Assembly: GCA_002840645.1 (NCBI GenBank)
Contig: PHBO01000010.1
Coordinates: forward strand, 60,470-124,469
Length of the DNA: 64,000 bases
Direction of reading: 5' to 3'
From: Candidatus Cloacimonetes bacterium HGW-Cloacimonetes-3
GTDB taxonomy: Bacteria > Cloacimonadota > Cloacimonadia > Cloacimonadales > Cloacimonadaceae
Below the pieces are notes generated by a model, which was not told where the DNA came from, made no database searches, and saw nothing but the letters and a program-made list of their open reading frames with translations. Position 1 is the first letter of the stretch, and each line of letters starts with the position of its first letter. The position numbers were made by a program, and so were the translations under genes. Shown here one piece after another: positions 1-64,000 of this stretch.

Positions 1-2
1 TA

Positions 3-227
3 AGCTTTGAGCTTACCGGGAAAAGAGTGTTGAATCTGGATATCTATAACATAAAGGGGCAGAAGGTACGCTCCCTTGCCACAAACCAATACTTTGCAGA
101 AGGCAAGCACAGCTTAGTTTGGGATGGCAGGGACAACAGCGGCAAAACGCTGTCTTCAGGAGTGTATATGTATAAGCTGCAAACTGCCACAGAGAATGTA
201 AGCGGTAAGATGCTTATGTTAAAATAA
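3..227 (+). CDS. 3' end of a secreted protein with FlgD-Ig/T9SS type A-like C-terminal sorting domain (partial, open from window edge)
   Basis: Frame open from base 3; motif IYNIKGQKVRSL...WDGRDNSGKTLSSGVYMYKL...KMLMLK is typical of FlgD_ig-like CTDs. Confidence 0.85.
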   Translation, partial: SFELTGKRVLNLDIYNIKGQKVRSLATNQYFAEGKHSLVWDGRDNSGKTLSSGVYMYKLQTATENVSGKMLMLK

Positions 228-234
228 CAAATTA

Positions 235-269
235 GAGAGCTTTAGCGGTGTAATGCCGTTAAAGCTCTC
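235..269. terminator. Hairpin between convergent genes, probable bidirectional terminator
   Basis: GAGAGCTTTAGCGG (235-248) pairs with CCGTTAAAGCTCTC (256-269), one G-T wobble. Confidence 0.7.
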
Positions 270-3200
270 ACCCTTTTAAAATCTCAATCGCTGTCTCAAA
301 CTGCTGTATATAGCTTTGTTCGGGATCCAGTTCCACGATAAGCTTCAGGTTCTTGCCCGCATCAAAACGCACGGGTAGGGTAATTTTACTGGTGAAACGC
401 AGCAATTCTTGTTTAGGCGGCATCTTCTTGGGATCGAACTCCATGGTAAGCTTGTCCTTTTTCACGTGGCAGTTCAGCAGGGAATGCTTTTTGGTAAGCT
501 GGCTAAGCTTAAAATAATTCAGCAGCCAGCGTGCCTGCTCCGGTATCTCGCCAAATCTATCCAGCAGTTCCACTTCAAATTCATCCACGTCTTCCAGCTT
601 ATTTAGTTCTCCCAAACGCCGGTAAATGCGCAGGCGTTCTTCATCATCATCAATGAAGCCGGGCGGGAAATAAAGGTCTATCTCGGTACGCACTTTCTGT
701 CTTGCCGCAGGGGTGATCTCTTCATACAGGCTGGAAGTATCGCCACTCTCCACGGCTTCTATCGCATTGCCCAATATCCGGTTATAGTAGTTAAAGCCAA
801 TCGCTTGAATAACCCCGCTTTGCTTGGTTCCCAATATCGTGCCGGCTCCTCGTAGCTCCAAGTCCCGAAGGGCAACCTGAAATCCCGCCCCCAGATAATC
901 ATATTGGGTCAGCGCTTCCAGACGGTGCTTGGCGTCTGTAGTTGTACCTTTGGGGATTAGCAGGTAGGCATAAGCACGGCGGTTGCTGCGCCCCACTCTG
1001 CCCCGCATCTGATACAACTGTGCCAGTCCGAAGGTATCGGCACGGTCGATGAGGATGGTATTGGCATTGGGAATATCGATGCCGTTCTCCACAATCGTAG
1101 TAGAGATAAGCACCTGGTATTCCTTACCCACAAAGGCATCCATCACCTGTTCCAGATGATGCTCCGGCATCTGAGCATGCCCAACTCCAAAGCGGACTTT
1201 CGGCATTTCGCGCCGTAGTTCTTCCGCCACAGTTTCGATAGTCTGCACCCTGTTATGGATGAAGAAAACCTGCCCGCCCCGGTCTATCTCGCGCCGGATG
1301 GCATCTTTAATCACATCCATATCCCGCGGGGTAATAATGGTGCGGATAGGCAGCCGTTCTTTAGGCGAAGTCTGCATCAGAGATATTTCCTTCAGCTTGG
1401 CAAGTGCCATATTCATGGTGCGCGGAATTGGAGTGGCACTCATATAAAGCGTATCCACATTGGTTTGCAGTGCGCGCAGCTTTTCTTTATGACGCACCCC
1501 AAAGCGGTGTTCTTCGTCTATGATCAACAGCCCAAGTTTATTAAAGCGTACGTCCTTGGATAGCAGCCGATGCGTGCCGATGGCAATATCCACCGCTCCG
1601 CTACGAACTCCAACCAAATCCTTGGTCACCATTGCAGGACTGCGGAAGCGGCTGAACATCCCTATCCGTACCGGGTACTGTGCCAGACGTTCCTTAAATA
1701 CCCGCCAGTGCTGCTCCACCAGCAAGGTCGTTGGTGCCAGCACCGCCACCTGATAACCCGAACACACTGCTTTGAAGGCAGCACGAATGGCAACCTCGGT
1801 CTTGCCGAAGCCCACATCTCCGCACAACAAGCGTTCCATGGGGGCAGCAAGCTCCATATCGTCCTTTATCTCGCGGCTGGCACGGCTTTGGTCGGGAGTA
1901 TCCTCGTAGATAAAGGATTCCTCCAGTTCACTTTGCCAATCGCTATCCGGCTTATGTGCAATACCGATACGAGCACTCCGCTCTGCATACAGCTTCACAA
2001 TATCCGCTGCGATCAGCTCTATCTGCTGCGTGGCACGATGCTTGGTGGCACTCCATTTGGCAGAACCAAGCTTGTTCAGAACAGGGCTTGCACCTTCTTC
2101 GGCGATGTACTTGGACACCAGCGTAAGCTGAAACGTGGGGACGTAAACTCTGTCATCACCCGCATAGCGCAGCATCAGACACTCTACATCGCTGCCGTCC
2201 AGCTTGATTATCTTCAGCCCTTCAAAAACCCCGATGCCGTGATCCACATGCACCACATAATCACCGGGTTTCAGGTTCTCATAATCCACGATGCTTTCGC
2301 CGGGGGAATAGCGTGGCGCATAGCGTTTGCGTTTATAGCGGTTAAATATCTCATGATCTGTCCAAAGGTTCAGCTTACAATCTTGGATTGAGAAGCCCTC
2401 GTGCAACACCCCGATATGTGTGTCATAACCTCCCGTACCAAGGCTTTGCTGCATGCGCTTGGATTGGCTTTGGTTATCGAACAGCAGGATATTACGCCAG
2501 CCCTCTTCTGCTTTTGCCAAAAGCGAGTTTCCCAACACAGCAAGATCAGCATCGAAGGCAGGTTGCGCTTCAAATGGTGCGCGGATGTTCATAGTGGGGA
2601 AGGGAAGCACAAATTCGCTTTGAGACAGGTACAAATTATTACTATGGTTTTTGAGACGGGCAAACGCCTGCTCATCAGCCATCAAAGCCTCAGGACGCGG
2701 CAATTTAGCCTTCCCGCTGTGTTTGGCTGCCTTCAGATAAGCCGACAGGGTTTGCTCCATCAGCGCTTCGTACTCTTCGTAAATGTAAATGTAATTATTC
2801 CAGATAAGTAGGCGGTTATCGGCAGGAAAGTAATCCGCAAAAAGCTGCAAATCCTTGGTAAGCAAAGCATAATAATTCTCGATACCATCAAAGAAGCCCT
2901 TGTCGCGCACTTTGGCGATAATGGGCGAACCGCTGTCCACATCGTCCAGGCACAATTCCCGCGCGGGGATAACGGTAAGTTCCTTCACTTCGCCGGGAAT
3001 GCTGCGCTGTGTGGCAAGCGAGAACTGGCGCATTCCGATAATCTCGTCTCCCCAGAACTCGATGCGCACCGGTGACAGCGTGGGAGGACTGAATACGTCG
3101 ATAATGCCGCCGCGCCTGGCAGCCTGATACACCTTTGAGACCTGATACTCGATGTCATAGCCCATGTTTTGCAGATCGGCAAGCAGCTTCTGGGGATCAT

Positions 3201-3648
3201 ATTCCATACCTTTGTGCAGATGCAGAATGTGCTTGGCAAGGTTCTCGCGGGAGGGCATGTAACGCCCGAAAGAACGGATAGAGAGGCTGTAAACAGCCGG
3301 CTTGTCACTCTGCATGGCATACAGCAGGGTCTCCATGCGGGTAGCGCGAATGCTGTAATGCGGGGAGCGTTCTTCGTAGGGCAAAATCTCATAATCCGGC
3401 ATGTAGTGGGCATTCTCTTTGCCTATTAAAGCGCAGAGATCGTCCCAGATATCCTCGGCAATGATATCGTCCTGAGACACAATGATCAGGTTCTTGCCGC
3501 TATGTTGCCACAAATGCGCTGCCACAAGGGCACGAGCGCTTTGAGAGAGATGGTATAGCTGAAAAGCTTCTCCGGAAATGGGCAGAGAGATCACGCTACT
3601 CAGGAATTCTGAGCTGCTAAGAATGTCAGATAAGGTTGTGTGCAGCAT
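268..3648 (-). CDS. mfd: Transcription-repair coupling factor
   Basis: UvrB-like N-terminus, CarD/RID region (GDYVVHVDHGIG), CGDVGFGKTEVA Walker A, DEEH, TRG/TRCF C-terminus; 1126 aa. Confidence 0.97.
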   Translation of the reverse strand: MLHTTLSDILSSSEFLSSVISLPISGEAFQLYHLSQSARALVAAHLWQHSGKNLIIVSQDDIIAEDIWDDLCALIGKENAHYMPDYEILPYEERSPHYSIRATRMETLLYAMQSDKPAVYSLSIRSFGRYMPSRENLAKHILHLHKGMEYDPQKLLADLQNMGYDIEYQVSKVYQAARRGGIIDVFSPPTLSPVRIEFWGDEIIGMRQFSLATQRSIPGEVKELTVIPARELCLDDVDSGSPIIAKVRDKGFFDGIENYYALLTKDLQLFADYFPADNRLLIWNNYIYIYEEYEALMEQTLSAYLKAAKHSGKAKLPRPEALMADEQAFARLKNHSNNLYLSQSEFVLPFPTMNIRAPFEAQPAFDADLAVLGNSLLAKAEEGWRNILLFDNQSQSKRMQQSLGTGGYDTHIGVLHEGFSIQDCKLNLWTDHEIFNRYKRKRYAPRYSPGESIVDYENLKPGDYVVHVDHGIGVFEGLKIIKLDGSDVECLMLRYAGDDRVYVPTFQLTLVSKYIAEEGASPVLNKLGSAKWSATKHRATQQIELIAADIVKLYAERSARIGIAHKPDSDWQSELEESFIYEDTPDQSRASREIKDDMELAAPMERLLCGDVGFGKTEVAIRAAFKAVCSGYQVAVLAPTTLLVEQHWRVFKERLAQYPVRIGMFSRFRSPAMVTKDLVGVRSGAVDIAIGTHRLLSKDVRFNKLGLLIIDEEHRFGVRHKEKLRALQTNVDTLYMSATPIPRTMNMALAKLKEISLMQTSPKERLPIRTIITPRDMDVIKDAIRREIDRGGQVFFIHNRVQTIETVAEELRREMPKVRFGVGHAQMPEHHLEQVMDAFVGKEYQVLISTTIVENGIDIPNANTILIDRADTFGLAQLYQMRGRVGRSNRRAYAYLLIPKGTTTDAKHRLEALTQYDYLGAGFQVALRDLELRGAGTILGTKQSGVIQAIGFNYYNRILGNAIEAVESGDTSSLYEEITPAARQKVRTEIDLYFPPGFIDDDEERLRIYRRLGELNKLEDVDEFEVELLDRFGEIPEQARWLLNYFKLSQLTKKHSLLNCHVKKDKLTMEFDPKKMPPKQELLRFTSKITLPVRFDAGKNLKLIVELDPEQSYIQQFETAIEILKG

Positions 3649-3723
3649 TTTTTACCTTGCTTTGCTTTGCTCTTTCGGACTTTTATTCGGGTTTTTACCT
3701 GCGCCTTCCTTGCTTGCAAACCT

Positions 3724-3783
3724 CTATCATTGCCCACTCATTGACCACAAAGTGGGCAATGAGTGGGCAATGATAGGGCAATG
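3724..3783. repeat. Palindrome built of 11-bp units (CATTGCCC family, copy 1)
   Basis: 25-bp arms 3724-3748 / 3752-3776 with 1 mismatch; unit GGCAATGAGTG / GGCAATGATAG. Confidence 0.85.
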
Positions 3784-3906
3784 CTTTCAAGGGCGATTCC
3801 ATAAACAATATATAAAACAAACAGTTATGAGGTAAGGGGATAGTCCGGGGCGATATGGACTACAGACTTAGCTTTTCCGCCTCTTCCTCTTTTCCTCTTT
3901 TTTAAT

Positions 3907-3982
3907 CTTTTACTCTTTGTTAATATTCTCTCTGCTTTTCTCTGTATAACTCTGCTTTTCTCTGTGTTTAAAAGAAATCTAC
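3907..3982. repeat. Pyrimidine-rich dispersed repeat (CTCTGCTTTT units), copy 1; second copy at 46999-47077
   Basis: Shared CTTTTACTCTTTGTTAA ... CTCTGCTTTTCTC ... CTCTGTGTT ... AAAGAAATCTAC. Confidence 0.75.
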
Positions 3983-4133
3983 ACACCTATCACAAGCTTT
4001 ACGGCAAACCACTCAAACTAAAGAAGCCTGCCTTGTATGCTCTGTGTTATGATACAATCTTACTGTCGCAGGTTACAAACCTGCTTATACAACAGCTTAC
4101 AAAGCTATATTACAATCACTCGCGGTAAAATCA

Positions 4134-6311
4134 TTAAGGCTCGGTAGTAACAAAACTACCAACTATCTTGGCAAGCTTACCTTTAACAAATGAGATGGAA
4201 AGCACTGCGTCTGAACCCTCTCCATCCACGCTGAGCACAGTTCCCATCCCGTATTCCTTATGAAATACTTTCTGTCCGATGCGGTAATGCTTCTGGCTTT
4301 CGCGGGTGCTGCGCTGAATTTTGCTGGTTCCTCTGGGTGTGGGTGCTCTGCCGGTCTCACCACCGGGTTGATCGAAGAGCATCGGGTCAACTTCGCCGAT
4401 AAAATGGCTGGGTTTAGCAAAGTAGAAGGTGTCATAAATCCTGCGGCAGCGGGCATTACTGAGGTGAAGATGACGCTTGGCGCGGGTGATGCCCACATAA
4501 AACAGGCGGCGTTCCTCTTCGATCTCTTCGCGGCTGTCCATGCTCATGCGGTGAGGCAGCAGTTCCTCTTCCAGTCCCACGATAAACACCGCTTCGAACT
4601 CCAGTCCCTTGGCGTTGTGAAGCGTCATCAGGCGAAGAGAATCTATGCTTTCATTCACCATGTCCATATCTGTCTGTAGGGCTACGAAAGGCAGAAAGTC
4701 TGCCAGCAGCGGCTGTTTATCGTCCTCTTTCAGGCTGCGTTCGCTGAATTCACTAACGGAACTGACGAATTCTATCAGGTTCTCGGCACGGGCGATATCA
4801 CGCGGATCGCTGCTTTTGCGGTATAAAGCCACTAAGCCAAGCTCCTCCACAATTGCTTTCACCAAATCCAGCACCGGGCTCTTCAGAGCCGTCATGCGCC
4901 AGCTTTCCAACTGGGCAGCAAAGTCTGAGACACGCTTCTTAGCACTGGAATTGAGTTCGCTGATAGCATCCACGTTCTGCACGGCATTATAGATGGGTAT
5001 GCGGGTCTTGGCAGCAAAGCTGATGATACGGTTAACGCTGGTCTGCCCTATTCCGCGCGGAGGTTCGTTGATGATGCGCAGGATGCTCTCGTTATCGGCA
5101 GGATTGTTCAGACAGGCAAGGTAGCCAAGCAGGTCTTTAATCTCTTTGCGCTGGTAAAAGTGTAAGCTGCCCACGATGCTATATGGGATGCGGGCTTGCA
5201 TAAGGGCACTTTCGAACACGCGGGATTGGGCGTTGGTGCGGTATAATATTGCCATTTGCTTTAGCGGGATGCCTTGTCTGGCAAGTTCCTGCACGGCAAG
5301 GGTTACTCTTTCCGCTTCCTGATTCTCGTTTTCATAGGTTAAAAGCCTGGGCTTGTTGCCTTCGGGAAGCTCGCTCCACAGTTCCTTGGAGTGCCTGCGG
5401 CGGTTGTGTACTATCACGGCGTTTGCAAGAGCGAGGATGTTGCCGGTGCTGCGGTAGTTCTGTTCCAGACGGATGCTGCGCACAGAGGCATAATCTCGCT
5501 CGAACTCCAGGATATTGCGCAAGGTTGCACCACGGAAGCTGTATATAGCCTGGTCGTCGTCACCCACCACGCAAACACGCTGGTGTCCGCCGGCTATCTG
5601 GTGGATAATCTCAAACTGGGCTTGATTGGTATCCTGATACTCATCAATCATCACATATTGAAACTGGGCGCGGTATTTGTCCCGCACAGCGGTGTTGCTT
5701 TGGAACAGCTTGGCGGTGAAGAGCAGGATATCGTCGAAATCCATTGCCTGATTAAGGAGAAGCTGCTGCTGGTATAGCCTGTAGATGTTCAGGAAGCTGT
5801 TGAACTCCTTATCCTCGTTGGCTGCGTAGTCCTTCAAATCCTCTGGGAGCATCAGTTTATTCTTGTAGCGTCCAATGCGGCTAAGCACACGGTTTATCGG
5901 CAGCTTTTGCGCATCAAAGCCATGTTCTTTGTATATCTTTTTCAGCATGGACTTCTGCGCATCATCGTCATAAATGGAATAATTGGAGTTAAAGGGCAGA
6001 TGCGCTGTTTCAAAGCGCAGAATTCGGGAACAGAGAGAATGGAAGGTGCCCACCCAAAGGGTGCGCATGGGAATTTTAAGGAGGTTCTCAAGGCGTTCCT
6101 GAAGCTCGCGGGCGGCTTTGTTGGTGAAGGTGACCACCAGGATTTTCCAGGGTGGAACCTGCAGTTCTTTGATAAGGTAGGCAGCACGGTAAATAATAGA
6201 TTTAGTTTTGCCCGAACCCGCTCCGGCGAGTACCAGGATGGGATTCTCGGTATCAGTAACAACCTCTAACTGACGATCGTTAAGCTCCTTGCGATAGCTT
6301 GATGGTATCAT
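4134..6311 (-). CDS. pcrA: ATP-dependent DNA helicase UvrD/PcrA
   Basis: LAGAGSGKT, DEYQD, GDDDQAIYSFRGA, LEQNYRS, MTLHNAKGLEF, EERRLFYVGITRA, C-terminal Tudor-like domain. Confidence 0.95.
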   Translation of the reverse strand: MIPSSYRKELNDRQLEVVTDTENPILVLAGAGSGKTKSIIYRAAYLIKELQVPPWKILVVTFTNKAARELQERLENLLKIPMRTLWVGTFHSLCSRILRFETAHLPFNSNYSIYDDDAQKSMLKKIYKEHGFDAQKLPINRVLSRIGRYKNKLMLPEDLKDYAANEDKEFNSFLNIYRLYQQQLLLNQAMDFDDILLFTAKLFQSNTAVRDKYRAQFQYVMIDEYQDTNQAQFEIIHQIAGGHQRVCVVGDDDQAIYSFRGATLRNILEFERDYASVRSIRLEQNYRSTGNILALANAVIVHNRRRHSKELWSELPEGNKPRLLTYENENQEAERVTLAVQELARQGIPLKQMAILYRTNAQSRVFESALMQARIPYSIVGSLHFYQRKEIKDLLGYLACLNNPADNESILRIINEPPRGIGQTSVNRIISFAAKTRIPIYNAVQNVDAISELNSSAKKRVSDFAAQLESWRMTALKSPVLDLVKAIVEELGLVALYRKSSDPRDIARAENLIEFVSSVSEFSERSLKEDDKQPLLADFLPFVALQTDMDMVNESIDSLRLMTLHNAKGLEFEAVFIVGLEEELLPHRMSMDSREEIEEERRLFYVGITRAKRHLHLSNARCRRIYDTFYFAKPSHFIGEVDPMLFDQPGGETGRAPTPRGTSKIQRSTRESQKHYRIGQKVFHKEYGMGTVLSVDGEGSDAVLSISFVKGKLAKIVGSFVTTEP

Positions 6312-6316
6312 TATTG

Positions 6317-6766
6317 CTAATCAAGAATGTAAACAGGGGCAACATCTGTTCTGCTGCCTTCCAGATTCCCGGAGGGATATGTTTTGAAAGCTGACACCTT
6401 GTACCAGTAATGGTTTCCGGGTTGAACAGTAGGTCCGGTGTGAATGAAAGTTGTGTTTTCTGCCGAATAAACTGTTCCTACCAAAGTGTAGGCGGAATAG
6501 TAATTCAACCCTCTGTAAACGTAATATCCTGAGGTGTTTTCAGCATTATTAGCAGTCCAGCGTAAGGTAACGCTTTTTACCGTGGCGTGGGCGGGAGAAG
6601 AGTTGGCGGTTGGGTTCATTACCGGATCAGGAGCCACAACGTTAGGGTTTCCCAAAGGATCGAGGGGGTTATTGCGCTTTAAACTGCATGATGCCGTAAT
6701 AAAGCTTAGGATAAGCAGGAAGAAGAAGAATATATAACTGGGTTTAATAATTACAGGGGAGCCCAT
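6317..6766 (-). CDS. Putative lipoprotein with fibronectin type III-like domain
   Basis: Hydrophobic signal with lipobox-like ITASC; VTLRW...GYYVYR...YWYKVSA Fn3 pattern. Confidence 0.7.
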   Translation of the reverse strand: MGSPVIIKPSYIFFFFLLILSFITASCSLKRNNPLDPLGNPNVVAPDPVMNPTANSSPAHATVKSVTLRWTANNAENTSGYYVYRGLNYYSAYTLVGTVYSAENTTFIHTGPTVQPGNHYWYKVSAFKTYPSGNLEGSRTDVAPVYILD

Positions 6767-7366
6767 TTAAAACCTCACTTCCACACCACCGGGGGTTATC
6801 TGAACAGGGTTGTTGTTACCGCGTTCCTGTATTTCTCGCCAGAGGTTAGTATTGTATTGCTGGGTGGTTTGGATCGCATCAAAGATGTTGTATAACCACA
6901 CAATCCCGGCAAAGCCAAGCATAATCTGGGAATATTGATGGGGGCTTTGCGCTTCCTTGTAATACTTCTGAATCTCCTCGGTTTGGGTGGCATTTTTGTA
7001 TAGGCGATAATTTGTCATCGCCCTATCCCAAAAATAGACAGATGTGCCGATAAGCACCAGTTCCGTGCTAAGTATCAGTGTACCCTTGGTGCTGGCTTCA
7101 CTGGCAAACTGACCCCAACCGGGGATTAAAGAGGATTTTATTATATTTGCATTCAAAGGATGCGCTTCCAATTCGTAAATCTGCAACAGATTCTGTCTGG
7201 CATTCAGCTGTTCACGGTATGTAGCGCGTTCCAGGTAGTTTAACCAGCCATACTTGGTGCTATCCGAAAAAGCCTGAATATCGAAGTTCTGTGCAAATAC
7301 AGGGGTGGCAACAAGCATAAGCAATATGATAGCCAAAGGCATAAAGTTGAGGTTAATCTGCTTCAT
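6767..7366 (-). CDS. Exported/membrane hypothetical protein (DUF5683-like)
   Basis: Signal peptide; SSLIPGWGQF motif and WLYNIFDA segment resemble the DUF5683 family; ends VEVRF. Confidence 0.6.
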   Translation of the reverse strand: MKQINLNFMPLAIILLMLVATPVFAQNFDIQAFSDSTKYGWLNYLERATYREQLNARQNLLQIYELEAHPLNANIIKSSLIPGWGQFASEASTKGTLILSTELVLIGTSVYFWDRAMTNYRLYKNATQTEEIQKYYKEAQSPHQYSQIMLGFAGIVWLYNIFDAIQTTQQYNTNLWREIQERGNNNPVQITPGGVEVRF

Positions 7367-8781
7367 CGAAGTAACGCCTCAGAAAGCCTGTTTAAGGGAA
7401 CAATACTCTTGTCACGCAGGTTTATCTGCCACACATAGAGAAATGTCTCTGTGGGGGTTAACAGATCGTAACGAGCTTCATATTTGTATTGCCCGGTGGA
7501 AAGAAGTATCTTCCATCCGCTATCTCTAATATCAGAAGCTTTGTTACGCTTTTGTAGCTCTTGCTTCTGATTTCGGATACGTGTGTTCAGCAAACCTCCC
7601 CGATACTCGTCGATAATCTTTCTGGTAAATGCCACAGGATTTTTGCTTGCATCAATCAAGTTTTGCATCTGTATGGCTTTTTGCCTGTATTCCGGCTTGG
7701 GATCCAGGGAATGTGCTTTGTTAAAGGCGTTTACTGCATCAACATGCTTGCCGGTAGCCTCAAATCTATCCCCTTCGGCGGCAAGTTCCACAGCCCTGCG
7801 GATGTTATCCTGAATGGTAAGCAACCGGTTTATGGCATCCAATGCGGGCTGATAATCCGGGATAATATCGAATGTCTTGCGATAATGCACCAAAGCATTG
7901 GCATAATCTCCGGCTTCCAACAGGCTGTTACCCTTGCTTACATAAAGTGAGGTAATAGCTTCCAGACGGCGGGTGATTTGGGCTTTCTTCTCCGGATAAT
8001 ATTGCATTGCAATGCGAAATAGGCGATCTGCTTCCACATAATCCTGCGCCTCGATATACTCTTCGGCTTGGCTTTGGTACACTTCCGATATCTGGAGGTT
8101 CAGTTTACTCACATCCACTACAGGGTATTTGGATAGTTCAAAAAGTAAGTTCAGGGCATCAGTATAATACTCCTGTTTCGAAAGTACTTTTGCATATTCT
8201 ATCTTGGCAGGCACAAACTTCAGCACATAGCTGCGAGCCTGAATCTCGTAAGGATTATTGGGATACTCATCGAAAAGCTTCATATAGTCACGCCAGGCAG
8301 CGTCCTGATTATTGCTTACTTCCATAAAATAACCTATCCGGCGGTAGCGAACTTCTGGGATTAGGGGGCTATCAGGAGCTTCACGAATAACTGCATCCAG
8401 GTAGCTTTTCCCCAGGTCTGGAGCTCCGCTTTTGAATGCCTCATACCCAAGGGTTTGATATATCTCTGCCAAGCGCAAATTGGCTTCTCTGGAATTAGCA
8501 AGCTTATGAAAGCGCTCTGCCAGTGCCCAGTTCTGCCTTTGTGCCGCAGCCTCACCCAATGCGTAATAGCTGTCTGAGCGTAATAACTCGGCTCTGGTAA
8601 CGATTGCGCCATTTTTACCGCTGTCGATCAAGTCATCCAGTTCCACAATCGCAGCAGCAAAACGTTTCGAGCCATAAAGCTCCTCAGCGCTTTTCAAACG
8701 ATTGATTTCACAGCCTGTGCCTGCCAGCAAGATGATAGCTGTAAGTAAAGGCAACAGGTACTTCTTAGACCCGGTAAACAT
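7363..8781 (-). CDS. Tetratricopeptide-repeat lipoprotein
   Basis: Start placed at ATG 8781 after AGGAAGG; lipobox AGTGC; repeated helical TPR-like patterns. Confidence 0.75.
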   Translation of the reverse strand: MFTGSKKYLLPLLTAIILLAGTGCEINRLKSAEELYGSKRFAAAIVELDDLIDSGKNGAIVTRAELLRSDSYYALGEAAAQRQNWALAERFHKLANSREANLRLAEIYQTLGYEAFKSGAPDLGKSYLDAVIREAPDSPLIPEVRYRRIGYFMEVSNNQDAAWRDYMKLFDEYPNNPYEIQARSYVLKFVPAKIEYAKVLSKQEYYTDALNLLFELSKYPVVDVSKLNLQISEVYQSQAEEYIEAQDYVEADRLFRIAMQYYPEKKAQITRRLEAITSLYVSKGNSLLEAGDYANALVHYRKTFDIIPDYQPALDAINRLLTIQDNIRRAVELAAEGDRFEATGKHVDAVNAFNKAHSLDPKPEYRQKAIQMQNLIDASKNPVAFTRKIIDEYRGGLLNTRIRNQKQELQKRNKASDIRDSGWKILLSTGQYKYEARYDLLTPTETFLYVWQINLRDKSIVPLNRLSEALLR

Positions 8782-9502
8782 GGCCTTCCTTTGCAAACAG
8801 AAACAATCCTTCTTCCAGCTCTTGCTTGCGGATTTCTAAGCTATTAGATATCCCATGGGTTAGGATTACTCTGTGTATGTCCAGATACTTCAGTTTAAGA
8901 ATCTGATCAGCTTCAGGATGTCCGGCATCCACTATCAAAGTGTGAACCCCTTTTATAAAACCGGCAATACAATCTGTAGTTCCAATATCGCTGGAGTACA
9001 CTAATACTCCGGCCTCGCAGGTAAATTTTACAGACCAGGACTTCATCTGATTACTAAGATTGTGCTCTCTGATAATATCTGAGTAGCCTAACAGATGGTC
9101 TGTCCCGATAGTAGTTATCCAATCAAAATACAGCTCTGCTTGTTCCATATCCAGCACCTGTAGCTTGAACTTGAACTTCTGAATGAAAGTGTACATCAGC
9201 TGCATTATCTCGATAATGGCGGCTGGACGCTCCGGCAAAAAGAGATAGAGTGCTTTAGTTCTCCCCGCAAGAAACAGCCACTGTAACAACATAAATAAGC
9301 CGCTTACATGATCCGGGTGATAATGTGTAATAAATATTGCATCCAGATCATCGGCACCAATCTTAAGCTCCAGCAGCCTTTTCGTGCAGCCATCTCCGCA
9401 ATCTGCAAGAACGAGGCTATCATGCTTGCGCACCAATAGACCGGATAGGTTCTTATCTGCCTGTGGTAAACCTGATCCAGTACCCAGGATAATCGCATCC
9501 AT
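8765..9502 (-). CDS. Ribonuclease Z-like metallo-beta-lactamase-fold hydrolase
   Basis: ILGTGSG N-terminus, DCGDG, THYHPDHVSG (HxHxDH). Confidence 0.8.
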   Translation of the reverse strand: MDAIILGTGSGLPQADKNLSGLLVRKHDSLVLADCGDGCTKRLLELKIGADDLDAIFITHYHPDHVSGLFMLLQWLFLAGRTKALYLFLPERPAAIIEIMQLMYTFIQKFKFKLQVLDMEQAELYFDWITTIGTDHLLGYSDIIREHNLSNQMKSWSVKFTCEAGVLVYSSDIGTTDCIAGFIKGVHTLIVDAGHPEADQILKLKYLDIHRVILTHGISNSLEIRKQELEEGLFLFAKEGHVYRV

Positions 9503-9504
9503 AT

Positions 9505-10599
9505 CTATCTCTTATCTTTTCTTTGATTGGCAGGGACAACTATCGGTACCTGATCCAGCTTTCTGCCGAAGAACAGGAAGAATACCGCAAACATCGCAGT
9601 TGAGATCACCAATAGCTGTCTGTTGCCTATTCTGAATATTATGATGGAGGTAAGAACAATAAGCACATTAATTGTATATATAATCGCTGCTGTTACCTTT
9701 ATCGAGCCGAGCACTGTATTAATCCTGTGGGTGCTATGATCCTTGCCACCTTGCATCACATGGCGTCCATCGCGCTTGCGGGTGAAGCTAACCAATGATA
9801 TATCAAAGATGGCATAGGAAAGCAGCAAAACAGGCAATAGATAGAAGAACTTGTCGTTATAGCGGTTACCGGCATGCTGAGCCATCAGGATGCCCATGGA
9901 CGATAGGAAATAGCCAATGAACATGCTGCCTGCATCCCCCAAGAAGATGCGTGCGGGATTGAAATTGAAGGGTAAGAACCCAAAGGCAGAGCCTGCAAAG
10001 CTAAGCGATATTAACGCCATCAAAGCCATTGCTTCCTGATTTGCCTGGGTGGTATTGGTTAGCGCAAAAGCAAAGAAACCTAAACCAAGGATACCAGCCA
10101 TACCGCTGATGATGCCATCCATGTTATCCAGAAAGTTAAGGGCGTTCATCAGCCCAACCATCCAAAGCACCATAAGCGGCAGGGATAAATAGATACTACC
10201 GAACATCAGCTTAAGCTCCACCAGGCTAAAGTTGCTCAAGATGAAGATAAGGCTTACGCCAAACTGCCCCAACATCTTAACAATTGGGCGCATCCCACGG
10301 CGATCGTCTATCAACCCGATGATAACTATCAGGATAGTTCCAGCCAGATAACCAATCATTGGCTTGTCGAAATAGCGTCCGGGAGAAATTAGTACATCGT
10401 AGATACAAAGCAGCACAAACCCGAGCGCAACACTAAACCCGCCTAACAAGGGCACAGTTTTGAGGTGTATCTTACGGGCTTCCGGTTTATCCACAAAGTT
10501 CAGGGCATTAGCCATGCGTATGATAAACGGCGTTAATCCATACACAAACAGCCACGCCATGATAAAGACGCTGAGGTATTCGTATATCCTGTTATCCAT
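9505..10599 (-). CDS. MraY/WecA-like glycosyltransferase family 4 (undecaprenyl-phosphate GlcNAc-1-P transferase-like)
   Basis: DKPEARKIH, GLIDD, NALNFLDNMDG, FLGDAGS motifs; many TM helices; start moved to ATG 10599 preceded by GGAG. Confidence 0.9.
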   Translation of the reverse strand: MDNRIYEYLSVFIMAWLFVYGLTPFIIRMANALNFVDKPEARKIHLKTVPLLGGFSVALGFVLLCIYDVLISPGRYFDKPMIGYLAGTILIVIIGLIDDRRGMRPIVKMLGQFGVSLIFILSNFSLVELKLMFGSIYLSLPLMVLWMVGLMNALNFLDNMDGIISGMAGILGLGFFAFALTNTTQANQEAMALMALISLSFAGSAFGFLPFNFNPARIFLGDAGSMFIGYFLSSMGILMAQHAGNRYNDKFFYLLPVLLLSYAIFDISLVSFTRKRDGRHVMQGGKDHSTHRINTVLGSIKVTAAIIYTINVLIVLTSIIIFRIGNRQLLVISTAMFAVFFLFFGRKLDQVPIVVPANQRKDKR

Positions 10600-10680
10600 T
10601 GTCACTCCACTTTTATCTGTAACGAGCATGAACATGAAATGGGGGTATTTTGTCAATGTTTTATTGGGGATAGTGTGCTG

Positions 10681-10762
10681 CGCACAAGTGAGAGCAATGC
10701 AAGTGAGAGCTAATAGCAGGAAACGCAGACGGGACGTCTGGGACTCCGGACTCACTTGTGCG
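10681..10762. repeat. REP-like hairpin nested in a 12-bp inverted repeat
   Basis: CGCACAAGTGAG (10681-10692) / CTCACTTGTGCG (10751-10762) enclose CAGACG-GGA-CGTCTG (10726-10740), which matches the hairpin beside the RAYT gene. Confidence 0.65.
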
Positions 10763-10814
10763 TTGCACTCTCACTTACCGCAGGTTCTCACTTACAAAAT
10801 TCTCACTAAAGAAG

Positions 10815-10841
10815 AAAGCCCCGGGTTTAAACCGGGGCTTT
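10815..10841 (-). terminator. Intrinsic terminator after the 10875-12308 gene
   Basis: AAAGCCCCGG / CCGGGGCTTT perfect stem immediately downstream of the stop. Confidence 0.75.
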
Positions 10842-10874
10842 CATATATTGGTTTGTTACTTTAGCTTAATAAGC

Positions 10875-12308
10875 TTAGTTAACAATCACCATTTTCTTGG
10901 TTACGTTGCTGGAAGGAGTGCTAAGTTTGTAGAAATAGATACCGCTTCCGCAAGCGTTGTTTTTGCTGTCACGACCGTTCCAATTGAAAACACTGGTTCC
11001 CTTTACGGGGACGGTCTTTACAACCTGACCAATGATGTTATAAACGGTAATAGTTCCAGCTTCACCATCTTTCACTTGATAAGCGATGTTGGTGCTGGTG
11101 TTGGCTTTGAAGGGATTGGGATAGGCATTGCGCATACTGGTAACAAGTACAGGAGCATTGTTTTCCGGGCCTTCTTGGACATATACAGTTGTGGGGCCGT
11201 GGAAAGCAGTGGTTCCGTCCATTTCAACAATTTCTAACCAGTAGGAATATGTTGTTTGGGCAGATACTTCGTTATCAATATGAGTATAGGTTGCAGTCTG
11301 GCTGGTGTTTGTAGCATCAATCAGAGTTGAGTTGATTTGCTCTGCAGTTGCCTGATTTGCATCGGTGCTACGATAGACGTTATAGCCGGAAACACCGGTT
11401 TCAGTCTCAGTAACCCAGGTAAGTTTAACGAAGTTCTGTGCGGTAAGAGTAGCTGCAAAGCTGCTAAATTCTACCGGGAGGGTTGCATCACCAAGAAGAA
11501 TAGGAATTTCTGGGATATCCTTACCACCGACAGGAATCACAAAAGTGATTACTCCACCAACGTTAGGAACTACTGTCCATAAGCCGGTTGTATAGCTATA
11601 CCATGCACCATATGGGGCAAGAGTGGTGTATACAAGAGTCCAAGGACCTGCACCTATCAGCTCAAGAGTTTCCTGATACACATAAGCAGCAGGGTTACCA
11701 GGAGCGGCAGGGAAAGGAAGAGGAGCAATCACGATGTTAGCTGCACCACCAACGGGCTCAATTGATACACCAGCAGTGGCAGTTGGTGTTGATACACCTT
11801 CTGGGTAGTCAAATACTGGTTCTACGATACCAAGTATGGTTGCGGGAAGATACCAAGCATTGTCTGCACCTGCGGGTATAGTGTAATAGAACTGTGCTCC
11901 ACCTGAGAGATATGTTAAGGTTTTAGTAGCATAATTCGTTTCTGCATTAGCATTTCCCAAATATTTAACTGTCACTGAGAATTGTCTGCCAGCAGGAACT
12001 GCACCAGCAGTTGCAAATGCCTGGACATCAAAAATAACCCATGCAACAACACCCACGGGACCTGTCATTCTAGTGACTCTGATCAGCGAGGCAGGTTTTG
12101 TAAGAGTTGTAATCGTCTCAGCTGCTGTAATATCAGTTACAGAAGCGAACCAATTTGGATCACTGATATTAGGAGGAGATAACACGCTCACATAAGACAT
12201 AATGTCGTTATCTGTGATCTTGATTTGCTGGTTAAACGTTTTTGCATTGAAGGCAAAAGACAAGGTTGCAACGGTAAGTATAACTATTGCTAATAATAAT
12301 TTCTTCAT
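10875..12308 (-). CDS. Secreted protein with LPVEFSSF domain and FlgD-Ig/T9SS type A-like CTD
   Basis: Signal peptide; TLPVEFSSFAA...VKLTWVTETE...GYNVYRS; NAYPNPF...WNGRD...SGIYFYKL. Confidence 0.85.
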   Translation of the reverse strand: MKKLLLAIVILTVATLSFAFNAKTFNQQIKITDNDIMSYVSVLSPPNISDPNWFASVTDITAAETITTLTKPASLIRVTRMTGPVGVVAWVIFDVQAFATAGAVPAGRQFSVTVKYLGNANAETNYATKTLTYLSGGAQFYYTIPAGADNAWYLPATILGIVEPVFDYPEGVSTPTATAGVSIEPVGGAANIVIAPLPFPAAPGNPAAYVYQETLELIGAGPWTLVYTTLAPYGAWYSYTTGLWTVVPNVGGVITFVIPVGGKDIPEIPILLGDATLPVEFSSFAATLTAQNFVKLTWVTETETGVSGYNVYRSTDANQATAEQINSTLIDATNTSQTATYTHIDNEVSAQTTYSYWLEIVEMDGTTAFHGPTTVYVQEGPENNAPVLVTSMRNAYPNPFKANTSTNIAYQVKDGEAGTITVYNIIGQVVKTVPVKGTSVFNWNGRDSKNNACGSGIYFYKLSTPSSNVTKKMVIVN

Positions 12309-12323
12309 TTTTTTTACTCCTAA

Positions 12324-12965
12324 TTATTTGGACTTAGTTTTGATATTTTGTCTAACTTTTGCGGCAGCTACTGGCCATGTTCCTTCTGTCTCGGTGTATA
12401 TCCAGAGTGGTGCACCAATGGAAGTAGCAAAATCATCAGACCAGCCACCCCAGGGGAATGCATCAACTGTTGACCACAATTGGGTTGTACCATCAAAGTA
12501 ACCGACCGTTGTTGCGCCCATATCATCGCCGACAAGGTTAGCCGAATTCAGTGCACCCTTATCAAGAGGCAGCATAACAACATTATTGCCTATAACCAGT
12601 TCATAGGTAGGCTGAACTGCTGGTAGTGCTCCAAGACTGTAGAAATCAACATCGGATTCTACGTATATCCAAAGAGCTTGGCCATTGCTAAGGGCAAAAT
12701 CATCAGACCAGCCACCCCAAGGGAAAGCATCAACTGTTGACCATAATTGTGTAGCAGTATCAAAATAGCCAACGGTGGTAGCGCTAATAGCGTCACCAAG
12801 TTCATTGGCGGTGGTATAAGCATCCACCATAGGTAGGGCGAGCATATTATTGCCGGCCACGCACGGATATTTAACATATCCGACTACTGCGGATGGATCG
12901 GATTCGACCGCTGCGAGCATGCCAATGGCAAGAAGTAGCACTAGCGGTAATATAAATTTCTTCAT
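12324..12965 (-). CDS. Secreted hypothetical protein with two-fold internal repeat and basic tail
   Basis: Signal peptide; TTVGYFD(T/G)xTQLWSTVDAFPWGGWSDDFA occurs twice; AGGAG SD upstream. Confidence 0.8.
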   Translation of the reverse strand: MKKFILPLVLLLAIGMLAAVESDPSAVVGYVKYPCVAGNNMLALPMVDAYTTANELGDAISATTVGYFDTATQLWSTVDAFPWGGWSDDFALSNGQALWIYVESDVDFYSLGALPAVQPTYELVIGNNVVMLPLDKGALNSANLVGDDMGATTVGYFDGTTQLWSTVDAFPWGGWSDDFATSIGAPLWIYTETEGTWPVAAAKVRQNIKTKSK

Positions 12966-13188
12966 AACATTCCTCCTAAAGGAAATGATATAATTCTTTA
13001 AGATACTAAATTATGTGTTCTTCCATAAATTCCGACCGCTGGCATCGTGCCGGGGACGGAGAACGACGTTTTTAGTACTCGTCCGGCAGCCGATTGGGCA
13101 AATACCGGGGCATGATTTTGAAAGGTTAAGGTTCTGTTTCATCGCACATTACACTCTTTATACTTTAGTTACTTTAATGACAGTTCCC

Positions 13189-13216
13189 ACATTACGCAGG
13201 CTGTAAATCTTGTCAA
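13189..13216 (-). promoter_or_regulatory. Putative sigma70-type promoter for the 12965-10875 gene pair
   Basis: Minus strand TTGACA (13216-13211), 16-nt spacer, TAATGT. Confidence 0.4.
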
Positions 13217-13383
13217 GAATTAAATCCATTGATATCCATATTTGTCGTACACAGGATTCCACAACTTTCACGTTCGGCAGGGTTAAGCCCTTACCGAAAA
13301 GTATAGTTGTAATGAGAGAAAAAGCAACAAATACTTAAGCTGTCAGCAAGGCAGAAAATGGCAACCAAAACCCCTTACGCCGG

Positions 13384-13449
13384 CAATGCCCTTTCACCGC
13401 CCACCCATTGCCCTCTTTGTGGGCAATGGGTGGTGTTTGATAGAGGTTT
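13384..13449. repeat. Degenerate palindrome of the CATTGCCC 11-bp-unit family (copy 2)
   Basis: CCCACCCATTGCCC-TCTTTGT-GGGCAATGGGTGG core; related to 3724-3783 and 56011-56072. Confidence 0.65.
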
Positions 13450-13505
13450 GGATGCAGCGGAGAAGTTAATGAGGTGATGAAGTGATGAAGTGATGGGGTG
13501 CTTAC

Positions 13506-14699
13506 CGGAACTGCAGACGTGCCGTCTGCACTGGGGTAGCAGGCATTTTGCCTGCGTGGTGTGGGATCGTGGCAGTGTTAGATGCTTTGCTGGTGGGAGG
13601 GAGGACGGGTATGGGGGGATGGTTATGTGAAAAGTGTGGTTGCGTTGCAGATGCAGTACCGTGACAGATGCAGTGCCGTGACGTAGTCGTGACGACTACT
13701 GTGCCAGTGCAGACGGCACGTCTGCAGTTCCGTGACGGAGGCGCATGCAGCTTTGGGGCGGGTGCGAAACTTGCTACTTTTGCAGCATCTCCATGCGGTA
13801 GTAATAGGAATACTTCCAATCCTCAATCTGCTGTGCCAGACCTGCTTTAACGGGATTATAGAGAATATAATTTACCACGTTATTATAATCATCTTCGTTG
13901 CGGGTGTAGCGATCAAAGTAGTCATCGTTCCACACTTTGCCTTGGCGGTTATGCACGTGATTTATTTCTTTGGCGGTGTAGCTCTTTAATCTTTGCACAA
14001 TGGTACTTTGTTTGCAATATTCTCCGTTTGCAACCGGCAAGGGTTTGATCAATAAATGGATGTGGTTTGGCATCACACAGTAGGCATGCAAATTGTACAA
14101 CTTGGTATCATAGAATTTGAATGCCGTGCATAGCATGGCGGCAATCCCGGGTTCGCATAGGGATAAATCGCTAAGCTGGCATTTACTAAGGAAGAAATCG
14201 TATTCCTCATGCCTTTTGGTGTAGGCTTGCAGTTGCTGATGCTTTTGAATGCTATCCTTTTGGCGGTGAAGATCGTTTAGCATCTCGCCCATTTCTTCTT
14301 TGATGGCGATCATGTGCCCCGGTAACGTGAAGGCAAGTCTCCAGGATAAGGCGATAATTTGTTCCGCAGCCTGAAAGTGAGGCAGAAATCTGCGGTGCTG
14401 TTCCACAAGGATAGGCATAATAGTACTCCTTTTGGTATGGTGTGTTTATGTGCTTGGCATGATTTTGGGGTTTGGGGAAATTGTAAAGGGATATTTTTTT
14501 TTTTGGGGGGGGGGAGATCGTTGCAGTGTTAGGTGATTTGTTTTTGGAAGAGAGGACGTGTATGGTTATGGGTATGTGAAAAGTGTGGTTGCGTTGCAGA
14601 TGCAGTACCGTGATGGATGCAGTGCTGTGACAGATGCTGTACCGTGACGTAGTCGTGACGACTACTGACCCAGTGCAGACGACACGTCTGCAGTTCCGT
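13506..14699. mobile_element. RAYT locus: REP-associated tyrosine transposase with flanking REP/REPIN-like repeats
   Basis: 29-bp REP at 13506-13534, its exact reverse complement at 13704-13732, 1-mismatch copy at 14670-14698; direct-repeat blocks 13624-13733 and 14573-14699 flank the Y1 transposase. Confidence 0.8.
13774..14418 (-). CDS. rayT: REP-associated tyrosine transposase (Y1_Tnp/HUH, IS200/IS605 superfamily)
   Basis: AYCVMPNHIHLL (HUH), VQRLKSYTA, WNDDYFDR, NYILYNPVKAGL (catalytic Tyr); AAGGAG SD. Confidence 0.88.
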   Translation of the reverse strand: MPILVEQHRRFLPHFQAAEQIIALSWRLAFTLPGHMIAIKEEMGEMLNDLHRQKDSIQKHQQLQAYTKRHEEYDFFLSKCQLSDLSLCEPGIAAMLCTAFKFYDTKLYNLHAYCVMPNHIHLLIKPLPVANGEYCKQSTIVQRLKSYTAKEINHVHNRQGKVWNDDYFDRYTRNEDDYNNVVNYILYNPVKAGLAQQIEDWKYSYYYRMEMLQK

Positions 14700-14772
14700 A
14701 GCGTACACTTGCAGTTCCTACACACAGAAACCTTGACCGACACACAGAATACTTGACCTGCGCATAGAAACC

Positions 14773-14800
14773 TTGACAAGCAAAGCACCATAAATATAAT
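14773..14800 (+). promoter_or_regulatory. Consensus sigma70 promoter upstream of oadB
   Basis: TTGACA (14773-14778), 16-nt spacer, TATAAT (14795-14800); GGAG SD before ATG 14833. Confidence 0.75.
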
Positions 14801-14832
14801 GGCAAATCAGAGAAGATTCGGGAGAAAACCGC

Positions 14833-15933
14833 ATGGAAACACTATTTTCCGGCTTGTTGGCTTTTCAGTTTCAGCAAGTGATCATGATCGTTATCGGCTT
14901 GGTGCTGATTTGGCTGGCAATCCGCTATAAATACGAGCCTACCCTGTTGTTGCCGATTGGTTTTGGTACAATATTGGCTAATATACCGTTTTCCGCAGCC
15001 ATAGGTGATCATGGTCCCCTAAGCATATTGTTCAAAGCCGGTATTGACACGGAGCTATTCCCGCTGTTAATCTTCATCGCCATTGGTGCGATGATAGATT
15101 TCACTCCCTTGCTGAAGAATCCCTTTATGCTGTTATTCGGTGCGGCGGCGCAAATTGGCATCTTTGTTACTATCGTGCTTGCTGCCGTTATGGGCTTTCC
15201 CATCAGGGAAGCAGCCAGTATCGGCATTATAGGTGCAGCGGATGGGCCTACCTCTATATATGTAGCAAACCGTTTTGCGCCGAACCTGCTGGGGCCCATC
15301 TCCGTGGCAGCGTATTCCTATATGGCACTGGTACCGATAATTCAGCCTCCCGTTATCCGTCTGCTAACCTCCAAGAAGGAGCGGCAAATCCGCATGGATT
15401 ACCACTCCGGCGATGTTTCCCGGATAGTAAAGATCATCTTCCCCATTGCCATAACGATAATCTCCGGCATCTTTGTACCCGCATCATTAGCTCTAATCGG
15501 CTTTTTGATGTTTGGAAACCTGATCCGCGAATCCGGTGTGCTGGATAGCTTAAGCAAATCTGCGCAAAATGAACTGGGTAATTTGGTTACCATATTATTG
15601 GGCATCACCATTGCCTCCAAGATGCAGGGAGAGCTGTTTCTTGTCCCGCAAACTCTGTTGATTCTGGCTTTGGGCTTGGTTGCCTTTGTGTTTGATACCG
15701 CGGGGGGAGTGCTGTTTGCAAAGCTGATCAATGTATTCCGTAAGCAAAAAATAAACCCCATGATTGGAGCCTGCGGAATCTCCGCCTTTCCCATGAGCGC
15801 GCGCGTGATACATCAAATGGGGCAGAAAGAAGATCCCTTTAATTTCCTGTTGATGCCCGCCGTAAGCGTTAATGTGGGCGGACAGATAGGCTCTGTGATA
15901 GCCGGCGGCTTGATACTGGCGTTACTTGCCTAA
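14833..15933 (+). CDS. oadB: Na+-translocating decarboxylase beta subunit (OadB/GcdB/MmdB family)
   Basis: EPTLLLPIGFG, IGIIGAADGPT, AAYSYMALVPIIQPP, IGACGISAFPMSAR, NVGGQIGS motifs. Confidence 0.93.
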   Translation: METLFSGLLAFQFQQVIMIVIGLVLIWLAIRYKYEPTLLLPIGFGTILANIPFSAAIGDHGPLSILFKAGIDTELFPLLIFIAIGAMIDFTPLLKNPFMLLFGAAAQIGIFVTIVLAAVMGFPIREAASIGIIGAADGPTSIYVANRFAPNLLGPISVAAYSYMALVPIIQPPVIRLLTSKKERQIRMDYHSGDVSRIVKIIFPIAITIISGIFVPASLALIGFLMFGNLIRESGVLDSLSKSAQNELGNLVTILLGITIASKMQGELFLVPQTLLILALGLVAFVFDTAGGVLFAKLINVFRKQKINPMIGACGISAFPMSARVIHQMGQKEDPFNFLLMPAVSVNVGGQIGSVIAGGLILALLA

Positions 15934-15950
15934 ATCCTTAGGAGCAGAAA

Positions 15951-16352
15951 ATGCAAAATCTCGATATAAAAGAACAAGAACTGTTGGAGGCTGCCAAGGT
16001 TGCCACCAATAATGCCTATGCCCCCTATTCCGGCTTTCGGGTTGGGGCTGCCCTACGCTGCGCAGATGGTAGCATTGTTACCGGCTGCAACGTGGAAAAC
16101 GCTTCCTATTCCTTAACTTTATGTGCCGAGCGTACGGCGATATTCAAAGCCATAAGCGATGGCAAGCTGGATTTCAGCGCTATAGCTGTTTATGTGGATT
16201 CGGACGAGGTTTTCCCGCCCTGCGGAGCTTGCCGTCAGGTAATATATGAGTTCAGCCCGAACATTCCGGTGATCTATGGCAACCGCAAGGGTTATACAAA
16301 AACCACGATACAAGAACTTTTACCCGGTGCTTTTTCACTATCTAAAGGATAA
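15951..16352 (+). CDS. cdd: Cytidine deaminase (homotetrameric type)
   Basis: AYAPYSGFRVGAAL, GCNVENASY, CAER, PCGACRQ. Confidence 0.95.
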   Translation: MQNLDIKEQELLEAAKVATNNAYAPYSGFRVGAALRCADGSIVTGCNVENASYSLTLCAERTAIFKAISDGKLDFSAIAVYVDSDEVFPPCGACRQVIYEFSPNIPVIYGNRKGYTKTTIQELLPGAFSLSKG

Positions 16353-16353
16353 T

Positions 16354-17304
16354 ATGGACTTCCCACAGCTTGCTTCCTGCCGTATCTGCCCGCGTGATTG
16401 CGGGGTAAACCGCTATACCGGAACCGGCTTCTGCGGAGCAGGCAGCAATATAAAGATAGATTTGGCAGCTTTGCACCACGGAGAAGAACCGCCCATCAGC
16501 GGGACAAAAGGCAGCGGGACAATCTTTTTCTCTTACTGTAACCTGCGCTGTGTTTTCTGCCAGAATTATACCATCAGCACCGGAGGCAAAGGTTATGAAC
16601 TTAGTTGTGAAGAATTGGCGAAGCTGATGCTGAAACTGCAGGAGCAGCAAGCGCATAATATTAATCTTGTTACTCCCACTCATTTCAGTCCCCAGATTGC
16701 AGAATCCCTGCGAATAGCAAAGGAAGCGGGCTTGGAACTACCCATAGTGTGGAACAGCTCTGCCTACGAATGTTTGGACACGCTGGAAAGCCTGGATGGC
16801 TTGATAGACATTTACCTTCCGGATTTGAAGTATGCGCATGGGATTTATGCGGGAAAATACTCTTCCGCAGCAGATTACCCTCAGGTTGCCCTTGCTGCGA
16901 TAAAGGCTATGTACAAACAAAGCGGCACTCTGCAGACAGATGAGCAGGGCTTCGCCACCCGCGGAACGATTGTAAGGCTTTTGGTGCTGCCACATGGGCT
17001 TAGCGGTGCACAAACAAGTTTGCATCGCCTGGCAGAAGAGCTTGGCACCGAAATCACGCTAAGCCTGATGGGGCAATACTACCCCGCAGGCAAAGCATCT
17101 TTACACAAGGAATTACAGCGCGGGATTACGGAACAGGAGTATCAAGCAGTGGTGGATACAGCCATTCAGCTTGGCTTTACCAGTGTTTTTGTGCAAGAGC
17201 TTTCCTGCTCTGATGCCTGGACACCGGATTTTATAGGTAACAACGAGGCGCATAGCGATCCCCCGATTGCCTGTGTTAACCCAATTATGGAGAATTGCTT
17301 ATGA
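16354..17304 (+). CDS. Radical SAM protein (PflX-like activating-enzyme family)
   Basis: CRICPRDC, EEPPISG, CNLRCVFCQN, HNINLVTPTH; start placed at ATG 16354. Confidence 0.85.
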   Translation: MDFPQLASCRICPRDCGVNRYTGTGFCGAGSNIKIDLAALHHGEEPPISGTKGSGTIFFSYCNLRCVFCQNYTISTGGKGYELSCEELAKLMLKLQEQQAHNINLVTPTHFSPQIAESLRIAKEAGLELPIVWNSSAYECLDTLESLDGLIDIYLPDLKYAHGIYAGKYSSAADYPQVALAAIKAMYKQSGTLQTDEQGFATRGTIVRLLVLPHGLSGAQTSLHRLAEELGTEITLSLMGQYYPAGKASLHKELQRGITEQEYQAVVDTAIQLGFTSVFVQELSCSDAWTPDFIGNNEAHSDPPIACVNPIMENCL

Positions 17305-18422
17305 AAAAGAACTACATAATACTATTGCTGTTTGCTACTCTCTTAGGTATGCTGCATGCTGATTTCAGCATATTGGTAAGGGGAGAGAGCAAGGCAAAAA
17401 ACCTTCCTGAGACAACTCTGAACTCTGTTCGCTACGTGAATTTGGATGACTTTAGCAGCGTGTTTAAGGCAATAAATAAGCACGACCGCACTGATGGCAG
17501 GATTTATCTGCACCTGTATGACGAGCAATTTATCTTTCTGGAAGCCTCGCCTTATTACATCTTTAAAAACGAATCCTTTAACATGCACTACACTCTCTTA
17601 CGCAAAGGTGCCAAGCTTTATCTGCCCTCAGTGTTTATATCAGAGCATATAAAGGTTCATTTTGGCAGGATGGTGGAACTAAAAGGCAAAACCCTAACGA
17701 TAGATAAGCCCAGGGATAACAGTGTACTTACGATTGTACTTGATCCCGGACACGGCGGCAAAGACCCCGGAGCTGTGGGTTGCAAACTGAAAGCTAAAGA
17801 AAAGGATGTTAACCTCGCCGTTTGCCTAAAACTAAAGCAGCTGTTAGAAAAAGAGCTGGGGCTGAAAGTGTTGCTTACGCGTAGTGACGACCGTTTCGTT
17901 TCCCTGCAGGACAGAACCCGTTATGCCAATGAGAGAAAGGCTGATCTCTTCGTTAGTCTGCATACCAATGCCTCGAAATCTTCTCAATCCAGAGGTCTGG
18001 AAACATATTATCTATCCACGGCACAAAGCTCCGAAGCGCGAGCAGTGGAAGCCATGGAAAACGATGTTGTAGAACGCTTTGAGGGCGGCACAATCGCCAA
18101 GAATAAATATGATGATCTGGCTTTTATCCTCAGCGATCTAAGCCAAACAGAACATTTGGAAAGCAGCAACATGATGGCAAGCAACGTGCAACAAAATCTT
18201 GTGGCTGGTACAAGAGCCTATGACAGAGGTGTAAAACAGGCTAATTTCTATGTGTTGCGCGGTGCCTTTATGCCCTCGATCTTAATCGAGATGGGTTTCA
18301 TCTCCAATCCTGAAGAAGAACAACTTTTAGTTAACCAAGAATACCAAGACCGCCTTGCCCGCACAATCTTTGAAGGCATAAAGCGTTTTAAATTCCGCTA
18401 TGACAGGATTCGCAACACGTGA
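17301..18422 (+). CDS. N-acetylmuramoyl-L-alanine amidase (Amidase_3)
   Basis: Signal peptide; IVLDPGHGGKDPGA, EKDVNL, FVSLHTNA, SILIEMGFISN. Confidence 0.92.
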   Translation: MKKNYIILLLFATLLGMLHADFSILVRGESKAKNLPETTLNSVRYVNLDDFSSVFKAINKHDRTDGRIYLHLYDEQFIFLEASPYYIFKNESFNMHYTLLRKGAKLYLPSVFISEHIKVHFGRMVELKGKTLTIDKPRDNSVLTIVLDPGHGGKDPGAVGCKLKAKEKDVNLAVCLKLKQLLEKELGLKVLLTRSDDRFVSLQDRTRYANERKADLFVSLHTNASKSSQSRGLETYYLSTAQSSEARAVEAMENDVVERFEGGTIAKNKYDDLAFILSDLSQTEHLESSNMMASNVQQNLVAGTRAYDRGVKQANFYVLRGAFMPSILIEMGFISNPEEEQLLVNQEYQDRLARTIFEGIKRFKFRYDRIRNT

Positions 18423-19210
18423 GAAAAACCACTTCCAAACGCAACCAAAACAACCTGAAGAAGTCAGCTCGGGCTACAGACAAGCCACAAGATGATATCG
18501 CTCTTGCCAAAAGTGCTTTTATAACCAATATCAGCCACGAAATACGCACACCTATGAATGCCATTATGGGTTTCGCACAAATGCTCCAGAATACAGGGCT
18601 TAATGAGAAACAAGCGGATTATGTAAATGTGATATTGGATAGCGGGAAAAAGCTATTGTTGATTATTGGTAACCTTCTGGATTTGAGCAACCTACAGCTT
18701 GGCAAAACTTCACTTAACCTCGGAACATGCGTAGTTCATGAGCTTGCTGACAAGCTTTGGCAACACTTCCACCCTCTTATCCGCACCAAGAATCTGGAGG
18801 CAATACTGGAGTGCGCACCTGATATCCCAAAGCTGATGCTGGATTGCGAGAAAGTGGAGCGGGTGCTAAGCTTTGTAATCTCCAATGCTATCAAATACAC
18901 AACAACGGGCTTCGTAGCCTTAAGAATATACGCCAAACCTCTTGAGGCTGGTTCCGTGATGCTATGTATGGAAGTGGCAGACAGCGGTATAGGCATCTCA
19001 GCCGATAAGATAAAACACATCTTTCACGTGTTTGAGCAGGCAGATAACAGCATAACCCGAAACTATGGAGGTTTGGGAATCGGACTGGGGCTTTCTCAGC
19101 AGATTGTGCTCCTTTTGGGGGGCAACATCCGCGTGCAAAGCACTCCCGGCAAAGGTTCCCGTTTCTTTATAGACATACCGGCAAGCTTAGTTCCGGAACA
19201 GAGACCCTAA
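18419..19210 (+). CDS. Histidine kinase core (HisKA + HATPase_c) without sensor or receiver
   Basis: H box NISHEIRTPMNAI, SNAIKYT, DSGIGI, GGLGIGL; GTG start overlaps amidase stop. Confidence 0.85.
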   Translation: MRKTTSKRNQNNLKKSARATDKPQDDIALAKSAFITNISHEIRTPMNAIMGFAQMLQNTGLNEKQADYVNVILDSGKKLLLIIGNLLDLSNLQLGKTSLNLGTCVVHELADKLWQHFHPLIRTKNLEAILECAPDIPKLMLDCEKVERVLSFVISNAIKYTTTGFVALRIYAKPLEAGSVMLCMEVADSGIGISADKIKHIFHVFEQADNSITRNYGGLGIGLGLSQQIVLLLGGNIRVQSTPGKGSRFFIDIPASLVPEQRP

Positions 19211-19211
19211 G

Positions 19212-20483
19212 ATGGCGATTGAAGTTCAGGGAGTTCTGCCAAAAAGCCTTGCTGCCTCTCATGGCATTAAGGCAGGAGAAAAGCTGTTATCTATTAATGG
19301 GCACCAGGTTAGGGATTTCCTCGATTTAGAATTCTTAGCTTCGGACTATGAACTACTTTTGGAGCTGAAGACTGTAAAAGGAGAGCTAAAAGAAGTCCTG
19401 ATTCATCGTGAGAGCGGGCGTCCTTTGGGAATCGAGCCAGAGCCATATAAACACCGTAACTGCCAGAACTCCTGTATCTTTTGTTTTATAGATCAGATGC
19501 CGGACAAGCAGCGGGACAGTCTTTACGGAAAGGATGACGACTATCTCTTTTCTTTCGTATTTGGCAATTATATCACCCTCACAAATCTTACTGAAACAGA
19601 TTATAAACGCATTATCTCACAACGGATTTCCCCCCTTTACATTTCGCTGCATACCACAGACAGAGAATTGCGCCAGAAAATGATGCGCTCTGCCAATCCT
19701 GTAGATGCAATGGCGGTGCTGAAGCGTTTGAACAAAAAACAAATCAGCTTCCACCTGCAGATCGTGTGTGTACCAGGTTACAATGACGGTGAAAAACTGC
19801 GCCAGAGCTTGACGGAGTTGATGCTTTCTAAGCTAAACATACTCTCCATAGGTATTGTACCGGTAGGCTTAACCCGCTTCCGGGAAGGGCTTAGCCCCTT
19901 AAGAACCTTCACTAAGGAAGAAGCAAGGAATACTTTGGCTATTGTCGAGGAAATCCGGCAAACTTATTCCTGCCCGTTTATCTATCCTGCGGATGAGTTT
20001 TTCGTTTTAGCAGGAAATGATGTCCCGGATGATGATTATTATCTCGAATATCCCCAGCTGGAGAACGGCATTGGCATGCTGCGCCTTAGTTTACAAAACT
20101 TTCGCCAGAAGAAGCGAAGTCTGCTTAAAGAACTGCGCAAGAATGATGCAAATTACCTGATGCTTAGCTCGCTAAGTGCTCAGACCCTGATAAGCAAAAT
20201 TGCCGACGAATTGAACGCTCGTTTAGAAAGCCAACGTATCCGGGTGCAACCAATCCGCAACGATTTCTTCGGAAGCCAGATAAGTGTATGTGGTTTAATT
20301 ACATTCAGCGACATAAAAAGCCAATTGAAGCCCCAAGACGATGAGATAATAATCATGCCATCGGTCATATTTAATCACAATGGTGAAACTTTGGATGGTG
20401 CCGACAGGCTTACCGTTAAAAGTACATGGAATAACCCCATTTTGCTTATAGACCAATTCTTTGAGGATTGGGACTATCTGTAA
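19212..20483 (+). CDS. PDZ + DUF512 Fe-S (radical SAM-like) protein
   Basis: N-terminal PDZ-like region, CQNSCIFCFIDQMP, KDDDY..SF..GNYITLTN, YPQLENGIG. Confidence 0.85.
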   Translation: MAIEVQGVLPKSLAASHGIKAGEKLLSINGHQVRDFLDLEFLASDYELLLELKTVKGELKEVLIHRESGRPLGIEPEPYKHRNCQNSCIFCFIDQMPDKQRDSLYGKDDDYLFSFVFGNYITLTNLTETDYKRIISQRISPLYISLHTTDRELRQKMMRSANPVDAMAVLKRLNKKQISFHLQIVCVPGYNDGEKLRQSLTELMLSKLNILSIGIVPVGLTRFREGLSPLRTFTKEEARNTLAIVEEIRQTYSCPFIYPADEFFVLAGNDVPDDDYYLEYPQLENGIGMLRLSLQNFRQKKRSLLKELRKNDANYLMLSSLSAQTLISKIADELNARLESQRIRVQPIRNDFFGSQISVCGLITFSDIKSQLKPQDDEIIIMPSVIFNHNGETLDGADRLTVKSTWNNPILLIDQFFEDWDYL

Positions 20484-20724
20484 AGTGAATGGGAACACAG
20501 ATTTTGCTGATTTAACCGATTTGCATGGATAAAAAGGATTTAAACCTGATTTGGGTGCAGCATCCTCTGCCATTATCGGCAATATCTGAACAGCACTTCC
20601 CGAAGTTTCTACTAAAATACTGCCGGAAGCTATCCTCCTTGGTATTCAGCGTGGTTATATGTTTTCCTAACAAGCTAATACCCCTGGATGGGAGAATGGA
20701 TATAAGCAGGTGAGCTTTTTTTTC

Positions 20725-20754
20725 TTGACCCCGATAAGCTTGAGGAAATATAGT
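20725..20754 (+). promoter_or_regulatory. Putative promoter of phnDC
   Basis: TTGACC, 18-nt spacer, TATAGT; AGGAG SD before ATG 20788. Confidence 0.45.
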
Positions 20755-20787
20755 GCATTTCTACCTTTAATATAGGAGATTAATCCG

Positions 20788-21714
20788 ATGAGAAGAATAA
20801 TAACCTTTGCTATTGCAGCTCTTTTGTTCATCAGTGCTTGCGCAAACGAAGATGCCCGACTGGCAAAAGCTAACCACAAACTTGGTTCCAAGCAAAACCC
20901 CATCAAGATGTTCTTTGTCCCCTCTATGGAAGCGGGAAAAGTGGTGCAAAGCGGTGAAGCAATAGCCAGCTTTTTACACAAAGAAACCGGTTACTATTTT
21001 AAGGTAGCGGTACCCACCAGTTATGCAGCGGTTATCGAAGCATTGGGCACTTATCAGGCGGATATTGCCTGGTTACCCACATATGCCTATGTACTTGCCA
21101 AACAGAAGTATGACGCACAAGTGAAACTGATGACGGTGCGCAATGGCTTGAACAAATACCGCGGACAATTTGTGGTGCGGGCAGATTCCAAGATAGCCAA
21201 GCTGCAGGATATTGAAGGCAAGATTGTGGCATACACAGATGCCGCCTCCACTTCCGGCTACATATACCCATCTGCATTACTGAAACAGCGCAACGTTAAC
21301 CCTAAAGACCATATCTTTGCGGGTGGACATCCTCAGGCGATTCTCTCCGTTTACAGCGGCAGAGCAGATGTGGCTTGCACTTACTGGTCACCACCTGATG
21401 CAATGGGTAAGCCTATGGATGCCAGAGAGAAGCTTGCCGATACGCATCCCGATGTGTTTGATAAAATCCGCATTGTGGACTTCACCGATTGGATACCAAA
21501 CGACACTGTTACCTTCCGTAAAAGCCTTCCCGCAGAATTGGACAAAAAGGTGGGAGAAGCATTATTCATCTTTGCAAACACACCCGGTGGCAAAGCAACT
21601 TTAAAGGCTTTGTATGATATAGATGGTTTGGAGCACGCTACCGACGCAGATTACGAAGTTGTGCGCACTACTCTGAAAGCTATGAATATGGACCCTGCCT
21701 CTTTATTAAAATGA
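20788..21714 (+). CDS. phnD: Phosphate/phosphite/phosphonate ABC transporter substrate-binding lipoprotein
   Basis: Lipobox ISAC; SYAAVIEAL, YTDAASTSGYIYP, GGHPQAILSV, IPND motifs. Confidence 0.85.
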   Translation: MRRIITFAIAALLFISACANEDARLAKANHKLGSKQNPIKMFFVPSMEAGKVVQSGEAIASFLHKETGYYFKVAVPTSYAAVIEALGTYQADIAWLPTYAYVLAKQKYDAQVKLMTVRNGLNKYRGQFVVRADSKIAKLQDIEGKIVAYTDAASTSGYIYPSALLKQRNVNPKDHIFAGGHPQAILSVYSGRADVACTYWSPPDAMGKPMDAREKLADTHPDVFDKIRIVDFTDWIPNDTVTFRKSLPAELDKKVGEALFIFANTPGGKATLKALYDIDGLEHATDADYEVVRTTLKAMNMDPASLLK

Positions 21715-22469
21715 CGATAGCTATGAATAATCAACTGCTACAGATCAGCAAGCTGAATAAAAGCTATGATGGTAAAATCCTTGCCGTCAATCAGCTTTCA
21801 ATGCATGTAAACCCCGGTGATTTCGTTATCTTGTTAGGGCTTTCCGGCAGCGGAAAATCTACTCTGCTGCGCTGTATAAACCGCCTTATCGAGCCAAGTG
21901 CCGGAGATATCAGCTTCCGCGGGGAAGACATTTTATCCGTTAAAGGCTTAAAGCTGCGGCAATACCGCAGACATATTGCCATGGTGTTCCAGCAGTTCAA
22001 TCTGGTGAAAAACCTCACCGTGCTTACCAATGTACTCACCGGCAGGCTGGGCTATCATACCTTCGTTTCTCCCTTCAGCAAGGAAGATCATGAGTTTGCC
22101 CTTCATAACCTGAAGCGTGTGGGCTTACAGGATTTTGCAGGTAAACAGGTTAAACACCTCTCCGGTGGGCAACAACAACGTGTTGCCATTGCCCGCGCCC
22201 TGATGCAGGATCCCGCTCTGATTTTGGCGGATGAACCTGTTGCCAGCCTCGATCCTGCTACGGCGGATTCTATAATGCAATACCTGGGCGAGATAAACCG
22301 CGAAGGGATTAGTATTATATGCAGCCTGCACTTTCTTTCCCTTGCCCGCCGCTACGGAAACCGTGTTCTTGCTTTGAAGGACGGGCAGAAGGTGTTTGAA
22401 GGCTTACCCTCCGAAATAGACAATCAAAGGTTCAAACAAATTTACGGTCAGGACGCAGAAGAGATATAA
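21711..22469 (+). CDS. phnC: Phosphonate-type ABC transporter ATP-binding protein
   Basis: [45 protein letters not shown]. Confidence 0.88.
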
Positions 22470-22574
22470 GCGTTCTGGCGTGCTGTCATACCGTATTTAG
22501 AGGTACTTTTACCGTACCTGATTTACAGGTGTCTCATCTACGCTTTAACACACATATTATAGCCTTACTTTCAA

Positions 22575-22746
22575 ACTTGGTGGGTAGCATAGGTGCTTAG
22601 CAATATCAGTGGTTCATAAGCTCTATGTATTCGCATCGTAAACACAATATTCAGCCTTGCTTGCAGGTCATATCCTTCCCGTAACCCTCCCGTATCGGAT
22701 ATGGGAGGGTTACGGGAAGCTTTATGGCAATAAACAGTCAAAATCA
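22575..22746 (+). repeat. ~165-bp dispersed repeat with 11-bp-unit hairpin, copy 1 (left border of adhesin island)
   Basis: Ungapped match to 40477-40641 (about 21 mismatches in 165 bp, counted by eye); hairpin arms 22675-22695 / 22699-22719. Confidence 0.9.
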
Positions 22747-22929
22747 TAATCCCTTATGGACATGTATGATACCAACCTATTCAATTGGAGATAGAACAAT
22801 ATTATCCGATTACACTAAGGCAAAAATAACTTCCACTCTCCAACCTCCACTTATCACCCATATACGAGGCAAAAACATATCCTGTGGGAGTGGTATCCTT
22901 GTAATTTACCGCAGAGGGAATTTTTCTTC

Positions 22930-23442
22930 TTGACATTAATATGGCAGTGAGGATTTTGCATTCTCGAGCTTGAGTGATTATCATAATTATCAGTTAATTT
23001 ACGGTAATTAGGGTAGTTAAGTTGTACGTGTGTAGCTTGGTTTTTTTAGCAGGCTGCATGCAGATGCATGAGAGGTTTTATGCGCAGAAAGACAGCTTTT
23101 CCAGTTGTTACCTCCTTGCTTTACCTCTTTAATGAGGCAGTGGAAAAATCCGCCTGCCTTCCCTACCACCCCTCCCTAAAGTTAGATACTCCCGCTTTAC
23201 GCAACCATAAATGCTTTTCAATCCCACTCAAAAAAGATAATGAGATATAGCGGAGGAAATATGCTTACACTCAGCAATGCCCTAATTGATATAATCGTCG
23301 CACATTATGCTTACTTGGGCATGGCTGATAATTTGCATAAGTCTTTCATAGTTTCTTATGAACATCAAGAACAATCATGGGGAGCGTTATCGATACCCAT
23401 ATATTACTAAACTAATAACCATATTTACTTCAAGGAGTAAAG
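22930..23442 (+). promoter_or_regulatory. Long conserved structured 5' region of adhesin gene A (candidate cis-regulatory RNA)
   Basis: Colinear blocks shared with 29849-30356; compensatory stems; ATAAT-CGTCGCAC-ATTAT hairpin at 23291-23308. Confidence 0.6.
23261..23410 (+). CDS. Possible 49-aa upstream ORF in leader A (MLTLSNALIDIIVAHYAY...)
   Basis: GGAGG SD 5 nt before ATG; ungapped paralog at 30174-30305; coding status doubtful. Confidence 0.25.
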   Translation: MLTLSNALIDIIVAHYAYLGMADNLHKSFIVSYEHQEQSWGALSIPIYY

Positions 23443-26400
23443 ATGAAACGAATACTACTGTTAATTGTTCTTGCCGTTGTGGCTTGCCTTGGCTTTGCCC
23501 AAGTTGCCAGCTACACATTCGGCTATTCCTCCGGTACATACTCAGAAATTACAGGTGGCACGGTTCTTGGAACCGCCACAGTTGGCGGTTCTGGAGCTAC
23601 TGCTCTGGATAACGTCACCTACTTCAACACACCAATTCCCTTCCTCTTTCCTTTTAATGGAAGGATGTATAATCAGGTTGGGATAAATTCCAACGGTTAC
23701 CTAATCTTTGGCGGATCAACTGCTTTTGGTGAATCAAGTCAGATCAGCAGTACAACTGTCGCTGAAGGTGCGGTTGTAGTTTACGGTAAAGATAACCAAG
23801 CTATTGTAGTTGATGGCAGCTTAGGCGAAATCCGCTACCAAACCCTGGACACCGCCCCCAACCGGGTTTTCGTAATCCAATGGAAGAACTTCAAAGATTA
23901 CAGCGGTGCTGCTACAGACCTTCTTAACTTCCAAATCAAACTGTATGAAGCAACCAAGGTAGTGGAGTTTGTATATGGTGCCTGTACGGTTTTAACTGCT
24001 GAATCCTGCCAAGTAGGTTTGCGTGGAACATCAAATGCAGATTTCTTTGCCCGTACTACCACCACAAATTGGGCAGCAAGCACAGCAGGTGCAGCAAACA
24101 CTTCCACAATGACAGTTTCTTCTACTGTTAAGCCTGCAAATGGTACCATTTATACCTTCACCCCTCCCGCAGCTACAGCTGTTCCCAATGTGGCAACTGT
24201 GGTTTCTCCCACAAACGCGAACCCAAGTGTGTTTGCTAATGCAACACTAAATTGGGCAGATGGCGGAGGCTGGACTAATGGTTTCAAGCTGTATTTCGGG
24301 ACAACTGACCCAGCTCCTTATGTAGGAGATTTGGGCTATGTAACCAGCTACGACCCTCCCGGGGATATGCCTTTCAGCACTCCCTATTTTTGGAAAGTAG
24401 TGCCCTATAACAGCTTTGGTGATAACATTACCGGAACTCAGTGGACATTTACTACTTCCAGTGCTCCCCTTACCGGAACTAAGACTATTGACCCTGCCGG
24501 CTCGGGAGTGAATAATTACACCACTTTCACAGCGGCGATCAACGCTCTAAACGGTGCCGGAGTTGGAACAGGTGGCGTTACCTTTAACGTTGCCGACGGC
24601 ACTTATAACGAAAGTCCGCCTGCTATTACAACCACAGGGACAGCATTAAACCAGATTATCTTCCAAGCTGCTGTTGGTGCCAATCCTGTAGTAACCCCTG
24701 CAGGTGGATCGTTGACCTTTGCCTTTAAGCTAACCGCTGCAGATTATGTAACCTTCGATAATATTGATGTTACTGGTCCTACTACCCTTATCTACGGGTA
24801 TTGGTTGGCAGCGCTTACAGCTAATGGCGCAACCAACAACACTATCAAGAACTGTACTATTACTGTGCCTTATGGTAGCAGCAGTAACTACGGTATCTAT
24901 TCTTTGGGTGTTGTCGATGGTGCAAACAGCAATAACACTTTCTTAAACAACAGTATAGTTTCTGCCTACTATGGTATCTACCTTACCGGTAGCTCTACTG
25001 CAGGTAGCGAAGCCCAGAACCTGAATATTCAGGGAAACACCATCACCGGAGCAAGAAACTATGGCATATACGTGGGTTATGGGTTAAACACCGTTATCCA
25101 GTATAACAACATCGGTTTCTTTGCCGGCGGAACTACCGCTTATTATGGCATATATGTGTTTGGCACAACCAGCACATATAACGTACACCATAATACTATC
25201 AGCGGTGGTTACACATCCAGCACGGTGTATGCCTTGTACAATTCCAGCGGTAATACTACTTTCGCCAACAACGATGTAACCAACCTATACAACACAAGCA
25301 GTTCAGGTTGGTATGGTTTCTACGCTGGTGGCGGGAACACAATCTGGAATGGCAATAATATTTATGGTATAGCTAATACCGGTACTGCTGCTGTTTATAC
25401 TGCCTATATCACAACCGGAAATCATGATTTCCTGAACAACAACCTCTATGATATAGCCACAGGTGGAACCTCCCTTTACGGTTTTTATGTAATTGGTGGA
25501 ACCACACACAACATCTATAACAACAAAGTGTATAACCTGCGCTATACCGGAGCATCCTCCGGTGTTGTTTACGCTATACACCTTGGTGGCGGAACCACAA
25601 ATAATGTTTACAACAACATGGTTTATGATCTGCGTGCTGCAAGCTCCACATCCCTTGCTACTTCACCGGCAATCAGAGCCTTCAGCATCAGTAGCGGAAC
25701 CACGAATAATGTATGGAACAACACTGTATTCCTTAATTCCGCAGGTTCCAATACTGCGTTCTCTACTGCAGCATTGTATGTGTTAACCAGTACCAGCGCT
25801 ATAGACCTGAAAAACAACATCTTTGTGAACAAGAGCACCCCCGGTGCTACAGGCAGAGTTGTTGCTTTCTGGAAAACCTCCGCAGGTGTTAGCAACCTCT
25901 CAGCCACATCCAACAAGAATATCTACTTTGCGGGTGTGACACCAGGTGCTGCCAATTTGATAGGCTACTTCAGCACTACCGCCTATCCAACACTGGATGA
26001 GTATAAAACTATGGCTGCCACCAAGGATCAAGGCTCTTATACCGAAGATGTGCCCTTTGTGAGAAACACTGATCCCTACGACATGCATATCGATACTGCC
26101 ATTACCACCCGCGTGGAAGGCAATGCCATCGTTATCGTGCCCCCGGTCAGCTTTGATATCGATAACCAAGCGCGTCATGCCTCAACCCCCGATATCGGTG
26201 CTGATGAAGGCAATTTCACAGCTCCTGCCGGCGCACCCGGCTTAGTAACTCTGCTTGCTCCTACCGATGCAGCACAAGGGATCAATCCCCTCACCGGTCA
26301 GCTTAGCTGGAGTGCCCCAGCTGTAGGTGGAGCTCCCACAGAATACTGGGTTTACGTATCCGATGACCCTGAAGAATTGTACAGCCAAGGCAACAATGTC

Positions 26401-29349
26401 TTGTCTGTGCCTACTACCAGCCTGGCTCTAAGTGCCATAGAAGGTTGCACCGTTGACTTCAACGGTGAATATTTCTGGGCTGTTCAGGCTCATAACAGTG
26501 AAGGTGAATCCGATGCTTTAGATCCTAACTACCAAATATGGAGCTTCAGAACTTCCGCTCAAATGGCTGCTTCTTCAACCCTGGCTATTGGCAATGCCTG
26601 GCCCAGTAATCCCAAAGCCGGAACCATTGTGGTTACAAATCTGGGTACAAGCGAGATGATAATCAATGCTACCGGTTCTACCGAATTCGTTTTCGGTGGT
26701 ACAGGGCAGTACACTATCCCTGCCAGCAGCAGCTATAATGTACCTTTCACCTTCAATGCTCCCGAAACATTGGGTGCATACACCGGAAGCATCACACTTA
26801 CCCAAACCAGCCCCAGTGCTTCCAGTATAGTGATAGCAGTAACCGCAAACGTTTCTACAGAAATATCGTTTGGGACAGGCACTACCAATATGTTCCAACC
26901 TGTGTATCCATACTATGGCTACACATATTCTCAAACCATATATCCTGCGTCATGGTTTAGTTATCCTGATGGCTACCGCATCGAAAAGCTCCAGTTCTAC
27001 TGGAATCCTGCACTTGCACCCTTAAACTCAAATTCGTTCAAGGTTTGGATGGGGCACACATCCCAAAGCCAATTCCCCTCCACTGTCACCAGTGCTTCCT
27101 GGATACCTTTAACAGGACTTTCCCTTGTCTTCGACGGAACCTGGGATATCACCGCCGGTGCAGGATGGAAGGAACTTGTCTTACAAACTCCATTCATCTA
27201 CAACCGCACAGACAACCTTGTGATCGCTATGGATGAAAATGCCGCTGGTTACGACACCTCTGGAAACACTACAACCTCTTTCTTCCATGGAACAACCACT
27301 TCAGGAACATACTATGGTATGTCCTGTTACGACGATGGTGATAACTTCGATCCTGCAAACCCCGATGCAATAGCACAATCAAGCTTTACAAGCTATGCTT
27401 CCAGACAGGGTTTCCCCAATACCAAGTTCTTCGTGGGTGAAGTTCCTACCAATCCTGTAATTGCAGTAACTCCTGCAAGTTGGGATTATGGCACTGTGGT
27501 AGTTAATACAACCAACACCAAGCAATTCACCATTCAGAATAACGGTGGCGGCACATTAACTATCAATGGTATCACCCCTGCAAGCAGTGGCTATTTCACC
27601 CTTACCAACCTGCCCGTGGGTTTCCCTGCCACTCCTGTAAACCTTGGTACCGGACAATCGATGACCTTCAGCGTGCAATATCTGCCAACCGCTGCCGGAA
27701 CACATAGCGCAGCATTTACCATTGACGATAACTTAGACGATTTTGTGGTAAACGTTAATGCCGTGTGTGTCGATCCCCGCATCACCAGCCTGCCCCATAC
27801 TCAGAACTTCGATGGCGTAACTGCTCCTGCCTTGCCACTTGGCTGGACGGCTTATAAGAGCAATGCTTCATCGTCCCTAATCGCCTCTACCACATATGCG
27901 CAAAGCACTCTCAACAGCGTGTATATGTACAACTACACAACCTCCGAGACTATGCGGCTGATTAGCCCTCAAAGTACCGTTGCGCTAAACACAGCCAAGC
28001 TTAGTTTCTACGCCCGTAGCGGTTCTGCCGGTTACGTGCTTAAGGTGGGAACTGTTAGTGCCCTTGATGGTACAGGTGTATTTACCGAACTGGCATCTTA
28101 CACCTTAACTACAACCTTCACACAATATATGCTGCCCTTATCTGCCTATGCCGGAACCGACCAATATCTATGCTTCCAGCATGGTGCAACAAGCACATAC
28201 CAAAGCATATATGTAGATAACTTCCAGTTAGATTTGTTAGTGGCAAACGATATGGCTGCTACAAGTATAACCGGTAATAATGCAGGCTTCGTTGGAACAC
28301 CGATAACTCATACAGTAAATGTGATTAACAACGGAACCGCAGCCCAATCTGCCTACACTGTGTATCTCAAGAGAGCAGGTGGCGCAAGGTTTGCTACCCT
28401 TGTAGTGAATACTCCAATCGCTGCCGGCGCAACCGCTGCCATCCCCATTACCTGGACTCCTGCAACTCAGGAAACCTACAGTATTCAAGGTGAAGTAGAG
28501 CTTACCGGCGATGCTGTGTCTGCCAACAACATCACCGCCTCCAGCATTGCTTTCACAGTATATGCAGCAGGCAGTTTTGTGGAAAGCTTTGAAGGCGGGG
28601 TTATGCCTGCTGGTTGGACTGTCCGCAATGCTGATGGTGGAACCTATAGCTGGGAAGTATTGGCATCCCTACCCAAGAGCGGGACATACTCTGCCCGAGT
28701 TCGCTGGGAATCTACTTCCTTGCAAAACGATGACTGGTTGATTACTCCTGCACTGCAGTTAAGCAACACAGTAACAGACGTAATTAGCTTCTGGATGGCG
28801 AGAACCAGCACATCCTGGCCTGAAACATACGAAATCCGCCTCTCCACCACCACAAACGAAATTGCTGCTTTCACCAATGTTCTGGAAGCAAGTGATTTGA
28901 GCACAGTGGCGATAAACACCTACATACAGAAGTCATTTAATCTGGATGCATACGGAAATGCTGTAGTTTACTTAGCTATCCGTTACACAGGTCTTGATGA
29001 ATATTATCTGCATGTAGATGATTTCGTTGGACCTCCCTTGTACACAGTTGCAAACCTTAGTGCACCGGTTGTAAGTATCGAACCCGTCGGTGCAAACATC
29101 CAGCTTAGCTGGGCAGCTGTAACCAATGCAACTCAATACATCATCTCTGCCTCGAGTGATCCTTACACCGGATTCACTCAGTTAGCAGCAACTGCAAGCT
29201 TGAACTACACTGTTGTAGCTCCTGCTGCTGCAATGAAGTTCTACAAAGTTGTAGCTTCCAATGCACCTCTTACAAAACAAGCTGTGAAACCTCCCCTATC
29301 CACAGAGGAACAGCTTCGTAAGGATGCTCTTGAAAAGAAATACAAATAA
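23443..29349 (+). CDS. Giant secreted modular adhesin-like protein A (1968 aa): N-terminal module, Fn3-like, parallel beta-helix, choice-of-anchor D/ASH-like, cleaved-adhesin/choice-of-anchor J-like, CARDB-like, shared C-terminal domain
   Basis: Signal peptide; GGVTFNVADGTYNE...PDIGADE beta-helix block; QFTIQNNGGGTLTI; ESFEGG...DDWLITP...YYLHVDDF. Confidence 0.85.
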   Translation: MKRILLLIVLAVVACLGFAQVASYTFGYSSGTYSEITGGTVLGTATVGGSGATALDNVTYFNTPIPFLFPFNGRMYNQVGINSNGYLIFGGSTAFGESSQISSTTVAEGAVVVYGKDNQAIVVDGSLGEIRYQTLDTAPNRVFVIQWKNFKDYSGAATDLLNFQIKLYEATKVVEFVYGACTVLTAESCQVGLRGTSNADFFARTTTTNWAASTAGAANTSTMTVSSTVKPANGTIYTFTPPAATAVPNVATVVSPTNANPSVFANATLNWADGGGWTNGFKLYFGTTDPAPYVGDLGYVTSYDPPGDMPFSTPYFWKVVPYNSFGDNITGTQWTFTTSSAPLTGTKTIDPAGSGVNNYTTFTAAINALNGAGVGTGGVTFNVADGTYNESPPAITTTGTALNQIIFQAAVGANPVVTPAGGSLTFAFKLTAADYVTFDNIDVTGPTTLIYGYWLAALTANGATNNTIKNCTITVPYGSSSNYGIYSLGVVDGANSNNTFLNNSIVSAYYGIYLTGSSTAGSEAQNLNIQGNTITGARNYGIYVGYGLNTVIQYNNIGFFAGGTTAYYGIYVFGTTSTYNVHHNTISGGYTSSTVYALYNSSGNTTFANNDVTNLYNTSSSGWYGFYAGGGNTIWNGNNIYGIANTGTAAVYTAYITTGNHDFLNNNLYDIATGGTSLYGFYVIGGTTHNIYNNKVYNLRYTGASSGVVYAIHLGGGTTNNVYNNMVYDLRAASSTSLATSPAIRAFSISSGTTNNVWNNTVFLNSAGSNTAFSTAALYVLTSTSAIDLKNNIFVNKSTPGATGRVVAFWKTSAGVSNLSATSNKNIYFAGVTPGAANLIGYFSTTAYPTLDEYKTMAATKDQGSYTEDVPFVRNTDPYDMHIDTAITTRVEGNAIVIVPPVSFDIDNQARHASTPDIGADEGNFTAPAGAPGLVTLLAPTDAAQGINPLTGQLSWSAPAVGGAPTEYWVYVSDDPEELYSQGNNVLSVPTTSLALSAIEGCTVDFNGEYFWAVQAHNSEGESDALDPNYQIWSFRTSAQMAASSTLAIGNAWPSNPKAGTIVVTNLGTSEMIINATGSTEFVFGGTGQYTIPASSSYNVPFTFNAPETLGAYTGSITLTQTSPSASSIVIAVTANVSTEISFGTGTTNMFQPVYPYYGYTYSQTIYPASWFSYPDGYRIEKLQFYWNPALAPLNSNSFKVWMGHTSQSQFPSTVTSASWIPLTGLSLVFDGTWDITAGAGWKELVLQTPFIYNRTDNLVIAMDENAAGYDTSGNTTTSFFHGTTTSGTYYGMSCYDDGDNFDPANPDAIAQSSFTSYASRQGFPNTKFFVGEVPTNPVIAVTPASWDYGTVVVNTTNTKQFTIQNNGGGTLTINGITPASSGYFTLTNLPVGFPATPVNLGTGQSMTFSVQYLPTAAGTHSAAFTIDDNLDDFVVNVNAVCVDPRITSLPHTQNFDGVTAPALPLGWTAYKSNASSSLIASTTYAQSTLNSVYMYNYTTSETMRLISPQSTVALNTAKLSFYARSGSAGYVLKVGTVSALDGTGVFTELASYTLTTTFTQYMLPLSAYAGTDQYLCFQHGATSTYQSIYVDNFQLDLLVANDMAATSITGNNAGFVGTPITHTVNVINNGTAAQSAYTVYLKRAGGARFATLVVNTPIAAGATAAIPITWTPATQETYSIQGEVELTGDAVSANNITASSIAFTVYAAGSFVESFEGGVMPAGWTVRNADGGTYSWEVLASLPKSGTYSARVRWESTSLQNDDWLITPALQLSNTVTDVISFWMARTSTSWPETYEIRLSTTTNEIAAFTNVLEASDLSTVAINTYIQKSFNLDAYGNAVVYLAIRYTGLDEYYLHVDDFVGPPLYTVANLSAPVVSIEPVGANIQLSWAAVTNATQYIISASSDPYTGFTQLAATASLNYTVVAPAAAMKFYKVVASNAPLTKQAVKPPLSTEEQLRKDALEKKYK

Positions 29350-29372
29350 CTAATAAACTCCAGACTAATACT

Positions 29373-29409
29373 GAACCCCCGGTGTGATTACCGGGGGTTC
29401 TTTTTTTTT
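29373..29409 (+). terminator. Intrinsic terminator of gene A
   Basis: GAACCCCCGGT / ACCGGGGGTTC stem followed by T-run. Confidence 0.9.
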
Positions 29410-29575
29410 CACAAGAAACTACGGTAAACTTAATCAAGTGAGGTAAAGCGGTAATGAAGCTGGCTTGGCTTCTTGGCTCTCTTTTAATAGTGGGTTGTTA
29501 TTATATGTACCCAACTGGGGGTTTTTTACCCAGCCAGGCATTTAATATCAGCTAATGCCAAGTGACTACTAACAT

Positions 29576-29636
29576 TGATTTTGACTGTTTATTGCCATAA
29601 AGCTTCCCGTAACCCTCCCATATCCGATACGGGAGG
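29576..29636 (-). repeat. Inverted, truncated copy of the 165-bp repeat
   Basis: 61 bp identical to the reverse complement of 22686-22746. Confidence 0.9.
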
Positions 29637-29848
29637 AGAATACATAGTGCTTGTTAATCACTTGTAGGGTAAAAACCCTAAGCTACCCTCCAAGTTTGAG
29701 AGCGAGCCGACTTTTTTTTTAAGACATCTACATTCATACATATCCCTTACTAAGTAGCGACTTCAAATGCAAGTTAAACTAAGCACTTAGGATAAAGGTG
29801 AAATCTATAATACTTCCATAAGTCCCGGGGCGCAGAGAATCTTTCTGC

Positions 29849-30356
29849 TTGACACCATTTGGGTAACAAAGTTTTATTGTTCAGAGCTTGAAACATGAAC
29901 ACCATTTACTTATTAAGTGGACGTGTGTATAGTAGTTAACCAATGAATATCGTTATCTGGAAATAGTTGCCGGATAACGTGCAAGAGCATAAGAAGTTTT
30001 ATGAACCGACAGACAACTTACCGGGTTGTTACCTCCTTGCCAAACCTCGTTTTTGAGGCGACGGAAGAATTCGCATGTTCGCCTCATCAAATCACTTCTT
30101 TTAACCATCATGCGCTTAAGAGCGTTTCAACATCCCCCAGAAAAAACACAAAATGAGATATAGCGGAGGAAATATGCCTACACTCAGCAATGCCCAATTT
30201 GATATAATCGTCGCACATTATGCTATATGTGGCAATGCTGATTGTATGTACAAGTCCTTCACGGATCCTTCTAAACATCAAGAACAAATATGGGGAGCCT
30301 TATAGCCTCCCTTTAACCAGAAACACAAATACACATATTTACTTCAAGGAGTAAAG
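29849..30356 (+). promoter_or_regulatory. Long conserved structured 5' region of adhesin gene B
   Basis: Homologous to 22930-23442; TTGACA at 29849; hairpin motif at 30204-30221; CATATTTACTTCAAGGAGTAAAGATGAA identical to leader A. Confidence 0.6.
30174..30305 (+). CDS. Possible 43-aa upstream ORF in leader B (MPTLSNAQFDIIVAHYAI...)
   Basis: GGAGG SD; ungapped paralog of 23261-23410, but differences are mostly non-synonymous. Confidence 0.25.
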   Translation: MPTLSNAQFDIIVAHYAICGNADCMYKSFTDPSKHQEQIWGAL

Positions 30357-33300
30357 ATGAAGAAATTACTACTTATAACCGTCTTGTGCATGTTGGCAGC
30401 CTTTGGTTTTGCCCAGTTAATGAGCGAATACAGCTTTGCCTACAGTGCCGGAACCTATACAGAAATTACCGGTGGTACGGTTTTAGGAACCACAACTTCT
30501 GATGATCAGAAATTTGTGACTCCTCTCACCCCTGCCGGAGGAACTGGAACCACCGGTATTGGCTTCCCCATCGGGTTTAACTTTACTTTTGGTGGCGTAG
30601 TGTATGACCGTGTTGCGATAAACAACAACGGCTGGATTAGTTTGGGTCAATCTGCCCTCACTCCTTCCATTAACATGGCTTCTACCAGTTCTTACTTCCC
30701 GCTTGGTTCCACCTCAACAATTTCACCCACTCAGTTAGTGGGTCGTATTGCCGGAATGTCTTTGGACTTGCAGGGACAAACAGATTCTGAGCTTCGTATC
30801 GAAACCGTTGGTACTGATCCCGATCAGGAATTGGTAGTCCAATGGAAGAACTATCGCGAATATGGTTCATCGGGACAAAGCTATAACTTTCAGATTCGCC
30901 TGCAGCAGAATGGCAACAAAGTTGTAGTTACCTATGGTACGGTAACAAACGGTGCCACTCCTTTCGTAGCCCAGGCTGGCTTGCGTAATGAGCCCGCAAC
31001 CCCGGCTACTAACTTCAAAAACCTTTCCACAACTACAGACTGGACTAATCCTGCTGTCGGTGGAACTGCTGCTGCACAATTGACACTCTCCGATGCAGTT
31101 TATCCTCCCAGTGGAACCATATATACTTGGGCTCCTCCCGTTGCAGGTTTACCACCCAATCCCGCCGCATTAGTCAGCCCCGCAGATGCCGGAACAGGGG
31201 TTTTTCCTGAAGCCACATTAAACTGGGCATCTGGCGGTGGAATACCTACCGGATACAAACTGTATTTCGGAACAGATGATCCCCCCACAAATATCGAGAA
31301 TGGCACAGACATGCTTGATGTTACTACTTACGACCCTGATGGCTTAATGCCATTCGACGCAACATATTATTGGCAGGTTGTTCCGTATAACGAGATAGAT
31401 GATGCATCAGATTGCCCCATCTGGAGCTTCACAACTATTTCGGATCCCACTGTTTTCAGCGATGAGCTGCCTTATATGGAAAACTTCGATACTGTAACTA
31501 TACCGACACTACCTTATGGGTGGACAACCAGAGTAACCGATGTCTCTACTTATGGCTACGTAAAGACTGTAGCTACAGGTTATTCTACCCCCAATAGAGT
31601 AGCATTTTACAACTCAAGTGATACCGCTTCAGATCTGATCCTGATCTCTCCCCTGATTGATCCTGCCCTAAATACGCTCAGAGTGAAGTTCTGGGCTACC
31701 GGTGGCACAGGTTATACCCTTCAGGTTGGAACTGTTGATGTATCCGGTCAATCCGCTGTTTTCACATCGGTGCAAACAGTGAACGTAGCAAGTGGCTGGG
31801 CACAGTATAGCGTATCTCTTGCTGCTTATGCAGGAACAAATCAATACATTGCCTTCAGGCATGGACATGGTGACACATATAGAACCATCTATATAGACGA
31901 TGTAAGCATCGAAGTTCCTGCTCCCATTGCACCTGAAGCCGCAACACTGGTTTCTCCTGCTGATGCTTCGATAAACCTCCTGAATCCAATACTCAAATGG
32001 ACACCTTCCGCTACCGGCGAACCTCCAACAGGTTACAAGGTGTACATGAACGATTCCGGTACATTCAGTGAAGGCGACGTTATATACAACGGAACAAACA
32101 CTTCCTTCACAACTACTACCACTGCTTATGGTCGTACTTATTACTGGCAGGTTGTCCCTTATAATGCCACAGGTCCTGCCACCGGTAACTCCACCAGGAG
32201 CTTCACAGTGGTTACCGAAACTCAGCTTGCAGAAAGCTTCGAACCAACCTCTTTCCCGCCAGCAGGCTGGGCAAACGGAAGCACTGGAAACTGGACACGC
32301 AGCACGTCATATCCTGTTGATGGAGTTGGCACTGCATATAAATATGGCTCTTCCACGGCGCAGTACATCCTATCAGCTCCGAGATGCACAATTGATGGTT
32401 CCAGCACTCTGGATTTCTGGACTGCTTCTGGTTCTACATCGGGCACTTTGCAGGTTGTGTATTCTGAAGACCGTACAACCTGGACACAGATTGGTGCTGA
32501 TATTACTTATGCAGCGACATACACAATGTACAACAATGTAATAGACCTCAGCAGCCTTGCCGGTAATAACTATTACATTGGCTTCCGTACGGGACTTTAT
32601 AGTACAAGTTACTATGTGGACAAGGTTATTGGTCCAGAAATCACTGCGGAAGCCCCAGGTCCTGTGACCCAGGTCTTACCTGCTGATTTGGCAATAGACC
32701 AAGAAGTTCGTCCCACCCTTACATGGACAGCAGCAGTCACAGGTGGCATACCTACGGGTTATAAGGTTTACTGTGACGAAACGGGTGCCTTTACAGCTCC
32801 TATCGCAACTGTTACAGCATCCCCTTATACCTTCACTTCAGACTTAACCTGGGAACACACCTATTATTGGAAAGTAGTAGCTTATAATGGTACCGGCGAT
32901 GCGGTTGGCAGCACAACCCGTTCCTTTACCGTAAAAGCTGATCCCACTATCACTACTTTCGCTTACGTGATAGATTTCGGCACCACCACGTCTGATCCAT
33001 TCCCTCCCACTAATTGGAGCAGAATGGACGGTCTTTACGGTGGCACCTATGCTTCTGGTTCTCAATGGATTATGGATGATTGGTTAAACGTTACTACTCC
33101 AGCAAATAAAGCCGCGAAGATCAATATCTATGGCACATCTCGTTATGGCTGGTTGGTAACACCTCCCATCAACATTCCGACTGATAATTTTGAGCTTAAG
33201 TTCGACATGGCTCTGTTAGATTGGAACGGCACTATCCCTCCAGTCGCAGGTGAACAAGCCGATGATAAGCTTATAGTTGTGATGAGTGACAGCCCTACGA

Positions 33301-35549
33301 TGGACTCTCCCATTATCCTGAGGGAATGGAATAACACCATGTCAAACGATGTGTTTGATAATATTCCCGCTACCGGCGAAAATTATGTTATACCATTGAT
33401 AGGTATTACCGGAATCAAGTATTTTGCCTTCTATGGTGAATCTACTGTTTCCGGTGGTGATAACGACCTTATGATAGATAACATCATAATCCGCCAAATT
33501 CCTGCAGGTGCTCCGGATAATGTTACTCTAAACAGCCCTGTAAATCATGATGCTACAGTTAATCCTGAATCAGTAACACTTAGCTGGACTCCTGCCATAA
33601 CCGGTGGTAATCCTGATGGCTACAGTATTTTTGTTGGTGAGAACCCCATTGATCCTGCCAACGAATACTTTGGCGATTATGAGTACTCTACTACGAATAC
33701 ATCATTCGACCTTAGTGCTGAAGATATCGTGATTGGTTACGAGCAAACCTTGTATTGGGCAGTATGGCCCTACAATGGTGATCCGGCTCAGTATCCTGAT
33801 CCGAATGACCCCAGTTTCCAAACCTTCGATTTCACCACTATCGCAGATCCACGCATCGTTAGTTTGCCCTATGTGCAGAACTTCGATGGCGTATCTACAC
33901 CTGCGCTGCCGGTTGCTTGGACTGGTTACAAGAGCAATTCCGGTATGACTGTAACTACTTCTACAAGTACTCCCCAAAGTACGCCTAACAACGTATATAT
34001 GTATAATAGCAGCTACACATCAGATACATTGCGCTTGATCACCCCGGAAGTAGTAGTAGCCATGAACACCGCTAAAATCAGCTTCTACGCCCGTAGCAGT
34101 TCTGCCGGTTATGTTTTGCAGGTGGGAACAGTTAGTGCCCTTGATGGCACCGGTGTGTTTACCGAGTTAGCCTCGTATCCACTCACAACCACCCACACGC
34201 AATATACCCTGTCTCTCACCGGATATGTAGGAACAGATCAATATATCTGCTTCCAGCACGGTCAAGGCGGGTCATATCGCAGTCTTTACATTGATAGCTT
34301 TATGATGGAAGAAGTGATGGCAAACGACTTGGCTGCCACAGCCGTTTCGGGACCCGGAATAGGTACTGCCGGAACAGAGCTTAGCTACGATGTAACCGTA
34401 TTGAACAACGGAACTGTCTCGCAATCATCCTACAATGTCCATTTAAAGAGATTTGGTGACGATAGACTTGCTTCGATAGCAATAACAGACCCTCTTGCCC
34501 CCGGAGCATCTGCTGTCCACACCATCTACTGGACTCCTACCACCGGCGGTGATTATGTCCTCGTGGGTGAAGTGGAATTAACCGGTGACGAATATGCCGG
34601 CAATAACGAAAGTGCCACCATGAACAGTAGCATCTATGCTGCCGGTACTTTCCTGCCACAGATTGGTGATATTGCCAGCGCAACCACTTCGTACTACACA
34701 CCCATCAATGCGTATTACAAAAACAATCTGAGCGAAACAGTCTATCTGGCACATGAGATGCAAGCCACATCAGGCACAATCAATGCAATCATCTATCAGA
34801 ATAACTACACTCAGGATGTAACCAAACCTGTCAAAATCTGGATGAAACACACCACGGAAGCTAATGTATTTACTGCATACTTACCTTTTGCAGGCTACGA
34901 ATTGGTCTTCGATGGTAATGTATTTATGCCCCAGGGTGTAAATGCAGTGGTTATTCCTTTGGATACTCCCTTTGCTTATACCGGTGGAAATCTGGCAGTA
35001 CGTGTTTACAGCGTATGGGAAGATTTCTATTATAGCTTGAATGATAAGTTCTACTATACTGCATCTCCGGAATATCCAGACCGCACCAGATACTTCCAGG
35101 CAGATCAAACCTCCGCGTTCGATCCCATCGCCCTTACGGATTATAATGATGTTGCCTTCACAGGAAACTTGCTAAGCTATATCCCGAATACTGCATTCGT
35201 GATGAGCCCTGCTGTTCCTATCATCACGATTGATGCACCTGCGCTTGCCGTGTCTCAGAATGGCACAAATGCCCAATTGGATTGGGATGCCGTAGCCGGC
35301 GCATACGCTTATCGCGTGTATGCCTCCGACGATCCATACCTATTCGAAGGTGCTCCTATTGCCACCGTATATACAAACACCTATAGTGCTGCCTTTGCTG
35401 CCAATGCAAAGAAGTTCTATCAGGTTGTGGCAATATCCTATCACCACACTGATAGTTCTAAGGTGATGAATCCGGCTGCTGTGATCGGGTTCGATAACAG
35501 CAAACTGAAACACAAAGCCACCATCAAGAACACAGGAAACAAGAAATAA
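30357..35549 (+). CDS. Giant secreted modular adhesin-like protein B (1730 aa): Fn3-like, multiple cleaved-adhesin-like, CARDB-like modules, shared C-terminal domain
   Basis: Signal peptide; repeated YYWQVVPYN Fn3-like units and (E/Q)NFD...W...LISP...YIDD adhesin units. Confidence 0.85.
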   Translation: MKKLLLITVLCMLAAFGFAQLMSEYSFAYSAGTYTEITGGTVLGTTTSDDQKFVTPLTPAGGTGTTGIGFPIGFNFTFGGVVYDRVAINNNGWISLGQSALTPSINMASTSSYFPLGSTSTISPTQLVGRIAGMSLDLQGQTDSELRIETVGTDPDQELVVQWKNYREYGSSGQSYNFQIRLQQNGNKVVVTYGTVTNGATPFVAQAGLRNEPATPATNFKNLSTTTDWTNPAVGGTAAAQLTLSDAVYPPSGTIYTWAPPVAGLPPNPAALVSPADAGTGVFPEATLNWASGGGIPTGYKLYFGTDDPPTNIENGTDMLDVTTYDPDGLMPFDATYYWQVVPYNEIDDASDCPIWSFTTISDPTVFSDELPYMENFDTVTIPTLPYGWTTRVTDVSTYGYVKTVATGYSTPNRVAFYNSSDTASDLILISPLIDPALNTLRVKFWATGGTGYTLQVGTVDVSGQSAVFTSVQTVNVASGWAQYSVSLAAYAGTNQYIAFRHGHGDTYRTIYIDDVSIEVPAPIAPEAATLVSPADASINLLNPILKWTPSATGEPPTGYKVYMNDSGTFSEGDVIYNGTNTSFTTTTTAYGRTYYWQVVPYNATGPATGNSTRSFTVVTETQLAESFEPTSFPPAGWANGSTGNWTRSTSYPVDGVGTAYKYGSSTAQYILSAPRCTIDGSSTLDFWTASGSTSGTLQVVYSEDRTTWTQIGADITYAATYTMYNNVIDLSSLAGNNYYIGFRTGLYSTSYYVDKVIGPEITAEAPGPVTQVLPADLAIDQEVRPTLTWTAAVTGGIPTGYKVYCDETGAFTAPIATVTASPYTFTSDLTWEHTYYWKVVAYNGTGDAVGSTTRSFTVKADPTITTFAYVIDFGTTTSDPFPPTNWSRMDGLYGGTYASGSQWIMDDWLNVTTPANKAAKINIYGTSRYGWLVTPPINIPTDNFELKFDMALLDWNGTIPPVAGEQADDKLIVVMSDSPTMDSPIILREWNNTMSNDVFDNIPATGENYVIPLIGITGIKYFAFYGESTVSGGDNDLMIDNIIIRQIPAGAPDNVTLNSPVNHDATVNPESVTLSWTPAITGGNPDGYSIFVGENPIDPANEYFGDYEYSTTNTSFDLSAEDIVIGYEQTLYWAVWPYNGDPAQYPDPNDPSFQTFDFTTIADPRIVSLPYVQNFDGVSTPALPVAWTGYKSNSGMTVTTSTSTPQSTPNNVYMYNSSYTSDTLRLITPEVVVAMNTAKISFYARSSSAGYVLQVGTVSALDGTGVFTELASYPLTTTHTQYTLSLTGYVGTDQYICFQHGQGGSYRSLYIDSFMMEEVMANDLAATAVSGPGIGTAGTELSYDVTVLNNGTVSQSSYNVHLKRFGDDRLASIAITDPLAPGASAVHTIYWTPTTGGDYVLVGEVELTGDEYAGNNESATMNSSIYAAGTFLPQIGDIASATTSYYTPINAYYKNNLSETVYLAHEMQATSGTINAIIYQNNYTQDVTKPVKIWMKHTTEANVFTAYLPFAGYELVFDGNVFMPQGVNAVVIPLDTPFAYTGGNLAVRVYSVWEDFYYSLNDKFYYTASPEYPDRTRYFQADQTSAFDPIALTDYNDVAFTGNLLSYIPNTAFVMSPAVPIITIDAPALAVSQNGTNAQLDWDAVAGAYAYRVYASDDPYLFEGAPIATVYTNTYSAAFAANAKKFYQVVAISYHHTDSSKVMNPAAVIGFDNSKLKHKATIKNTGNKK

Positions 35550-35590
35550 GCTAAGTAAGCAGGTGCTTAACCTGCACGGCTTAATTACAT

Positions 35591-35619
35591 ACCCCCGGTG
35601 TAACAGCCGGGGGTTTTTT
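35591..35619 (+). terminator. Intrinsic terminator of gene B
   Basis: ACCCCCGG / CCGGGGGT stem then TTTTT; same stem sequence as the gene A terminator. Confidence 0.85.
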
Positions 35620-35799
35620 CGTTTTACTTATAAAAGCCCGCTTCTCCCTGCTTTCAGCCTTGTGCTATCTCTGCTGCGGTATTTTATGAGCTAAACGGAA
35701 GGGGGAAGGGGGTGATGGGGGGGGGGGCATGTGGCAGGTGGCGGTGTGAGGGCGATACCTCATCACCCCATCACCCCATCACACATGCTTGAATTACTT

Positions 35800-35848
35800 A
35801 TGCATTACGCATGAAATACGGATGCGATGCGTAATGCATGCGTAATGC
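35800..35848. repeat. Palindrome with 11-bp unit ATGCGTAATGC
   Basis: ATGCATTACGCAT (35800-35812) / ATGCGTAATGCAT (35827-35839); unit duplicated at 35827-35848. Confidence 0.75.
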
Positions 35849-35925
35849 TACTGCAATTCGTGAGAACAGGAAAAGTGTAGCGATTGTGTTTCAGTTCATT
35901 GTTCATATACCCCGTATATACACCT

Positions 35926-36014
35926 GCCGTCCCTACGGAACTGGGTGTGGAGGGGAGCTGACCTAAGCACCGGGTTTATAACCCGTTGCTAATAACAACC
36001 ATCCCGAACGGGAT
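35926..36014. repeat. Three-hairpin REP-like element
   Basis: GTCCC-TAC-GGAAC, CGGGTT-TAT-AACCCG, ATCCC-GAAC-GGGAT in series; single copy in window. Confidence 0.5.
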
Positions 36015-36160
36015 TTATCTGTCGCTACCAACTGTAACCTATGACCTGACACCTGCCACCTGGCACTTTAGATACCTTAAATAACAAGCATAAAGGATGT
36101 AATAGTGGAAATTCTTCCTCTATTCTATGCCATACTTCGGGTAAAAACACTTTTTTCTGC

Positions 36161-36684
36161 TTGACATATATTAACTGCAAAGCAACATAGTATTGCATGG
36201 TGGATACACCAATGTAGTACCATACTATGCGTGTGGTATTAGCGTCGTTAGCAGAAACAGTTAAGTTATCTTAGCTTGTTTTGTTGTTTTGTATGTTTTA
36301 TATAATTGCCGGCAGATGAGCCAGAGGAAGTTACCTTGAGTTTATTGTTTTGCGTACCGTTAACTAACCCGGAAGCCTACAAGGCTGAAGCGGGTTTACT
36401 GCGTATGCAAAGCACGGCAATTACCACAACCACTAAGCTTCAAAATCAAACAGAAGTCTCTACTTACGGAAAACCTTGTGTCCAGAACTACGCACACTCT
36501 TTGCATAATAATCATCGCACATTATTACATCGTCTGTGTGCCTGCGTGAGAATGCTCCGTTTTCCATCCACCCTTAACCCTCAAAAACAAATGTGGCTAT
36601 GCCCCCATACAAATGAGGCAAAGCCTATAAACTAAACAGAATATCCTCTTCAAGAAAAACGTCTAAACAAGGAGTTTTCTTACT
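36161..36684 (+). promoter_or_regulatory. Long structured 5' region of adhesin gene C (diverged member of the leader family)
   Basis: TTGACA at 36161; TAATAAT-CATCGCAC-ATTATTA hairpin 36506-36527; TCAAAAACAAATGTGG block 74 nt downstream; large nested stem 36304-36422. Confidence 0.5.
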
Positions 36685-39600
36685 ATGAAGAAATTATTAA
36701 TACTATTATGCGTATTGGCAATAGCCGGAATGGCTTTCGCCGATGTGATCATCGGAACCGGGACATCCACCGGATACTATCCCGGGAGTACTTACTATAA
36801 CTATTACCGTTCAGCTGCGGTATTTACTGCCGCGGAATTGGCTGCCGGATCGGGTACTATTACAGCTCTGCAATGGTATTGCGGTACTGCAAATACTACT
36901 ACGCCCATCCCGTTTAAGATTTATATGAAAACCACTGCCAATGTAACTTTGGCAGCAAATACCTGGGCACTTGAATCTGCCGGTGCAACTGAAGTATTTA
37001 ATGCTTCAGTGACGGTTAATGCCACGGGTTGGTTCAATTTTGATATCACCGACACCCCTTATACTGCAGGTACTAACCTGGAGGTATTGGTTGAAACTGG
37101 AAGTGCGTCTTATGTAAGCCCCTATGTAAAGTGGAATTACACCACTACTACACCTACTTACAAGATGATAGCTACTTATGCAGACACCACTATCCCTACT
37201 TCTCTTACTACTAACTATTTACGCCCCAATATTAAATTTGTGGGCATTACTTCTACTGTATTCCCTGAACCTACAAACCATGTAACCGGTTTTGCTGCCG
37301 GCACACTGAATTACACCACAATTCAGTTAAACTGGACCGGTGCTACCGGTGCTCAGTTGCCAGGCAACTATCTGATTCAGGCAATAAAAGGTGCCGGAAC
37401 ATACGCTGCCGTAGGTGATGGTGTTCCTGTGGCAAATGATGCTGTGTGGACAGATAACAACGCCGCAACTAACGTAGCCCATGTAGTAGGTGCTAATACC
37501 TATACCTTTACAGGTTTAACGCCTAATACGGCTTATGAATTCAAAATCTGGCCTTATACCAATAGCCTGACAGCCATTAACTTCAAGACCGATGGGATAA
37601 TCCCCACTGTTAATGCCTCCACCCTTGATCCCACTGTCTCTACATACCCGTGGTTAGTGGATTTCGGTACATTAACTACAGATTGGCTACCCGCTAACTG
37701 GGCAAAATACAGTGGTGTATTGGCAAGTCCATCTGTACTTACTGCTGCCAGTGGCTCTTGGTACCAAGATGACTGGTTAAATGTAACCTCTCCTCTTAAC
37801 AAAGCTGCCAAGGTAAACATCTATGGAACAACAGCAGCAGGCAACTGGATTGTCTCACCTCCCATCGTAATGCCCGGAGCCGGCTATCAGCTGGAGTTCG
37901 ACCTTGCCTACATGGCATGGAATAGCCTCGGCACTGCTCCCGTAGCAGATGGAACCGGAGATCGCTTTGAAGTTCTTATCGGTGATGGCACAACCTGGAC
38001 ACCTGCTAATATAGTTCGTTCCTGGGATAATGCTGCAAGCCCGTATGTGCTGAATAATGTCAGCCCTGCCGGCGAACACATCACTCTCGATGTTTCCGGT
38101 GTCACCGGAACCAAATACATCGCCTTCTATATCCACAACGGTGATGTTGGTGATCGTGATAACGACTTCATGCTCGACAACGTGTTACTTCGCGAGACTC
38201 CTGCCGGAGCTCCTGATCCTGTAACATTGGGTTCTCCCGCAGCCGAAGCTACCGGCTTGGCTAAAAACGGATTCAACTTCACCTGGACACCTGCCATCAC
38301 CGGCGGCGAAGCTGATGACTTCACAATCTTCATCTCCACAGATGAATTTGATGTGTTAAGTCAGTTCAGTGCCACCACCGGCGGAACCTCCCTCAACCCT
38401 GTGGGCATGCCCTACGAAAGCGGAACATTTGCTTTCACCTATGAGCAACGCTACTACTGGCAAGTATTTGCCAATGGCGCAGGAGAGGAGATTGGCTCTG
38501 ATGTACGCTGGTTCGAAATTGAAGCCGATCCTTCAATAACTCTTCCTCACACCCAGAGCTTCGATGATCTGGCCATACCCGCAGGCTGGACACAGACCTA
38601 TTCCGGTACTGTAACTTCCAACCGTTGGACCGCATCAGCCACTACTAATGCCGGTGGCACAGCAAACGAAATGATGGAAACTTGGGCATCCGGCGTGGGT
38701 ATTACCCGCCTTATCTCTCCTCCCATCGTTACTGATGGCTATGGTAGTGTTGCAGTTAACTTCAACACCCTGTATGATGATTACGGCACTGGCGTTACTG
38801 CCAGAGTGCAGTATAGCCATGATCTCGTAACCTGGTACAACACAGGTTGGTCTGCAGTTGGTGGTGGCGGAAACGTTGGTCCCGGTAACTACACAACTCT
38901 TATCACCGGTCTCAGCGCTCCCGTAACTTACATTGCATGGGCAATGGATGGCGATCACTATCAGTTTGACTACTGGTATGTTGATAATGTTCTCCTATCT
39001 GCACCGCTTGATCATGATGTAGGTATTGTTAGCATAGATATGGCTGAAGTGGTTCCTGCTGTGGCGATGAATCCCAAAGCCACTATCATTAATAATGGTG
39101 CAAACACCGAAACCTTCAATGTTACCATGACAATCGGAGCCAACTATAGCAGCACTAAAGAAGTTACAGCTATTACGTCCGGCAACAGCACTCAGGTTGT
39201 GTTCGATGCTATCACTCCTGTTATTTTCACAGCAGAGGATGTAGACGTCACATGCCTGTTAGCTACTGATGAGAATACAGCTAATGACGCTCAAACCGGT
39301 GTTCTGGTTTGCCTTCCTTTGGATGTGCAAGCTTATGCAGATGTTGCCTATGATCCAGGTTCAGTAAATGATGGTCCCGCTACCTTCAACCTTGCAACTC
39401 CCGGAACCATTACTGACCTTACTGCTGCAACCCCATGGTCTGGTTATTTCCTTGCCGGTGCAGACTGGATGAATGGCGGCTGGTATGGTAAGCAATACGT
39501 TGATAGTGCAAGTTCACCCTTCTGGCAGATAGATGAAGTAACCGGTGACGGTACCCTTCTGGGAACCGGAACGGTTGTGATGTCCGGCTTTGCCTACGAT

Positions 39601-40350
39601 GAAGTGAATGACATCCGCTATGCAACCGATGGCACTTCATTATACACGCTTGATGCTGTGGGTATTTCTACTCTGATCGGTGCTCTGCACTTCACAGGAG
39701 AAACATCCTGGGTTGGACTGATGATCGGTATCGCCTATGATAGCTATTCTGGAACACTTTATGGTGTGGATTTAGGCTATGACTGGTTGTTCTCAATTAA
39801 TGTCACAACTGCTGAATGTACAGATATTGGTGGTGGACTTGGCATTGACTTGAACTATGCACAGGATTGTGCCTTCGACCGCGAAAACGGCTTGCTTTAC
39901 ATGGCAGGTTATACCGCAAACGGCGCACTTTACTGGATAGACACAATTGGTGGCGGAGCATACAAGGTAGGAGACTTCCAGAGTGGTTCTGAAGTCACCG
40001 GCTTTGCCATTCCTTACGGTTCAGCAGTGCCAGAAGCTCCTGTAGTTACTATAGGTGCAGATGGAACTCTTAGCTGGCCTGCCGTAGATGGTGCCGCAGT
40101 TTACAAAATCTATGCTTCGGATGATCCTTATGGAACATTCACATTGCTCGACAGCACTACATCGCTTACATGGCTTGATCCTGCATTTGGCGTAGCCAAG
40201 ATGTTCTATCAAGTGAAAGCTGATAATGCTGCTCCTGCAAAAAGCGTAGCAAGTGTAAGACAGAGTGTCCGCGGACATCTTCGTAATGATAGACAGGTTC
40301 GTTCTCTCGACAGAAACGTTTCTGCCGGACTAAGACCTACCCGCAAATAA
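36685..40350 (+). CDS. Large secreted modular adhesin-like protein C (1221 aa): Fn3-like, cleaved-adhesin-like, CARDB-like, beta-propeller-like region, shared C-terminal domain
   Basis: Signal peptide; module shared with protein B; GFAYD/GIAYD/CAFD repeats; ASDDPY C-terminal motif. Confidence 0.85.
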   Translation: MKKLLILLCVLAIAGMAFADVIIGTGTSTGYYPGSTYYNYYRSAAVFTAAELAAGSGTITALQWYCGTANTTTPIPFKIYMKTTANVTLAANTWALESAGATEVFNASVTVNATGWFNFDITDTPYTAGTNLEVLVETGSASYVSPYVKWNYTTTTPTYKMIATYADTTIPTSLTTNYLRPNIKFVGITSTVFPEPTNHVTGFAAGTLNYTTIQLNWTGATGAQLPGNYLIQAIKGAGTYAAVGDGVPVANDAVWTDNNAATNVAHVVGANTYTFTGLTPNTAYEFKIWPYTNSLTAINFKTDGIIPTVNASTLDPTVSTYPWLVDFGTLTTDWLPANWAKYSGVLASPSVLTAASGSWYQDDWLNVTSPLNKAAKVNIYGTTAAGNWIVSPPIVMPGAGYQLEFDLAYMAWNSLGTAPVADGTGDRFEVLIGDGTTWTPANIVRSWDNAASPYVLNNVSPAGEHITLDVSGVTGTKYIAFYIHNGDVGDRDNDFMLDNVLLRETPAGAPDPVTLGSPAAEATGLAKNGFNFTWTPAITGGEADDFTIFISTDEFDVLSQFSATTGGTSLNPVGMPYESGTFAFTYEQRYYWQVFANGAGEEIGSDVRWFEIEADPSITLPHTQSFDDLAIPAGWTQTYSGTVTSNRWTASATTNAGGTANEMMETWASGVGITRLISPPIVTDGYGSVAVNFNTLYDDYGTGVTARVQYSHDLVTWYNTGWSAVGGGGNVGPGNYTTLITGLSAPVTYIAWAMDGDHYQFDYWYVDNVLLSAPLDHDVGIVSIDMAEVVPAVAMNPKATIINNGANTETFNVTMTIGANYSSTKEVTAITSGNSTQVVFDAITPVIFTAEDVDVTCLLATDENTANDAQTGVLVCLPLDVQAYADVAYDPGSVNDGPATFNLATPGTITDLTAATPWSGYFLAGADWMNGGWYGKQYVDSASSPFWQIDEVTGDGTLLGTGTVVMSGFAYDEVNDIRYATDGTSLYTLDAVGISTLIGALHFTGETSWVGLMIGIAYDSYSGTLYGVDLGYDWLFSINVTTAECTDIGGGLGIDLNYAQDCAFDRENGLLYMAGYTANGALYWIDTIGGGAYKVGDFQSGSEVTGFAIPYGSAVPEAPVVTIGADGTLSWPAVDGAAVYKIYASDDPYGTFTLLDSTTSLTWLDPAFGVAKMFYQVKADNAAPAKSVASVRQSVRGHLRNDRQVRSLDRNVSAGLRPTRK

Positions 40351-40372
40351 TAATCATAAGTACCCAAATATC

Positions 40373-40403
40373 AGACAGCCTCGCAAGAGGCTGTCTTTTT
40401 TTT
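40373..40403 (+). terminator. Intrinsic terminator of gene C
   Basis: AGACAGCCTC-GCAA-GAGGCTGTCT then T-run. Confidence 0.92.
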
Positions 40404-40476
40404 GCCCGGGATTGGAGCTTACCGGAGGTTTGGGATTCCTGTGTCCTCACCGGAAAGGTCTGCCGGTTTCCACCAC

Positions 40477-40641
40477 ACTTGGTGGTTAGCATAGGTTCTC
40501 GACAATATCGGTTATACATTAGGACTATGTTTTCGCATAGTAAACTCTATATTCAGCCATGCTTGCAGGACATATCCTTCCCGTAACCCTCCCGTATCGG
40601 ATATGGGAGGGTTATGGGAAGCTTCACGGCAATAAACAGTC
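40477..40641 (+). repeat. ~165-bp dispersed repeat, copy 3 (right border of adhesin island)
   Basis: Direct repeat of 22575-22739; hairpin at 40577-40621. Confidence 0.9.
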
Positions 40642-40838
40642 TTAATCTATGTTAGCAGGCACCTGGCAATATCCGGCTTGAAATGCATGGCTGAGTGTAA
40701 AAGCCCTGATTTAACTGCTAAAACACTAATCCACTCAGTTTAAGTTTGTTGAATAATCCGGATCGCTGACTTCAGAGGCGTTCCGGGTTGTGTGCAAAGG
40801 TCTTAATGTGAAAGAGAGCCAAAAGATACTGATACCAT

Positions 40839-40864
40839 GAAAAAAGCCGACGCGAACGTCGGCT
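40839..40864 (-). terminator. Intrinsic terminator of the rnf operon
   Basis: Minus strand AGCCGACG-TTCG-CGTCGGCT-TTTTT. Confidence 0.88.
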
Positions 40865-40904
40865 AACTTTTCCTGCAAGGACGCAGAAATTCCTACAAGA
40901 TAAA

Positions 40905-41933
40905 CTAAACCATAGTTATAGCTTTCTTAGGGCATTTCTGCACACATTGCTCGCAGCCAATGCAGGTATCCTTGTCTATCACATGCAATTGTTTAATCTC
41001 GCCGGTGATCGCCTTGGTGGGGCATATCTTGGCACAGATGGTGCAACCAATGCATTTCTCGGCTTCAATTTCGGCTTTCTTACGCATCCCTGCCTTTTTA
41101 TCCAGAATAGCCTTGGTGGGGCAAACTGTGGCGCAAAGTCCGCAATCGATACACTTGTCATAATCTATACTTGCCAGGTTGTTTTCCACCGTGATAGCCT
41201 GTACGGGGCACTTACGGCTGCACAAACCACAGGCAATGCATGGACGCTCTGTACCGCATAATTGCTTTGCCAGAGGGTTCTTGGCTTTGGAGCTGCATTT
41301 TATATACACATTACGGTTCACCGGCACAAGAGTAATCAGCTTACGCGGACAGGCGGTTACACAAGCTCCGCAGGCAGTACATTTGTCATTATCTATATGG
41401 CGCATGCCTTCGCTATCCACGCTTATCGCATCGAACACGCAGGCTTTTTCGCAATCGTTGAAGCCAATACAACCCCAGGTGCAGAGGTTCGGTCCATCAG
41501 CAATGTTGACCGCCGATCTACAGCTCTCAATGCCCTGATAGGCATATTTCCACTTGGTGTTGTTAGTTCCGCCACTGCTGCAATGGATAACGGCAACCTT
41601 CTTCTCCGCTGCTACTGCCGATTTACCCATAATTTTGGCAATAGCTTCCACTGCAACGGGTCCACCGGGAGCGCAGAGGTTAATCTGGGTATCGCTATTT
41701 ACGATGGCATCGGCATAACCGGCACAACCGGCAGCACCGCAGGCACCGCAATTGGCACCGGGCAAGGCGGCGATTATTTGTTCCACGCGGGGATCCAGCT
41801 TCACTTCAAATACTTTGGAAGCAATAGCTAAGATCAGCCCAAACAGAAGCCCCATACCACCAATGATAAGCACCGGAGCGGAGATTACCGACATCAGAGA
41901 CGGAGCAGCTTGCATTAAAATCATATACATCAT
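40905..41933 (-). CDS. rnfB: Rnf complex subunit B (long polyferredoxin type)
   Basis: N-terminal TM, LPGANCGACGAAGC, six further Cys-rich ferredoxin-type motifs. Confidence 0.92.
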   Translation of the reverse strand: MMYMILMQAAPSLMSVISAPVLIIGGMGLLFGLILAIASKVFEVKLDPRVEQIIAALPGANCGACGAAGCAGYADAIVNSDTQINLCAPGGPVAVEAIAKIMGKSAVAAEKKVAVIHCSSGGTNNTKWKYAYQGIESCRSAVNIADGPNLCTWGCIGFNDCEKACVFDAISVDSEGMRHIDNDKCTACGACVTACPRKLITLVPVNRNVYIKCSSKAKNPLAKQLCGTERPCIACGLCSRKCPVQAITVENNLASIDYDKCIDCGLCATVCPTKAILDKKAGMRKKAEIEAEKCIGCTICAKICPTKAITGEIKQLHVIDKDTCIGCEQCVQKCPKKAITMV

Positions 41934-41941
41934 ATACTCCT

Positions 41942-42550
41942 TCAGATCTTGAAGCCCATAAAGCCATAGAAAGCCAAAGCCATGATCCCCGCAAGGATAA
42001 GAGCGATAGGCATACCACGCATACTTTTGGGCATATCCACAAATTCCAGCCTCTCACGTATGCCTGCCATTGCCAGCAGCACAAAGGTGAAGCCAACTCC
42101 ACTGAAGAAACCGTTTAACACGGCATCCAGGAAGTTATAAGCAGTAATGCCATCTGTACGCATAGCTTTGGTATTTAGAATAGCAACACCTAAAACAGCA
42201 CAGTTGGTGGTGATCAGCGGAAGATAAACCCCCAGAGACTTGTACAAAGCAGGAGCGTTCTTCTGAATAACCATTTCCACAAATTGCACCAAGGCAGCTA
42301 TGGTAAGGATAAAGGCAATCGTCTGCAAATATAGCAGGTTATAGGGGACTAACAGATACTTATAGATAACGAAGGTAAATGCCGAAGCCATGGTCATAAC
42401 AAAAACCACTGCCATGCCCATACCAAATGCGGAATCCAGCTTCTTGGAAACACCCAAGTAGGGACACAATCCCAGGAATCTGGCAAGCACGAAGTTCTGG
42501 ATAAAGATGGCTGTCATCGCCATCACGAAGATTTCGCCAATGTATCCCAT
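41942..42550 (-). CDS. rnfA: Rnf complex subunit A
   Basis: NFVLARFLGLCP, YLPLITTNCAVLG. Confidence 0.95.
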   Translation of the reverse strand: MGYIGEIFVMAMTAIFIQNFVLARFLGLCPYLGVSKKLDSAFGMGMAVVFVMTMASAFTFVIYKYLLVPYNLLYLQTIAFILTIAALVQFVEMVIQKNAPALYKSLGVYLPLITTNCAVLGVAILNTKAMRTDGITAYNFLDAVLNGFFSGVGFTFVLLAMAGIRERLEFVDMPKSMRGMPIALILAGIMALAFYGFMGFKI

Positions 42551-43140
42551 TACTTCTTCTCCTTCATCATATTCATCAGTGCCATCAGGAAGCCAAGAGT
42601 GATAAAGGCTCCCGGAGCTAAAATAGCCACCAGCATAGGTTCATAGGTTTTGGGCATCACTGCTATCTTCAGCCATGTGCCGTTGCCCAGAATCTCGCGG
42701 ATACTGGCAATAATTACCAGAGAAAGCGTAAAACCAAGCCCCATCCCGATGCCGTCTGCCAGTGAATCCATCATGCTGTTCTTGCTGGCAAAAGCCTCAG
42801 CTCTGCCAAGGATGATGCAGTTAACCACTATCAGCGGAATAAACAGCCCCAATGCTTTGTGTAAGCCGGGCACATAAGCTGCCATTGCCATATCCACGAT
42901 GGAGACGAATGCCGCAATCACCACAATATAGATTGGGATGCGTATCTTCACGGGAGTTATGTCCTTTATCAAAGAGATAATGATATTGGAGCAGATGAGC
43001 ACAAATGTGGCTGCCAAGCCCATGCCCAAGCCATTATCCACTGAAGTGGTAACCGCCAGAGTGGGGCACAAACCAAGCACGATAACAAAGATGGGGTTTT
43101 CTTTAACTATTCCTTTGCTAAGTTCTTTGATGAAATTCAT
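42550..43140 (-). CDS. rnfE: Rnf complex subunit E
   Basis: ENPIFVIVLGLCPTLAVT, RIPIYIVVIA, FIPLIVVNCIILGRAEAFA. Confidence 0.95.
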   Translation of the reverse strand: MNFIKELSKGIVKENPIFVIVLGLCPTLAVTTSVDNGLGMGLAATFVLICSNIIISLIKDITPVKIRIPIYIVVIAAFVSIVDMAMAAYVPGLHKALGLFIPLIVVNCIILGRAEAFASKNSMMDSLADGIGMGLGFTLSLVIIASIREILGNGTWLKIAVMPKTYEPMLVAILAPGAFITLGFLMALMNMMKEKK

Positions 43141-43679
43141 TATCTACCTCCCCTTGCAGACTTAAGGGCTGCTATCTGAGCTGCAATGGAATTTGCTATG
43201 GTGCGGGTTGTGATAGTAGCTCCGGAGAGCGATTTAATCTTACCGCCATCTTTATCTACCAACATATCAGCCTCACCCAAGCCGGCGAATTGAGCTTGAA
43301 AAGCATCGCCGGTGCAGTTTGCACCTAATCCGGGGGTTTCAGACTGGTCTATAACTTTTATCTTAATAACTTGTAGGTTGTTATCTACTCCCACCATCGT
43401 CTGTACCTTACCGCTGTAGCCATTCTGAGCAGCGATAAAGGTATAGCCAAGCGTATCTTTCGTAGCTGTGGAAGTGGCAATGTAATACAGCGATCCATCC
43501 GCAAACTTAGCTTCAGTAAAGTCTGCTTCAGGGATAAGCTCACTACGGGTGGCGATTTCTTCTTTAGCTTTACGGTCTCTAATCACCGGTTCGGTAAGTG
43601 AATTCACATATGCTAATATCCCGCTTGCAACAGCGCAAAAGACAAGCAGGATAAGGCTAAGCTTTATATAGTATTTCAT
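43140..43679 (-). CDS. rnfG: Rnf complex subunit G (FMN-binding)
   Basis: GYSGKV, SETPGLG, SLSGATITT FMN-attachment motif. Confidence 0.92.
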   Translation of the reverse strand: MKYYIKLSLILLVFCAVASGILAYVNSLTEPVIRDRKAKEEIATRSELIPEADFTEAKFADGSLYYIATSTATKDTLGYTFIAAQNGYSGKVQTMVGVDNNLQVIKIKVIDQSETPGLGANCTGDAFQAQFAGLGEADMLVDKDGGKIKSLSGATITTRTIANSIAAQIAALKSARGGR

Positions 43680-44779
43680 TTCTTTATCCTCCCAAATGCC
43701 TTTGGTATGGTAAACCGGTCTATCAGGGGTGTCATCACATTCATAAACAGGATGGAGTAGCTAACGCCTTCCGGGTAGCCGCCCACGAGGCGAATAACCA
43801 CTGTAAGCACGCCACAGCCAATCGCAAAGATAATCCTTCCGTTCTTGCTAAGCGGCGTGGTGGTGTAGTCCGTAGCCATGAAGAAGGCTCCCAGCATCAA
43901 ACCACCCGAGAAGATATGAAAGAAGGGAAGCATCATGCTGTATCCGCTGCCTTTAAGTGGACCGAACAGGAAAGTAAGCACAAACACCGTGCCGATATAG
44001 AACAGCGGGATGCGCCATTCGATGATGTTCTTATACAGTAAATAAGCTGCTCCAAGTAGCAAGGCAAAGGCACTTACCTCACCAATACAACCACCGATAT
44101 TACCCCAAAAGAGGTTTTTCAGGCTTGCCATCTCAGTGATATTGGTAAAGATGCGGTTGGCAATATCAACGCCTTCTCCCGCATTAGCATTTACGGAGGC
44201 TACAAAACTGCTGTCGCGCAAGCTTTGCACCACTTTTAGGGGGGTTGCACCCGTTACGAGAGCGTATGCTTTGGGGGATAAATCCTGGAGGTTGGTGGCA
44301 ATAGCATCAAGGTCGTTCAAGCCGCTCAAGTTTCCGGTCTTGGGTTTCAACCAGCCGGAAGTCATCAGCGTAGGCCAGGATGCCAGAAGGAAAGCCCGTC
44401 CCAATAAAGCAGGATTCACAGGGTTGTTACCCAAACCGCCAAATACTTGTTTGCCAACAGCTATGGCGAAAACAGAGCCCATCACAGGCAACCACCAGGG
44501 TGCGCCCGGATTGATATTATAGGATAGCAACATACCTGTTAAAAAGGCACTGCCATCCGCCACGGATACGGGAACCTTGCGCAATTTCTGGATGAGAGCT
44601 TCGGTTAGCACCGCAGTTAGGGCACCAAGCAGAGTAAGCACCAAGGAACGTATTCCCCAATAATACACAGCAAAAACAAGGGCGGGACTAAGCGCAATCA
44701 CCACATTCCACATCACATTCGGGATAGTGGTTTTATCGTGCATGTGAGGCGCAGAGGACACTATATATTTATCTTTCAT
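43676..44779 (-). CDS. rnfD: Rnf complex subunit D
   Basis: SSAPH, KQVFGGLGNN..NPALLGR, TGATPL, GCIGEVS, FFMATDY. Confidence 0.95.
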   Translation of the reverse strand: MKDKYIVSSAPHMHDKTTIPNVMWNVVIALSPALVFAVYYWGIRSLVLTLLGALTAVLTEALIQKLRKVPVSVADGSAFLTGMLLSYNINPGAPWWLPVMGSVFAIAVGKQVFGGLGNNPVNPALLGRAFLLASWPTLMTSGWLKPKTGNLSGLNDLDAIATNLQDLSPKAYALVTGATPLKVVQSLRDSSFVASVNANAGEGVDIANRIFTNITEMASLKNLFWGNIGGCIGEVSAFALLLGAAYLLYKNIIEWRIPLFYIGTVFVLTFLFGPLKGSGYSMMLPFFHIFSGGLMLGAFFMATDYTTTPLSKNGRIIFAIGCGVLTVVIRLVGGYPEGVSYSILFMNVMTPLIDRFTIPKAFGRIKK

Positions 44780-44784
44780 AATTC

Positions 44785-46107
44785 CTACTTCTTGGCTCGC
44801 ATAGCTTCTGCATAGCGTATCTTGCCCGTATCAATCCACTGCACCAGCCGTATTTGCGCCGGGCAAACATAGGCACAGCTTCCGCATTTCATACAGTCGT
44901 TCAAGCCGGCATTCACCGCCATATCCAGGTTTTTGTATTTCACCGCTCCGGCTATCGTGCTGGGCAGCAGGTTCATAGGGCACACATCCACACAGCGGGC
45001 GCAGCGCAGGCAGTTCTTTTCATCCATCAGACGGGCGGATTTTTCGTTCATCAACACCAATCCGCTGCTGCCTTTGCTCATCGTAGCATCAAGATTTGGC
45101 AGGGCAAAGCCCATCATTGGCCCACCGGAGATAACTTTGCCCACGGGCATAGTTGCGCCACCGCAGAACTCCACCAATTCGGAGAATGGCGTGCCGATTC
45201 TGGCTTTCAGATTGCCCGGTTTGCTTAGCGGGGCACCTGTTATGGTAATGATTCTGTCTATCAAGGGCTTTTTATAGCGCACGGCTTCGTAAACCGCAAA
45301 GGCAGTGCCAACGTTTTGCACCACCACGCCAACTGCCATGGGAAGTCCGCCGGCAGGAACCTTGCGCTTTGTAGCCGCAAAGATAAGCTGCTTTTCCGCA
45401 CCCTGAGGATAGCGAAGCTTTAAGCCCACCACTTCCAGATTGCTTTCTTTTTTCAGCAGCTTTTCCATCAAGTCTATCACATCGGGTTTGTTGGCTTCGA
45501 TGCCGATTACACCCTTTTTGGCATTCACTATCTTCATCAGCAGCTTCAATCCGCTAATTATCTGCTCTGCATGTTCCAGCATCAGGCGATAGTCGCTGGT
45601 TAAATATGGCTCGCATTCCACGCCATTCAGCACCACTGTATCGATGGGCTTGTCTTCCGGCGGGGAAAGCTTCACATGCGTGGGGAATCCGGCTCCGCCC
45701 ATGCCGCAAATACCGGCAGCGGTGATCCGGGCTTTCATTTCTTCGGTTGGCAGATTCATGTAATCCGCTTCATCCACCATGTCCACCCATTCGTCTTTTC
45801 CATCTCCGGTGATCTGGATCGCCAGGGATGTAGTCCCACAGGGATGTGGAAAACGGTCTATGGCGGTAACTTTACCGGAAATCGAGGTATGCTGATTAAG
45901 CGAAACATAGCCCGATGCTTCTGCAATAAGCTGACCTGTTTTCACTTCATCACCCACGGCAACTACCGGTGTAGAAGGTGCACCGATATGCTGTGATAAA
46001 TGAATGGTAACCTTTGCAGGCAGCGGAGCTTTGGTGATGGGTGCTGTTGCTGAATAATGCTTTTCATCGTGGGGGTGAACACCCCCGGGAAATGTCCGTA
46101 ATCGCAT
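44785..46107 (-). CDS. rnfC: Rnf complex subunit C
   Basis: TFPGGVHP, QHIGAP, GICGMGGAGFPT, NGVECEPYLTSD, CLRCARCVDVCP, CMKCGSCAYVCP; ATG 46107 after GGAG. Confidence 0.95.
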   Translation of the reverse strand: MRLRTFPGGVHPHDEKHYSATAPITKAPLPAKVTIHLSQHIGAPSTPVVAVGDEVKTGQLIAEASGYVSLNQHTSISGKVTAIDRFPHPCGTTSLAIQITGDGKDEWVDMVDEADYMNLPTEEMKARITAAGICGMGGAGFPTHVKLSPPEDKPIDTVVLNGVECEPYLTSDYRLMLEHAEQIISGLKLLMKIVNAKKGVIGIEANKPDVIDLMEKLLKKESNLEVVGLKLRYPQGAEKQLIFAATKRKVPAGGLPMAVGVVVQNVGTAFAVYEAVRYKKPLIDRIITITGAPLSKPGNLKARIGTPFSELVEFCGGATMPVGKVISGGPMMGFALPNLDATMSKGSSGLVLMNEKSARLMDEKNCLRCARCVDVCPMNLLPSTIAGAVKYKNLDMAVNAGLNDCMKCGSCAYVCPAQIRLVQWIDTGKIRYAEAMRAKK

Positions 46108-46390
46108 TAACACTCCCGTGGCTTGGCTGATTTCAAGCCTAATGTCTAAATTTTCGCCATATTTTACGGTGGGGGATATAAGGCAAGTCTTTTTTTATGA
46201 TGGGAAGGACTTATACTGTGCATACAATACACTTTTAAGTAATTTCTGTCTCATACCGGTAAGCCTGTGATGTTTTGGGGACACCTATAACCGATAGCAA
46301 CATTTTGCCATCACAGTGCCGGTTTTGCATAACTACTTCATCTCCCACTGATAAGCACTGCCTTCTGCCTTGCTGCTATCCTTAGTAATG

Positions 46391-46451
46391 CCATAACAAT
46401 TCCCTAACAATTCCCTAATGGCGTTAGGGAATTGTTAGGGAATTGTTATGG
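46391..46451. repeat. Perfect 28-bp-arm palindrome of 11-bp units (CCCTAACAATT)
   Basis: CCATAACAATTCCCTAACAATTCCCTAA-TGGCG-TTAGGGAATTGTTAGGGAATTGTTATGG. Confidence 0.92.
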
Positions 46452-46552
46452 GAGCATTAGAGGTACAAGCAGGGACAAAGCGGGCGATTAAACTTGACAA
46501 AACAAACGCTTATACCCCGATGTAGATTAACATAATACACAAAGGAAGAACG

Positions 46553-46900
46553 ATGAAGCAGTACATTATAAAGACTATAGTTACCCTGTTTATCATTGTA
46601 TCGGTTAGCGAAATAGCCAAACGAAGCAGCCTGATTGGGGGGATATTGGTTTCCCTGCCGATAGTTTCGGTGCTGGCAATGATGTGGCTGTGGGTGGATA
46701 CTAAGAGCAAAGTGAAGGTATCAGAGCTTTCCCACACCATTTTCTGGCTGGTGATCCCTTCGCTGGTACTGTTCGTCAGTCTGCCCCTGCTGCTGAAAAA
46801 GCTGGATTTCGGCTGGGCAATGCTGCTCTCCTGCTCCTTCACAGTAATAGCATACTACCTGATGGTGACGGTTCTGGGGTATTTTAATGTGAAGCTATAA
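46553..46900 (+). CDS. Small membrane protein (DUF3147-like)
   Basis: VSEIAKRSSLIGGILVSLP, FWLVIPSL pattern; four TM segments. Confidence 0.7.
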   Translation: MKQYIIKTIVTLFIIVSVSEIAKRSSLIGGILVSLPIVSVLAMMWLWVDTKSKVKVSELSHTIFWLVIPSLVLFVSLPLLLKKLDFGWAMLLSCSFTVIAYYLMVTVLGYFNVKL

Positions 46901-46998
46901 AGTGGAAAGGTGGAAGGGTGGAAGAGTGTAACAAGCGTTAAGGAGATTGTTGCAAAACCGAACTTAGTCTATCTTTTCTCTCTTATTCCTCTTTAACT

Positions 46999-47077
46999 CT
47001 TTTACTCTTTGTTAAAAAACCCTCTGCTTTTCTCCGCTTTTCTCTGCTTTTCCTCTGTGTTAAAAAAAGAAATCTAC
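46999..47077. repeat. Pyrimidine-rich dispersed repeat, copy 2
   Basis: Similar to 3907-3982. Confidence 0.75.
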
Positions 47078-47637
47078 CCGTTATACCGGAAACACCCCAC
47101 CAGATGGTCATTCACCATGCCAGCAGCCTGCATGAAGGCATAGCAGATGGTGGTGCCCACGAACTTGAAGCCCGCTTGCTTCAGGCTCTTGCTCATGGCA
47201 TCGGACAAATGACTGCTTACCGGAATCTGGCTAAGCTCCGTCCAGCGGTTTTGGATGGTCTTACCGCCGGTGAACTGCCAGATGTACTTATCAAAGCTGC
47301 CATACTGTGCAACTATCTCCAGAAACGCCTTTGCATTGCCGATGGTAGCCTGTATCTTTGCCCGGTTGCGGATGATGCCGCTATCTGCCAGCAACTGGCT
47401 AATCTTCTCTTCCCCATAGCCGGCAATCAGCTCCGGCTGGAAGTTATCGAAAGCAGCGCGGAAGTTCTCCCGCTTGTTAATGATGCAATTCCAGCTTAAG
47501 CCTGCCTGAAACGCATCCAGAGTAATAAACTCAAACAGCTTGCGGTCATCATGCAGCGGGACACCCCACTCTTCATCATGGTACTTTATCATCAGTTCGC
47601 TTGCGCCCACCCAAGGGCAACGGTTTGTAGCTTGCAT
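47074..47637 (-). CDS. tag: DNA-3-methyladenine glycosylase I
   Basis: RCPW, YHDEEWG, FQAGLSW, IIRNRAKI, GFKFVG, MQAAGMVNDH. Confidence 0.95.
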   Translation of the reverse strand: MQATNRCPWVGASELMIKYHDEEWGVPLHDDRKLFEFITLDAFQAGLSWNCIINKRENFRAAFDNFQPELIAGYGEEKISQLLADSGIIRNRAKIQATIGNAKAFLEIVAQYGSFDKYIWQFTGGKTIQNRWTELSQIPVSSHLSDAMSKSLKQAGFKFVGTTICYAFMQAAGMVNDHLVGCFRYNG

Positions 47638-47814
47638 TATACCTCCTCCTATTGTTACCTGTGCGATCTAAGCACTTGAGTATGAATGCACAAATGATAA
47701 ATTTGTCAAGAACGTTCTCGACCCACTTTTTTATCTAAATCGGCTTGAAATGTCCCGGATAGGTTTGGCTTATAATTCCGCCCCAGATTATCGTTGCGCA
47801 TAGTAATTACATTG

Positions 47815-47956
47815 AGGGGCGGAATTTTGAGTTAAACCGGGAAAAGCATGTTGTCAATACGCCAGCGTTCAAATCCTCTGTTTAACTTAAAAAATAAGCC
47901 ACTGTGCAGTTAGTACACAAGCAATGTGGGTGGATGGGGCTTTTTTTAAGCCAAAC
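47815..47956 (+). repeat. ~140-bp direct repeat left of the AAA ATPase gene
   Basis: First 27 bp identical to 49199-49225; both end AGCCAAAC; internal TTTTGAGTTAAA / TTTAACT(T/C)AAAA stem. Confidence 0.85.
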
Positions 47957-48054
47957 AGGGGAGGTAGAGTTATTTTGCTTGACGGTAAGCTTTGGGTAGG
48001 AAAAGTGTGCAAAACAGGGACAGCTATCCCTGATTTGCATAAAATACTGAGGTA

Positions 48055-49200
48055 ATGATGCTGAGAAGAACCATGCAAGACTACATCACCAAGGCAGCAA
48101 AAGGATTTCCGGTAATAACCATAACCGGACCGCGTCAGTCGGGTAAAACCACTTTAGCTAAAATGCAATTCCCGGATTATACATATTACGACTTGGAAGA
48201 TCCTGATCTACGCTTAGTGATGGAGGAGAACCCCAAGAGTCTGTTCAAAGACCCGCTGGGGAAATACATTATTGATGAATTCCAATATGTGCCCTCGCTC
48301 TTATCGCATATCAAAGTGATGGTAGATAAGGCGCAGATTAGTGCGCAGTTCGTTTTAACCGGCAGCAGTCAATTTCAGATGATGGGAAATCTCTCGCAAT
48401 CTTTAGCAGGGAGAACGGCAATTTTTCAGTTGCTGCCTTTCAGCTATGCCGAAGTATATAAGCAGCAGAAACCCACGCTGGAAGAGGTATTGTTCCAAGG
48501 TTTTTATCCCCGTTTGATAGATAAAGGGATGAATCCCCAAGTGTTTTATACATCATATATAAATACCTATCTGGAGCGGGATATCCGTTTGCTATCCAAG
48601 GTTCACGATCTGAACTTGTTCCATAAATTCATCTCTTTATGTGCTGGCAGAACAGGATGTATCTTCAATAAAGCAGCCTTGGCAAATGAAACGGGCATTG
48701 ATGTAAAAACCGTGAGCAACTGGCTGTTCTTACTCCAAACCAGCTTTATCATATACTTCCTGCAACCCTGGCATAGCAACGTAAACAAGCGGATGATAAA
48801 ATCGCCCAAACTGTATTTCTATGATACGGGTCTTGTTTGCAGGCTGCTAAAAATCAGAGAAAGCAAGGAACTGGAAAATCACCCTTTAAAGGGGCAGATA
48901 TTCGAGACTTTTGTGATATCTGAGTATCTTAAGAAGTTCTACAATCAGGGGTTGGAGGCACCATTATATTTCTACAGAGACAGCAACGGTAACGAAGTTG
49001 ATCTGATTATCCAAAATGGTGCAGATTTACAACCCATAGAGATAAAATCGGCACAAAGCTATCATCCCGGCTTTCAGAAGAACATAAATGTGTTCCGAAA
49101 GGTTAGTGGTAGCACTTGTAAAGCTACTATTGTGTATGCCGGAGAGATGGAATGGGAGACAAACAATACGGAAATAGTACCTTACACCAATCTCCGTTAG
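48055..49200 (+). CDS. AAA_14 / DUF4143 family ATPase
   Basis: ITGPRQSGKTT, IIDEFQ, LTGSS, KSPKLYFYDTG, YFYRDSNGNEVDL, IEIKS (PD-D/ExK-like tail). Confidence 0.9.
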   Translation: MMLRRTMQDYITKAAKGFPVITITGPRQSGKTTLAKMQFPDYTYYDLEDPDLRLVMEENPKSLFKDPLGKYIIDEFQYVPSLLSHIKVMVDKAQISAQFVLTGSSQFQMMGNLSQSLAGRTAIFQLLPFSYAEVYKQQKPTLEEVLFQGFYPRLIDKGMNPQVFYTSYINTYLERDIRLLSKVHDLNLFHKFISLCAGRTGCIFNKAALANETGIDVKTVSNWLFLLQTSFIIYFLQPWHSNVNKRMIKSPKLYFYDTGLVCRLLKIRESKELENHPLKGQIFETFVISEYLKKFYNQGLEAPLYFYRDSNGNEVDLIIQNGADLQPIEIKSAQSYHPGFQKNINVFRKVSGSTCKATIVYAGEMEWETNNTEIVPYTNLR

Positions 49201-49339
49201 GGGCGGAATTTTGAGTTAAACCGGGCAAAGCATGTTGTCAATAGCCAGCGGTCAAATCCTCTTTTTAACTCAAAAACAAGCCACTGTTTAGCAAGTACAT
49301 AGGGAAGGTTGGGAGAGGTGGCTTTTTTTTTAGCCAAAC
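49199..49339 (+). repeat. ~140-bp direct repeat right of the AAA ATPase gene
   Basis: Copy of 47815-47956; begins inside the TAG stop codon of the ATPase. Confidence 0.85.
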
Positions 49340-49534
49340 GCAGAAGCGGATAGATTTGGAAAAATAAATGCCAAATCTGTCCCAAAACTCCAATTCTGTC
49401 CCCCTATACATTATGAAGGGTTGCTTTACTGAATGCCTAAAACCCCCGCCTTATTTTTTTATTGACAGTTTGGGGGATATGTATGGCAATGTCATTTAGT
49501 GAAATACCGTAATAGATATAAATAGGAGATATAG

Positions 49535-50344
49535 ATGCTTACCATTGACTGGAAAGAACGGCTGGATATGGACACAGAGGACTACCTGAAGAATAAGCTC
49601 ACCAAAGGCGACTATGATTTTGAAATCATCTTCAACGCCTATCCCGAACGGGTGAACGGCAAGATTCCCACGGATGTGATTAACCATGTAGCGGGAGTTA
49701 TCGTGCATAAGCTGGGTAAGACTCACGAGCAGTATGTGCCTTTCTACCAAAAGCTTTGGGTTAAAAAAGGCGAATATGGCAAGATAGCCTTTTCGCTAAT
49801 CATGAGCAAGCTGCTGCACAAGAAACCGCAGATTTACCTGCCCTTGTTTGAGGATGCACTTGCTCACGCTGATAATACTGAAGTGGCTTCATTATTAGAC
49901 AAAGTGATGCTGCCGCTGCTGCGCAAACACCCGGAAAAGTACCTTAGCATTGCCTATGCCTATAGCAACAGCAAGAACGAATTCATCCACAAGAACGGGC
50001 TGAACCTGCTGGTGAAGCTGCTGAAGAAGCGGGAAGACCTTATCCCCACCATCATGGAGCACTTTTCACACCAATGGAGCTACCCTCTGGGCGAAGCAAT
50101 GCCCAGCCATGTACTGATGCTGAAAGCCGTAGCCAAGCAAAGCCCGGATTATTATTTGAAGGTATGGGAAGAGCATGGCAGCAGCCGTGATCCGCAGATC
50201 GTGGAACTGCTTTGCGCTGCCGTTACGGACTATATTCCCCAAATTGAAGCACCTGTCGAGCTTTGGACGCACAGCGGGAATGCACGCGTGAAAAAGGCTG
50301 CCACTGCTGCATATAAGCTGTTGCTGAAGAAGAAGGGAGCTTAA
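49535..50344 (+). CDS. Hypothetical all-helical (HEAT/ARM-like) protein
   Basis: 269-aa ORF with AGGAG SD, in tandem with greA; family assignment not secure. Confidence 0.65.
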   Translation: MLTIDWKERLDMDTEDYLKNKLTKGDYDFEIIFNAYPERVNGKIPTDVINHVAGVIVHKLGKTHEQYVPFYQKLWVKKGEYGKIAFSLIMSKLLHKKPQIYLPLFEDALAHADNTEVASLLDKVMLPLLRKHPEKYLSIAYAYSNSKNEFIHKNGLNLLVKLLKKREDLIPTIMEHFSHQWSYPLGEAMPSHVLMLKAVAKQSPDYYLKVWEEHGSSRDPQIVELLCAAVTDYIPQIEAPVELWTHSGNARVKKAATAAYKLLLKKKGA

Positions 50345-50347
50345 GCT

Positions 50348-50830
50348 TTGGACCTTAGCGTATTTATTACTAAGCAAGGTATGGAAAAGCTGCAAAAGCG
50401 CATCCAGCACCTGATGAACGATGAACGCCCGGAAGTGATAAAACAAATCGCTATAGCCCGTGAATTCGGAGACCTTAGCGAAAATGCAGAATACAAGGCA
50501 GGTAAAGAGCGTCAGCGTTATATAGATACCGAAATAGATTATCTGCGCAGACGCAGTGCCCAGCTTAAGGTTGTAGATACAGAAGGTTTCCCCAAGGATG
50601 TGCTGCGGTTTGGCAGTTATTGCGTTGCCGACGACATCACCAACGGTGAGCGGATATGCTACCAGGTAGTAGGCGCAGAAGAACTAAATTTTACCCACGA
50701 AGAGGGTGTGATGGCAGTATCGGTAGTATCCCCCATCGGCAAAGCCCTGTTAGGAAAGAAAGTGGGGGAAATAGCCGTGGTTAGCGCACCCATGGGCGAA
50801 AGACATTTAAAAATTATAGAAATCAGATAA
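50348..50830 (+). CDS. greA: Transcription elongation factor GreA/GreB family
   Basis: AREFGDLSENAEY, SVVSPIGKALLGK; TTG start. Confidence 0.88.
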   Translation: MDLSVFITKQGMEKLQKRIQHLMNDERPEVIKQIAIAREFGDLSENAEYKAGKERQRYIDTEIDYLRRRSAQLKVVDTEGFPKDVLRFGSYCVADDITNGERICYQVVGAEELNFTHEEGVMAVSVVSPIGKALLGKKVGEIAVVSAPMGERHLKIIEIR

Positions 50831-50843
50831 AAATGGAGTAAAA

Positions 50844-52256
50844 ATGAAGAAGAAAGAAAGCACTACAGCCGCTTTGTCTTACGAACGTAAGAACTTCTGG
50901 AAAGAAGCACCGGTGGAAGAACAAAAAGCTGCCTTCGCATTTGCTGAAGCCTACAAGAGCTTTTTGAACGATGCTAAAACAGTTCGCGAAACCATTGCCT
51001 ACACAGAAGCCCTGCTTAAAAAAAACAAGTTCAGCGCTATCGGTAAAAAGGGCAGCCACAAGGTATTCACGATCTTCAGGAACAAGACCATCGCCATGGC
51101 AGTTATCGGCAGCGAGCCTATCTCCAATGGCTTTAACATGGTGGCAGCACATATCGATGCCCCCCGGATTGATCTGAAACAAAACCCTCTTTACGAAGAT
51201 AGCGTAAGTGCCATGGCTTGCATGCGCACCCACTATTACGGCGGTATCAAGAAATACCAGTGGTTATCCACCCCCCTTGCTCTGCATGGTATTATTGTTA
51301 GAACCGATGGCAGCAAACTGGAGATCAGCATCGGTGAACGCGATGACGAGCCTGTATTTGTAATTCCAGACCTCCTGCCCCATTTGGCAAAAAAAGAGCA
51401 ATATTCTAAGAACCTTGCCGATGCCTTTGACGCTAACAAAATGAACCTGCTTTTCAGTGGTATGCAAACCCCCATGGGCGAAGACAAAGATGCCTTAAAA
51501 TCCTATGCTTTGAAGCTGCTTAATGACAAGTACGGAATAACCGAAAGTGATTTCCTGTCTGCCGAATTGGAGCTTGTACCCGCTGTTAAAGCACGTGATG
51601 CCGGGTTTGACGGTAGCATGGTTGTAGGCTATGGTCAGGACGACCGCATTTGCGCCTACACAGGGATGAAGGCACTGCTGGACAATCTGGATAGCAAGCC
51701 TAAGCGCACCATGGTGGTATATTTCTCTGATAAGGAAGAAGTTGGCAGCCAAGGCAATACAGGTGCACATAGCGTGTTTATCAAGGACTTTATCGGCAGC
51801 ATAATGGAGCATAATGGCGAAAGCAACAGTAGTGCAAACCTTCGTAAAGCCTTTATGAATGCACAAATCCTTAGTGCCGATGTAACGGCTGCAATAAATC
51901 CTAACTATCCCAATGTACATGAGAAACAGAATGCAGTGATCTTCAATCATGGGATTGGTATATCCAAATTCACCGGTAGCGGTGGCAAATACAGTTGCAA
52001 TGATGCCAATGCCGAGTTTACTGCAAAGATTCACAGTATCTTCACAGATGCCAAGGTGTTCTGGCAGACCGGCGAACTTGGCAAGGTGGATGAAGGTGGT
52101 GGCGGTACTATTGCCTATATTCTGGCAAACCTTGGCGCGGAAGTGTTGGATTGCGGAGTTGGTCTGATGGGAATGCACTCTCTATATGAGCTTTGCTCCA
52201 AAGCAGACCTATATTCCACTTACAAGGCTTACAAATACTTCTTACAATCAAAATGA
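50844..52256 (+). CDS. M18 family aminopeptidase
   Basis: AHIDAPRIDLK, YYGGIKKYQW, GQDDRICAY, KEEVGS, GMHS. Confidence 0.92.
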   Translation: MKKKESTTAALSYERKNFWKEAPVEEQKAAFAFAEAYKSFLNDAKTVRETIAYTEALLKKNKFSAIGKKGSHKVFTIFRNKTIAMAVIGSEPISNGFNMVAAHIDAPRIDLKQNPLYEDSVSAMACMRTHYYGGIKKYQWLSTPLALHGIIVRTDGSKLEISIGERDDEPVFVIPDLLPHLAKKEQYSKNLADAFDANKMNLLFSGMQTPMGEDKDALKSYALKLLNDKYGITESDFLSAELELVPAVKARDAGFDGSMVVGYGQDDRICAYTGMKALLDNLDSKPKRTMVVYFSDKEEVGSQGNTGAHSVFIKDFIGSIMEHNGESNSSANLRKAFMNAQILSADVTAAINPNYPNVHEKQNAVIFNHGIGISKFTGSGGKYSCNDANAEFTAKIHSIFTDAKVFWQTGELGKVDEGGGGTIAYILANLGAEVLDCGVGLMGMHSLYELCSKADLYSTYKAYKYFLQSK

Positions 52257-52276
52257 CCTAAATAGAGGAGTTCCTT

Positions 52277-53368
52277 ATGAAAAAAATGCTTGTCCTAATC
52301 GTGGTATTAATCCTGCTCGGTGGTTGCGTCAGCAACAAAAACTACCAAAACCAACAGCAAAAGATACTGCAGTTGGAGAATAACCTGAATGAGCAAAGCA
52401 CCGAACTGGTAGTATTGCGTAAAGAGATCATGCTTAGCCGCAGAGATACCGGATACTCCGCCCAAACTATAGATTCTCTGTTTGCTCAGGTAAAGGCTAT
52501 GTCTGAATTCCAGAACACTAATTTCCAGGAAATAAGCAGTGATGTGGCGTACCTGATGGAAGCAGTAGCAGAACAGGAAACCCTGCGTGAAGATTTTGAA
52601 AACATGCAGCAAGATACAGATGATATACTTGCCGGTTTTGCTGATCGTTTGGGTAACCTGAATGCTGATACAAGCTCCACTCCTGCCGTGGCGAAAGACC
52701 TGAAACAACTTAACCAAAGTGCCGAAGCCAGTAATAAAACGTTCAAGGAGCAAATTGCCACCCTGGAACGCAACATCGAAGACCTTCGCACTTCCTCCGG
52801 TACAGAGAAAAGCGGTCAATTCAGCGGCAGTATCGAAACCCTGCGCAAGCGTATGGACGATATGGAAGCCAGGCAGAAAGAAATAAACGCTGCCAATAAA
52901 GCCGAGCTTGAGCGTCTGGGCAGCATGCTTGATGCCAAGCCTATTATAAAAGAGAGTAAGGCTATTATCTCCAAACCTCCGACCTCTGCCGTGAAAGGCG
53001 AAGTAGCCGAATACGAGGCTGCCAGAGCAGAGTACACCAAAGGTAATCACCCCCATTCCAGAGATATGCTTGGCTCTTTCATGAGCAAGTATCCTACCAG
53101 CGACTATCTTGGCAATGCCTCCTACTGGATTGGCGAGAACTATTATGCAGAAGGTGATTTTACCAGTGCCCTGCGTGAATTCCAAAACGTGATCTCCCGT
53201 TACCCTGATTCTTGGAAGGCAGCAGATGCACAGCTAAAAATAGGCTTATGCTACTGGCACATGGGCAATCCTGAAGCAGGAAAGCAGGAATTAAACAGGA
53301 TAAAAACAGTTTATCCCAAGTACCCAAGAATGGACTTGGTAGATAAGTTCCTGAACCAAATAAAGTAG
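52277..53368 (+). CDS. Coiled-coil + TPR lipoprotein, CpoB/YbgF-like
   Basis: Lipobox LGGC; long coiled coil; YPTSDYLGNASYWIGENYY...YPDSWKAADAQLKIG. Confidence 0.8.
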   Translation: MKKMLVLIVVLILLGGCVSNKNYQNQQQKILQLENNLNEQSTELVVLRKEIMLSRRDTGYSAQTIDSLFAQVKAMSEFQNTNFQEISSDVAYLMEAVAEQETLREDFENMQQDTDDILAGFADRLGNLNADTSSTPAVAKDLKQLNQSAEASNKTFKEQIATLERNIEDLRTSSGTEKSGQFSGSIETLRKRMDDMEARQKEINAANKAELERLGSMLDAKPIIKESKAIISKPPTSAVKGEVAEYEAARAEYTKGNHPHSRDMLGSFMSKYPTSDYLGNASYWIGENYYAEGDFTSALREFQNVISRYPDSWKAADAQLKIGLCYWHMGNPEAGKQELNRIKTVYPKYPRMDLVDKFLNQIK

Positions 53369-53371
53369 TTA

Positions 53372-53962
53372 ATGCTTAAATACCTGCTCCCGGTCTGCAT
53401 TCTTTTTTGCCTGTGCGTCCCTGTTTGGGGGCTTCAGGCAACACATGAAGCGGAGACTATTGCCATAGCCATTGCCAAAGAGATTCAGACCGGAGAGCCA
53501 ATTTTTCTGGACTTGCGCACCGGGGAGTGGACAGCTTCACTAGCACAACAGCTCTCTAAAATCCTAATTGCCCGCGGAGCTGATATCAGGGACAATCCCA
53601 ACAGTCTGCATAACCCTGAATTTGCCATGGATAGCGCAGAAGAGGGCTATAAGCAAATAAACCTTAATAATTACAGCATCAGTACTGCGGTGTTGGTGCA
53701 AGTAACCCTGAATGTGAAATGGCAGGAGCAGATAGAGAAGAACTTCTTTTCTTACCGCAGTACCCGCCGTCCAATATACAGTTTCGAGACCAAACAAATA
53801 CATCTGCCTGATCAGCGGTTGACAAAGGTATCTTCCTATGACTTCAGCCGTGCCGATTCTCCCGAAAGAGAGGATTCCCGTTTGCGTTTACGCTGGTTCG
53901 AGCCTTTGGTGGCAGCCACTGCCATAGGTTCTATGATCTTTCTCCTCTGGAATTTTGATTAA
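53372..53962 (+). CDS. Hypothetical exported protein with C-terminal hydrophobic segment
   Basis: 196-aa ORF tightly packed between cpoB-like and bamD; signal peptide. Confidence 0.7.
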   Translation: MLKYLLPVCILFCLCVPVWGLQATHEAETIAIAIAKEIQTGEPIFLDLRTGEWTASLAQQLSKILIARGADIRDNPNSLHNPEFAMDSAEEGYKQINLNNYSISTAVLVQVTLNVKWQEQIEKNFFSYRSTRRPIYSFETKQIHLPDQRLTKVSSYDFSRADSPEREDSRLRLRWFEPLVAATAIGSMIFLLWNFD

Positions 53963-53972
53963 AGGAATATTA

Positions 53973-54695
53973 ATGCGCCGAATAACTATTATCCTGCTAA
54001 TCCTTATGCTCGGGCTTTCCGCCTGCAGCCGTAACAAACCCCAGCAATCCACAGAAATACGTTTGAAAGCAGCCGATGAGCTTTTTTCCAAAGGCAAGTA
54101 TGCCAAAGCTGCCATCTTGTATGGCGAAATTACCTTTGAACGTAAGTCCGCTGCTACTGCTTATGCAAACTTAAGACAAGCAGATTGCTATTTTGCCATT
54201 AACAAATTTACCGATGCCCGCGGTAAGTATGAGCAGTTTATTAGCTCTTTCCCGGATCACAGGGACGTAAGCACTGCTTATTACAAAGTTGGTGAATGCT
54301 TGTTTGAAGAATCCCTTTCCCCACAGTACGATCAGGATGAAACTATCGGCAGTATTGAGGCTTTCAATATATTTATCGAGAAGTTCCCTAACGATTCCCG
54401 CTATTCCTCTGCCCTGAATTACATCCGTAAAGCACAGTACAAGCTGCTGGAAAAGAAGTATCTTAACGGATATATCCATTATAAAATGAAAGATTACAGT
54501 GCAGCTCTGATGTACTTTGATGAAATTATCGCACTTGGTAACTCTGATGAGCTGGACCGCAAATCTTTGTATTACTCGGCTAAGCTGCATATGCACCAAA
54601 AGAACAAGGATAAATCCAGGCTTAGTTATGAGGCACTGGCGACCCGTTATCCCGGCTCCAAAGAGGCAAAACGGCTTTCCCGCCACTTTAAGTAG
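53973..54695 (+). CDS. bamD: Outer membrane protein assembly factor BamD
   Basis: Lipobox LSAC; TPRs; PQYDQDET...F..FIEKFPNDSRY pattern. Confidence 0.82.
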   Translation: MRRITIILLILMLGLSACSRNKPQQSTEIRLKAADELFSKGKYAKAAILYGEITFERKSAATAYANLRQADCYFAINKFTDARGKYEQFISSFPDHRDVSTAYYKVGECLFEESLSPQYDQDETIGSIEAFNIFIEKFPNDSRYSSALNYIRKAQYKLLEKKYLNGYIHYKMKDYSAALMYFDEIIALGNSDELDRKSLYYSAKLHMHQKNKDKSRLSYEALATRYPGSKEAKRLSRHFK

Positions 54696-55295
54696 ATGAT
54701 TCTTACTGACCCGGGCAAACTGGAGGGCTATACAGCAGTATTGGGTGGCAGTTTCGATCCCATCCACCTTGGGCATTTGCATATCGCCACTCAGGCTTTG
54801 CTTCTCTGCAGGCTAACAAGAGTGCTGTTTGTCCCAAACGGGAAGCACCATTTTAAAGCCGATAAAGTGCGCCTTGGCTACTCTGATCGCTATTCTCTGG
54901 TGGAGCGGGCAATAGCACATGAACCGCACTTTGAAGTTTCTGATGCTGATCAAGCCGGCAGCGGCTACACCGCTCATTTGATGCAAAAGCTATCTGCCCA
55001 AAACACTAACACTCGCTTTGCTTTCATCATTGGCTCGGACAACCTGCCCAATCTGGACAAGTGGTTCGATTTCCCCTGGCTGGCTGCAAACCTGCATTTT
55101 CTCGTAGTACCCCGTCCCGGTTATGAAATCCCCACAGACATTTTGCCAAGCATAAAGGCAAGCCTTTTGCCTATCGAGCTTTCTCCCATCTCTTCCACTG
55201 AGGTTAAATGCTGCATTGATAGCGGAAGAAGCATAAGTGGATTAGTGCCACCAAGCCTGGAAGAGGATATTATCCGGCTTTATCACAACAGTTAA
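54696..55295 (+). CDS. nadD: Nicotinate-nucleotide adenylyltransferase
   Basis: GGSFDPIHLGH, FIIGSD, ISSTEV. Confidence 0.93.
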   Translation: MILTDPGKLEGYTAVLGGSFDPIHLGHLHIATQALLLCRLTRVLFVPNGKHHFKADKVRLGYSDRYSLVERAIAHEPHFEVSDADQAGSGYTAHLMQKLSAQNTNTRFAFIIGSDNLPNLDKWFDFPWLAANLHFLVVPRPGYEIPTDILPSIKASLLPIELSPISSTEVKCCIDSGRSISGLVPPSLEEDIIRLYHNS

Positions 55296-55304
55296 GGATG
55301 TACC

Positions 55305-55976
55305 ATGAATAAGCCCGAAAACAGTTTTCTTGACCGTATCCCCCTAAGCCCCAAACAGAGCTTGGGAGAGGAAATAGCGAATGCAATAACTCACGGTTTA
55401 GGCATTGGGCTTTCCATTGCCGCATTGGTGATATTGGTAGTTTTTGCAGCAAAACAAAGTGATACTTGGAAGGTAGTTTCCTTCTGTATCTACGGTGCCA
55501 CCATGATTGTCCTTTATCTCTCCTCGACCCTGTATCATAGCTTTCTCCAGCCGAGGATGAAACGCTTTTTCAGGATATTCGATCACTCTTCCATTTTTTT
55601 ACTAATCGCCGGAACCTATACTCCCGTTACCATTGGCACGATGCGTGGAGGCTGGGGCTGGACATTATTTGGGATAATATGGGGCTTAGCAATACTTGGC
55701 ATTATTTCAAAGATCTTCGCCCTGGGCAAACTGAAAGCAGCATCTGTCGCAATTTACATTCTGATGAGCTGGATGATAATTATTGCCGTAAAACCTCTTT
55801 TGCATGCTACCCCGCCTTCATTCCTCATGTGGATGCTGATCGGTGGTGGAGCTTACATGTTGGGTGTGATATTCTACATTGCCAAGAAATTGCCATACCA
55901 TCACAGTGTGTGGCATCTCTTTGTTTTGGGCGGAAGTATTTGCCATTTCTTTGCTATGCTACAGCTTTTAAAGTAG
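55305..55976 (+). CDS. Hemolysin III / PAQR family membrane protein
   Basis: EEIANAITHG, SSTLYH, FDHSSIFLLIAGTYTP, HSVWHLFVLGG. Confidence 0.93.
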   Translation: MNKPENSFLDRIPLSPKQSLGEEIANAITHGLGIGLSIAALVILVVFAAKQSDTWKVVSFCIYGATMIVLYLSSTLYHSFLQPRMKRFFRIFDHSSIFLLIAGTYTPVTIGTMRGGWGWTLFGIIWGLAILGIISKIFALGKLKAASVAIYILMSWMIIIAVKPLLHATPPSFLMWMLIGGGAYMLGVIFYIAKKLPYHHSVWHLFVLGGSICHFFAMLQLLK

Positions 55977-56010
55977 GATTCTACTCACTTTTCTTTTACC
56001 TTCCCTGCTT

Positions 56011-56072
56011 GCATTGCCCTATCATTGCCCACCCATTCCCCACTTTGTGGGGTTTAGGTGGGGTTTGATAGG
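56011..56072. repeat. Degenerate palindrome of the CATTGCCC 11-bp-unit family (copy 3)
   Basis: GCATTGCCCTATCATTGCCCACCCATTCCCCACTTTGTGG closely matches the reverse complement of 3745-3784. Confidence 0.75.
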
Positions 56073-56247
56073 TGTCCAGAAGCAAGAAGAAGTTACCGGA
56101 CACCTCTTTTTCGTAAGTGGAATTTGCTGCGATTCACAAGTTCGCATTTCATTGAGCTACACACAAAAAACAGCTTGACATTCCACGCCCCTGTAAATTC
56201 ATGACTTACTGATCATAATTACGCATATATTCAAGGAGATATACATA

Positions 56248-56382
56248 ATGAAACGTACTTATCAACCCCACAACAGACCTCGTAAGAGCACCCATGGCTT
56301 CCGCAGCCGCATGGCTACCAAGAATGGCCGCAAGGTCTTGGCACGTCGTAGAGCAAAAGGGAGAAAAACCTTAAGCGTATGA
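56248..56382 (+). CDS. rpmH: 50S ribosomal protein L34 (absent from the supplied ORF track)
   Basis: Manual translation [44 protein letters not shown]; AAGGAG SD. Confidence 0.97.
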
Positions 56383-56386
56383 GCTT

Positions 56387-56719
56387 ATGGTGCGGTGGAT
56401 CACATCTCACGCTGAGTACACCGAATTCAGAAATCCCGATTTTTACTTTCGGACGGCAAACTTCTATGTTCCCGTGCTTATCCGGATTGGCGAAGCGGCT
56501 TTGGGGATTACCAACAGCCGTAGAATTGGTAATGCAGTGCGAAGAAACCTACTTAAGCGCAGGATCAAGGCTTGGATTCATCAGAACGAAGGGCAAATAC
56601 CCGATGGTTTCAAGCTTGTGCTTGTGTCTAAAAGCGGAGCAGGACAGCTTTCATGGCAGGACTTGTGCAATCAGCTGAGTACCCTGTGTTCCATGCTGCA
56701 AAAGCGCGCAACATCATGA
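56387..56719 (+). CDS. rnpA: Ribonuclease P protein component
   Basis: [20 protein letters not shown] (RNR motif); synteny. Confidence 0.9.
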
Positions 56720-56946
56720 ACCGTATTCTTCGTTTACCCAATCTGATCTTTTTGGCGATTATCAGGCTTTATCAGCTCGCCATATCACCCTATCTGCCAA
56801 GAAGCTGCCGATTTGAGCCAAGTTGCAGCCGTTATGGCTATGAAGCTTTCCAGAAGTATCACTTCCCCAAAGCTTTGTACCTTAGCATCTGGCGCATTAT
56901 CCGTTGTAACCCCTTTAACAAGGGTGGTTATGACCCCCTTCCCTAA
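56716..56946 (+). CDS. yidD: Membrane protein insertion efficiency factor
   Basis: YQLAISP...[10 protein letters not shown]...[17 protein letters not shown]. Confidence 0.95.
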
Positions 56947-56957
56947 GGAGGATAGTT

Positions 56958-58592
56958 ATGGATAAAAGAACTTTAACCGCAATTCTGCTGATGGTAATTC
57001 TATACATGGTGTTTAGCCAGTTTGTATGGAAACCCCAGCAGCTACAAAAACAACAGTTACAAGCCTCCCAGCAGGAAGCCACTCCCGCTGTTCCTGCTGC
57101 CCCGATAGCAGCAGCAGATAGCGTGATAGTGCAAGCTCCGGTGGATAGCCTGTTCATTTCTGATGCAAAACAAGAGCTTGTGCAGCTCTCAAACGGGCTA
57201 ATGACAGTTTACTTCAATACTAAGGGTGGAAACATCCAACAAGTGGAACTGAAGAATTTCCTTTCCCACGACAAGCAACCCGTGCACATTATCCCGGAAG
57301 ACAGCTCCATTGCCAATCTTAAACTAATTCACCCCGGAACAGAAACACCGCTTGCCACAACTGTTTTTCAGCACCATATCTCTACTGATTCCCTTTTTGT
57401 AAGCTTTTTCCTTGGTGATCCCGCTTCACCCCAGGTGGAAAAGCGTTATTCTATTGATAATCAGTACGGTATCGCCCTTGATGTCTCGGTATCGGGATTT
57501 CAGGCTATGAACGGCATCGAACTGGATTTCTCTTCCGGAATAGCCGACACGGAAAGAATCAACAAGAGCAAATCACAGGATTACAAGTTCCTGTTGTATG
57601 CTGATAACCAGATTCAAAAGACTGCTCTCTCCAAATTCAAGAAAGCCCAGCCTAATGGTTCTTTGGGCAGCTTCTCTTGGGCTGCAGTTCGCAGCAAATA
57701 TTTTGCCATCGCCTTGAAAGAAAGCGATCCCAGCTTGATGAGAAACTATAGCACCGGCGTGAACAAAGCCACAGGCAACCCCTATTTCATGATCGATTCA
57801 CGCCAGGCAAGCGCTCAACAAAGCTGGAATCAGAGCTTCACTATCTACGCCGGACCCGCGGATTATGAAATCCTGAAACAATACGGCAAACAGATGGATA
57901 ACATCCCCGAACGTGGTGTAAGCTGGCTTCGCTGGCTTGCCAATATTTTTGCATGGTTCCTGAAGTTCCTGCACCGCTACATTAAGAACTATGGTGTGGT
58001 GTTGCTGATATTTGCCTTTGTTATGAAGCTGATACTGCACCCCCTCACTCACAAACAGATGGAACATGGATTCAAGCAGCAAAAGCTGCAACCTCAACTT
58101 CAGCAAATCCAGAAACTGTATGCGAACGACAAGGTTAAGCAACAACAGGAAATGAACAAGCTGTACAAAGAGAACAACACCAGCCCCTTAGCAGGGTGTT
58201 TGCCGGTGCTGATTCAATTCCCCATCATTATCCCGCTTTACAATGTGCTTCGATACTCTCTGGATATGCGTAATGCCTCTTTCGTCTTTTGGTTGAAAGA
58301 CCTTTCCGAGCCTGATCCATACCTCATTTTACCGATAGTTATGGGTGCCTTTATGATTGTTCAATCTCTCATGATGCGTCCTCCAAAAATGGACGATTCC
58401 CAGATGGATGACAAACAAAAAGCCATGCAATCTCAGCAAAAAATGATGACCTGGATGATGCCTATCATGATGTTCTTCATCTTTAAGGGCATGCCGGCAG
58501 GATTGGTGCTTTACTGGACAGCGTTTAATGTCCTGTCCATCGTCCATCAGTACTACCTGAATCAACACTTTAAAAACAAGGATAATCAATGA
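56958..58592 (+). CDS. yidC: Membrane protein insertase
   Basis: N-terminal TM, periplasmic domain, NYGVVLL, GCLPVLIQFP, FWLKDLSEPDPY, GLVLYW. Confidence 0.96.
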   Translation: MDKRTLTAILLMVILYMVFSQFVWKPQQLQKQQLQASQQEATPAVPAAPIAAADSVIVQAPVDSLFISDAKQELVQLSNGLMTVYFNTKGGNIQQVELKNFLSHDKQPVHIIPEDSSIANLKLIHPGTETPLATTVFQHHISTDSLFVSFFLGDPASPQVEKRYSIDNQYGIALDVSVSGFQAMNGIELDFSSGIADTERINKSKSQDYKFLLYADNQIQKTALSKFKKAQPNGSLGSFSWAAVRSKYFAIALKESDPSLMRNYSTGVNKATGNPYFMIDSRQASAQQSWNQSFTIYAGPADYEILKQYGKQMDNIPERGVSWLRWLANIFAWFLKFLHRYIKNYGVVLLIFAFVMKLILHPLTHKQMEHGFKQQKLQPQLQQIQKLYANDKVKQQQEMNKLYKENNTSPLAGCLPVLIQFPIIIPLYNVLRYSLDMRNASFVFWLKDLSEPDPYLILPIVMGAFMIVQSLMMRPPKMDDSQMDDKQKAMQSQQKMMTWMMPIMMFFIFKGMPAGLVLYWTAFNVLSIVHQYYLNQHFKNKDNQ

Positions 58593-59515
58593 CTACTATA
58601 GACAAAAGCGGAACCTGTATCGAAGATATCATCAGCGCTTTCCGCAAAGAAAACAATATCCAGGATTGGGAGCTTAAATACGAAATCCTGAAGAAACCCA
58701 GCAATGGTATATTCGGCCTTTTTGCCAGCAAGACTGCTTTAGTGCGTTTCCAACTTCCTGATACCGCAGACCGTGCCAAGCTTTACACTAATAGCTTGCT
58801 TACCAAGATGGGCGTAGGATTTGATTCCATAACCACCAAGCTTGAGGGCAAGACATTGTATCTGGAAATAGTCGGCTGCACAGACACCGGATTCCTGATT
58901 GGTAAAAATGGAAACATGCTGGAAAGCATCCAGTTCCTGGTGAACCGCGTGTTTGAGTACGACCGCAAGATAGAGAAAATCTACCTTGATGCCGATGGTT
59001 ATCGTGAGCGCAGGGAGGATTTCTTCTTCCGCCAGTTCCAGCCCCAGATATCTAAGATCAAAGCGCATGGAAAACCTCTTACTCTGGAACCTATGAGTGC
59101 TGGAGAACGCCGTATCATTCACCGCCATGTGGAACGCGATAAAGGCTTGCGCACCCTTACTATCGGTGAGGGCGAAAAGAAGCGCATCGTAATTTTCTCT
59201 GCCAAGCAGAGCGAACGTGAAGCTTTGTCCCATAGCAATGCGGATAGAGGAAAACACACTCCCGAATCCTCTGACGAGAAGACCACCCAACCCGCTGCAA
59301 AGCAGAAAACTGCACGCCCACCCCGCCCACCGCGTGCACCCAAAACTGATATTCCTGCCGGAACAAGCGCAGATTATCCTTTTAAAACTGCTGCCCACAG
59401 GAAAGCAACAAAGGAAGCTACTTCTGAAACAGATAGCCCAACAACGGACAAGCCCGCAGCAGCACGTCCTAACAGACAGCGTCGCCGTCCTCCCAAACCG
59501 GCCAGCAGCGAATAA
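58589..59515 (+). CDS. jag: Jag/EloR/KhpB RNA-binding protein (KH + R3H) with long low-complexity tail
   Basis: LIGKNG KH loop, ERRIIH R3H motif; synteny after yidC. Confidence 0.9.
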   Translation: MTTIDKSGTCIEDIISAFRKENNIQDWELKYEILKKPSNGIFGLFASKTALVRFQLPDTADRAKLYTNSLLTKMGVGFDSITTKLEGKTLYLEIVGCTDTGFLIGKNGNMLESIQFLVNRVFEYDRKIEKIYLDADGYRERREDFFFRQFQPQISKIKAHGKPLTLEPMSAGERRIIHRHVERDKGLRTLTIGEGEKKRIVIFSAKQSEREALSHSNADRGKHTPESSDEKTTQPAAKQKTARPPRPPRAPKTDIPAGTSADYPFKTAAHRKATKEATSETDSPTTDKPAAARPNRQRRRPPKPASSE

Positions 59516-59517
59516 CG

Positions 59518-60315
59518 ATGAAACCAATCCATAAAATACACGCCGGCTACTATTGGTCTGATGGCGGTGCTTTTATGGGAGTTCTGCCCTGGACATTGTG
59601 GAACAAAAAGACACAGGTGGACGAACGTCGTCGTCAGAAATTGAATTTGAACTTGCTGCTGATCATGATCCCGGGACGCAACATTCTGGTAGATACGGGT
59701 ATGGGCAACAGACTATCCGAAAAACAGATAGAGATATTCCAGCCTTCCGAGTTCCTGCTCCCAATAGCGTTAAGTGAGTTTGGGATAACCGATATTGACA
59801 TCACCGACGTGGTCATGACGCATCTGCATTTTGACCACGCAGGTGGTATCGTTACCGCATTTGGCGACGAAGATGCTCTCACCTTTCCCAATGCGCGCTA
59901 CTGGATTCAGCAATCAGAATGGGATATGGCAAAGAATCCTGATGATCTGAACCGTGCTGCCTACAGTTTCGAGCATCAGCTAAGCCTTCTGGAAACAGAA
60001 GGTTTGGTAGAACTTATCGAAGGCGATAACGAGATAGCGGAAGGAATCACCCTGATCAAAACAGGGGGACATACCGTCGGCAGCCAGATTGTTCAGGCTG
60101 ATTTACCGGAAGGGTTCTATATCTATGCAGGCGATATTATTCCCACCTATTTTCATACCCTTCCTGCTGTTACATCTGCCTACGATGTAGCACGAAAGGA
60201 CACTTTTGCTGCCAAGAAGCTTATCTATAGCCGCCTGAAAGAACGTAACGGCATCCTGCTATTGGATCACGACCTTTCCCATTGGGAAATTCCTATTTCG
60301 GAACTTAGAGTTTAA
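59518..60315 (+). CDS. MBL-fold metallo-hydrolase (YtnP-like)
   Basis: DGGAFMGVLP, LVDTGMG, THLHFDHAGG, GGHTVG. Confidence 0.9.
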   Translation: MKPIHKIHAGYYWSDGGAFMGVLPWTLWNKKTQVDERRRQKLNLNLLLIMIPGRNILVDTGMGNRLSEKQIEIFQPSEFLLPIALSEFGITDIDITDVVMTHLHFDHAGGIVTAFGDEDALTFPNARYWIQQSEWDMAKNPDDLNRAAYSFEHQLSLLETEGLVELIEGDNEIAEGITLIKTGGHTVGSQIVQADLPEGFYIYAGDIIPTYFHTLPAVTSAYDVARKDTFAAKKLIYSRLKERNGILLLDHDLSHWEIPISELRV

Positions 60316-60351
60316 AACTCTGGCTAACAACTCCCGGAGAACTATCTGTGC

Positions 60352-60633
60352 TTACTCGTATCTGCACAAGTATGCTGTCTGTTCCGCAACTTTAAGCTGG
60401 AACTTGGTGTTTGCTGCCACGATAAAGGTTTCTCCGGCGGAAAACATCTTCCATTCTTTTGCCTCAGGCAACAGCACATTAAGCGCACCGGTAACCACCG
60501 TCATATATTCCACCATTGAGGTACCAAATTCGTAATCCCCAATATCCATCACACCCACAGTAGATTTTCCCTTGCTGTTGTTCAGCCCGATAGATTTTAC
60601 CTTGCCCCCGAAATATTCGTTTACTGCTAACAT
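60352..60633 (-). CDS. ppnP: Pyrimidine/purine nucleoside phosphorylase (DUF1255)
   Basis: MLAVNEYFGGKVKSI, TVGVM..GDYEFGT, YLCRYE; AAGGAG SD before ATG 60633. Confidence 0.93.
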   Translation of the reverse strand: MLAVNEYFGGKVKSIGLNNSKGKSTVGVMDIGDYEFGTSMVEYMTVVTGALNVLLPEAKEWKMFSAGETFIVAANTKFQLKVAEQTAYLCRYE

Positions 60634-60947
60634 GTTTATCTCCTTATAGATATCTTCTGTTTCCAAACTTATCAGGATGCTTTCATTGTCCAGAAATATG
60701 TTTGTAGCACAGGCTACCACTTACCCAGTTATTGAGATGATGTATCCATTACAAAATGCTAAAGTATCTACTCCAGACAGAGTGCGTTCTTCTAATCTGA
60801 TAGAGAATCAAAGCTAACAAGTTTTGCTTGACATAATATCAATGTTCCACACTGTGTATATTGGTGCGTTGGCATTAAGGTAATGTCTCGCCTGTGATCA
60901 TGAAAAGTAAGAAAGTCATTAGGAAATTAACAAGGAAAGGAGATGCT

Positions 60948-63900
60948 ATGAAAGCACAAGTACAAAAACTCCTTCTTCTGCTGATCTTTACAGCGTTAGC
61001 ACTCAGTATTGGGGCTATAGTAAGCGAGTACTCGTTTACTTCCTCACTGGGAACTTACACTGAAATAAGCGGAGGAACTGTCCACGGGACAATAGCAAAT
61101 GATAACGAAAACTTCAATGCTATCCCTTTGGGATTCAACTTCACCTACAATGGTGTGGTTTATGCAAGCGTTAGCATCCAGACTAACGGCTTTTTAGCCA
61201 TGGGTCCGGTTGTAACAAATAGCACAACCCCCATCAGTTCCGCTACCGGAACAAATAACGTTGTTGCTGCCTTAGGTCGCGATATCAAATCTACCGAGAC
61301 CGGACAGCTGATGTCACTTACAAGCGGCGCTGCTCCCAATCGCGTGTTTACCGCACAGTGGAGCCACTATCGCCGAATTCCTACTACTGCTGCAACGGAC
61401 GACTTAATTTTTCAAATTCAATTGCAAGAGAACGGAAACAAAGTAGTGTTCGTTTATGGCGCTTTTGTCTCCAACAACTCAACCACTGCTCCATCCGTAC
61501 AGGTTGGACTACGTGGTGATTCCAACGCAGATTTCAACAATCGCACTACCACAACAGACTGGACAGCTACAAGCATTGGAACCGCTGCCAATAACTCCTG
61601 CACATTAAGTGCTACCGTGTTCCCACCAGCAGGGCTTACTTACACTTTCAGTCCTGCCTCGATTGGTGAGCCGCCCTTGGCTGCTCAGAACCCTGTTCCT
61701 CCAAACGGCTCCGTCAATACACCCATTGGAACAGACCTTTCCTGGGTTGCCGGTGGTGGAGTTACTGATGGTTACAAAGTGTTCCTTGGAACAGATACCG
61801 CTGCCACCAATATCGTGAATGGTGTGTCTCAAACCGGTATAACCTACAATCCGGATGATTTCGCATACAGCACCACATACTATTGGAAAATAGTGCCCTT
61901 CAATCAGGATGGCGATGCTTTGAACTGCCCCATTTGGAGCTTTACGACTCTTGCAGATCCTACTGTTTTCACATTCCCTTATGCTCAGGGCTTCGACAAT
62001 GCGACTCCGCCTGCCCAGGCTTTGGGCTGGACTACTATTAACGCTAATGCCGATGCATACACATGGGAAAGCATTGCCAGCGGAGCACAAGCCGGAGTGA
62101 ACGCCATGCGTTGCCGCTTCAACAGTGCTGTAGCTATGAACGATTGGTTAGTTTCCCCCGCATTGCATTTAACTTTAGGAACCGTGTACAAAGCAAGGTT
62201 CTATTATCGTGCTAATAGTGCCACTACCCCGGAAAAGCTATCAGTTTACTGGGGTAATGCACCTACTACCGAAGCACTAACAACTATGCTGTTCGAAAAC
62301 CTGAATGTTAACAATATTACTTATAACATGGCTGAAGTAGTGGTCAACCCCACTTCCACCGGTAATTACTACCTGGGCTTCCGTGGACATAGTAATATGA
62401 ACATGAACTACATCTATCTGGATTCATTCAGCATCTTTGAGCTCACTGATGTTATAAACCCACCCCAGAACTTTGCTGCCAATCTCATTGACGGCAACGA
62501 TGCAGTACTTACTTGGACTGCCCCGGCGGGTGTCACCCGTGATTTCTTGGGCTACAAACTGTATCGTAATGGCACATTGTTAAATACCTTCACCCCCGCC
62601 ATTCTTACATTCACAGATATGAACTTAGTTGCCGGTACTTATTCCTATACCCTTACCGCCTACTATGATGGTGGAGAATCCACCCCTGCCGGTCCTGCTG
62701 CTGTTACAGTAGTTTCCCTACTTCCTCCGGCAAACCTCACCGCATCTATTGAAAACTACAATAATGTTCATCTTGCCTGGGATGCTCCCGGTTCAGAACC
62801 ACCTGTGACAAACTTCACAGAAGGCTTCGAAACTTATCCAAATTTCGCCTTAACCTTTGCCCCATGGACACTGGTTGATGTTGATCTTAGCACCACCTAT
62901 GGTTTCAGCGGGATAACCTTCCAAAACTCCGGTAGCCCCATGGCATACATCATCTTCAACCCGACTGCCACAACTCCTGCAGTTACAGGTGCTGACGTAC
63001 ACTCCGGCAGCAGAATGGCAGCCAGCTTTGCTTCTACCACACCTCCTAACAACGACTGGTTGATTTCCCCCGCCATTCCGATTGTTACAGGTAACCAGCT
63101 TAGCTTCTGGGCGCGTTCCTACACTGAACAATACGGCTTGGAACGCTTTAAGGTCGGAATCTCCACTACCGGAACGCTTCCGGCGAACTTCACCATTATC
63201 AGCGGTGCAACATATATTTCAGCTCCAGTAGCATGGACTCAATACACCTATTCACTTGCTGCATACGCAGGACAAACTGTGCGTGTTGGCTTACAGTGTG
63301 TATCCAATGATGCTTTCATCTACTTTGTTGATGATGTGTTCGTTGGTGCTCCGGCAGCCAAATCCACCTACCCTGAAGTTGTAACTGTGCCCGGTAACAT
63401 CAGCCGCTCCATTGTTACCCCCAATATTGCTCCGGTTCCTGTTTACGAGCCAAGCAGAGCTTTGTTGGGCTACAAAGTGTATCGCAATGGTAATCTGGTC
63501 GGTACAATTAACAGTCCTACTACTTTTGTGTATGACGATATGGCTGTTGCCCCCGGTAACCAATCCTATACAGTTACTGCATTCTACGATGCAGGTGAAT
63601 CTACCCCCGCGGGTCCTGTTACTGTTACTACCCTGGCTGCACCTGCTCCCGTTACAAACCTTGCAGCAAACGTAACAAACAGCACCGTAGCATTGTCCTG
63701 GACTGCCCCTGCTGCCACCACTCTCACCGGATACAAAGTATATCGTGATGGTGTGATGGTAAGTGAGATCACTACTCCCACTACAGTCACATACACCCAG
63801 GCAAACGTCCCCAATGGAACGTATGTATATGGCGTTGTGGCTGTTCACAATTACGGTGAATCTGTTGCAGTAACCGCAAGCGCAGTTGTTAATGTGGTGC

Positions 63901-64000
63901 TTGCTCCAGCCTTCTTCACTGATGGCTTTGAAGCTTATGATGATTTCAGCCTTAGCTTTGCCCCCTGGATTCTTACAGATATTGATCTTTCTGTTACCTA
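60948..64000 (+). CDS. Giant secreted gingipain-adhesin-like protein D (cleaved adhesin/choice-of-anchor J + Fn3), partial, runs off window
   Basis: ATG 60948 after AAGGAG; MKAQVQKLLLLL signal; N-terminal module like proteins A/B; NDWLISP...FWARSY...ERFKVG; still in frame at window end (APWILTDIDLSVT). Confidence 0.85.
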   Translation, partial: MKAQVQKLLLLLIFTALALSIGAIVSEYSFTSSLGTYTEISGGTVHGTIANDNENFNAIPLGFNFTYNGVVYASVSIQTNGFLAMGPVVTNSTTPISSATGTNNVVAALGRDIKSTETGQLMSLTSGAAPNRVFTAQWSHYRRIPTTAATDDLIFQIQLQENGNKVVFVYGAFVSNNSTTAPSVQVGLRGDSNADFNNRTTTTDWTATSIGTAANNSCTLSATVFPPAGLTYTFSPASIGEPPLAAQNPVPPNGSVNTPIGTDLSWVAGGGVTDGYKVFLGTDTAATNIVNGVSQTGITYNPDDFAYSTTYYWKIVPFNQDGDALNCPIWSFTTLADPTVFTFPYAQGFDNATPPAQALGWTTINANADAYTWESIASGAQAGVNAMRCRFNSAVAMNDWLVSPALHLTLGTVYKARFYYRANSATTPEKLSVYWGNAPTTEALTTMLFENLNVNNITYNMAEVVVNPTSTGNYYLGFRGHSNMNMNYIYLDSFSIFELTDVINPPQNFAANLIDGNDAVLTWTAPAGVTRDFLGYKLYRNGTLLNTFTPAILTFTDMNLVAGTYSYTLTAYYDGGESTPAGPAAVTVVSLLPPANLTASIENYNNVHLAWDAPGSEPPVTNFTEGFETYPNFALTFAPWTLVDVDLSTTYGFSGITFQNSGSPMAYIIFNPTATTPAVTGADVHSGSRMAASFASTTPPNNDWLISPAIPIVTGNQLSFWARSYTEQYGLERFKVGISTTGTLPANFTIISGATYISAPVAWTQYTYSLAAYAGQTVRVGLQCVSNDAFIYFVDDVFVGAPAAKSTYPEVVTVPGNISRSIVTPNIAPVPVYEPSRALLGYKVYRNGNLVGTINSPTTFVYDDMAVAPGNQSYTVTAFYDAGESTPAGPVTVTTLAAPAPVTNLAANVTNSTVALSWTAPAATTLTGYKVYRDGVMVSEITTPTTVTYTQANVPNGTYVYGVVAVHNYGESVAVTASAVVNVVLAPAFFTDGFEAYDDFSLSFAPWILTDIDLSVT

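Follow-up and report, generated by a model that had tools for sequence, protein, structure and literature searches.

In enterobacteria, tnaC-tnaA and mgtL/mgtA are controlled by leader-peptide attenuation that operates together with Rho or RNA refolding; the leader frame has 10–30 codons and each system serves one operon. The secretion monitors SecM, MifM and VemP have N-terminal targeting segments as well as conserved arrest motifs and are encoded before secretion-machinery genes, and S-layer and ompA mRNAs have long 5' leaders that rely on 5'-terminal stem-loops. In Proteobacteria, RfaH acts through the ops/JUMPstart sites, ops being a 12-nt DNA element (GGCGGTAGnnTG). In Bacteroidota, UpxY is recruited to the leaders of capsule operons by opsX elements, which measure about 40 bp and include a pause hairpin; the opsX hairpin, YGCGNAGCR, lies in the non-template DNA strand and varies from locus to locus, and UpxY, a NusG paralogue, is encoded by the first gene of its own capsule operon (PMC11685472).

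The leaders described here come from a related superphylum and resemble the UpxY/opsX system (PMC11685472) in carrying a conserved hairpin element ahead of surface-protein genes, in many copies per genome. They differ from it in that one invariant element is used throughout, with no opsX motif and no NusG-like gene nearby. Three of them, A, B and C, each about 480 nt long, precede the giant surface-protein genes of the same letters in the 64-kb stretch of Cloacimonadota DNA that was analyzed (the window; Table 1). All three share the longer context TTTCTNCTTGACA around a TTGACA hexamer, which lies 513, 508 and 524 bp before the main ATG (at 23443, 30357 and 36685 respectively), exactly where the first-pass annotation had placed it. 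The hairpin ATAAT-C(G/A)TCGCAC-ATTAT which it reported from the three leaders was also found again: this 18-mer, ATAATCRTCGCACATTAT, has no other match in the window even with 3 mismatches allowed, 0.09 matches being expected by chance in 64 kb at this tolerance. Further downstream, TCAARAACAANNNTGG occurs at 23365, 30278 and 36581 (0.26 expected by chance) and belongs to a CA-rich block whose presence had been noted. Its spacing was corrected trivially, from 75, 75 and 74 nt to 74, 74 and 73 nt counted from the first base of the 18-mer.

Table 1. Features of leaders A, B and C and of their genes in the window. RBS, ribosome binding site; starts and stops given as – or + values are relative to the 18-mer.
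Feature	Position	Strand	Details
Leader A promoter	22918–22958	+	T-rich stretch, C-TTGACA 22930–22935, –10-like ATTTTG 22953–22958
Leader A upstream frame 1	23080–23250	+	RBS GAGAGG 23070–23075, ATG 23080, TAG 23248
Leader A hairpin	23252–23347	+	P1 GGAGGA (23252–57)/UCUUUC (23342–47), P1b UAUGC/GCAUA, P2 CAGCAAUGCCC/GGGCAUGGCUG, apical stem-loop = 18-mer
Leader A upstream frame 2	23261–23410	+	ATG 23261, TAA 23408; start –30, stop +117
Leader A invariant apical stem-loop	23291–23308	+	AUAAU-CGUCGCAC-AUUAU
Leader A CA-rich block	23365–23380	+	single-stranded, TCAAGAACAATCATGG; family consensus AACCnUCAAAAUCAA
Leader A variable hairpin	23377–23400	+	UGGGG...CCCAU, between CA-rich block and main RBS
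Leader A main start region	23420–23445	+	AAGGAG 23433–38 in stem-loop UUUACUU/AGUAAAG, ATG 23443
Intrinsic terminator after gene A	29373–29410	+	
Leader B promoter	29842–29878	+	TTTCTGC-TTGACA 29849–29854, –10-like TTTTATTG
Leader B upstream frame 1	30001–30156	+	AAGAAG then ATG 30001, TGA 30154
Leader B hairpin	30165–30260	+	P1 GGAGGA/UCCUUC, P2 CAGCAAUGCC/GGCAAUGCUG, 18-mer 30204–30221
Leader B upstream frame 2	30174–30305	+	ATG 30174, through 18-mer, stop 30303
Leader B CA-rich block	30278–30293	+	TCAAGAACAAATATGG
Similar intrinsic terminator after gene B	35591–35620		
Leader C promoter	36154–36195	+	TTTCTGC-TTGACA 36161–36166, TAGTATTG 36188–36195 resembling –7 box TAnnTTTG
Leader C upstream frame	36336–36635	+	RBS AGAGGAAG 36323–30, TTG 36336, 99 codons, TAA 36633
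Leader C hairpin	36468–36565	+	P1 GGAAAAC (36468–74)/GUUUUCC (36559–65), P2 GCACAC (36492–97)/GUGUGC (36536–41), 18-mer 36508–36525
Leader C CA-rich block	36581–36596	+	TCAAAAACAAATGTGG, within C-rich, G-poor stretch 36566–36592
Leader C variable hairpin	36595–36625	+	GGCUAUGCC...GGCAAAGCC
Leader C main start region	36669–36687	+	AAGGAG 36669–74 in stem AAAC/GUUU, ATG 36685
Similar intrinsic terminator after gene C	40373–40403		

The 18-mer was present in 96 genome loci, in 36 or more species genomes of Cloacimonadota and on more than 75 metagenome contigs; about 87 instances were counted in Cloacimonadota MAGs, with a maximum of 9 per genome. Every real instance is in the sense orientation, mostly 125–260 nt 5' of an ORF whose product starts with MKK and continues into a hydrophobic signal peptide. 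Scanning of metagenomes for the leader motif gave at least 120 loci, with 78 full model matches among the first 100 listed. Five matches on viral contigs consisted of the 18-mer alone in AT-rich DNA; they were considered as chance matches and a phage origin was rejected. The recurrence of the motif is far above chance and is not merely that of three paralogous upstream regions. In the reading favored below, promoter and leader form a modular cassette, specific to the phylum Cloacimonadota, which heads a regulon of secreted surface proteins.

The leader matches no described RNA family. The 4227 covariance models of Rfam 15, riboswitches and leaders included, gave no match in the window at gathering thresholds. 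When each intergenic region was searched in E-value mode, the hairpin was overlapped only by a reverse-strand match to STnc540 (23214–23294, 15.5 bits for a gathering threshold of 38), and the best other permissive matches, to microRNA models, fell on unrelated palindromes. Nothing relevant to an RNA motif of Cloacimonadota was found in the literature.

Folding shows that the 18-mer caps an irregular hairpin of about 100 nt with a nearly invariant tip, AUAAU-CRUCGCAC-AUUAU, and this long hairpin is identical in type in all individual member folds. The fold energies were –31.5 kcal/mol (z –3.19) for leader A, –32.4 kcal/mol (z –2.57) for leader B and –23.3 for leader C, which has a 5' internal loop UCUUUGC, and model R1 scored them at 72.0 bits (E 5.6e-12), 78.9 bits and 96.4 bits (E 5.3e-17) respectively. 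The outer stems initially proposed (CAGCAATGCCC/GGGCATGGCTG, CAGCAATGCC/GGCAATGCTG and GCACAC/GTGTGC) are formed in the minimum-free-energy structures. In a plain MAFFT alignment 71.8% of the cells pair, compared to 35–41% when the partners are slid. The covariation score of the outer helices was 0.340 versus 0.155 after shuffling; it was 0.372 in a repeat and 0.427 versus 0.162 (shuffled) in the metagenome set. None of 500 shuffles reached these scores, and sliding gave at most 0.196. Both sides had changed in 20–22 of the 25–27 hairpin pairs. RNAalifold found no structure in a wide alignment of 483 columns because misaligned flanks swamped the signal, but it recovered P2 and P3 once the alignment was trimmed. 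Compensatory helix changes across diverged members, the mark of a structured cis-regulatory RNA, are present in this leader. As for the loop, all 18-mer variants found keep its last six bases, UCGCAC, and no complement that could provide a pseudoknot partner is enriched anywhere in the leaders.

The invariance of the stem and loop of the 18-mer could also reflect recognition as DNA. ATAAT-N8-ATTAT might be the operator of a dimeric repressor or activator, given that both arms of this small inverted repeat are invariant, or it might be part of a second promoter, since TGATATAAT across the 5' arm in leaders A and B is a perfect extended –10 box. Yet the spacer CRTCGCAC is invariant though non-palindromic, the element never lies antisense to its gene, the surrounding helices show covariation, which is relevant only to a single strand, and at a homologous locus (L076) an RNA contig that begins about 300 nt 5' of the element runs across it. 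A true promoter at TGATATAAT was rejected because the sequence is restricted to the A/B subfamily and because this contig crosses it from upstream. On this evidence a DNA-level element is very unlikely.

Most leaders, including 20 of 28 new ones, carry TTGAC 220–480 nt 5' of the 18-mer (mode about 350), within a promoter of the housekeeping type, C-TTGACA, whose family logo reads AAwwTTnTkC-TTGACA ... A23 T24 nn T27 T28 G29. The start site of leader A probably lies near 22964–22968, at the conserved GAGCTTGA. RNA-seq of the window's own organism was sought, and the window was present in four groundwater DNA runs and in no RNA run. Two homologous loci, L060 and L076, supply the RNA evidence; at both, 5' ends of metatranscriptome contigs fall 44–50 nt past TTGACA. 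At L060, where the 18-mer is at 1706, RNA contigs from 5 metatranscriptomes begin at 1436–1443, a sequencing adapter is joined to two of the RNA contigs exactly at 1440, and coverage just 5' of the start is zero in the seven runs devoid of upstream-gene contigs (X5, X7–X11 and X14); the L060 contigs are interrupted at the shared 18-mer. At L076, whose leader is of the A/B type found in the window, a single RNA contig (867–1618) runs across the 18-mer (1169) and the ATG (1321) into the coding sequence. At these homologues the leader is transcribed as the 5' part of the mRNA. Contig depth was about 2–3 times higher in the leader than in the coding sequence in most runs; these ratios, suggestive at most, were not counted as evidence because contig depth is a poor measure. 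Intrinsic terminators follow genes A, B and C, so that each gene forms with its own leader a separate transcription unit.

Together, the lack of an Rfam match at gathering threshold, the covariation of the outer helices and a start close to TTGACA, upstream of the hairpin, leave standing the conserved structured leader family proposed by the first-pass annotation. That annotation overlooked a long upstream reading frame through the hairpin, which changes the likely mechanism. RBS motifs reach their highest frequency between –200 and –160 from the 18-mer, and an RBS with a start codon opening a frame through the 18-mer was found in about 48 of 63 leaders and in 24 of the 28 new ones. The frame ends near +95 to +230 and typically has about 90–120 codons. 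In two sets, 43% and 39% of the leaders keep a frame free of stops from –201 to +120; the corresponding values are 2.5% and 3.2% for dinucleotide-shuffled sequences and 0% for the reverse strand. The start lies at –162 in one subfamily of ten leaders (at –163 or –165 in three of them), without amino-acid conservation; two near-identical members, L052 and L059, are frame-shifted at the 18-mer. The frame of leader C (start –172, stop +125) passes through the hairpin, reading the 18-mer as NNHRTL, and through the CA-rich block. In leader A, frame 1 stops 1 nt short of the base of the hairpin, and frame 2, for which the 5' strand of P1 (GGAGGA) is the RBS, translates the 18-mer as IIVAHY and continues through the CA-rich block. 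The small stems GCATGAG/TTTATGC and CATAAG/TTTATG annotated earlier do exist, and what they enclose is an upstream-frame RBS and ATG, those of frame 1 in leader A. An upstream frame with RBS and start codon is kept open by selection, as expected for leader-peptide attenuation. Counting against the reading favored below are the many TTG starts, the leaders without a frame through the hairpin (about one fifth) and the splitting of the frame in two in window leaders A and B.

An RBS, a start codon, a long open frame and a conserved position would also be found in a real small-protein gene, the hairpin merely lying inside its coding sequence. Against this, no residue is conserved in orthologous upstream frames except within the RNA motifs, and members use different frames, the invariant 18-mer being read as IIVAHY or as NNRRTL. 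Mismatches by codon position (149/115/140 and 152/121/118) showed no excess at the third position. The absence of codon periodicity and of a conserved peptide speaks against coding potential in the frames analyzed, and we regard this explanation as highly improbable for the family.

The regions flanking the hairpin contain 9% G. A hairpin at the position of the leader A variable hairpin is also found in other members, and the main RBS, presented in a small local loop, did not pair with the long hairpin in the folds. Such a presentation, together with the housekeeping-type promoter, surface-protein targets and transcripts readily seen in metatranscriptomes, is compatible with a constitutive expression module without any switch. 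This module would be an mRNA stabilizer or translation booster comparable to the S-layer and ompA leaders, which are also long and precede a gene for an abundant envelope protein, with the CA-rich block as a translational enhancer. The hairpin however lies some 300 nt into the transcript and hence is not a 5'-terminal protective stem. S-layer and ompA leaders have neither an invariant tip nor a long open frame, and a stabilizer needs neither a phylum-wide invariant 18-nt tip nor a maintained frame. A constitutive module thus appears distinctly unlikely.

A metabolite- or ion-sensing riboswitch, evoked in the first-pass annotation, would agree with a conserved structured leader that has internal loops and matches no known family. 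But the structure is a simple extended hairpin, without multi-helix junction or pseudoknot partner; no intrinsic terminator was found inside leaders A, B and C; and searches of the leaders for a classical riboswitch or attenuator platform revealed neither an RBS-sequestering helix nor a cis partner for the loop. Moreover, the regulon consists of mixed surface proteins rather than a pathway, and some genomes have 9 or more copies. We consider this possibility extremely unlikely.

The other mechanism put forward initially, of the ops/RfaH or UpxY kind, received no positive support. In its general form, processive antitermination (nut-, ops- or LoaP-like) supposes that the hairpin or the CA-rich block loads a NusG-type protein or a Nus complex for the transcription of very long genes, the upstream frame being incidental. 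Very long surface-protein genes are indeed headed here by long leaders, and with RfaH/ops the family has in common a short invariant element, long leaders, a link to long surface-structure operons and the scale of a whole regulon. A small leader stem-loop, here putatively read by a protein, is also found in the LoaP leader of Firmicutes and in the boxA-boxB sites of lambda nut and rrn. A partly conserved strand, CAYUCU(U/G), lies 5' of the invariant stem-loop; in leader C it reads CACUCUUUG, which resembles boxA (GCUCUUUA) ahead of a boxB-like hairpin, an arrangement seen in some members as in nut and rrn sites. The strand, a lead at best, is nevertheless weak or absent in many members, window A and B included, there is no sequence similarity or Rfam match to LoaP, nut or rrn elements, and the present stem-loop tips a far longer hairpin within an open frame. 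With up to 2 mismatches, ops was absent from 22930–23443, 29849–30357 and 36161–36685, its total number of matches being that expected by chance; unlike ops, the present element is surrounded by helices that covary as RNA. A Bacteroidota precedent exists in opsX/UpxY (PMC11685472), but the 5 opsX matches in the window (6.5 expected by chance) are all outside the leaders. In addition, tblastn with approximate E. coli NusG and RfaH queries detected no NusG/RfaH-like gene across about 735 kb made up of the window and the 96 genome-derived loci, whereas UpxY is encoded at its own operon and LoaP likewise at its locus. Finally, the targets are single translated genes, the least in need of antitermination, some encode only 343–534 aa, and the depletion of stop codons is left unaccounted for. 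Altogether, antitermination seems unlikely.

The genes downstream also modify the initial view that every giant adhesin gene is preceded by the leader. Two neighboring giant genes with T9SS C-terminal tails have no leader, and some targets are short, as mentioned above. The targets are secreted proteins of mixed domains, most of the complete ones sharing one unnamed C-terminal domain that the two T9SS-tailed proteins do not have. Since the downstream proteins differ in their domains, the leader is more than a passenger of a single gene family. It probably acts as a common switch that controls part of the cell surface.

The reading that we favor, with about an even chance of being correct, is that of a cis-acting leader that binds a putative factor through its invariant tip and acts in a manner coupled to upstream-frame translation. 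From a start just downstream of the C-TTGACA housekeeping-type promoter, a 5' leader of about 450–500 nt would be made, comprising successively an RBS and start codon opening the frame of about 90–120 codons with its non-conserved peptide, the hairpin of about 100 nt with its nearly invariant tip inside this frame, G-poor, C/A-rich single strands on either side of the hairpin, including AACCnUCAAAAUCAA, and a variable hairpin followed by the main RBS. A trans-acting factor, probably a protein, would dock at the tip and may determine whether ribosomes pass through the hairpin; no candidate was found. If the frame is translated, ribosomes would shield the C-rich, G-poor flanks and RNA polymerase would continue into the gene. 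If translation is blocked, the naked leader would be exposed to premature termination, possibly of the Rho type, or to decay. The net result would be a translation-gated attenuation co-regulating many surface-protein genes.

As in tnaC and mgtL, there is a leader frame, presumably translated, with C-rich, G-poor single strands that ribosomes would shield; the mechanism requires no intrinsic terminator, and the downstream gene would be controlled after initiation. In contrast to these short frames, 90–120 codons encode here a non-conserved peptide with a hairpin of about 100 nt and an invariant tip inside, and dozens of unrelated surface-protein genes share the cassette; a role for Rho or for a stalling signal would be hypothetical. 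An upstream frame of about 100 codons, running into a hairpin region before a secretion-tied gene, is likewise reminiscent of SecM, MifM and VemP, but the peptides are not conserved here and the downstream genes encode cargo. A more specific version, which we hold tentatively and judge improbable in its entirety, is a system exclusive to Cloacimonadota in which one putative RNA-binding factor reads the 18-nt tip within a long frame whose peptide is irrelevant, gates ribosome passage and thereby transcription or mRNA survival, and so switches jointly a class of surface proteins that shares the unnamed C-terminal domain and is distinct from T9SS cargo. If true, this would be a new logic of leader control, a protein-bound roadblock within a long sacrificial reading frame.

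Anaerobic digesters, sediments and groundwater harbor Cloacimonadota in abundance; these bacteria are uncultured, and to our knowledge nothing is known of their gene regulation. The leader, a single cassette found ahead of as many as 9 or more surface-protein genes in a genome, allows a regulon to be defined from sequence alone, and it marks large secreted proteins that belong together, distinct from T9SS cargo. The family is suited to Rfam and helps annotators to recognize true starts and leaders in Cloacimonadota MAGs. A long frame without conserved peptide enclosing a conserved hairpin is unusual among bacterial leaders, which makes this one a useful test case for the interplay of translation, RNA structure and elongation control, and its 18-nt tip offers a concrete RNA bait for finding the regulator.

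Three large genes for giant surface proteins, A, B and C, are each preceded by a leader of about 480 nt. The TTGACA that the first-pass annotation had placed 513, 508 and 524 bp 5' of their ATGs was found at those distances, in all three cases within TTTCTNCTTGACA. The 18-mer forming the tip of the proposed leader hairpin, ATAATCRTCGCACATTAT, was confirmed at 23291, 30204 and 36508, with no further match in the 64 kb even at three mismatches (chance expectation 0.09). The block said to follow the hairpin is likewise present in all three leaders, as TCAARAACAANNNTGG, 73–74 nt from the first base of the 18-mer (chance expectation in the window 0.26). A and B are close paralogues and C has only islands in common with them. 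A strong intrinsic terminator stands after each gene, so A, B and C constitute separate transcription units. Rfam 15 gave no family above threshold anywhere in the window and permissive Rfam scans of the three intergenic regions returned only noise, indicating that the leader is not a described RNA family; nothing was found on it in the literature.

Several repeats accompany these units. The terminators of A and B (29373–29400 and 35591–35614) have an identical stem core (CCCCCGGTGT...CCGGGGG), and this module was evidently duplicated together with gene and leader. An almost perfect palindrome, about 58 nt long (cttcccgtaaccctccc...gggagggttacgggaag), lies 5' of promoter A (22669–22726), and a related copy, joined to a flanking tgccataaagc in inverted orientation, lies 5' of promoter B (29590–29640). 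By their sequence they look like a small intergenic repeat of the REP or MITE type, which gave only spurious microRNA matches in Rfam. The spacer 5' of promoter C (35690–35860) carries G-rich/C-rich inverted repeats (gggggtgatggggggggg ... catcaccccatcaccccatcac) and a repeated palindrome, gcattacgcatg / gcgtaatgcatgcgtaatgc.

An exact scan for the 18-mer over 185,579 species genomes returned 96 loci. Some 15 of these, located in other phyla and devoid of any surrounding features, are due to chance. The remaining instances, about 87, come either from genomes bearing the label Cloacimonadota, Cloacimonetes or Cloacimonas, at least 36 in number, or from short contigs that are probably mis-binned, with up to 9 copies per genome. 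In every real case the 18-mer is on the sense strand, mostly 125–260 nt 5' of an ORF, often of more than 1000 aa, that starts with MKK and a hydrophobic signal peptide. This distribution places the source of the window within Cloacimonadota. Two leaders of a Candidatus Cloacimonas MAG (L073, L034) are nearly identical to the A/B and C leaders. A metagenome scan yielded at least 120 loci, and 78 places among the first 100 match the full model. Matches on viral contigs were rejected as chance, agreement being limited to the 18-mer. Complete family leaders also occur on short contigs of MAGs labelled Bacteroides, Sphaerochaeta and Desulfuromonadaceae (L018, L028, L083). These contigs are probably mis-binned Cloacimonadota DNA, so that the motif might be used as a marker when bins are checked.

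Folded individually, all members adopt one common irregular hairpin, about 100 nt long. Helix P1 forms its base; short middle helices, then helix P2 and an internal loop whose 5' strand is often CACUCU, lead up to the invariant tip AUAAU-CRUCGCAC-AUUAU. For P1, many members have CGAAGCA/UGCUUCG, A and B have GGAGGA/UCYUUC and C has GGAAAAC/GUUUUCC; for P2, many members have CCCGC/GCGGG and C has GCACAC/GUGUGC. When 85 sequences were aligned by plain MAFFT, 71.8% of cells were paired, versus 35–41% with partners slid by 1–3 columns. The covariation score is 0.340 versus 0.155 for shuffled alignments and was reached by none of 500 shuffles, and in P1 and P2 every pair has changed on both sides; the helices are thus supported. 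Alignments made with the covariance model R1 (138 positions, 27 pairs) gave 0.372, and 0.427 versus 0.162 for the metagenome set, values that are biased towards the model's own structure, as the MAFFT alignment is not. R1 found exactly the three window copies (72–96 bits). Fold energies of A and B are -31.5 and -32.4 kcal/mol (z-scores -3.2 and -2.6).

The only tip variants found are AUGAU..., ...CUUCGCAC... and AACAAU..., and all keep the last six loop bases, UCGCAC. No conserved complement of the loop was found in cis; hence the loop is probably read in trans. Both flanks of the hairpin are C- and A-rich with 9% G, the 5' flank often containing UCAAACAA and the 3' flank the conserved, single-stranded CA-rich block AACCnUCAAAAUCAA. 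A variable hairpin follows, then the main ribosome-binding site AAGGAG. This site is always displayed in a loop closed by a short stem (window 23420–23442, 30334–30356 and 36662–36680) that varies by subfamily (UUACU/AGUAA versus AAAC/GUUU); this small helix may covary too.

In most leaders, including 20 of 28 new metagenome leaders, TTGAC precedes the 18-mer by 220–480 nt, with a mode of about 350. The promoter logo of the family is AAwwTTnTkC-TTGACA, then TAnnTTG 17–23 nt later. Ordinary window genes also have cTTGACA at their promoters, which implies the housekeeping sigma factor. No RNA run contained the window itself, and the transcript evidence comes from two homologous loci, L060 and L076. 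At L060, RNA contigs of five metatranscriptome runs start at 1436–1443, two being fused to the sequencing adapter exactly at 1440, and coverage just 5' of the start is zero in the seven runs that have no upstream-gene contigs (X5, X7–X11, X14). These contigs end at the 18-mer because paralogues have a common 30-mer there; a separate contig (1727–2119) extends into the coding sequence. At L076, whose leader is of the A/B type, one contig (867–1618) joins leader and coding sequence. The contig starts at both loci show that the hairpin region is transcribed from a start just 3' of TTGACA, as the first-pass annotation required. A DNA-level reading, as operator or second promoter, conflicts with the fixed orientation, the covarying helices and the RNA contig that crosses the 18-mer. 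It is very probable that the leader is a real, transcribed cis-regulatory RNA family.

At contig resolution, the RNA 5' end at +46 to +50 is either the start site itself or at most 15 nt inside the transcript; if it is the start site, a TAGATTTG box lies at -14 to -7. At L060 (1426–1440) the 5' end at 1440 sits 7 nt 3' of TAGATTTG. The -10 region (L060 1426–1440, window 36188–36195, family logo) resembles the Bacteroidota -7 box TAnnTTTG, beside a canonical TTGACA, and Cloacimonadota promoters may be hybrids of these two types.

Counted from the 18-mer, ribosome-binding-site motifs show a sharp peak between -200 and -160. About 48 of the 63 non-redundant leaders have such a site with ATG or TTG after it, opening a frame of about 90–120 codons that starts 3–40 nt after the previous in-frame stop, spans the entire hairpin and the CA-rich block, and stops about 30–100 nt 5' of the main ATG. 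A stop-free frame from -201 to +120 is present in 43% of leaders, versus 2.5% of dinucleotide shuffles and 0% on the reverse strand. In the 28 independent metagenome leaders the corresponding values are 39%, 3.2% and 0%, and the frame was found in 24. In a common low-GC metagenome subfamily (L125 4500–4660) an insertion 5' of the hairpin, a T-rich unit of about 45 nt in about three tandem copies, stretches it to about 190 codons. The reading that the frame is a small-protein gene is contradicted: no excess of substitutions at third codon positions was observed, and ten leaders of one subfamily, with starts at -162 (three at -163/-165), encode no common residues. The 18-mer itself is translated as IIVAHY in some members and NNRRTL in others. 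Judged from sequence comparison, selection keeps the frame open while the peptide is not conserved; translation through the hairpin, not a protein, is probably what is retained. We consider it reasonably likely that the frame is translated and matters.

Coordinates of genes, upstream frames and landmarks in the window and at the two transcribed homologues
Feature	Position	Strand	Remark
Gene A	23443-29349	+	large tandem gene
Gene B	30357-35549	+	large tandem gene
Gene C	36685-40350	+	large tandem gene
Upstream frame 1, A	23080-23250	+	stops just 5' of P1
Upstream frame 1, B	30001-30156	+	stops just 5' of P1
Upstream frame 2, A and B	ATG 23261 (A), 30174 (B)	+	ATG within hairpin; P1 5' strand = ribosome-binding site
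Upstream frame, C	TTG 36336 to TAA 36633	+	single frame
Unnamed C-terminal domain	29169-29349 (A), 35370-35549 (B), 40170-40350 (C)		also L008, L027, L084 and others
L060	TTGACA 1390; 18-mer 1706		
L076	TTGACA 823; 18-mer 1169; ATG 1321		leader of A/B type

The proteins encoded downstream vary in their domains (choice-of-anchor J and D, cleaved-adhesin, CARDB, fn3, DUF4394), and one further type is a beta-propeller with FGE-sulfatase. What most complete leader-bearing proteins have in common is an unnamed C-terminal domain (about 75 aa; SW.AV.GA..Y.IY.S.DPY...FFKV.A), with a basic tail after it. A Pfam search with this domain gave nothing significant; it may represent a second signal for sorting or anchoring, peculiar to Cloacimonadota. 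The leader had been taken as a mark of giant genes, which was not borne out: two giant secreted neighbours without leader (L070:1435-6924; L028:299-6331, minus strand) carry at their C-terminal end a classical T9SS sorting domain (Por_Secre_tail/FlgD_ig), so the leader marks one surface-protein class and not giant genes as such. A metabolite riboswitch, also suggested earlier, is a poor fit to both the simple architecture and the composition of the regulon.

The window leaders contain no intrinsic terminator. Antitermination of a processive kind, as at nut or ops or with UpxY or LoaP, is a less likely alternative: no ops or opsX motif was found in the three leaders by comparison with published opsX/UpxY features (PMC11685472), and no NusG paralogue was found in the window or in the 96 genome-derived loci (about 735 kb in all), so that the proposed ops/UpxY analogy finds no positive support; it would also leave the open upstream frame unexplained. 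A pure stabiliser or enhancer module would not explain the invariant tip. We favor a mechanism in which a trans-acting factor would bind the hairpin tip and the regulated step would be ribosome passage through the hairpin. Ribosomes translating the leader would shield its C-rich, G-poor RNA from Rho or decay; a Rho step specifically is doubtful. Cis-acting leaders that carry an upstream frame are a known kind of element, but this architecture and this regulon are not known. Through such shielding, the leader would act as a translation-gated attenuator common to the regulon.

Follow-up and report, generated by a model that had tools for sequence, protein, structure and literature searches.

Among the closest described systems, the Salmonella mgtA/mgtL and mgtCBR leaders and the E. 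coli tnaC leader carry upstream open reading frames (uORFs) and operate via Rho or via alternative structures (covered in part by PMC5314796). The locus described here is a 5' leader of approximately 475 nt, positions 23104-23442 of the window (the whole 64,000-nt stretch of DNA analysed) being its middle and 3' part. It resembles those systems as a long leader in which a uORF, predicted from conservation to be translated, lies in a conserved RNA structure; it is likewise C-rich and G-poor, Rho is present, and downstream expression is plausibly tied to ribosome occupancy. The differences are considerable. The Cloacimonadota uORF extends to around 100 codons, compared to 3-30, with no conserved sensor codons or peptide, and it crosses a single hairpin of around 100 nt with an invariant loop, here termed Domain II. 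The leader has neither a conserved intrinsic terminator nor a defined set of alternative hairpins, and it occurs in multiple copies before paralogous giant genes.

A second comparison is with translational coupling by unfolding of a sequestered start site and with 'translated operators', such as that of the E. coli infC-rpmI-rplT operon. Two of the leaders in the window, A and B, are similar in that the stop codon of a first upstream frame (ORF1) is located 1-10 nt before an element GGAGGA-N4-AUG whose Shine-Dalgarno (SD) sequence and start codon (SD2 and AUG2) are paired in a conserved helix, so that a terminating ribosome would expose them. A further likeness is the conserved, probably factor-binding RNA structure within a region predicted to be translated. 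However, the frames coupled here belong to the leader, are not conserved and do not encode functional proteins, and most Cloacimonadota leaders have one continuous uORF with no coupling site.

The SecM-secA, MifM-yidC2 and VemP-secDF2 systems share with the present leader an upstream ORF of around 100 codons, a secretion-related gene and local structure at the start of that gene. In contrast to them, the Cloacimonadota uORF lacks a conserved C-terminal arrest motif, the C-termini differing between subfamilies, and its peptide is near-neutral with a flat codon-position profile; no N-terminal signal or membrane segment was seen in the uORF peptides inspected. With some 51 nt between the uORF stop and the main AUG, the SD hairpin would lie clear of a stalled ribosome, and the downstream genes encode cargo rather than secretion machinery. 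ROSE elements, fourU elements and translational riboswitches are comparable in the pairing of SD and anti-SD-like tracts, seen here between SD2 and UCUUUC in helix H1 and in a local hairpin at the SD of the giant gene (SD3). Here, however, H1 is conserved as a helix and not as an SD, the SD3 hairpin is ordinary, and no multi-helix ligand pocket is apparent. Nor is this an attenuator of the trpL/hisL kind, with a short peptide and regulatory codons: the median uORF length is 98 codons among 63 leaders, no conserved codon run was seen in the peptides inspected, nothing terminator-like is found in 22500-23600, and the competing stems are not conserved.

A leader family ahead of giant surface-protein genes

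Of the 203 genomes searched in the order, 51 contain matches to the leader, around 120 in all, and 50 of the 51 come from a single family. In the genome to which the window belongs, leaders A, B, C and D were all found (E = 5e-21 to 5e-10) by model R2, which was made from distant homologues only, without A or B. Domain II of leader B scores 154 bits with model R1 and 101.5 bits (E = 1.4e-19) with R2, while leader C scores 67.9 bits (E = 8.6e-12) with R2; the open stretch of the latter comprises 109 codons, with the loop read as NNHRTL. A large signal-peptide protein is encoded downstream of each of the approximately 80 copies inspected. Eighteen of the first 19 weak matches were positioned 67-145 nt upstream of a long signal-peptide ORF beginning MKK, and the nineteenth was likewise upstream of such an ORF after its start was placed. 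From 89 leaders gathered, 85 have the loop motif, and 73 of those 85 are followed by a clear MKK start. The giant surface-protein genes bearing the leader are paralogous and number from 1 to 10 per genome. Covarying structure is thereby found together with fixed position and orientation and with functionally coherent downstream genes, as in a structured cis-regulatory leader.

Rfam 15, run over the whole window at gathering thresholds, gave no match; over 22900-23470 at E <= 10 the only two matches were far below threshold (snoR114, 16 bits compared to 45; STnc540, 15.5 bits compared to 38 and on the other strand). A literature search for a Cloacimonas leader or RNA motif already described returned nothing relevant. 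These leaders form a conserved and so far undescribed RNA family ahead of very large secreted surface-protein genes in one Cloacimonadota family.

A metagenome pattern scan for the invariant block of Table 1 yielded two loci only, one a duplicate, and homologues were taken from genome searches instead. A fifth match in the same genome (C21:55608-55728, E = 0.07) was a false positive, lying in coding sequence and lacking the loop motif, and reverse-strand matches coinciding with the leaders (E = 1e-7 to 1e-3) reflected hairpin symmetry and were removed from the alignments. An upstream palindrome containing GGATGCGATGCG proved to be a dispersed repeat, with 20 copies genome-wide and an occurrence upstream of just one of 85 leaders. 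The neighbouring genes (phosphonate ABC transporter, Rnf complex, radical-SAM enzymes, amidase, histidine kinase fragment) include no obvious regulator.

Table 1. Positions in the window of the elements of leader A, with the corresponding landmarks of leaders B and C.
Feature	Positions	Strand	Remarks
TTGACA, -35-like hexamer opening leader A	22933..22938	+	invariant in 9/9 A-type leaders
SD1 GAGAGG (23070-23075) and uORF1 AUG (23080-23082)	23070..23082	+	purine run and ATG in homologues
uORF1 (ORF1)	23080..23250	+	56 codons, predicted; UAG 23248-23250
Hairpin P0, GACAGCU/AGUUGUU	23091..23109	+	in every A-type MFE fold
16-mer GTTGTTACCTCCTTGC, proposed distal anti-SD	23104..23119	+	inside uORF1; identical in B
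Hairpin Pa, CCUC-UUUAAU-GAGG	23124..23137	+	compensatory changes
Hairpin Pb of leader A, GAGGCAGUGGA-AAAA-UCCGCCUGCCUU	23134..23160	+	overlaps 3' arm of Pa
Invariant block AAUGAGAUAUAGCGGAGGAAAUAUG	23239..23263	+	includes SD2 GGAGGA 23252-23257
Domain II, long imperfect hairpin	23252..23347	+	covariation, folding
uORF2 (ORF2)	23261..23410	+	49 codons, predicted; AUG 23261, UAA 23408-23410; through Domain II
Apical hairpin AUAAU-CGUCGCAC-AUUAU	23291..23308	+	most conserved element of family
C/A-rich linker CAUCAAGAACAA	23363..23374	+	conserved, 3' of Domain II
Hairpin P5, AUGGG ... CCCAU	23377..23400	+	position kept in nearly all homologues
SD3 AAGGAG (23432-23437) and AUG (23443) of 1968-aa gene	23420..23445	+	local hairpin CAU-UUUACU/AGUAAA-AUG
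Leader B	Domain II 30147..30287; uORF1 30001-30156; uORF2 30174-30305; giant-gene ATG 30357	+	model scores
Leader C	Domain II 36450..36590; open frame 36306-36635; giant-gene ATG 36685	+	single-uORF type

Domain II and the frame that crosses it

Domain II is a real conserved RNA structure of approximately 100 nt, built of helices H1 (GGAGGA/UCUUUC), H2 (UAUGC/GCAUA), H3 (UCAGC/GCUGA) and H4 (UGCCC/GGGCA) plus an apical stem. Its minimum free energy (MFE) is -31.5 kcal/mol (z = -3.28), and none of 200 shuffles was equally stable. In an alignment of nine sequences, made independently of any model, 83.5% are paired, compared to 33-41% when slid. With 87 sequences, 81% of cells are paired, compared to 35-44% slid, compensatory change is seen at 26 of 29 pairs and the covariation score is 0.557 compared to 0.08-0.12, although this larger alignment was fitted to the model and its pairing counts are somewhat inflated as a result. 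The apical hairpin, whose family form is AUAAU-CRUCGCAC-AUUAU, is near-invariant in the 87 sequences, which come from eight genera. In other subfamilies H1 takes the form GGUUU/AAACC, GAAACC/GGUUUC or CGAAGC/GCUUCG; since these are not SD sequences, it is the helix that is conserved and not the SD.

No candidate binding partner was found for the invariant loop. As regards pairing with rRNA, the MAG has no 16S gene, and the complement GTGCGATG, present 43 times in the genome where about 82 are expected, is uninformative; pairing with GUGCG of a hairpin P3 was set aside on finding a match in only four of nine sequences. The preliminary description of this DNA mentioned neither the Domain II hairpin nor the two ORFs of this stretch. 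Downstream of Domain II, the linker has the family forms CAUCAARAnCAA or CUUCAAAAUCAA and falls in three different reading frames. Among homologues the stems of P5 are unrelated in sequence (AGAGGAGA/UCUCCUCU, UGGAGAAU/AUUCUCCA, GAGAGCCGG/CCGGCUCU), Domain I and P5 having been judged on nine sequences or by eye.

Through Domain II runs an SD-led uORF of around 100 codons, putatively translated, which is kept open without conservation of its peptide. In the 63 leaders mentioned above, the gap between it and the main AUG has a median of 51 nt (IQR 46-61.5), and an SD-like 4-mer is present at -16..-4 of the first ATG in 43. About a quarter of leaders have the open frame with no clear ATG-plus-SD start. 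Between ATG1 and the main gene, the three frames of 27 leaders contain 56, 146 and 167 stops, respectively. The loop itself is read as NNHRTL in 35 of the 63 leaders and as IIIAHY in the other 28; the third frame through it carries UAA.

Leaders A and B have two frames, ORF1 and ORF2, in place of a single uORF, and the basal part of Domain II has SD2 and AUG2 as its 5' strand. Of the three frames through the invariant block AAUGAGAUAUAGCGGAGGAAAUAUG, one meets UGA, another meets UAG and the last runs into the AUG of ORF2; none of the nine A-type leaders departs from GAGATATAGCGGAGGA. ORF1 ends with UAG in six of the nine and with UGA in two (B and L012), and reads through to a fusion with ORF2 in L010. 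The order of stop, GGAGGA and AUG is as given in Table 1 for leader A and, in B, UGA at 30154-30156, GGAGGA at 30165-30170 and AUG at 30174; in all eight split A-type leaders the stop adjoins SD2/AUG2. Covariation places SD2 and AUG2 within H1 and H2, with 4.6 expected base pairs in the ensemble, an arrangement in which they would be occluded. Both frames are open in all nine A-type leaders, the first for around 50 codons with indels that move it relative to conserved nucleotide motifs.

Ribosome transit through the leader

The reading that we favour, with a probability of roughly 0.5, is that giant-gene expression is licensed by ribosomes passing along the leader, with Domain II as the gate. 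Ribosomes starting at SD1 would have to cross the leader and would thereby come as close as about 50 nt to the main start. A ribosome terminating at the UAG or UGA of ORF1 in A and B would part H1 and H2 at SD2/AUG2, opening the base of Domain II and allowing re-initiation at ORF2 by termination-reinitiation coupling. Transit may also shield the C-rich, G-poor leader from Rho. A Rho gene is present (107.6 bits), and the leaders have C fractions of 0.23-0.25 and G fractions of 0.15-0.18 compared to 0.22 for both in the downstream gene; the bias is modest, and neither a rut site nor a Rho-dependent terminator is callable from sequence. Domain II, with its invariant loop, is the likely checkpoint, where a trans-acting factor could stabilise the hairpin, stop transit and so co-regulate several paralogous giant genes. 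Rather more tentatively, Domain II may be a 'translated operator' in an effectively non-coding uORF, its CRUCGCAC loop binding a protein or RNA in trans, gating ribosomes and switching a regulon.

The best surviving alternative, which we nevertheless regard as unlikely, makes the leader an mRNA stability or processing element, with Domain II a nuclease substrate (for RNase III, for example) or a protective 5' structure and the open frame secondary. Genes for S-layer and outer-membrane proteins are known to have long 5' UTRs that stabilise their transcripts. Each giant gene forms a separate transcription unit closed by a strong terminator, the whole leader is more structured than shuffles (z = -2.79), and Domain II, of conserved shape, is an extended duplex with few interruptions. 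Such an element leaves unexplained, however, the stop-free frame of around 100 codons in exactly the two frames that the loop permits, the stop/SD/AUG block that is invariant where the uORF is split, and the fact that the loop is invariant in sequence as opposed to shape.

The 5' part of the leader and its competing stems

Leaders B and C have equivalents of the TTGACA that opens leader A, at 29849 and 36161, respectively, and a conserved GAGCTTGA follows around 35 nt 3' of the hexamer. No full sigma-70 promoter was called at the TTGACA of leader A by a simple scan for the consensus, and the transcription start is therefore, like translation of the uORF, deduced from conservation. All nine A-type leaders and the majority of distant homologues have the SD-like purine run and ATG of SD1, the weakest A-type version being AAGAAG in B. 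The arms of P0 vary (ACAAC/GUUGU, GCAACC/GGUUGU, GAACCA/UGGUUC, AAGCAAC/GUUGCUU, ACAACG/CGUUGU, GAUGGCA/UGCUGUU).

The preliminary description had drawn attention to a GAGG, at 23134-23137 in A and 30055-30058 in B, that can pair across a 6-nt loop with CCTC upstream (23124-23127 in A; hairpin Pa) or else with a segment downstream (GAGGCAG 23134-23140 with CTGCCTT 23154-23160 in A; TGAGGCGA with TCGCCTCA in B). All these sequences are present at the positions given. Pa is conserved, 88.9% of its cells being paired in nine sequences, with compensatory changes in two of five pairs (CCUC/GAGG to GCUC/GAGC). The suggestion that the downstream stem keeps its pairing with different sequences holds between A and B, though in shifted columns, but not across the nine homologues, where the columns concerned are 52% paired compared to 42-59% with the partner slid. 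Within the corresponding hairpin Pb, which has 6.8 expected base pairs in the ensemble of A, the inner GGA/UCC recurs among homologues but the outer part, which is the alternative stem originally proposed, is not conserved. Similarly, the two stems compete in A and B, as had been claimed, and in L011, but there is no conflict in six of nine homologues. Pa is in the MFE structure or within 1 kcal/mol of it in six of the nine, and is out-competed in the MFE fold of leader A. The competition in A and B may be read as a lineage-specific detail rather than a core switch.

A local switch of uORF1 initiation can be imagined on this basis for A and B, in which SD1 is paired with the CCUC of Pa and GAGG is held in an extended Pb in one state, and Pa is formed and SD1 freed in the other. 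The ensemble of leader A has 6.7 expected base pairs between SD1 and CCUC2 alongside the 6.8 between GAGG and segment 4, RNAalifold also pairs SD1 with the CCUCC block, and forcing the conserved Pa is cheap (ddG of 3.8, 2.3 and 1.8 kcal/mol in A, B and L011, respectively). Yet when Pa is forced in A, SD1 is still paired, with 11 nt involved in both states, and the lack of competition in most homologues, the poor conservation of the alternative stem and the weak SD1 of B all tell against the proposal. Furthermore, occlusion of the uORF SD is the same across the family as for SDs of ordinary genes (0.40 in both cases), giving no sign of regulated uORF initiation and ruling out systematic sequestration family-wide, though folding predicts sequestration in A-type leaders. 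We rate this switch as improbable, below a stability element and well below ribosome transit.

Coding character of the upstream frames

Differences between leaders are spread evenly over the codon positions of the uORF (143:138:150) in contrast to those of the downstream gene (128:84:275), and dN/dS is 0.54-1.36 for the former compared to 0.09-0.36 for the latter. The corresponding figures for uORF2 in the nine A-type leaders are 407:393:444 and a median dN/dS of 0.83. The upstream frames keep their position, are long and follow an SD, and the ORF2 peptides of A-type leaders align well (M.TLS.A..IIIAHY..SFTVS..HQ), as would be expected if the frames encoded small proteins with a function, perhaps as partners or chaperones to the giant ones, and RNA conservation were incidental. 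Against this, dN/dS of around 0.6-0.9 goes with substitutions equal across the three codon positions, the most conserved nucleotides are read in two frames as described above, the CAUCAAGAACAA motif is read in three, and compensatory base changes track RNA pairing rather than codons; we consider small proteins a very improbable explanation.

The proposed long-range pairing and the start of the giant gene

Initiation at the giant gene had been proposed to be controlled by pairing, over some 320 nt, of a CCUCC-containing tract (23108-23118) in the block GTTGTTACCTCCTTGC with the SD at 23431-23440, repressing until local stems bring release. The sequence elements are as originally described: the block is identical in A and B, CAAGGAGTAA is located at 23431-23440 before the ATG at 23443, and leader C has TTACCTTG at 36331-36338. 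The complementarity of TTACCTCCTTG to CAAGGAGTAA, 10 bp with one bulge in both A and B, is also genuine, but as the basis of a switch it is at chance level. For A and B, the best duplexes between the giant-gene SD window and the upstream leader (RNAduplex) have energies of -12.1 and -11.0 kcal/mol, while dinucleotide shuffles (n=300) give -12.3 +/- 2.0 and -11.5 +/- 1.9. Fractions of 0.49 and 0.58 of the shuffles, respectively, were at least as good, with 0.10-0.89 for other leaders, and none of nine leaders reached p < 0.09. Complementarity of this kind, picked out by eye in a C/U-rich leader of 500 nt, is expected by chance.

The pairing is, moreover, not populated in folding, the outcome that the original proposal had itself named as refuting it. 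Pairing of the block with SD3 in the equilibrium ensemble amounts to 0.000 expected base pairs in A and 0.054 in B, and five further leaders do not exceed 0.014; the sole exception among eight leaders is L009, with 2.25. Conservation is mixed. Seven complementary bases are retained in L009, L015 and L013, where a C-to-U change on the SD flank retains a G-U pair, but only 4-5 in L010, L011 and L014. The block is degenerate in the first two of these and has one mismatch in L014, whose different SD is without a compensating change in the block. The CCUCC block is absent from L012 and from distant homologues that share all else. The 16-mer is instead the 3' arm of P0 followed by a C/U-rich tract within ORF1, its first half, GUUGUU, being engaged in that covarying hairpin. 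Should CCUCC have an SD partner at all, folding favours that of the uORF itself, 35-45 nt upstream, or SD2 in B. When 23104-23442 is folded alone, a closing helix GUUGUUA:UAAUAAC appears together with CCUCC:SD2. This is an artefact of cutting off the 5' arm of P0 and SD1; it is absent from the full-length fold, and leader B has no UAAUAAC at the matching position.

The claim that SD3 is held in a local hairpin was correct as to its existence, TTTACT (23424-23429) and AGTAAA (23436-23441) being present with 4.0 expected base pairs between TTTACT and SD3 in leader A, but not as to any special character. The hairpin is invariant in A-type leaders, so that covariation cannot be assessed, and the mean energy of the -36..+6 window is -4.6 kcal/mol at giant-gene starts compared to -4.7 at 400 control starts from the same genome (p = 0.22), which rules it out as a special occluding structure. 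Nor could a terminating ribosome directly melt the hairpin across a gap of around 51 nt. What stands of the conformational control of initiation originally put forward is the general link between RNA conformation and initiation, because conserved structure encloses two of the three SD/AUG sites and selection acts on ribosome traffic through the leader; the anti-SD mechanism as proposed fails. With its block inside a frame predicted to be translated and half occupied by P0, the long-range model, for all its complementarity in A and B, is close to refuted and scarcely merits further weight.

Significance

Cloacimonadota, uncultured syntrophs, abound in anaerobic digesters, and to our knowledge almost nothing is known of their gene regulation. 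The leader marks the giant cell-surface proteins, 1-10 in each genome that has them, as a co-regulated group and supplies a sequence handle by which they may be found. The arrangement is unusual in that a long upstream frame is held open by selection while its peptide drifts, the frame being forced through a conserved hairpin in either of the two frames that avoid a built-in UAA; in one lineage the uORF has been split, and a block able to catch each of the three frames re-joins it. Should the control point indeed be transit through a structured, factor-binding uORF, this would be a new type of bacterial leader regulation, and if Domain II is a translated operator, the leaders would represent a new class of ribosome-gated regulation specific to Cloacimonadota.

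Results

Domain II is a conserved RNA structure

The hairpin of about 100 nt termed Domain II is a real RNA structure. Eight close homologous leaders of the A type were gathered from MAGs of the same genus and, across the nine A-type leaders (A and B included), the 'ORF2' region aligns nearly gap-free and forms a long hairpin (-31.5 kcal/mol, z = -3.28). In a model-independent alignment of these nine sequences, 83.5% of Domain II cells are paired (33-41% when the partners are slid), with compensatory change at seven pairs. Helix H3 covaries to UCAGC/GUUGA, CCAGC/GCUGG, CCGG/CCGG and CUCAAU/AUUGAG. The Domain I and P5 hairpins were judged from nine sequences or by eye.

A covariance model (R1) derived from the nine-sequence alignment yielded 19 weak matches in other genera, 18 of them 67-145 nt upstream of a long ORF opening with MKK.. 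and a hydrophobic stretch; the nineteenth has the same arrangement after placing its start. A second model (R2), derived from the distant R1 matches only, recovers leaders A, B and C and the fourth copy, D, in the source genome with E values of 5e-21, 1e-19, 9e-12 and 5e-10, respectively. Among 87 distinct sequences, in an alignment fitted to the model and with counts somewhat inflated as a result, 81% of Domain II cells are paired (35-44% when slid), compensatory changes occur at 26 of the 29 pairs and the covariation score reaches 0.557, compared with 0.08-0.12. In the base helix H1, covariation leads to sequences unlike a Shine-Dalgarno (SD) sequence (GGUUU/AAACC, GAAACC/GGUUUC, CGAAGC/GCUUCG and GGAAUC/GAUUCC), so that what is conserved is a helix and not an SD. 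The loop is near-invariant, being conserved in sequence and not merely in shape.

Rfam 15 contains no match. R2 has around 120 matches in 51 of the 203 genomes of the order; 50 of the 51 belong to one family, in which they span eight genera. Genomes with a match have 1-10 copies, and tandem arrays are frequent. One relative, G100, has ten copies (e.g. C93:60938, 70314, 94454), an example of tandem giant-gene arrays; another, G066, has four at C1:15233-29762, spaced by about 4-6 kb, and a fifth at 73308.

Features of the leaders and their surroundings (positions are those of the window unless a contig is named)
Feature	Position	Remark
GTTGTTACCTCCTTGC	23104-23119; 30025-30040	16-mer; identical in A and B
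CCTC	23124-23127	leader A
GAGG	23134-23137	leader A
GAGGCAG / CTGCCTT	23134-23140 / 23154-23160	leader A
GAGAGG	23070-23075	precedes ORF1
ORF1	23080-23250	leader A
AAUGAGAUAUAGCGGAGGAAAUAUG	23239-23263	invariant block
GGAGGA	23252-23257	precedes ORF2
ORF2	23261-23410	leader A
H1		Domain II, A-type; GGAGGA / UCCUUC
H2		Domain II, A-type; UAUGC / GCAUA
H3		Domain II, A-type; UCAGC / GCUGA
H4		Domain II, A-type; GCC(C) / (G)GGC
Apical stem and loop		Domain II, A-type; AUAAU-CRUCGCAC-AUUAU
CAAGGAGTAA	23431-23440	leader A
TTTACT/AGTAAA hairpin		surrounds SD of giant gene
Giant-gene ATG	23443	gene A
CCCCCGG...CCGGGGG hairpins and T-runs	29376-29409; 35592-35619	directly 3' of giant genes A and B
CCC(A/G)TAACCCTCCCGTATCGGATATGGGAGGGTTA(T/C)GGGAA	22675-22719; 29576-29636; C28:273340-273385	palindromic element
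G-run (GGGGGGGGGGC), then CATCACCCCATCACCCCATCAC repeats	35700-35790	between gene B terminator and leader C
ACGGATGCGATGCGTA	35818-35833	16-mer, part of ATGCGTAATGC palindrome

An open frame runs through Domain II

In the distant homologues a single upstream ORF (uORF) begins some 100-190 nt before the loop, from an SD and ATG, and continues through Domain II. For the 63 leaders with unambiguous features, its median length is 98 codons and the distance from its stop to the main ATG downstream has a median of 51 nt (IQR 46-61.5), the two now and then overlapping. The loop is read as IIIAHY in 28 of these and as NNHRTL in 35, while the third frame, with a UAA inside AUAAUC, is used in none. Between the uORF start and the main gene, 27 leaders contain 56 stops in the uORF frame compared to 146 and 167 in the other frames. 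The SD of the uORF is, family-wide, no more occluded than control SDs.

The uORF peptide is not conserved. Differences between related pairs are spread over codon positions as 143:138:150, compared with 128:84:275 across codons 1-150 of the downstream gene, and dN/dS is 0.54-1.36 against 0.09-0.36. ORF2 of the A-type leaders alone gives a dN/dS of 0.83 and counts of 407:393:444. The conserved CAUCAAGAACAA motif 3' of Domain II is met in three different reading frames. The simplest reading is that selection acts on the passage of ribosomes and not on a protein.

In one subfamily (L029, L030, L034, L036, L037 and L041) the P5 hairpin (GAGAGCCGG...CCGGCUCU) displays GGAGGAGGAUAA near its tip, about 20-70 nt after Domain II. 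In L041, L034 and L037 this motif includes the uORF stop codon, directly preceded by an SD-like tract; the main AUG follows about 60 nt downstream.

The uORF is split in A-type leaders

In the A-type subgroup the uORF is divided in two at the invariant block AAUGAGAUAUAGCGGAGGAAAUAUG, which places a UGA and a UAG in two different frames, the third being in phase with the ORF2 AUG. The frame of ORF1 drifts among the A-type homologues via indels: it ends at UAG in six leaders and at UGA in two (B and L012), and is fused to ORF2 in L010. Both the SD and the AUG of ORF2 are 5' strands, of H1 and H2 respectively, and a ribosome that terminates 1-10 nt before them would open H1/H2, exposing them. 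The junction has the classical geometry of termination-reinitiation coupling.

Leaders A and B share 73% identity across about 390 nt; leader C is far more diverged, its Domain I degenerate and its open-frame start lacking a convincing SD, and it may be decaying or differently regulated. The orthologue of gene C in another species (leader L014; CAYSGM010000012.1, reverse complement of 3500-4400) has kept its A-type Domain I intact, together with the split uORFs and invariant block, and carries an insertion of about 110 nt 3' of Domain II compared with window positions 36161-36685.

Alternative pairings of the leaders

Every motif named in the preliminary description is present where it was placed, ORF1 and ORF2 having been missed. 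The stems proposed there as mutually exclusive do compete. The small hairpin Pa (CCUC/GAGG) is conserved, being paired in 88.9% of cells, with variants GCUC/GAGC and G-C/A-U; no such conservation is seen for the alternative stem (52% paired, 42-59% when slid). The energetic cost of imposing Pa is 3.8 kcal/mol in leader A, 2.3 in leader B and 1.8 in L011 but 0-0.9 in the other six, so that the competition is real but lineage-specific, and in leader A it does not free SD1, the SD of ORF1. The proposed local hairpin at SD3, the SD of the giant gene, is likewise present, but of ordinary stability (-4.6 compared to -4.7 kcal/mol at 400 control gene starts, p = 0.22).

For long-range pairing of the distal anti-SD block, the 16-mer GTTGTTACCTCCTTGC, with SD3, the ensemble of full-length leader A gives 0.000 expected base pairs between block and SD3 window, with a like result in seven of the eight homologues having a block. 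In the leader A ensemble the second CCUC is the partner of SD1 (6.7 bp), CUGCCUU that of GAGG (6.8 bp), UCUUUC that of SD2, the SD of ORF2 (4.6 bp), and the local TTTACT that of SD3 (4.0 bp). In all nine leaders, the strongest duplex that the SD3 window forms with the entire leader upstream of it is no stronger than those from 300 dinucleotide shuffles. L012 lacks the block, L010 and L011 have a degenerate version of it, and it is absent from distant members; in L014 the SD of the gene differs and the block has no compensating change. The GUUGUU half of the block forms the 3' arm of hairpin P0, whose arm sequence is different in nearly every homologue. The sequence observation itself is confirmed; support for the specific switch model is lacking.

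Genes and genome setting

The source genome is a 2.68-Mb Cloacimonadota MAG; universal primer sites revealed no recognisable 16S rRNA gene in the whole MAG. The genes after A, B and C encode proteins of 1968, 1730 and 1221 residues that carry signal peptides as well as fn3, CARDB, Ig-like and Cleaved_Adhesin domains, and leader D, on another contig, precedes a gene of 1956 residues. Adjacent genes are unrelated housekeeping genes. Each giant gene is its own transcription unit, since each ends in a strong intrinsic terminator; to judge from the G+C-rich terminator hairpins after A and B, each appears to be a monocistronic unit that has a promoter, leader and terminator of its own. At their N termini the downstream proteins have domains of several unrelated types (EYSF..GTYTEITGG, ADVVIGTGTS, AGV..A), and the leader therefore travels with a regulon and not with a single protein family.

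Several repeats lie nearby. The ACGGATGCGATGCGTA 16-mer, which lies upstream of leader C, occurs 20 times in the genome as a dispersed repeat, and an element near-identical to the palindrome containing it lies upstream of the L010 promoter in another species. Seven of eight bases resemble the complement of the Domain II loop, probably by coincidence since the element is upstream of only 1 of 85 leaders. A second palindromic element flanks the adhesin island and recurs, on another contig, about 270 nt upstream of the leader D promoter. Heptamer runs (CACTTCATCAC) upstream of the L013 promoter resemble the repeats that precede leader C.

Discussion

We put the probability of the descriptive reading at about 0.9: conservation both of a structure and of an open frame running through it, a stop/SD/AUG junction in A and B, and a fixed position before large secreted proteins. 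What selection maintains would be ribosome transit through the leader. One likely use of transit would be shielding the leader, which is C-rich and G-poor (C 0.23-0.25, G 0.15-0.18), from Rho, which is present in the genome; a second would be to bring ribosomes near the main start. The loop is the obvious place for a putative trans-acting factor that would gate transit and so co-regulate the paralogous giant genes. This specific combination of transit, Rho and gate is tentative, and we lean somewhat against it. Conserved TTGACA points to the probable transcription start, at a site that a simple promoter scan does not call.

It is well supported that the stretch belongs to a new leader RNA, restricted to one family, whose uORF is predicted to be translated across the conserved hairpin. 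The leader is best classed with uORF-containing regulatory leaders, as a variant not described before.
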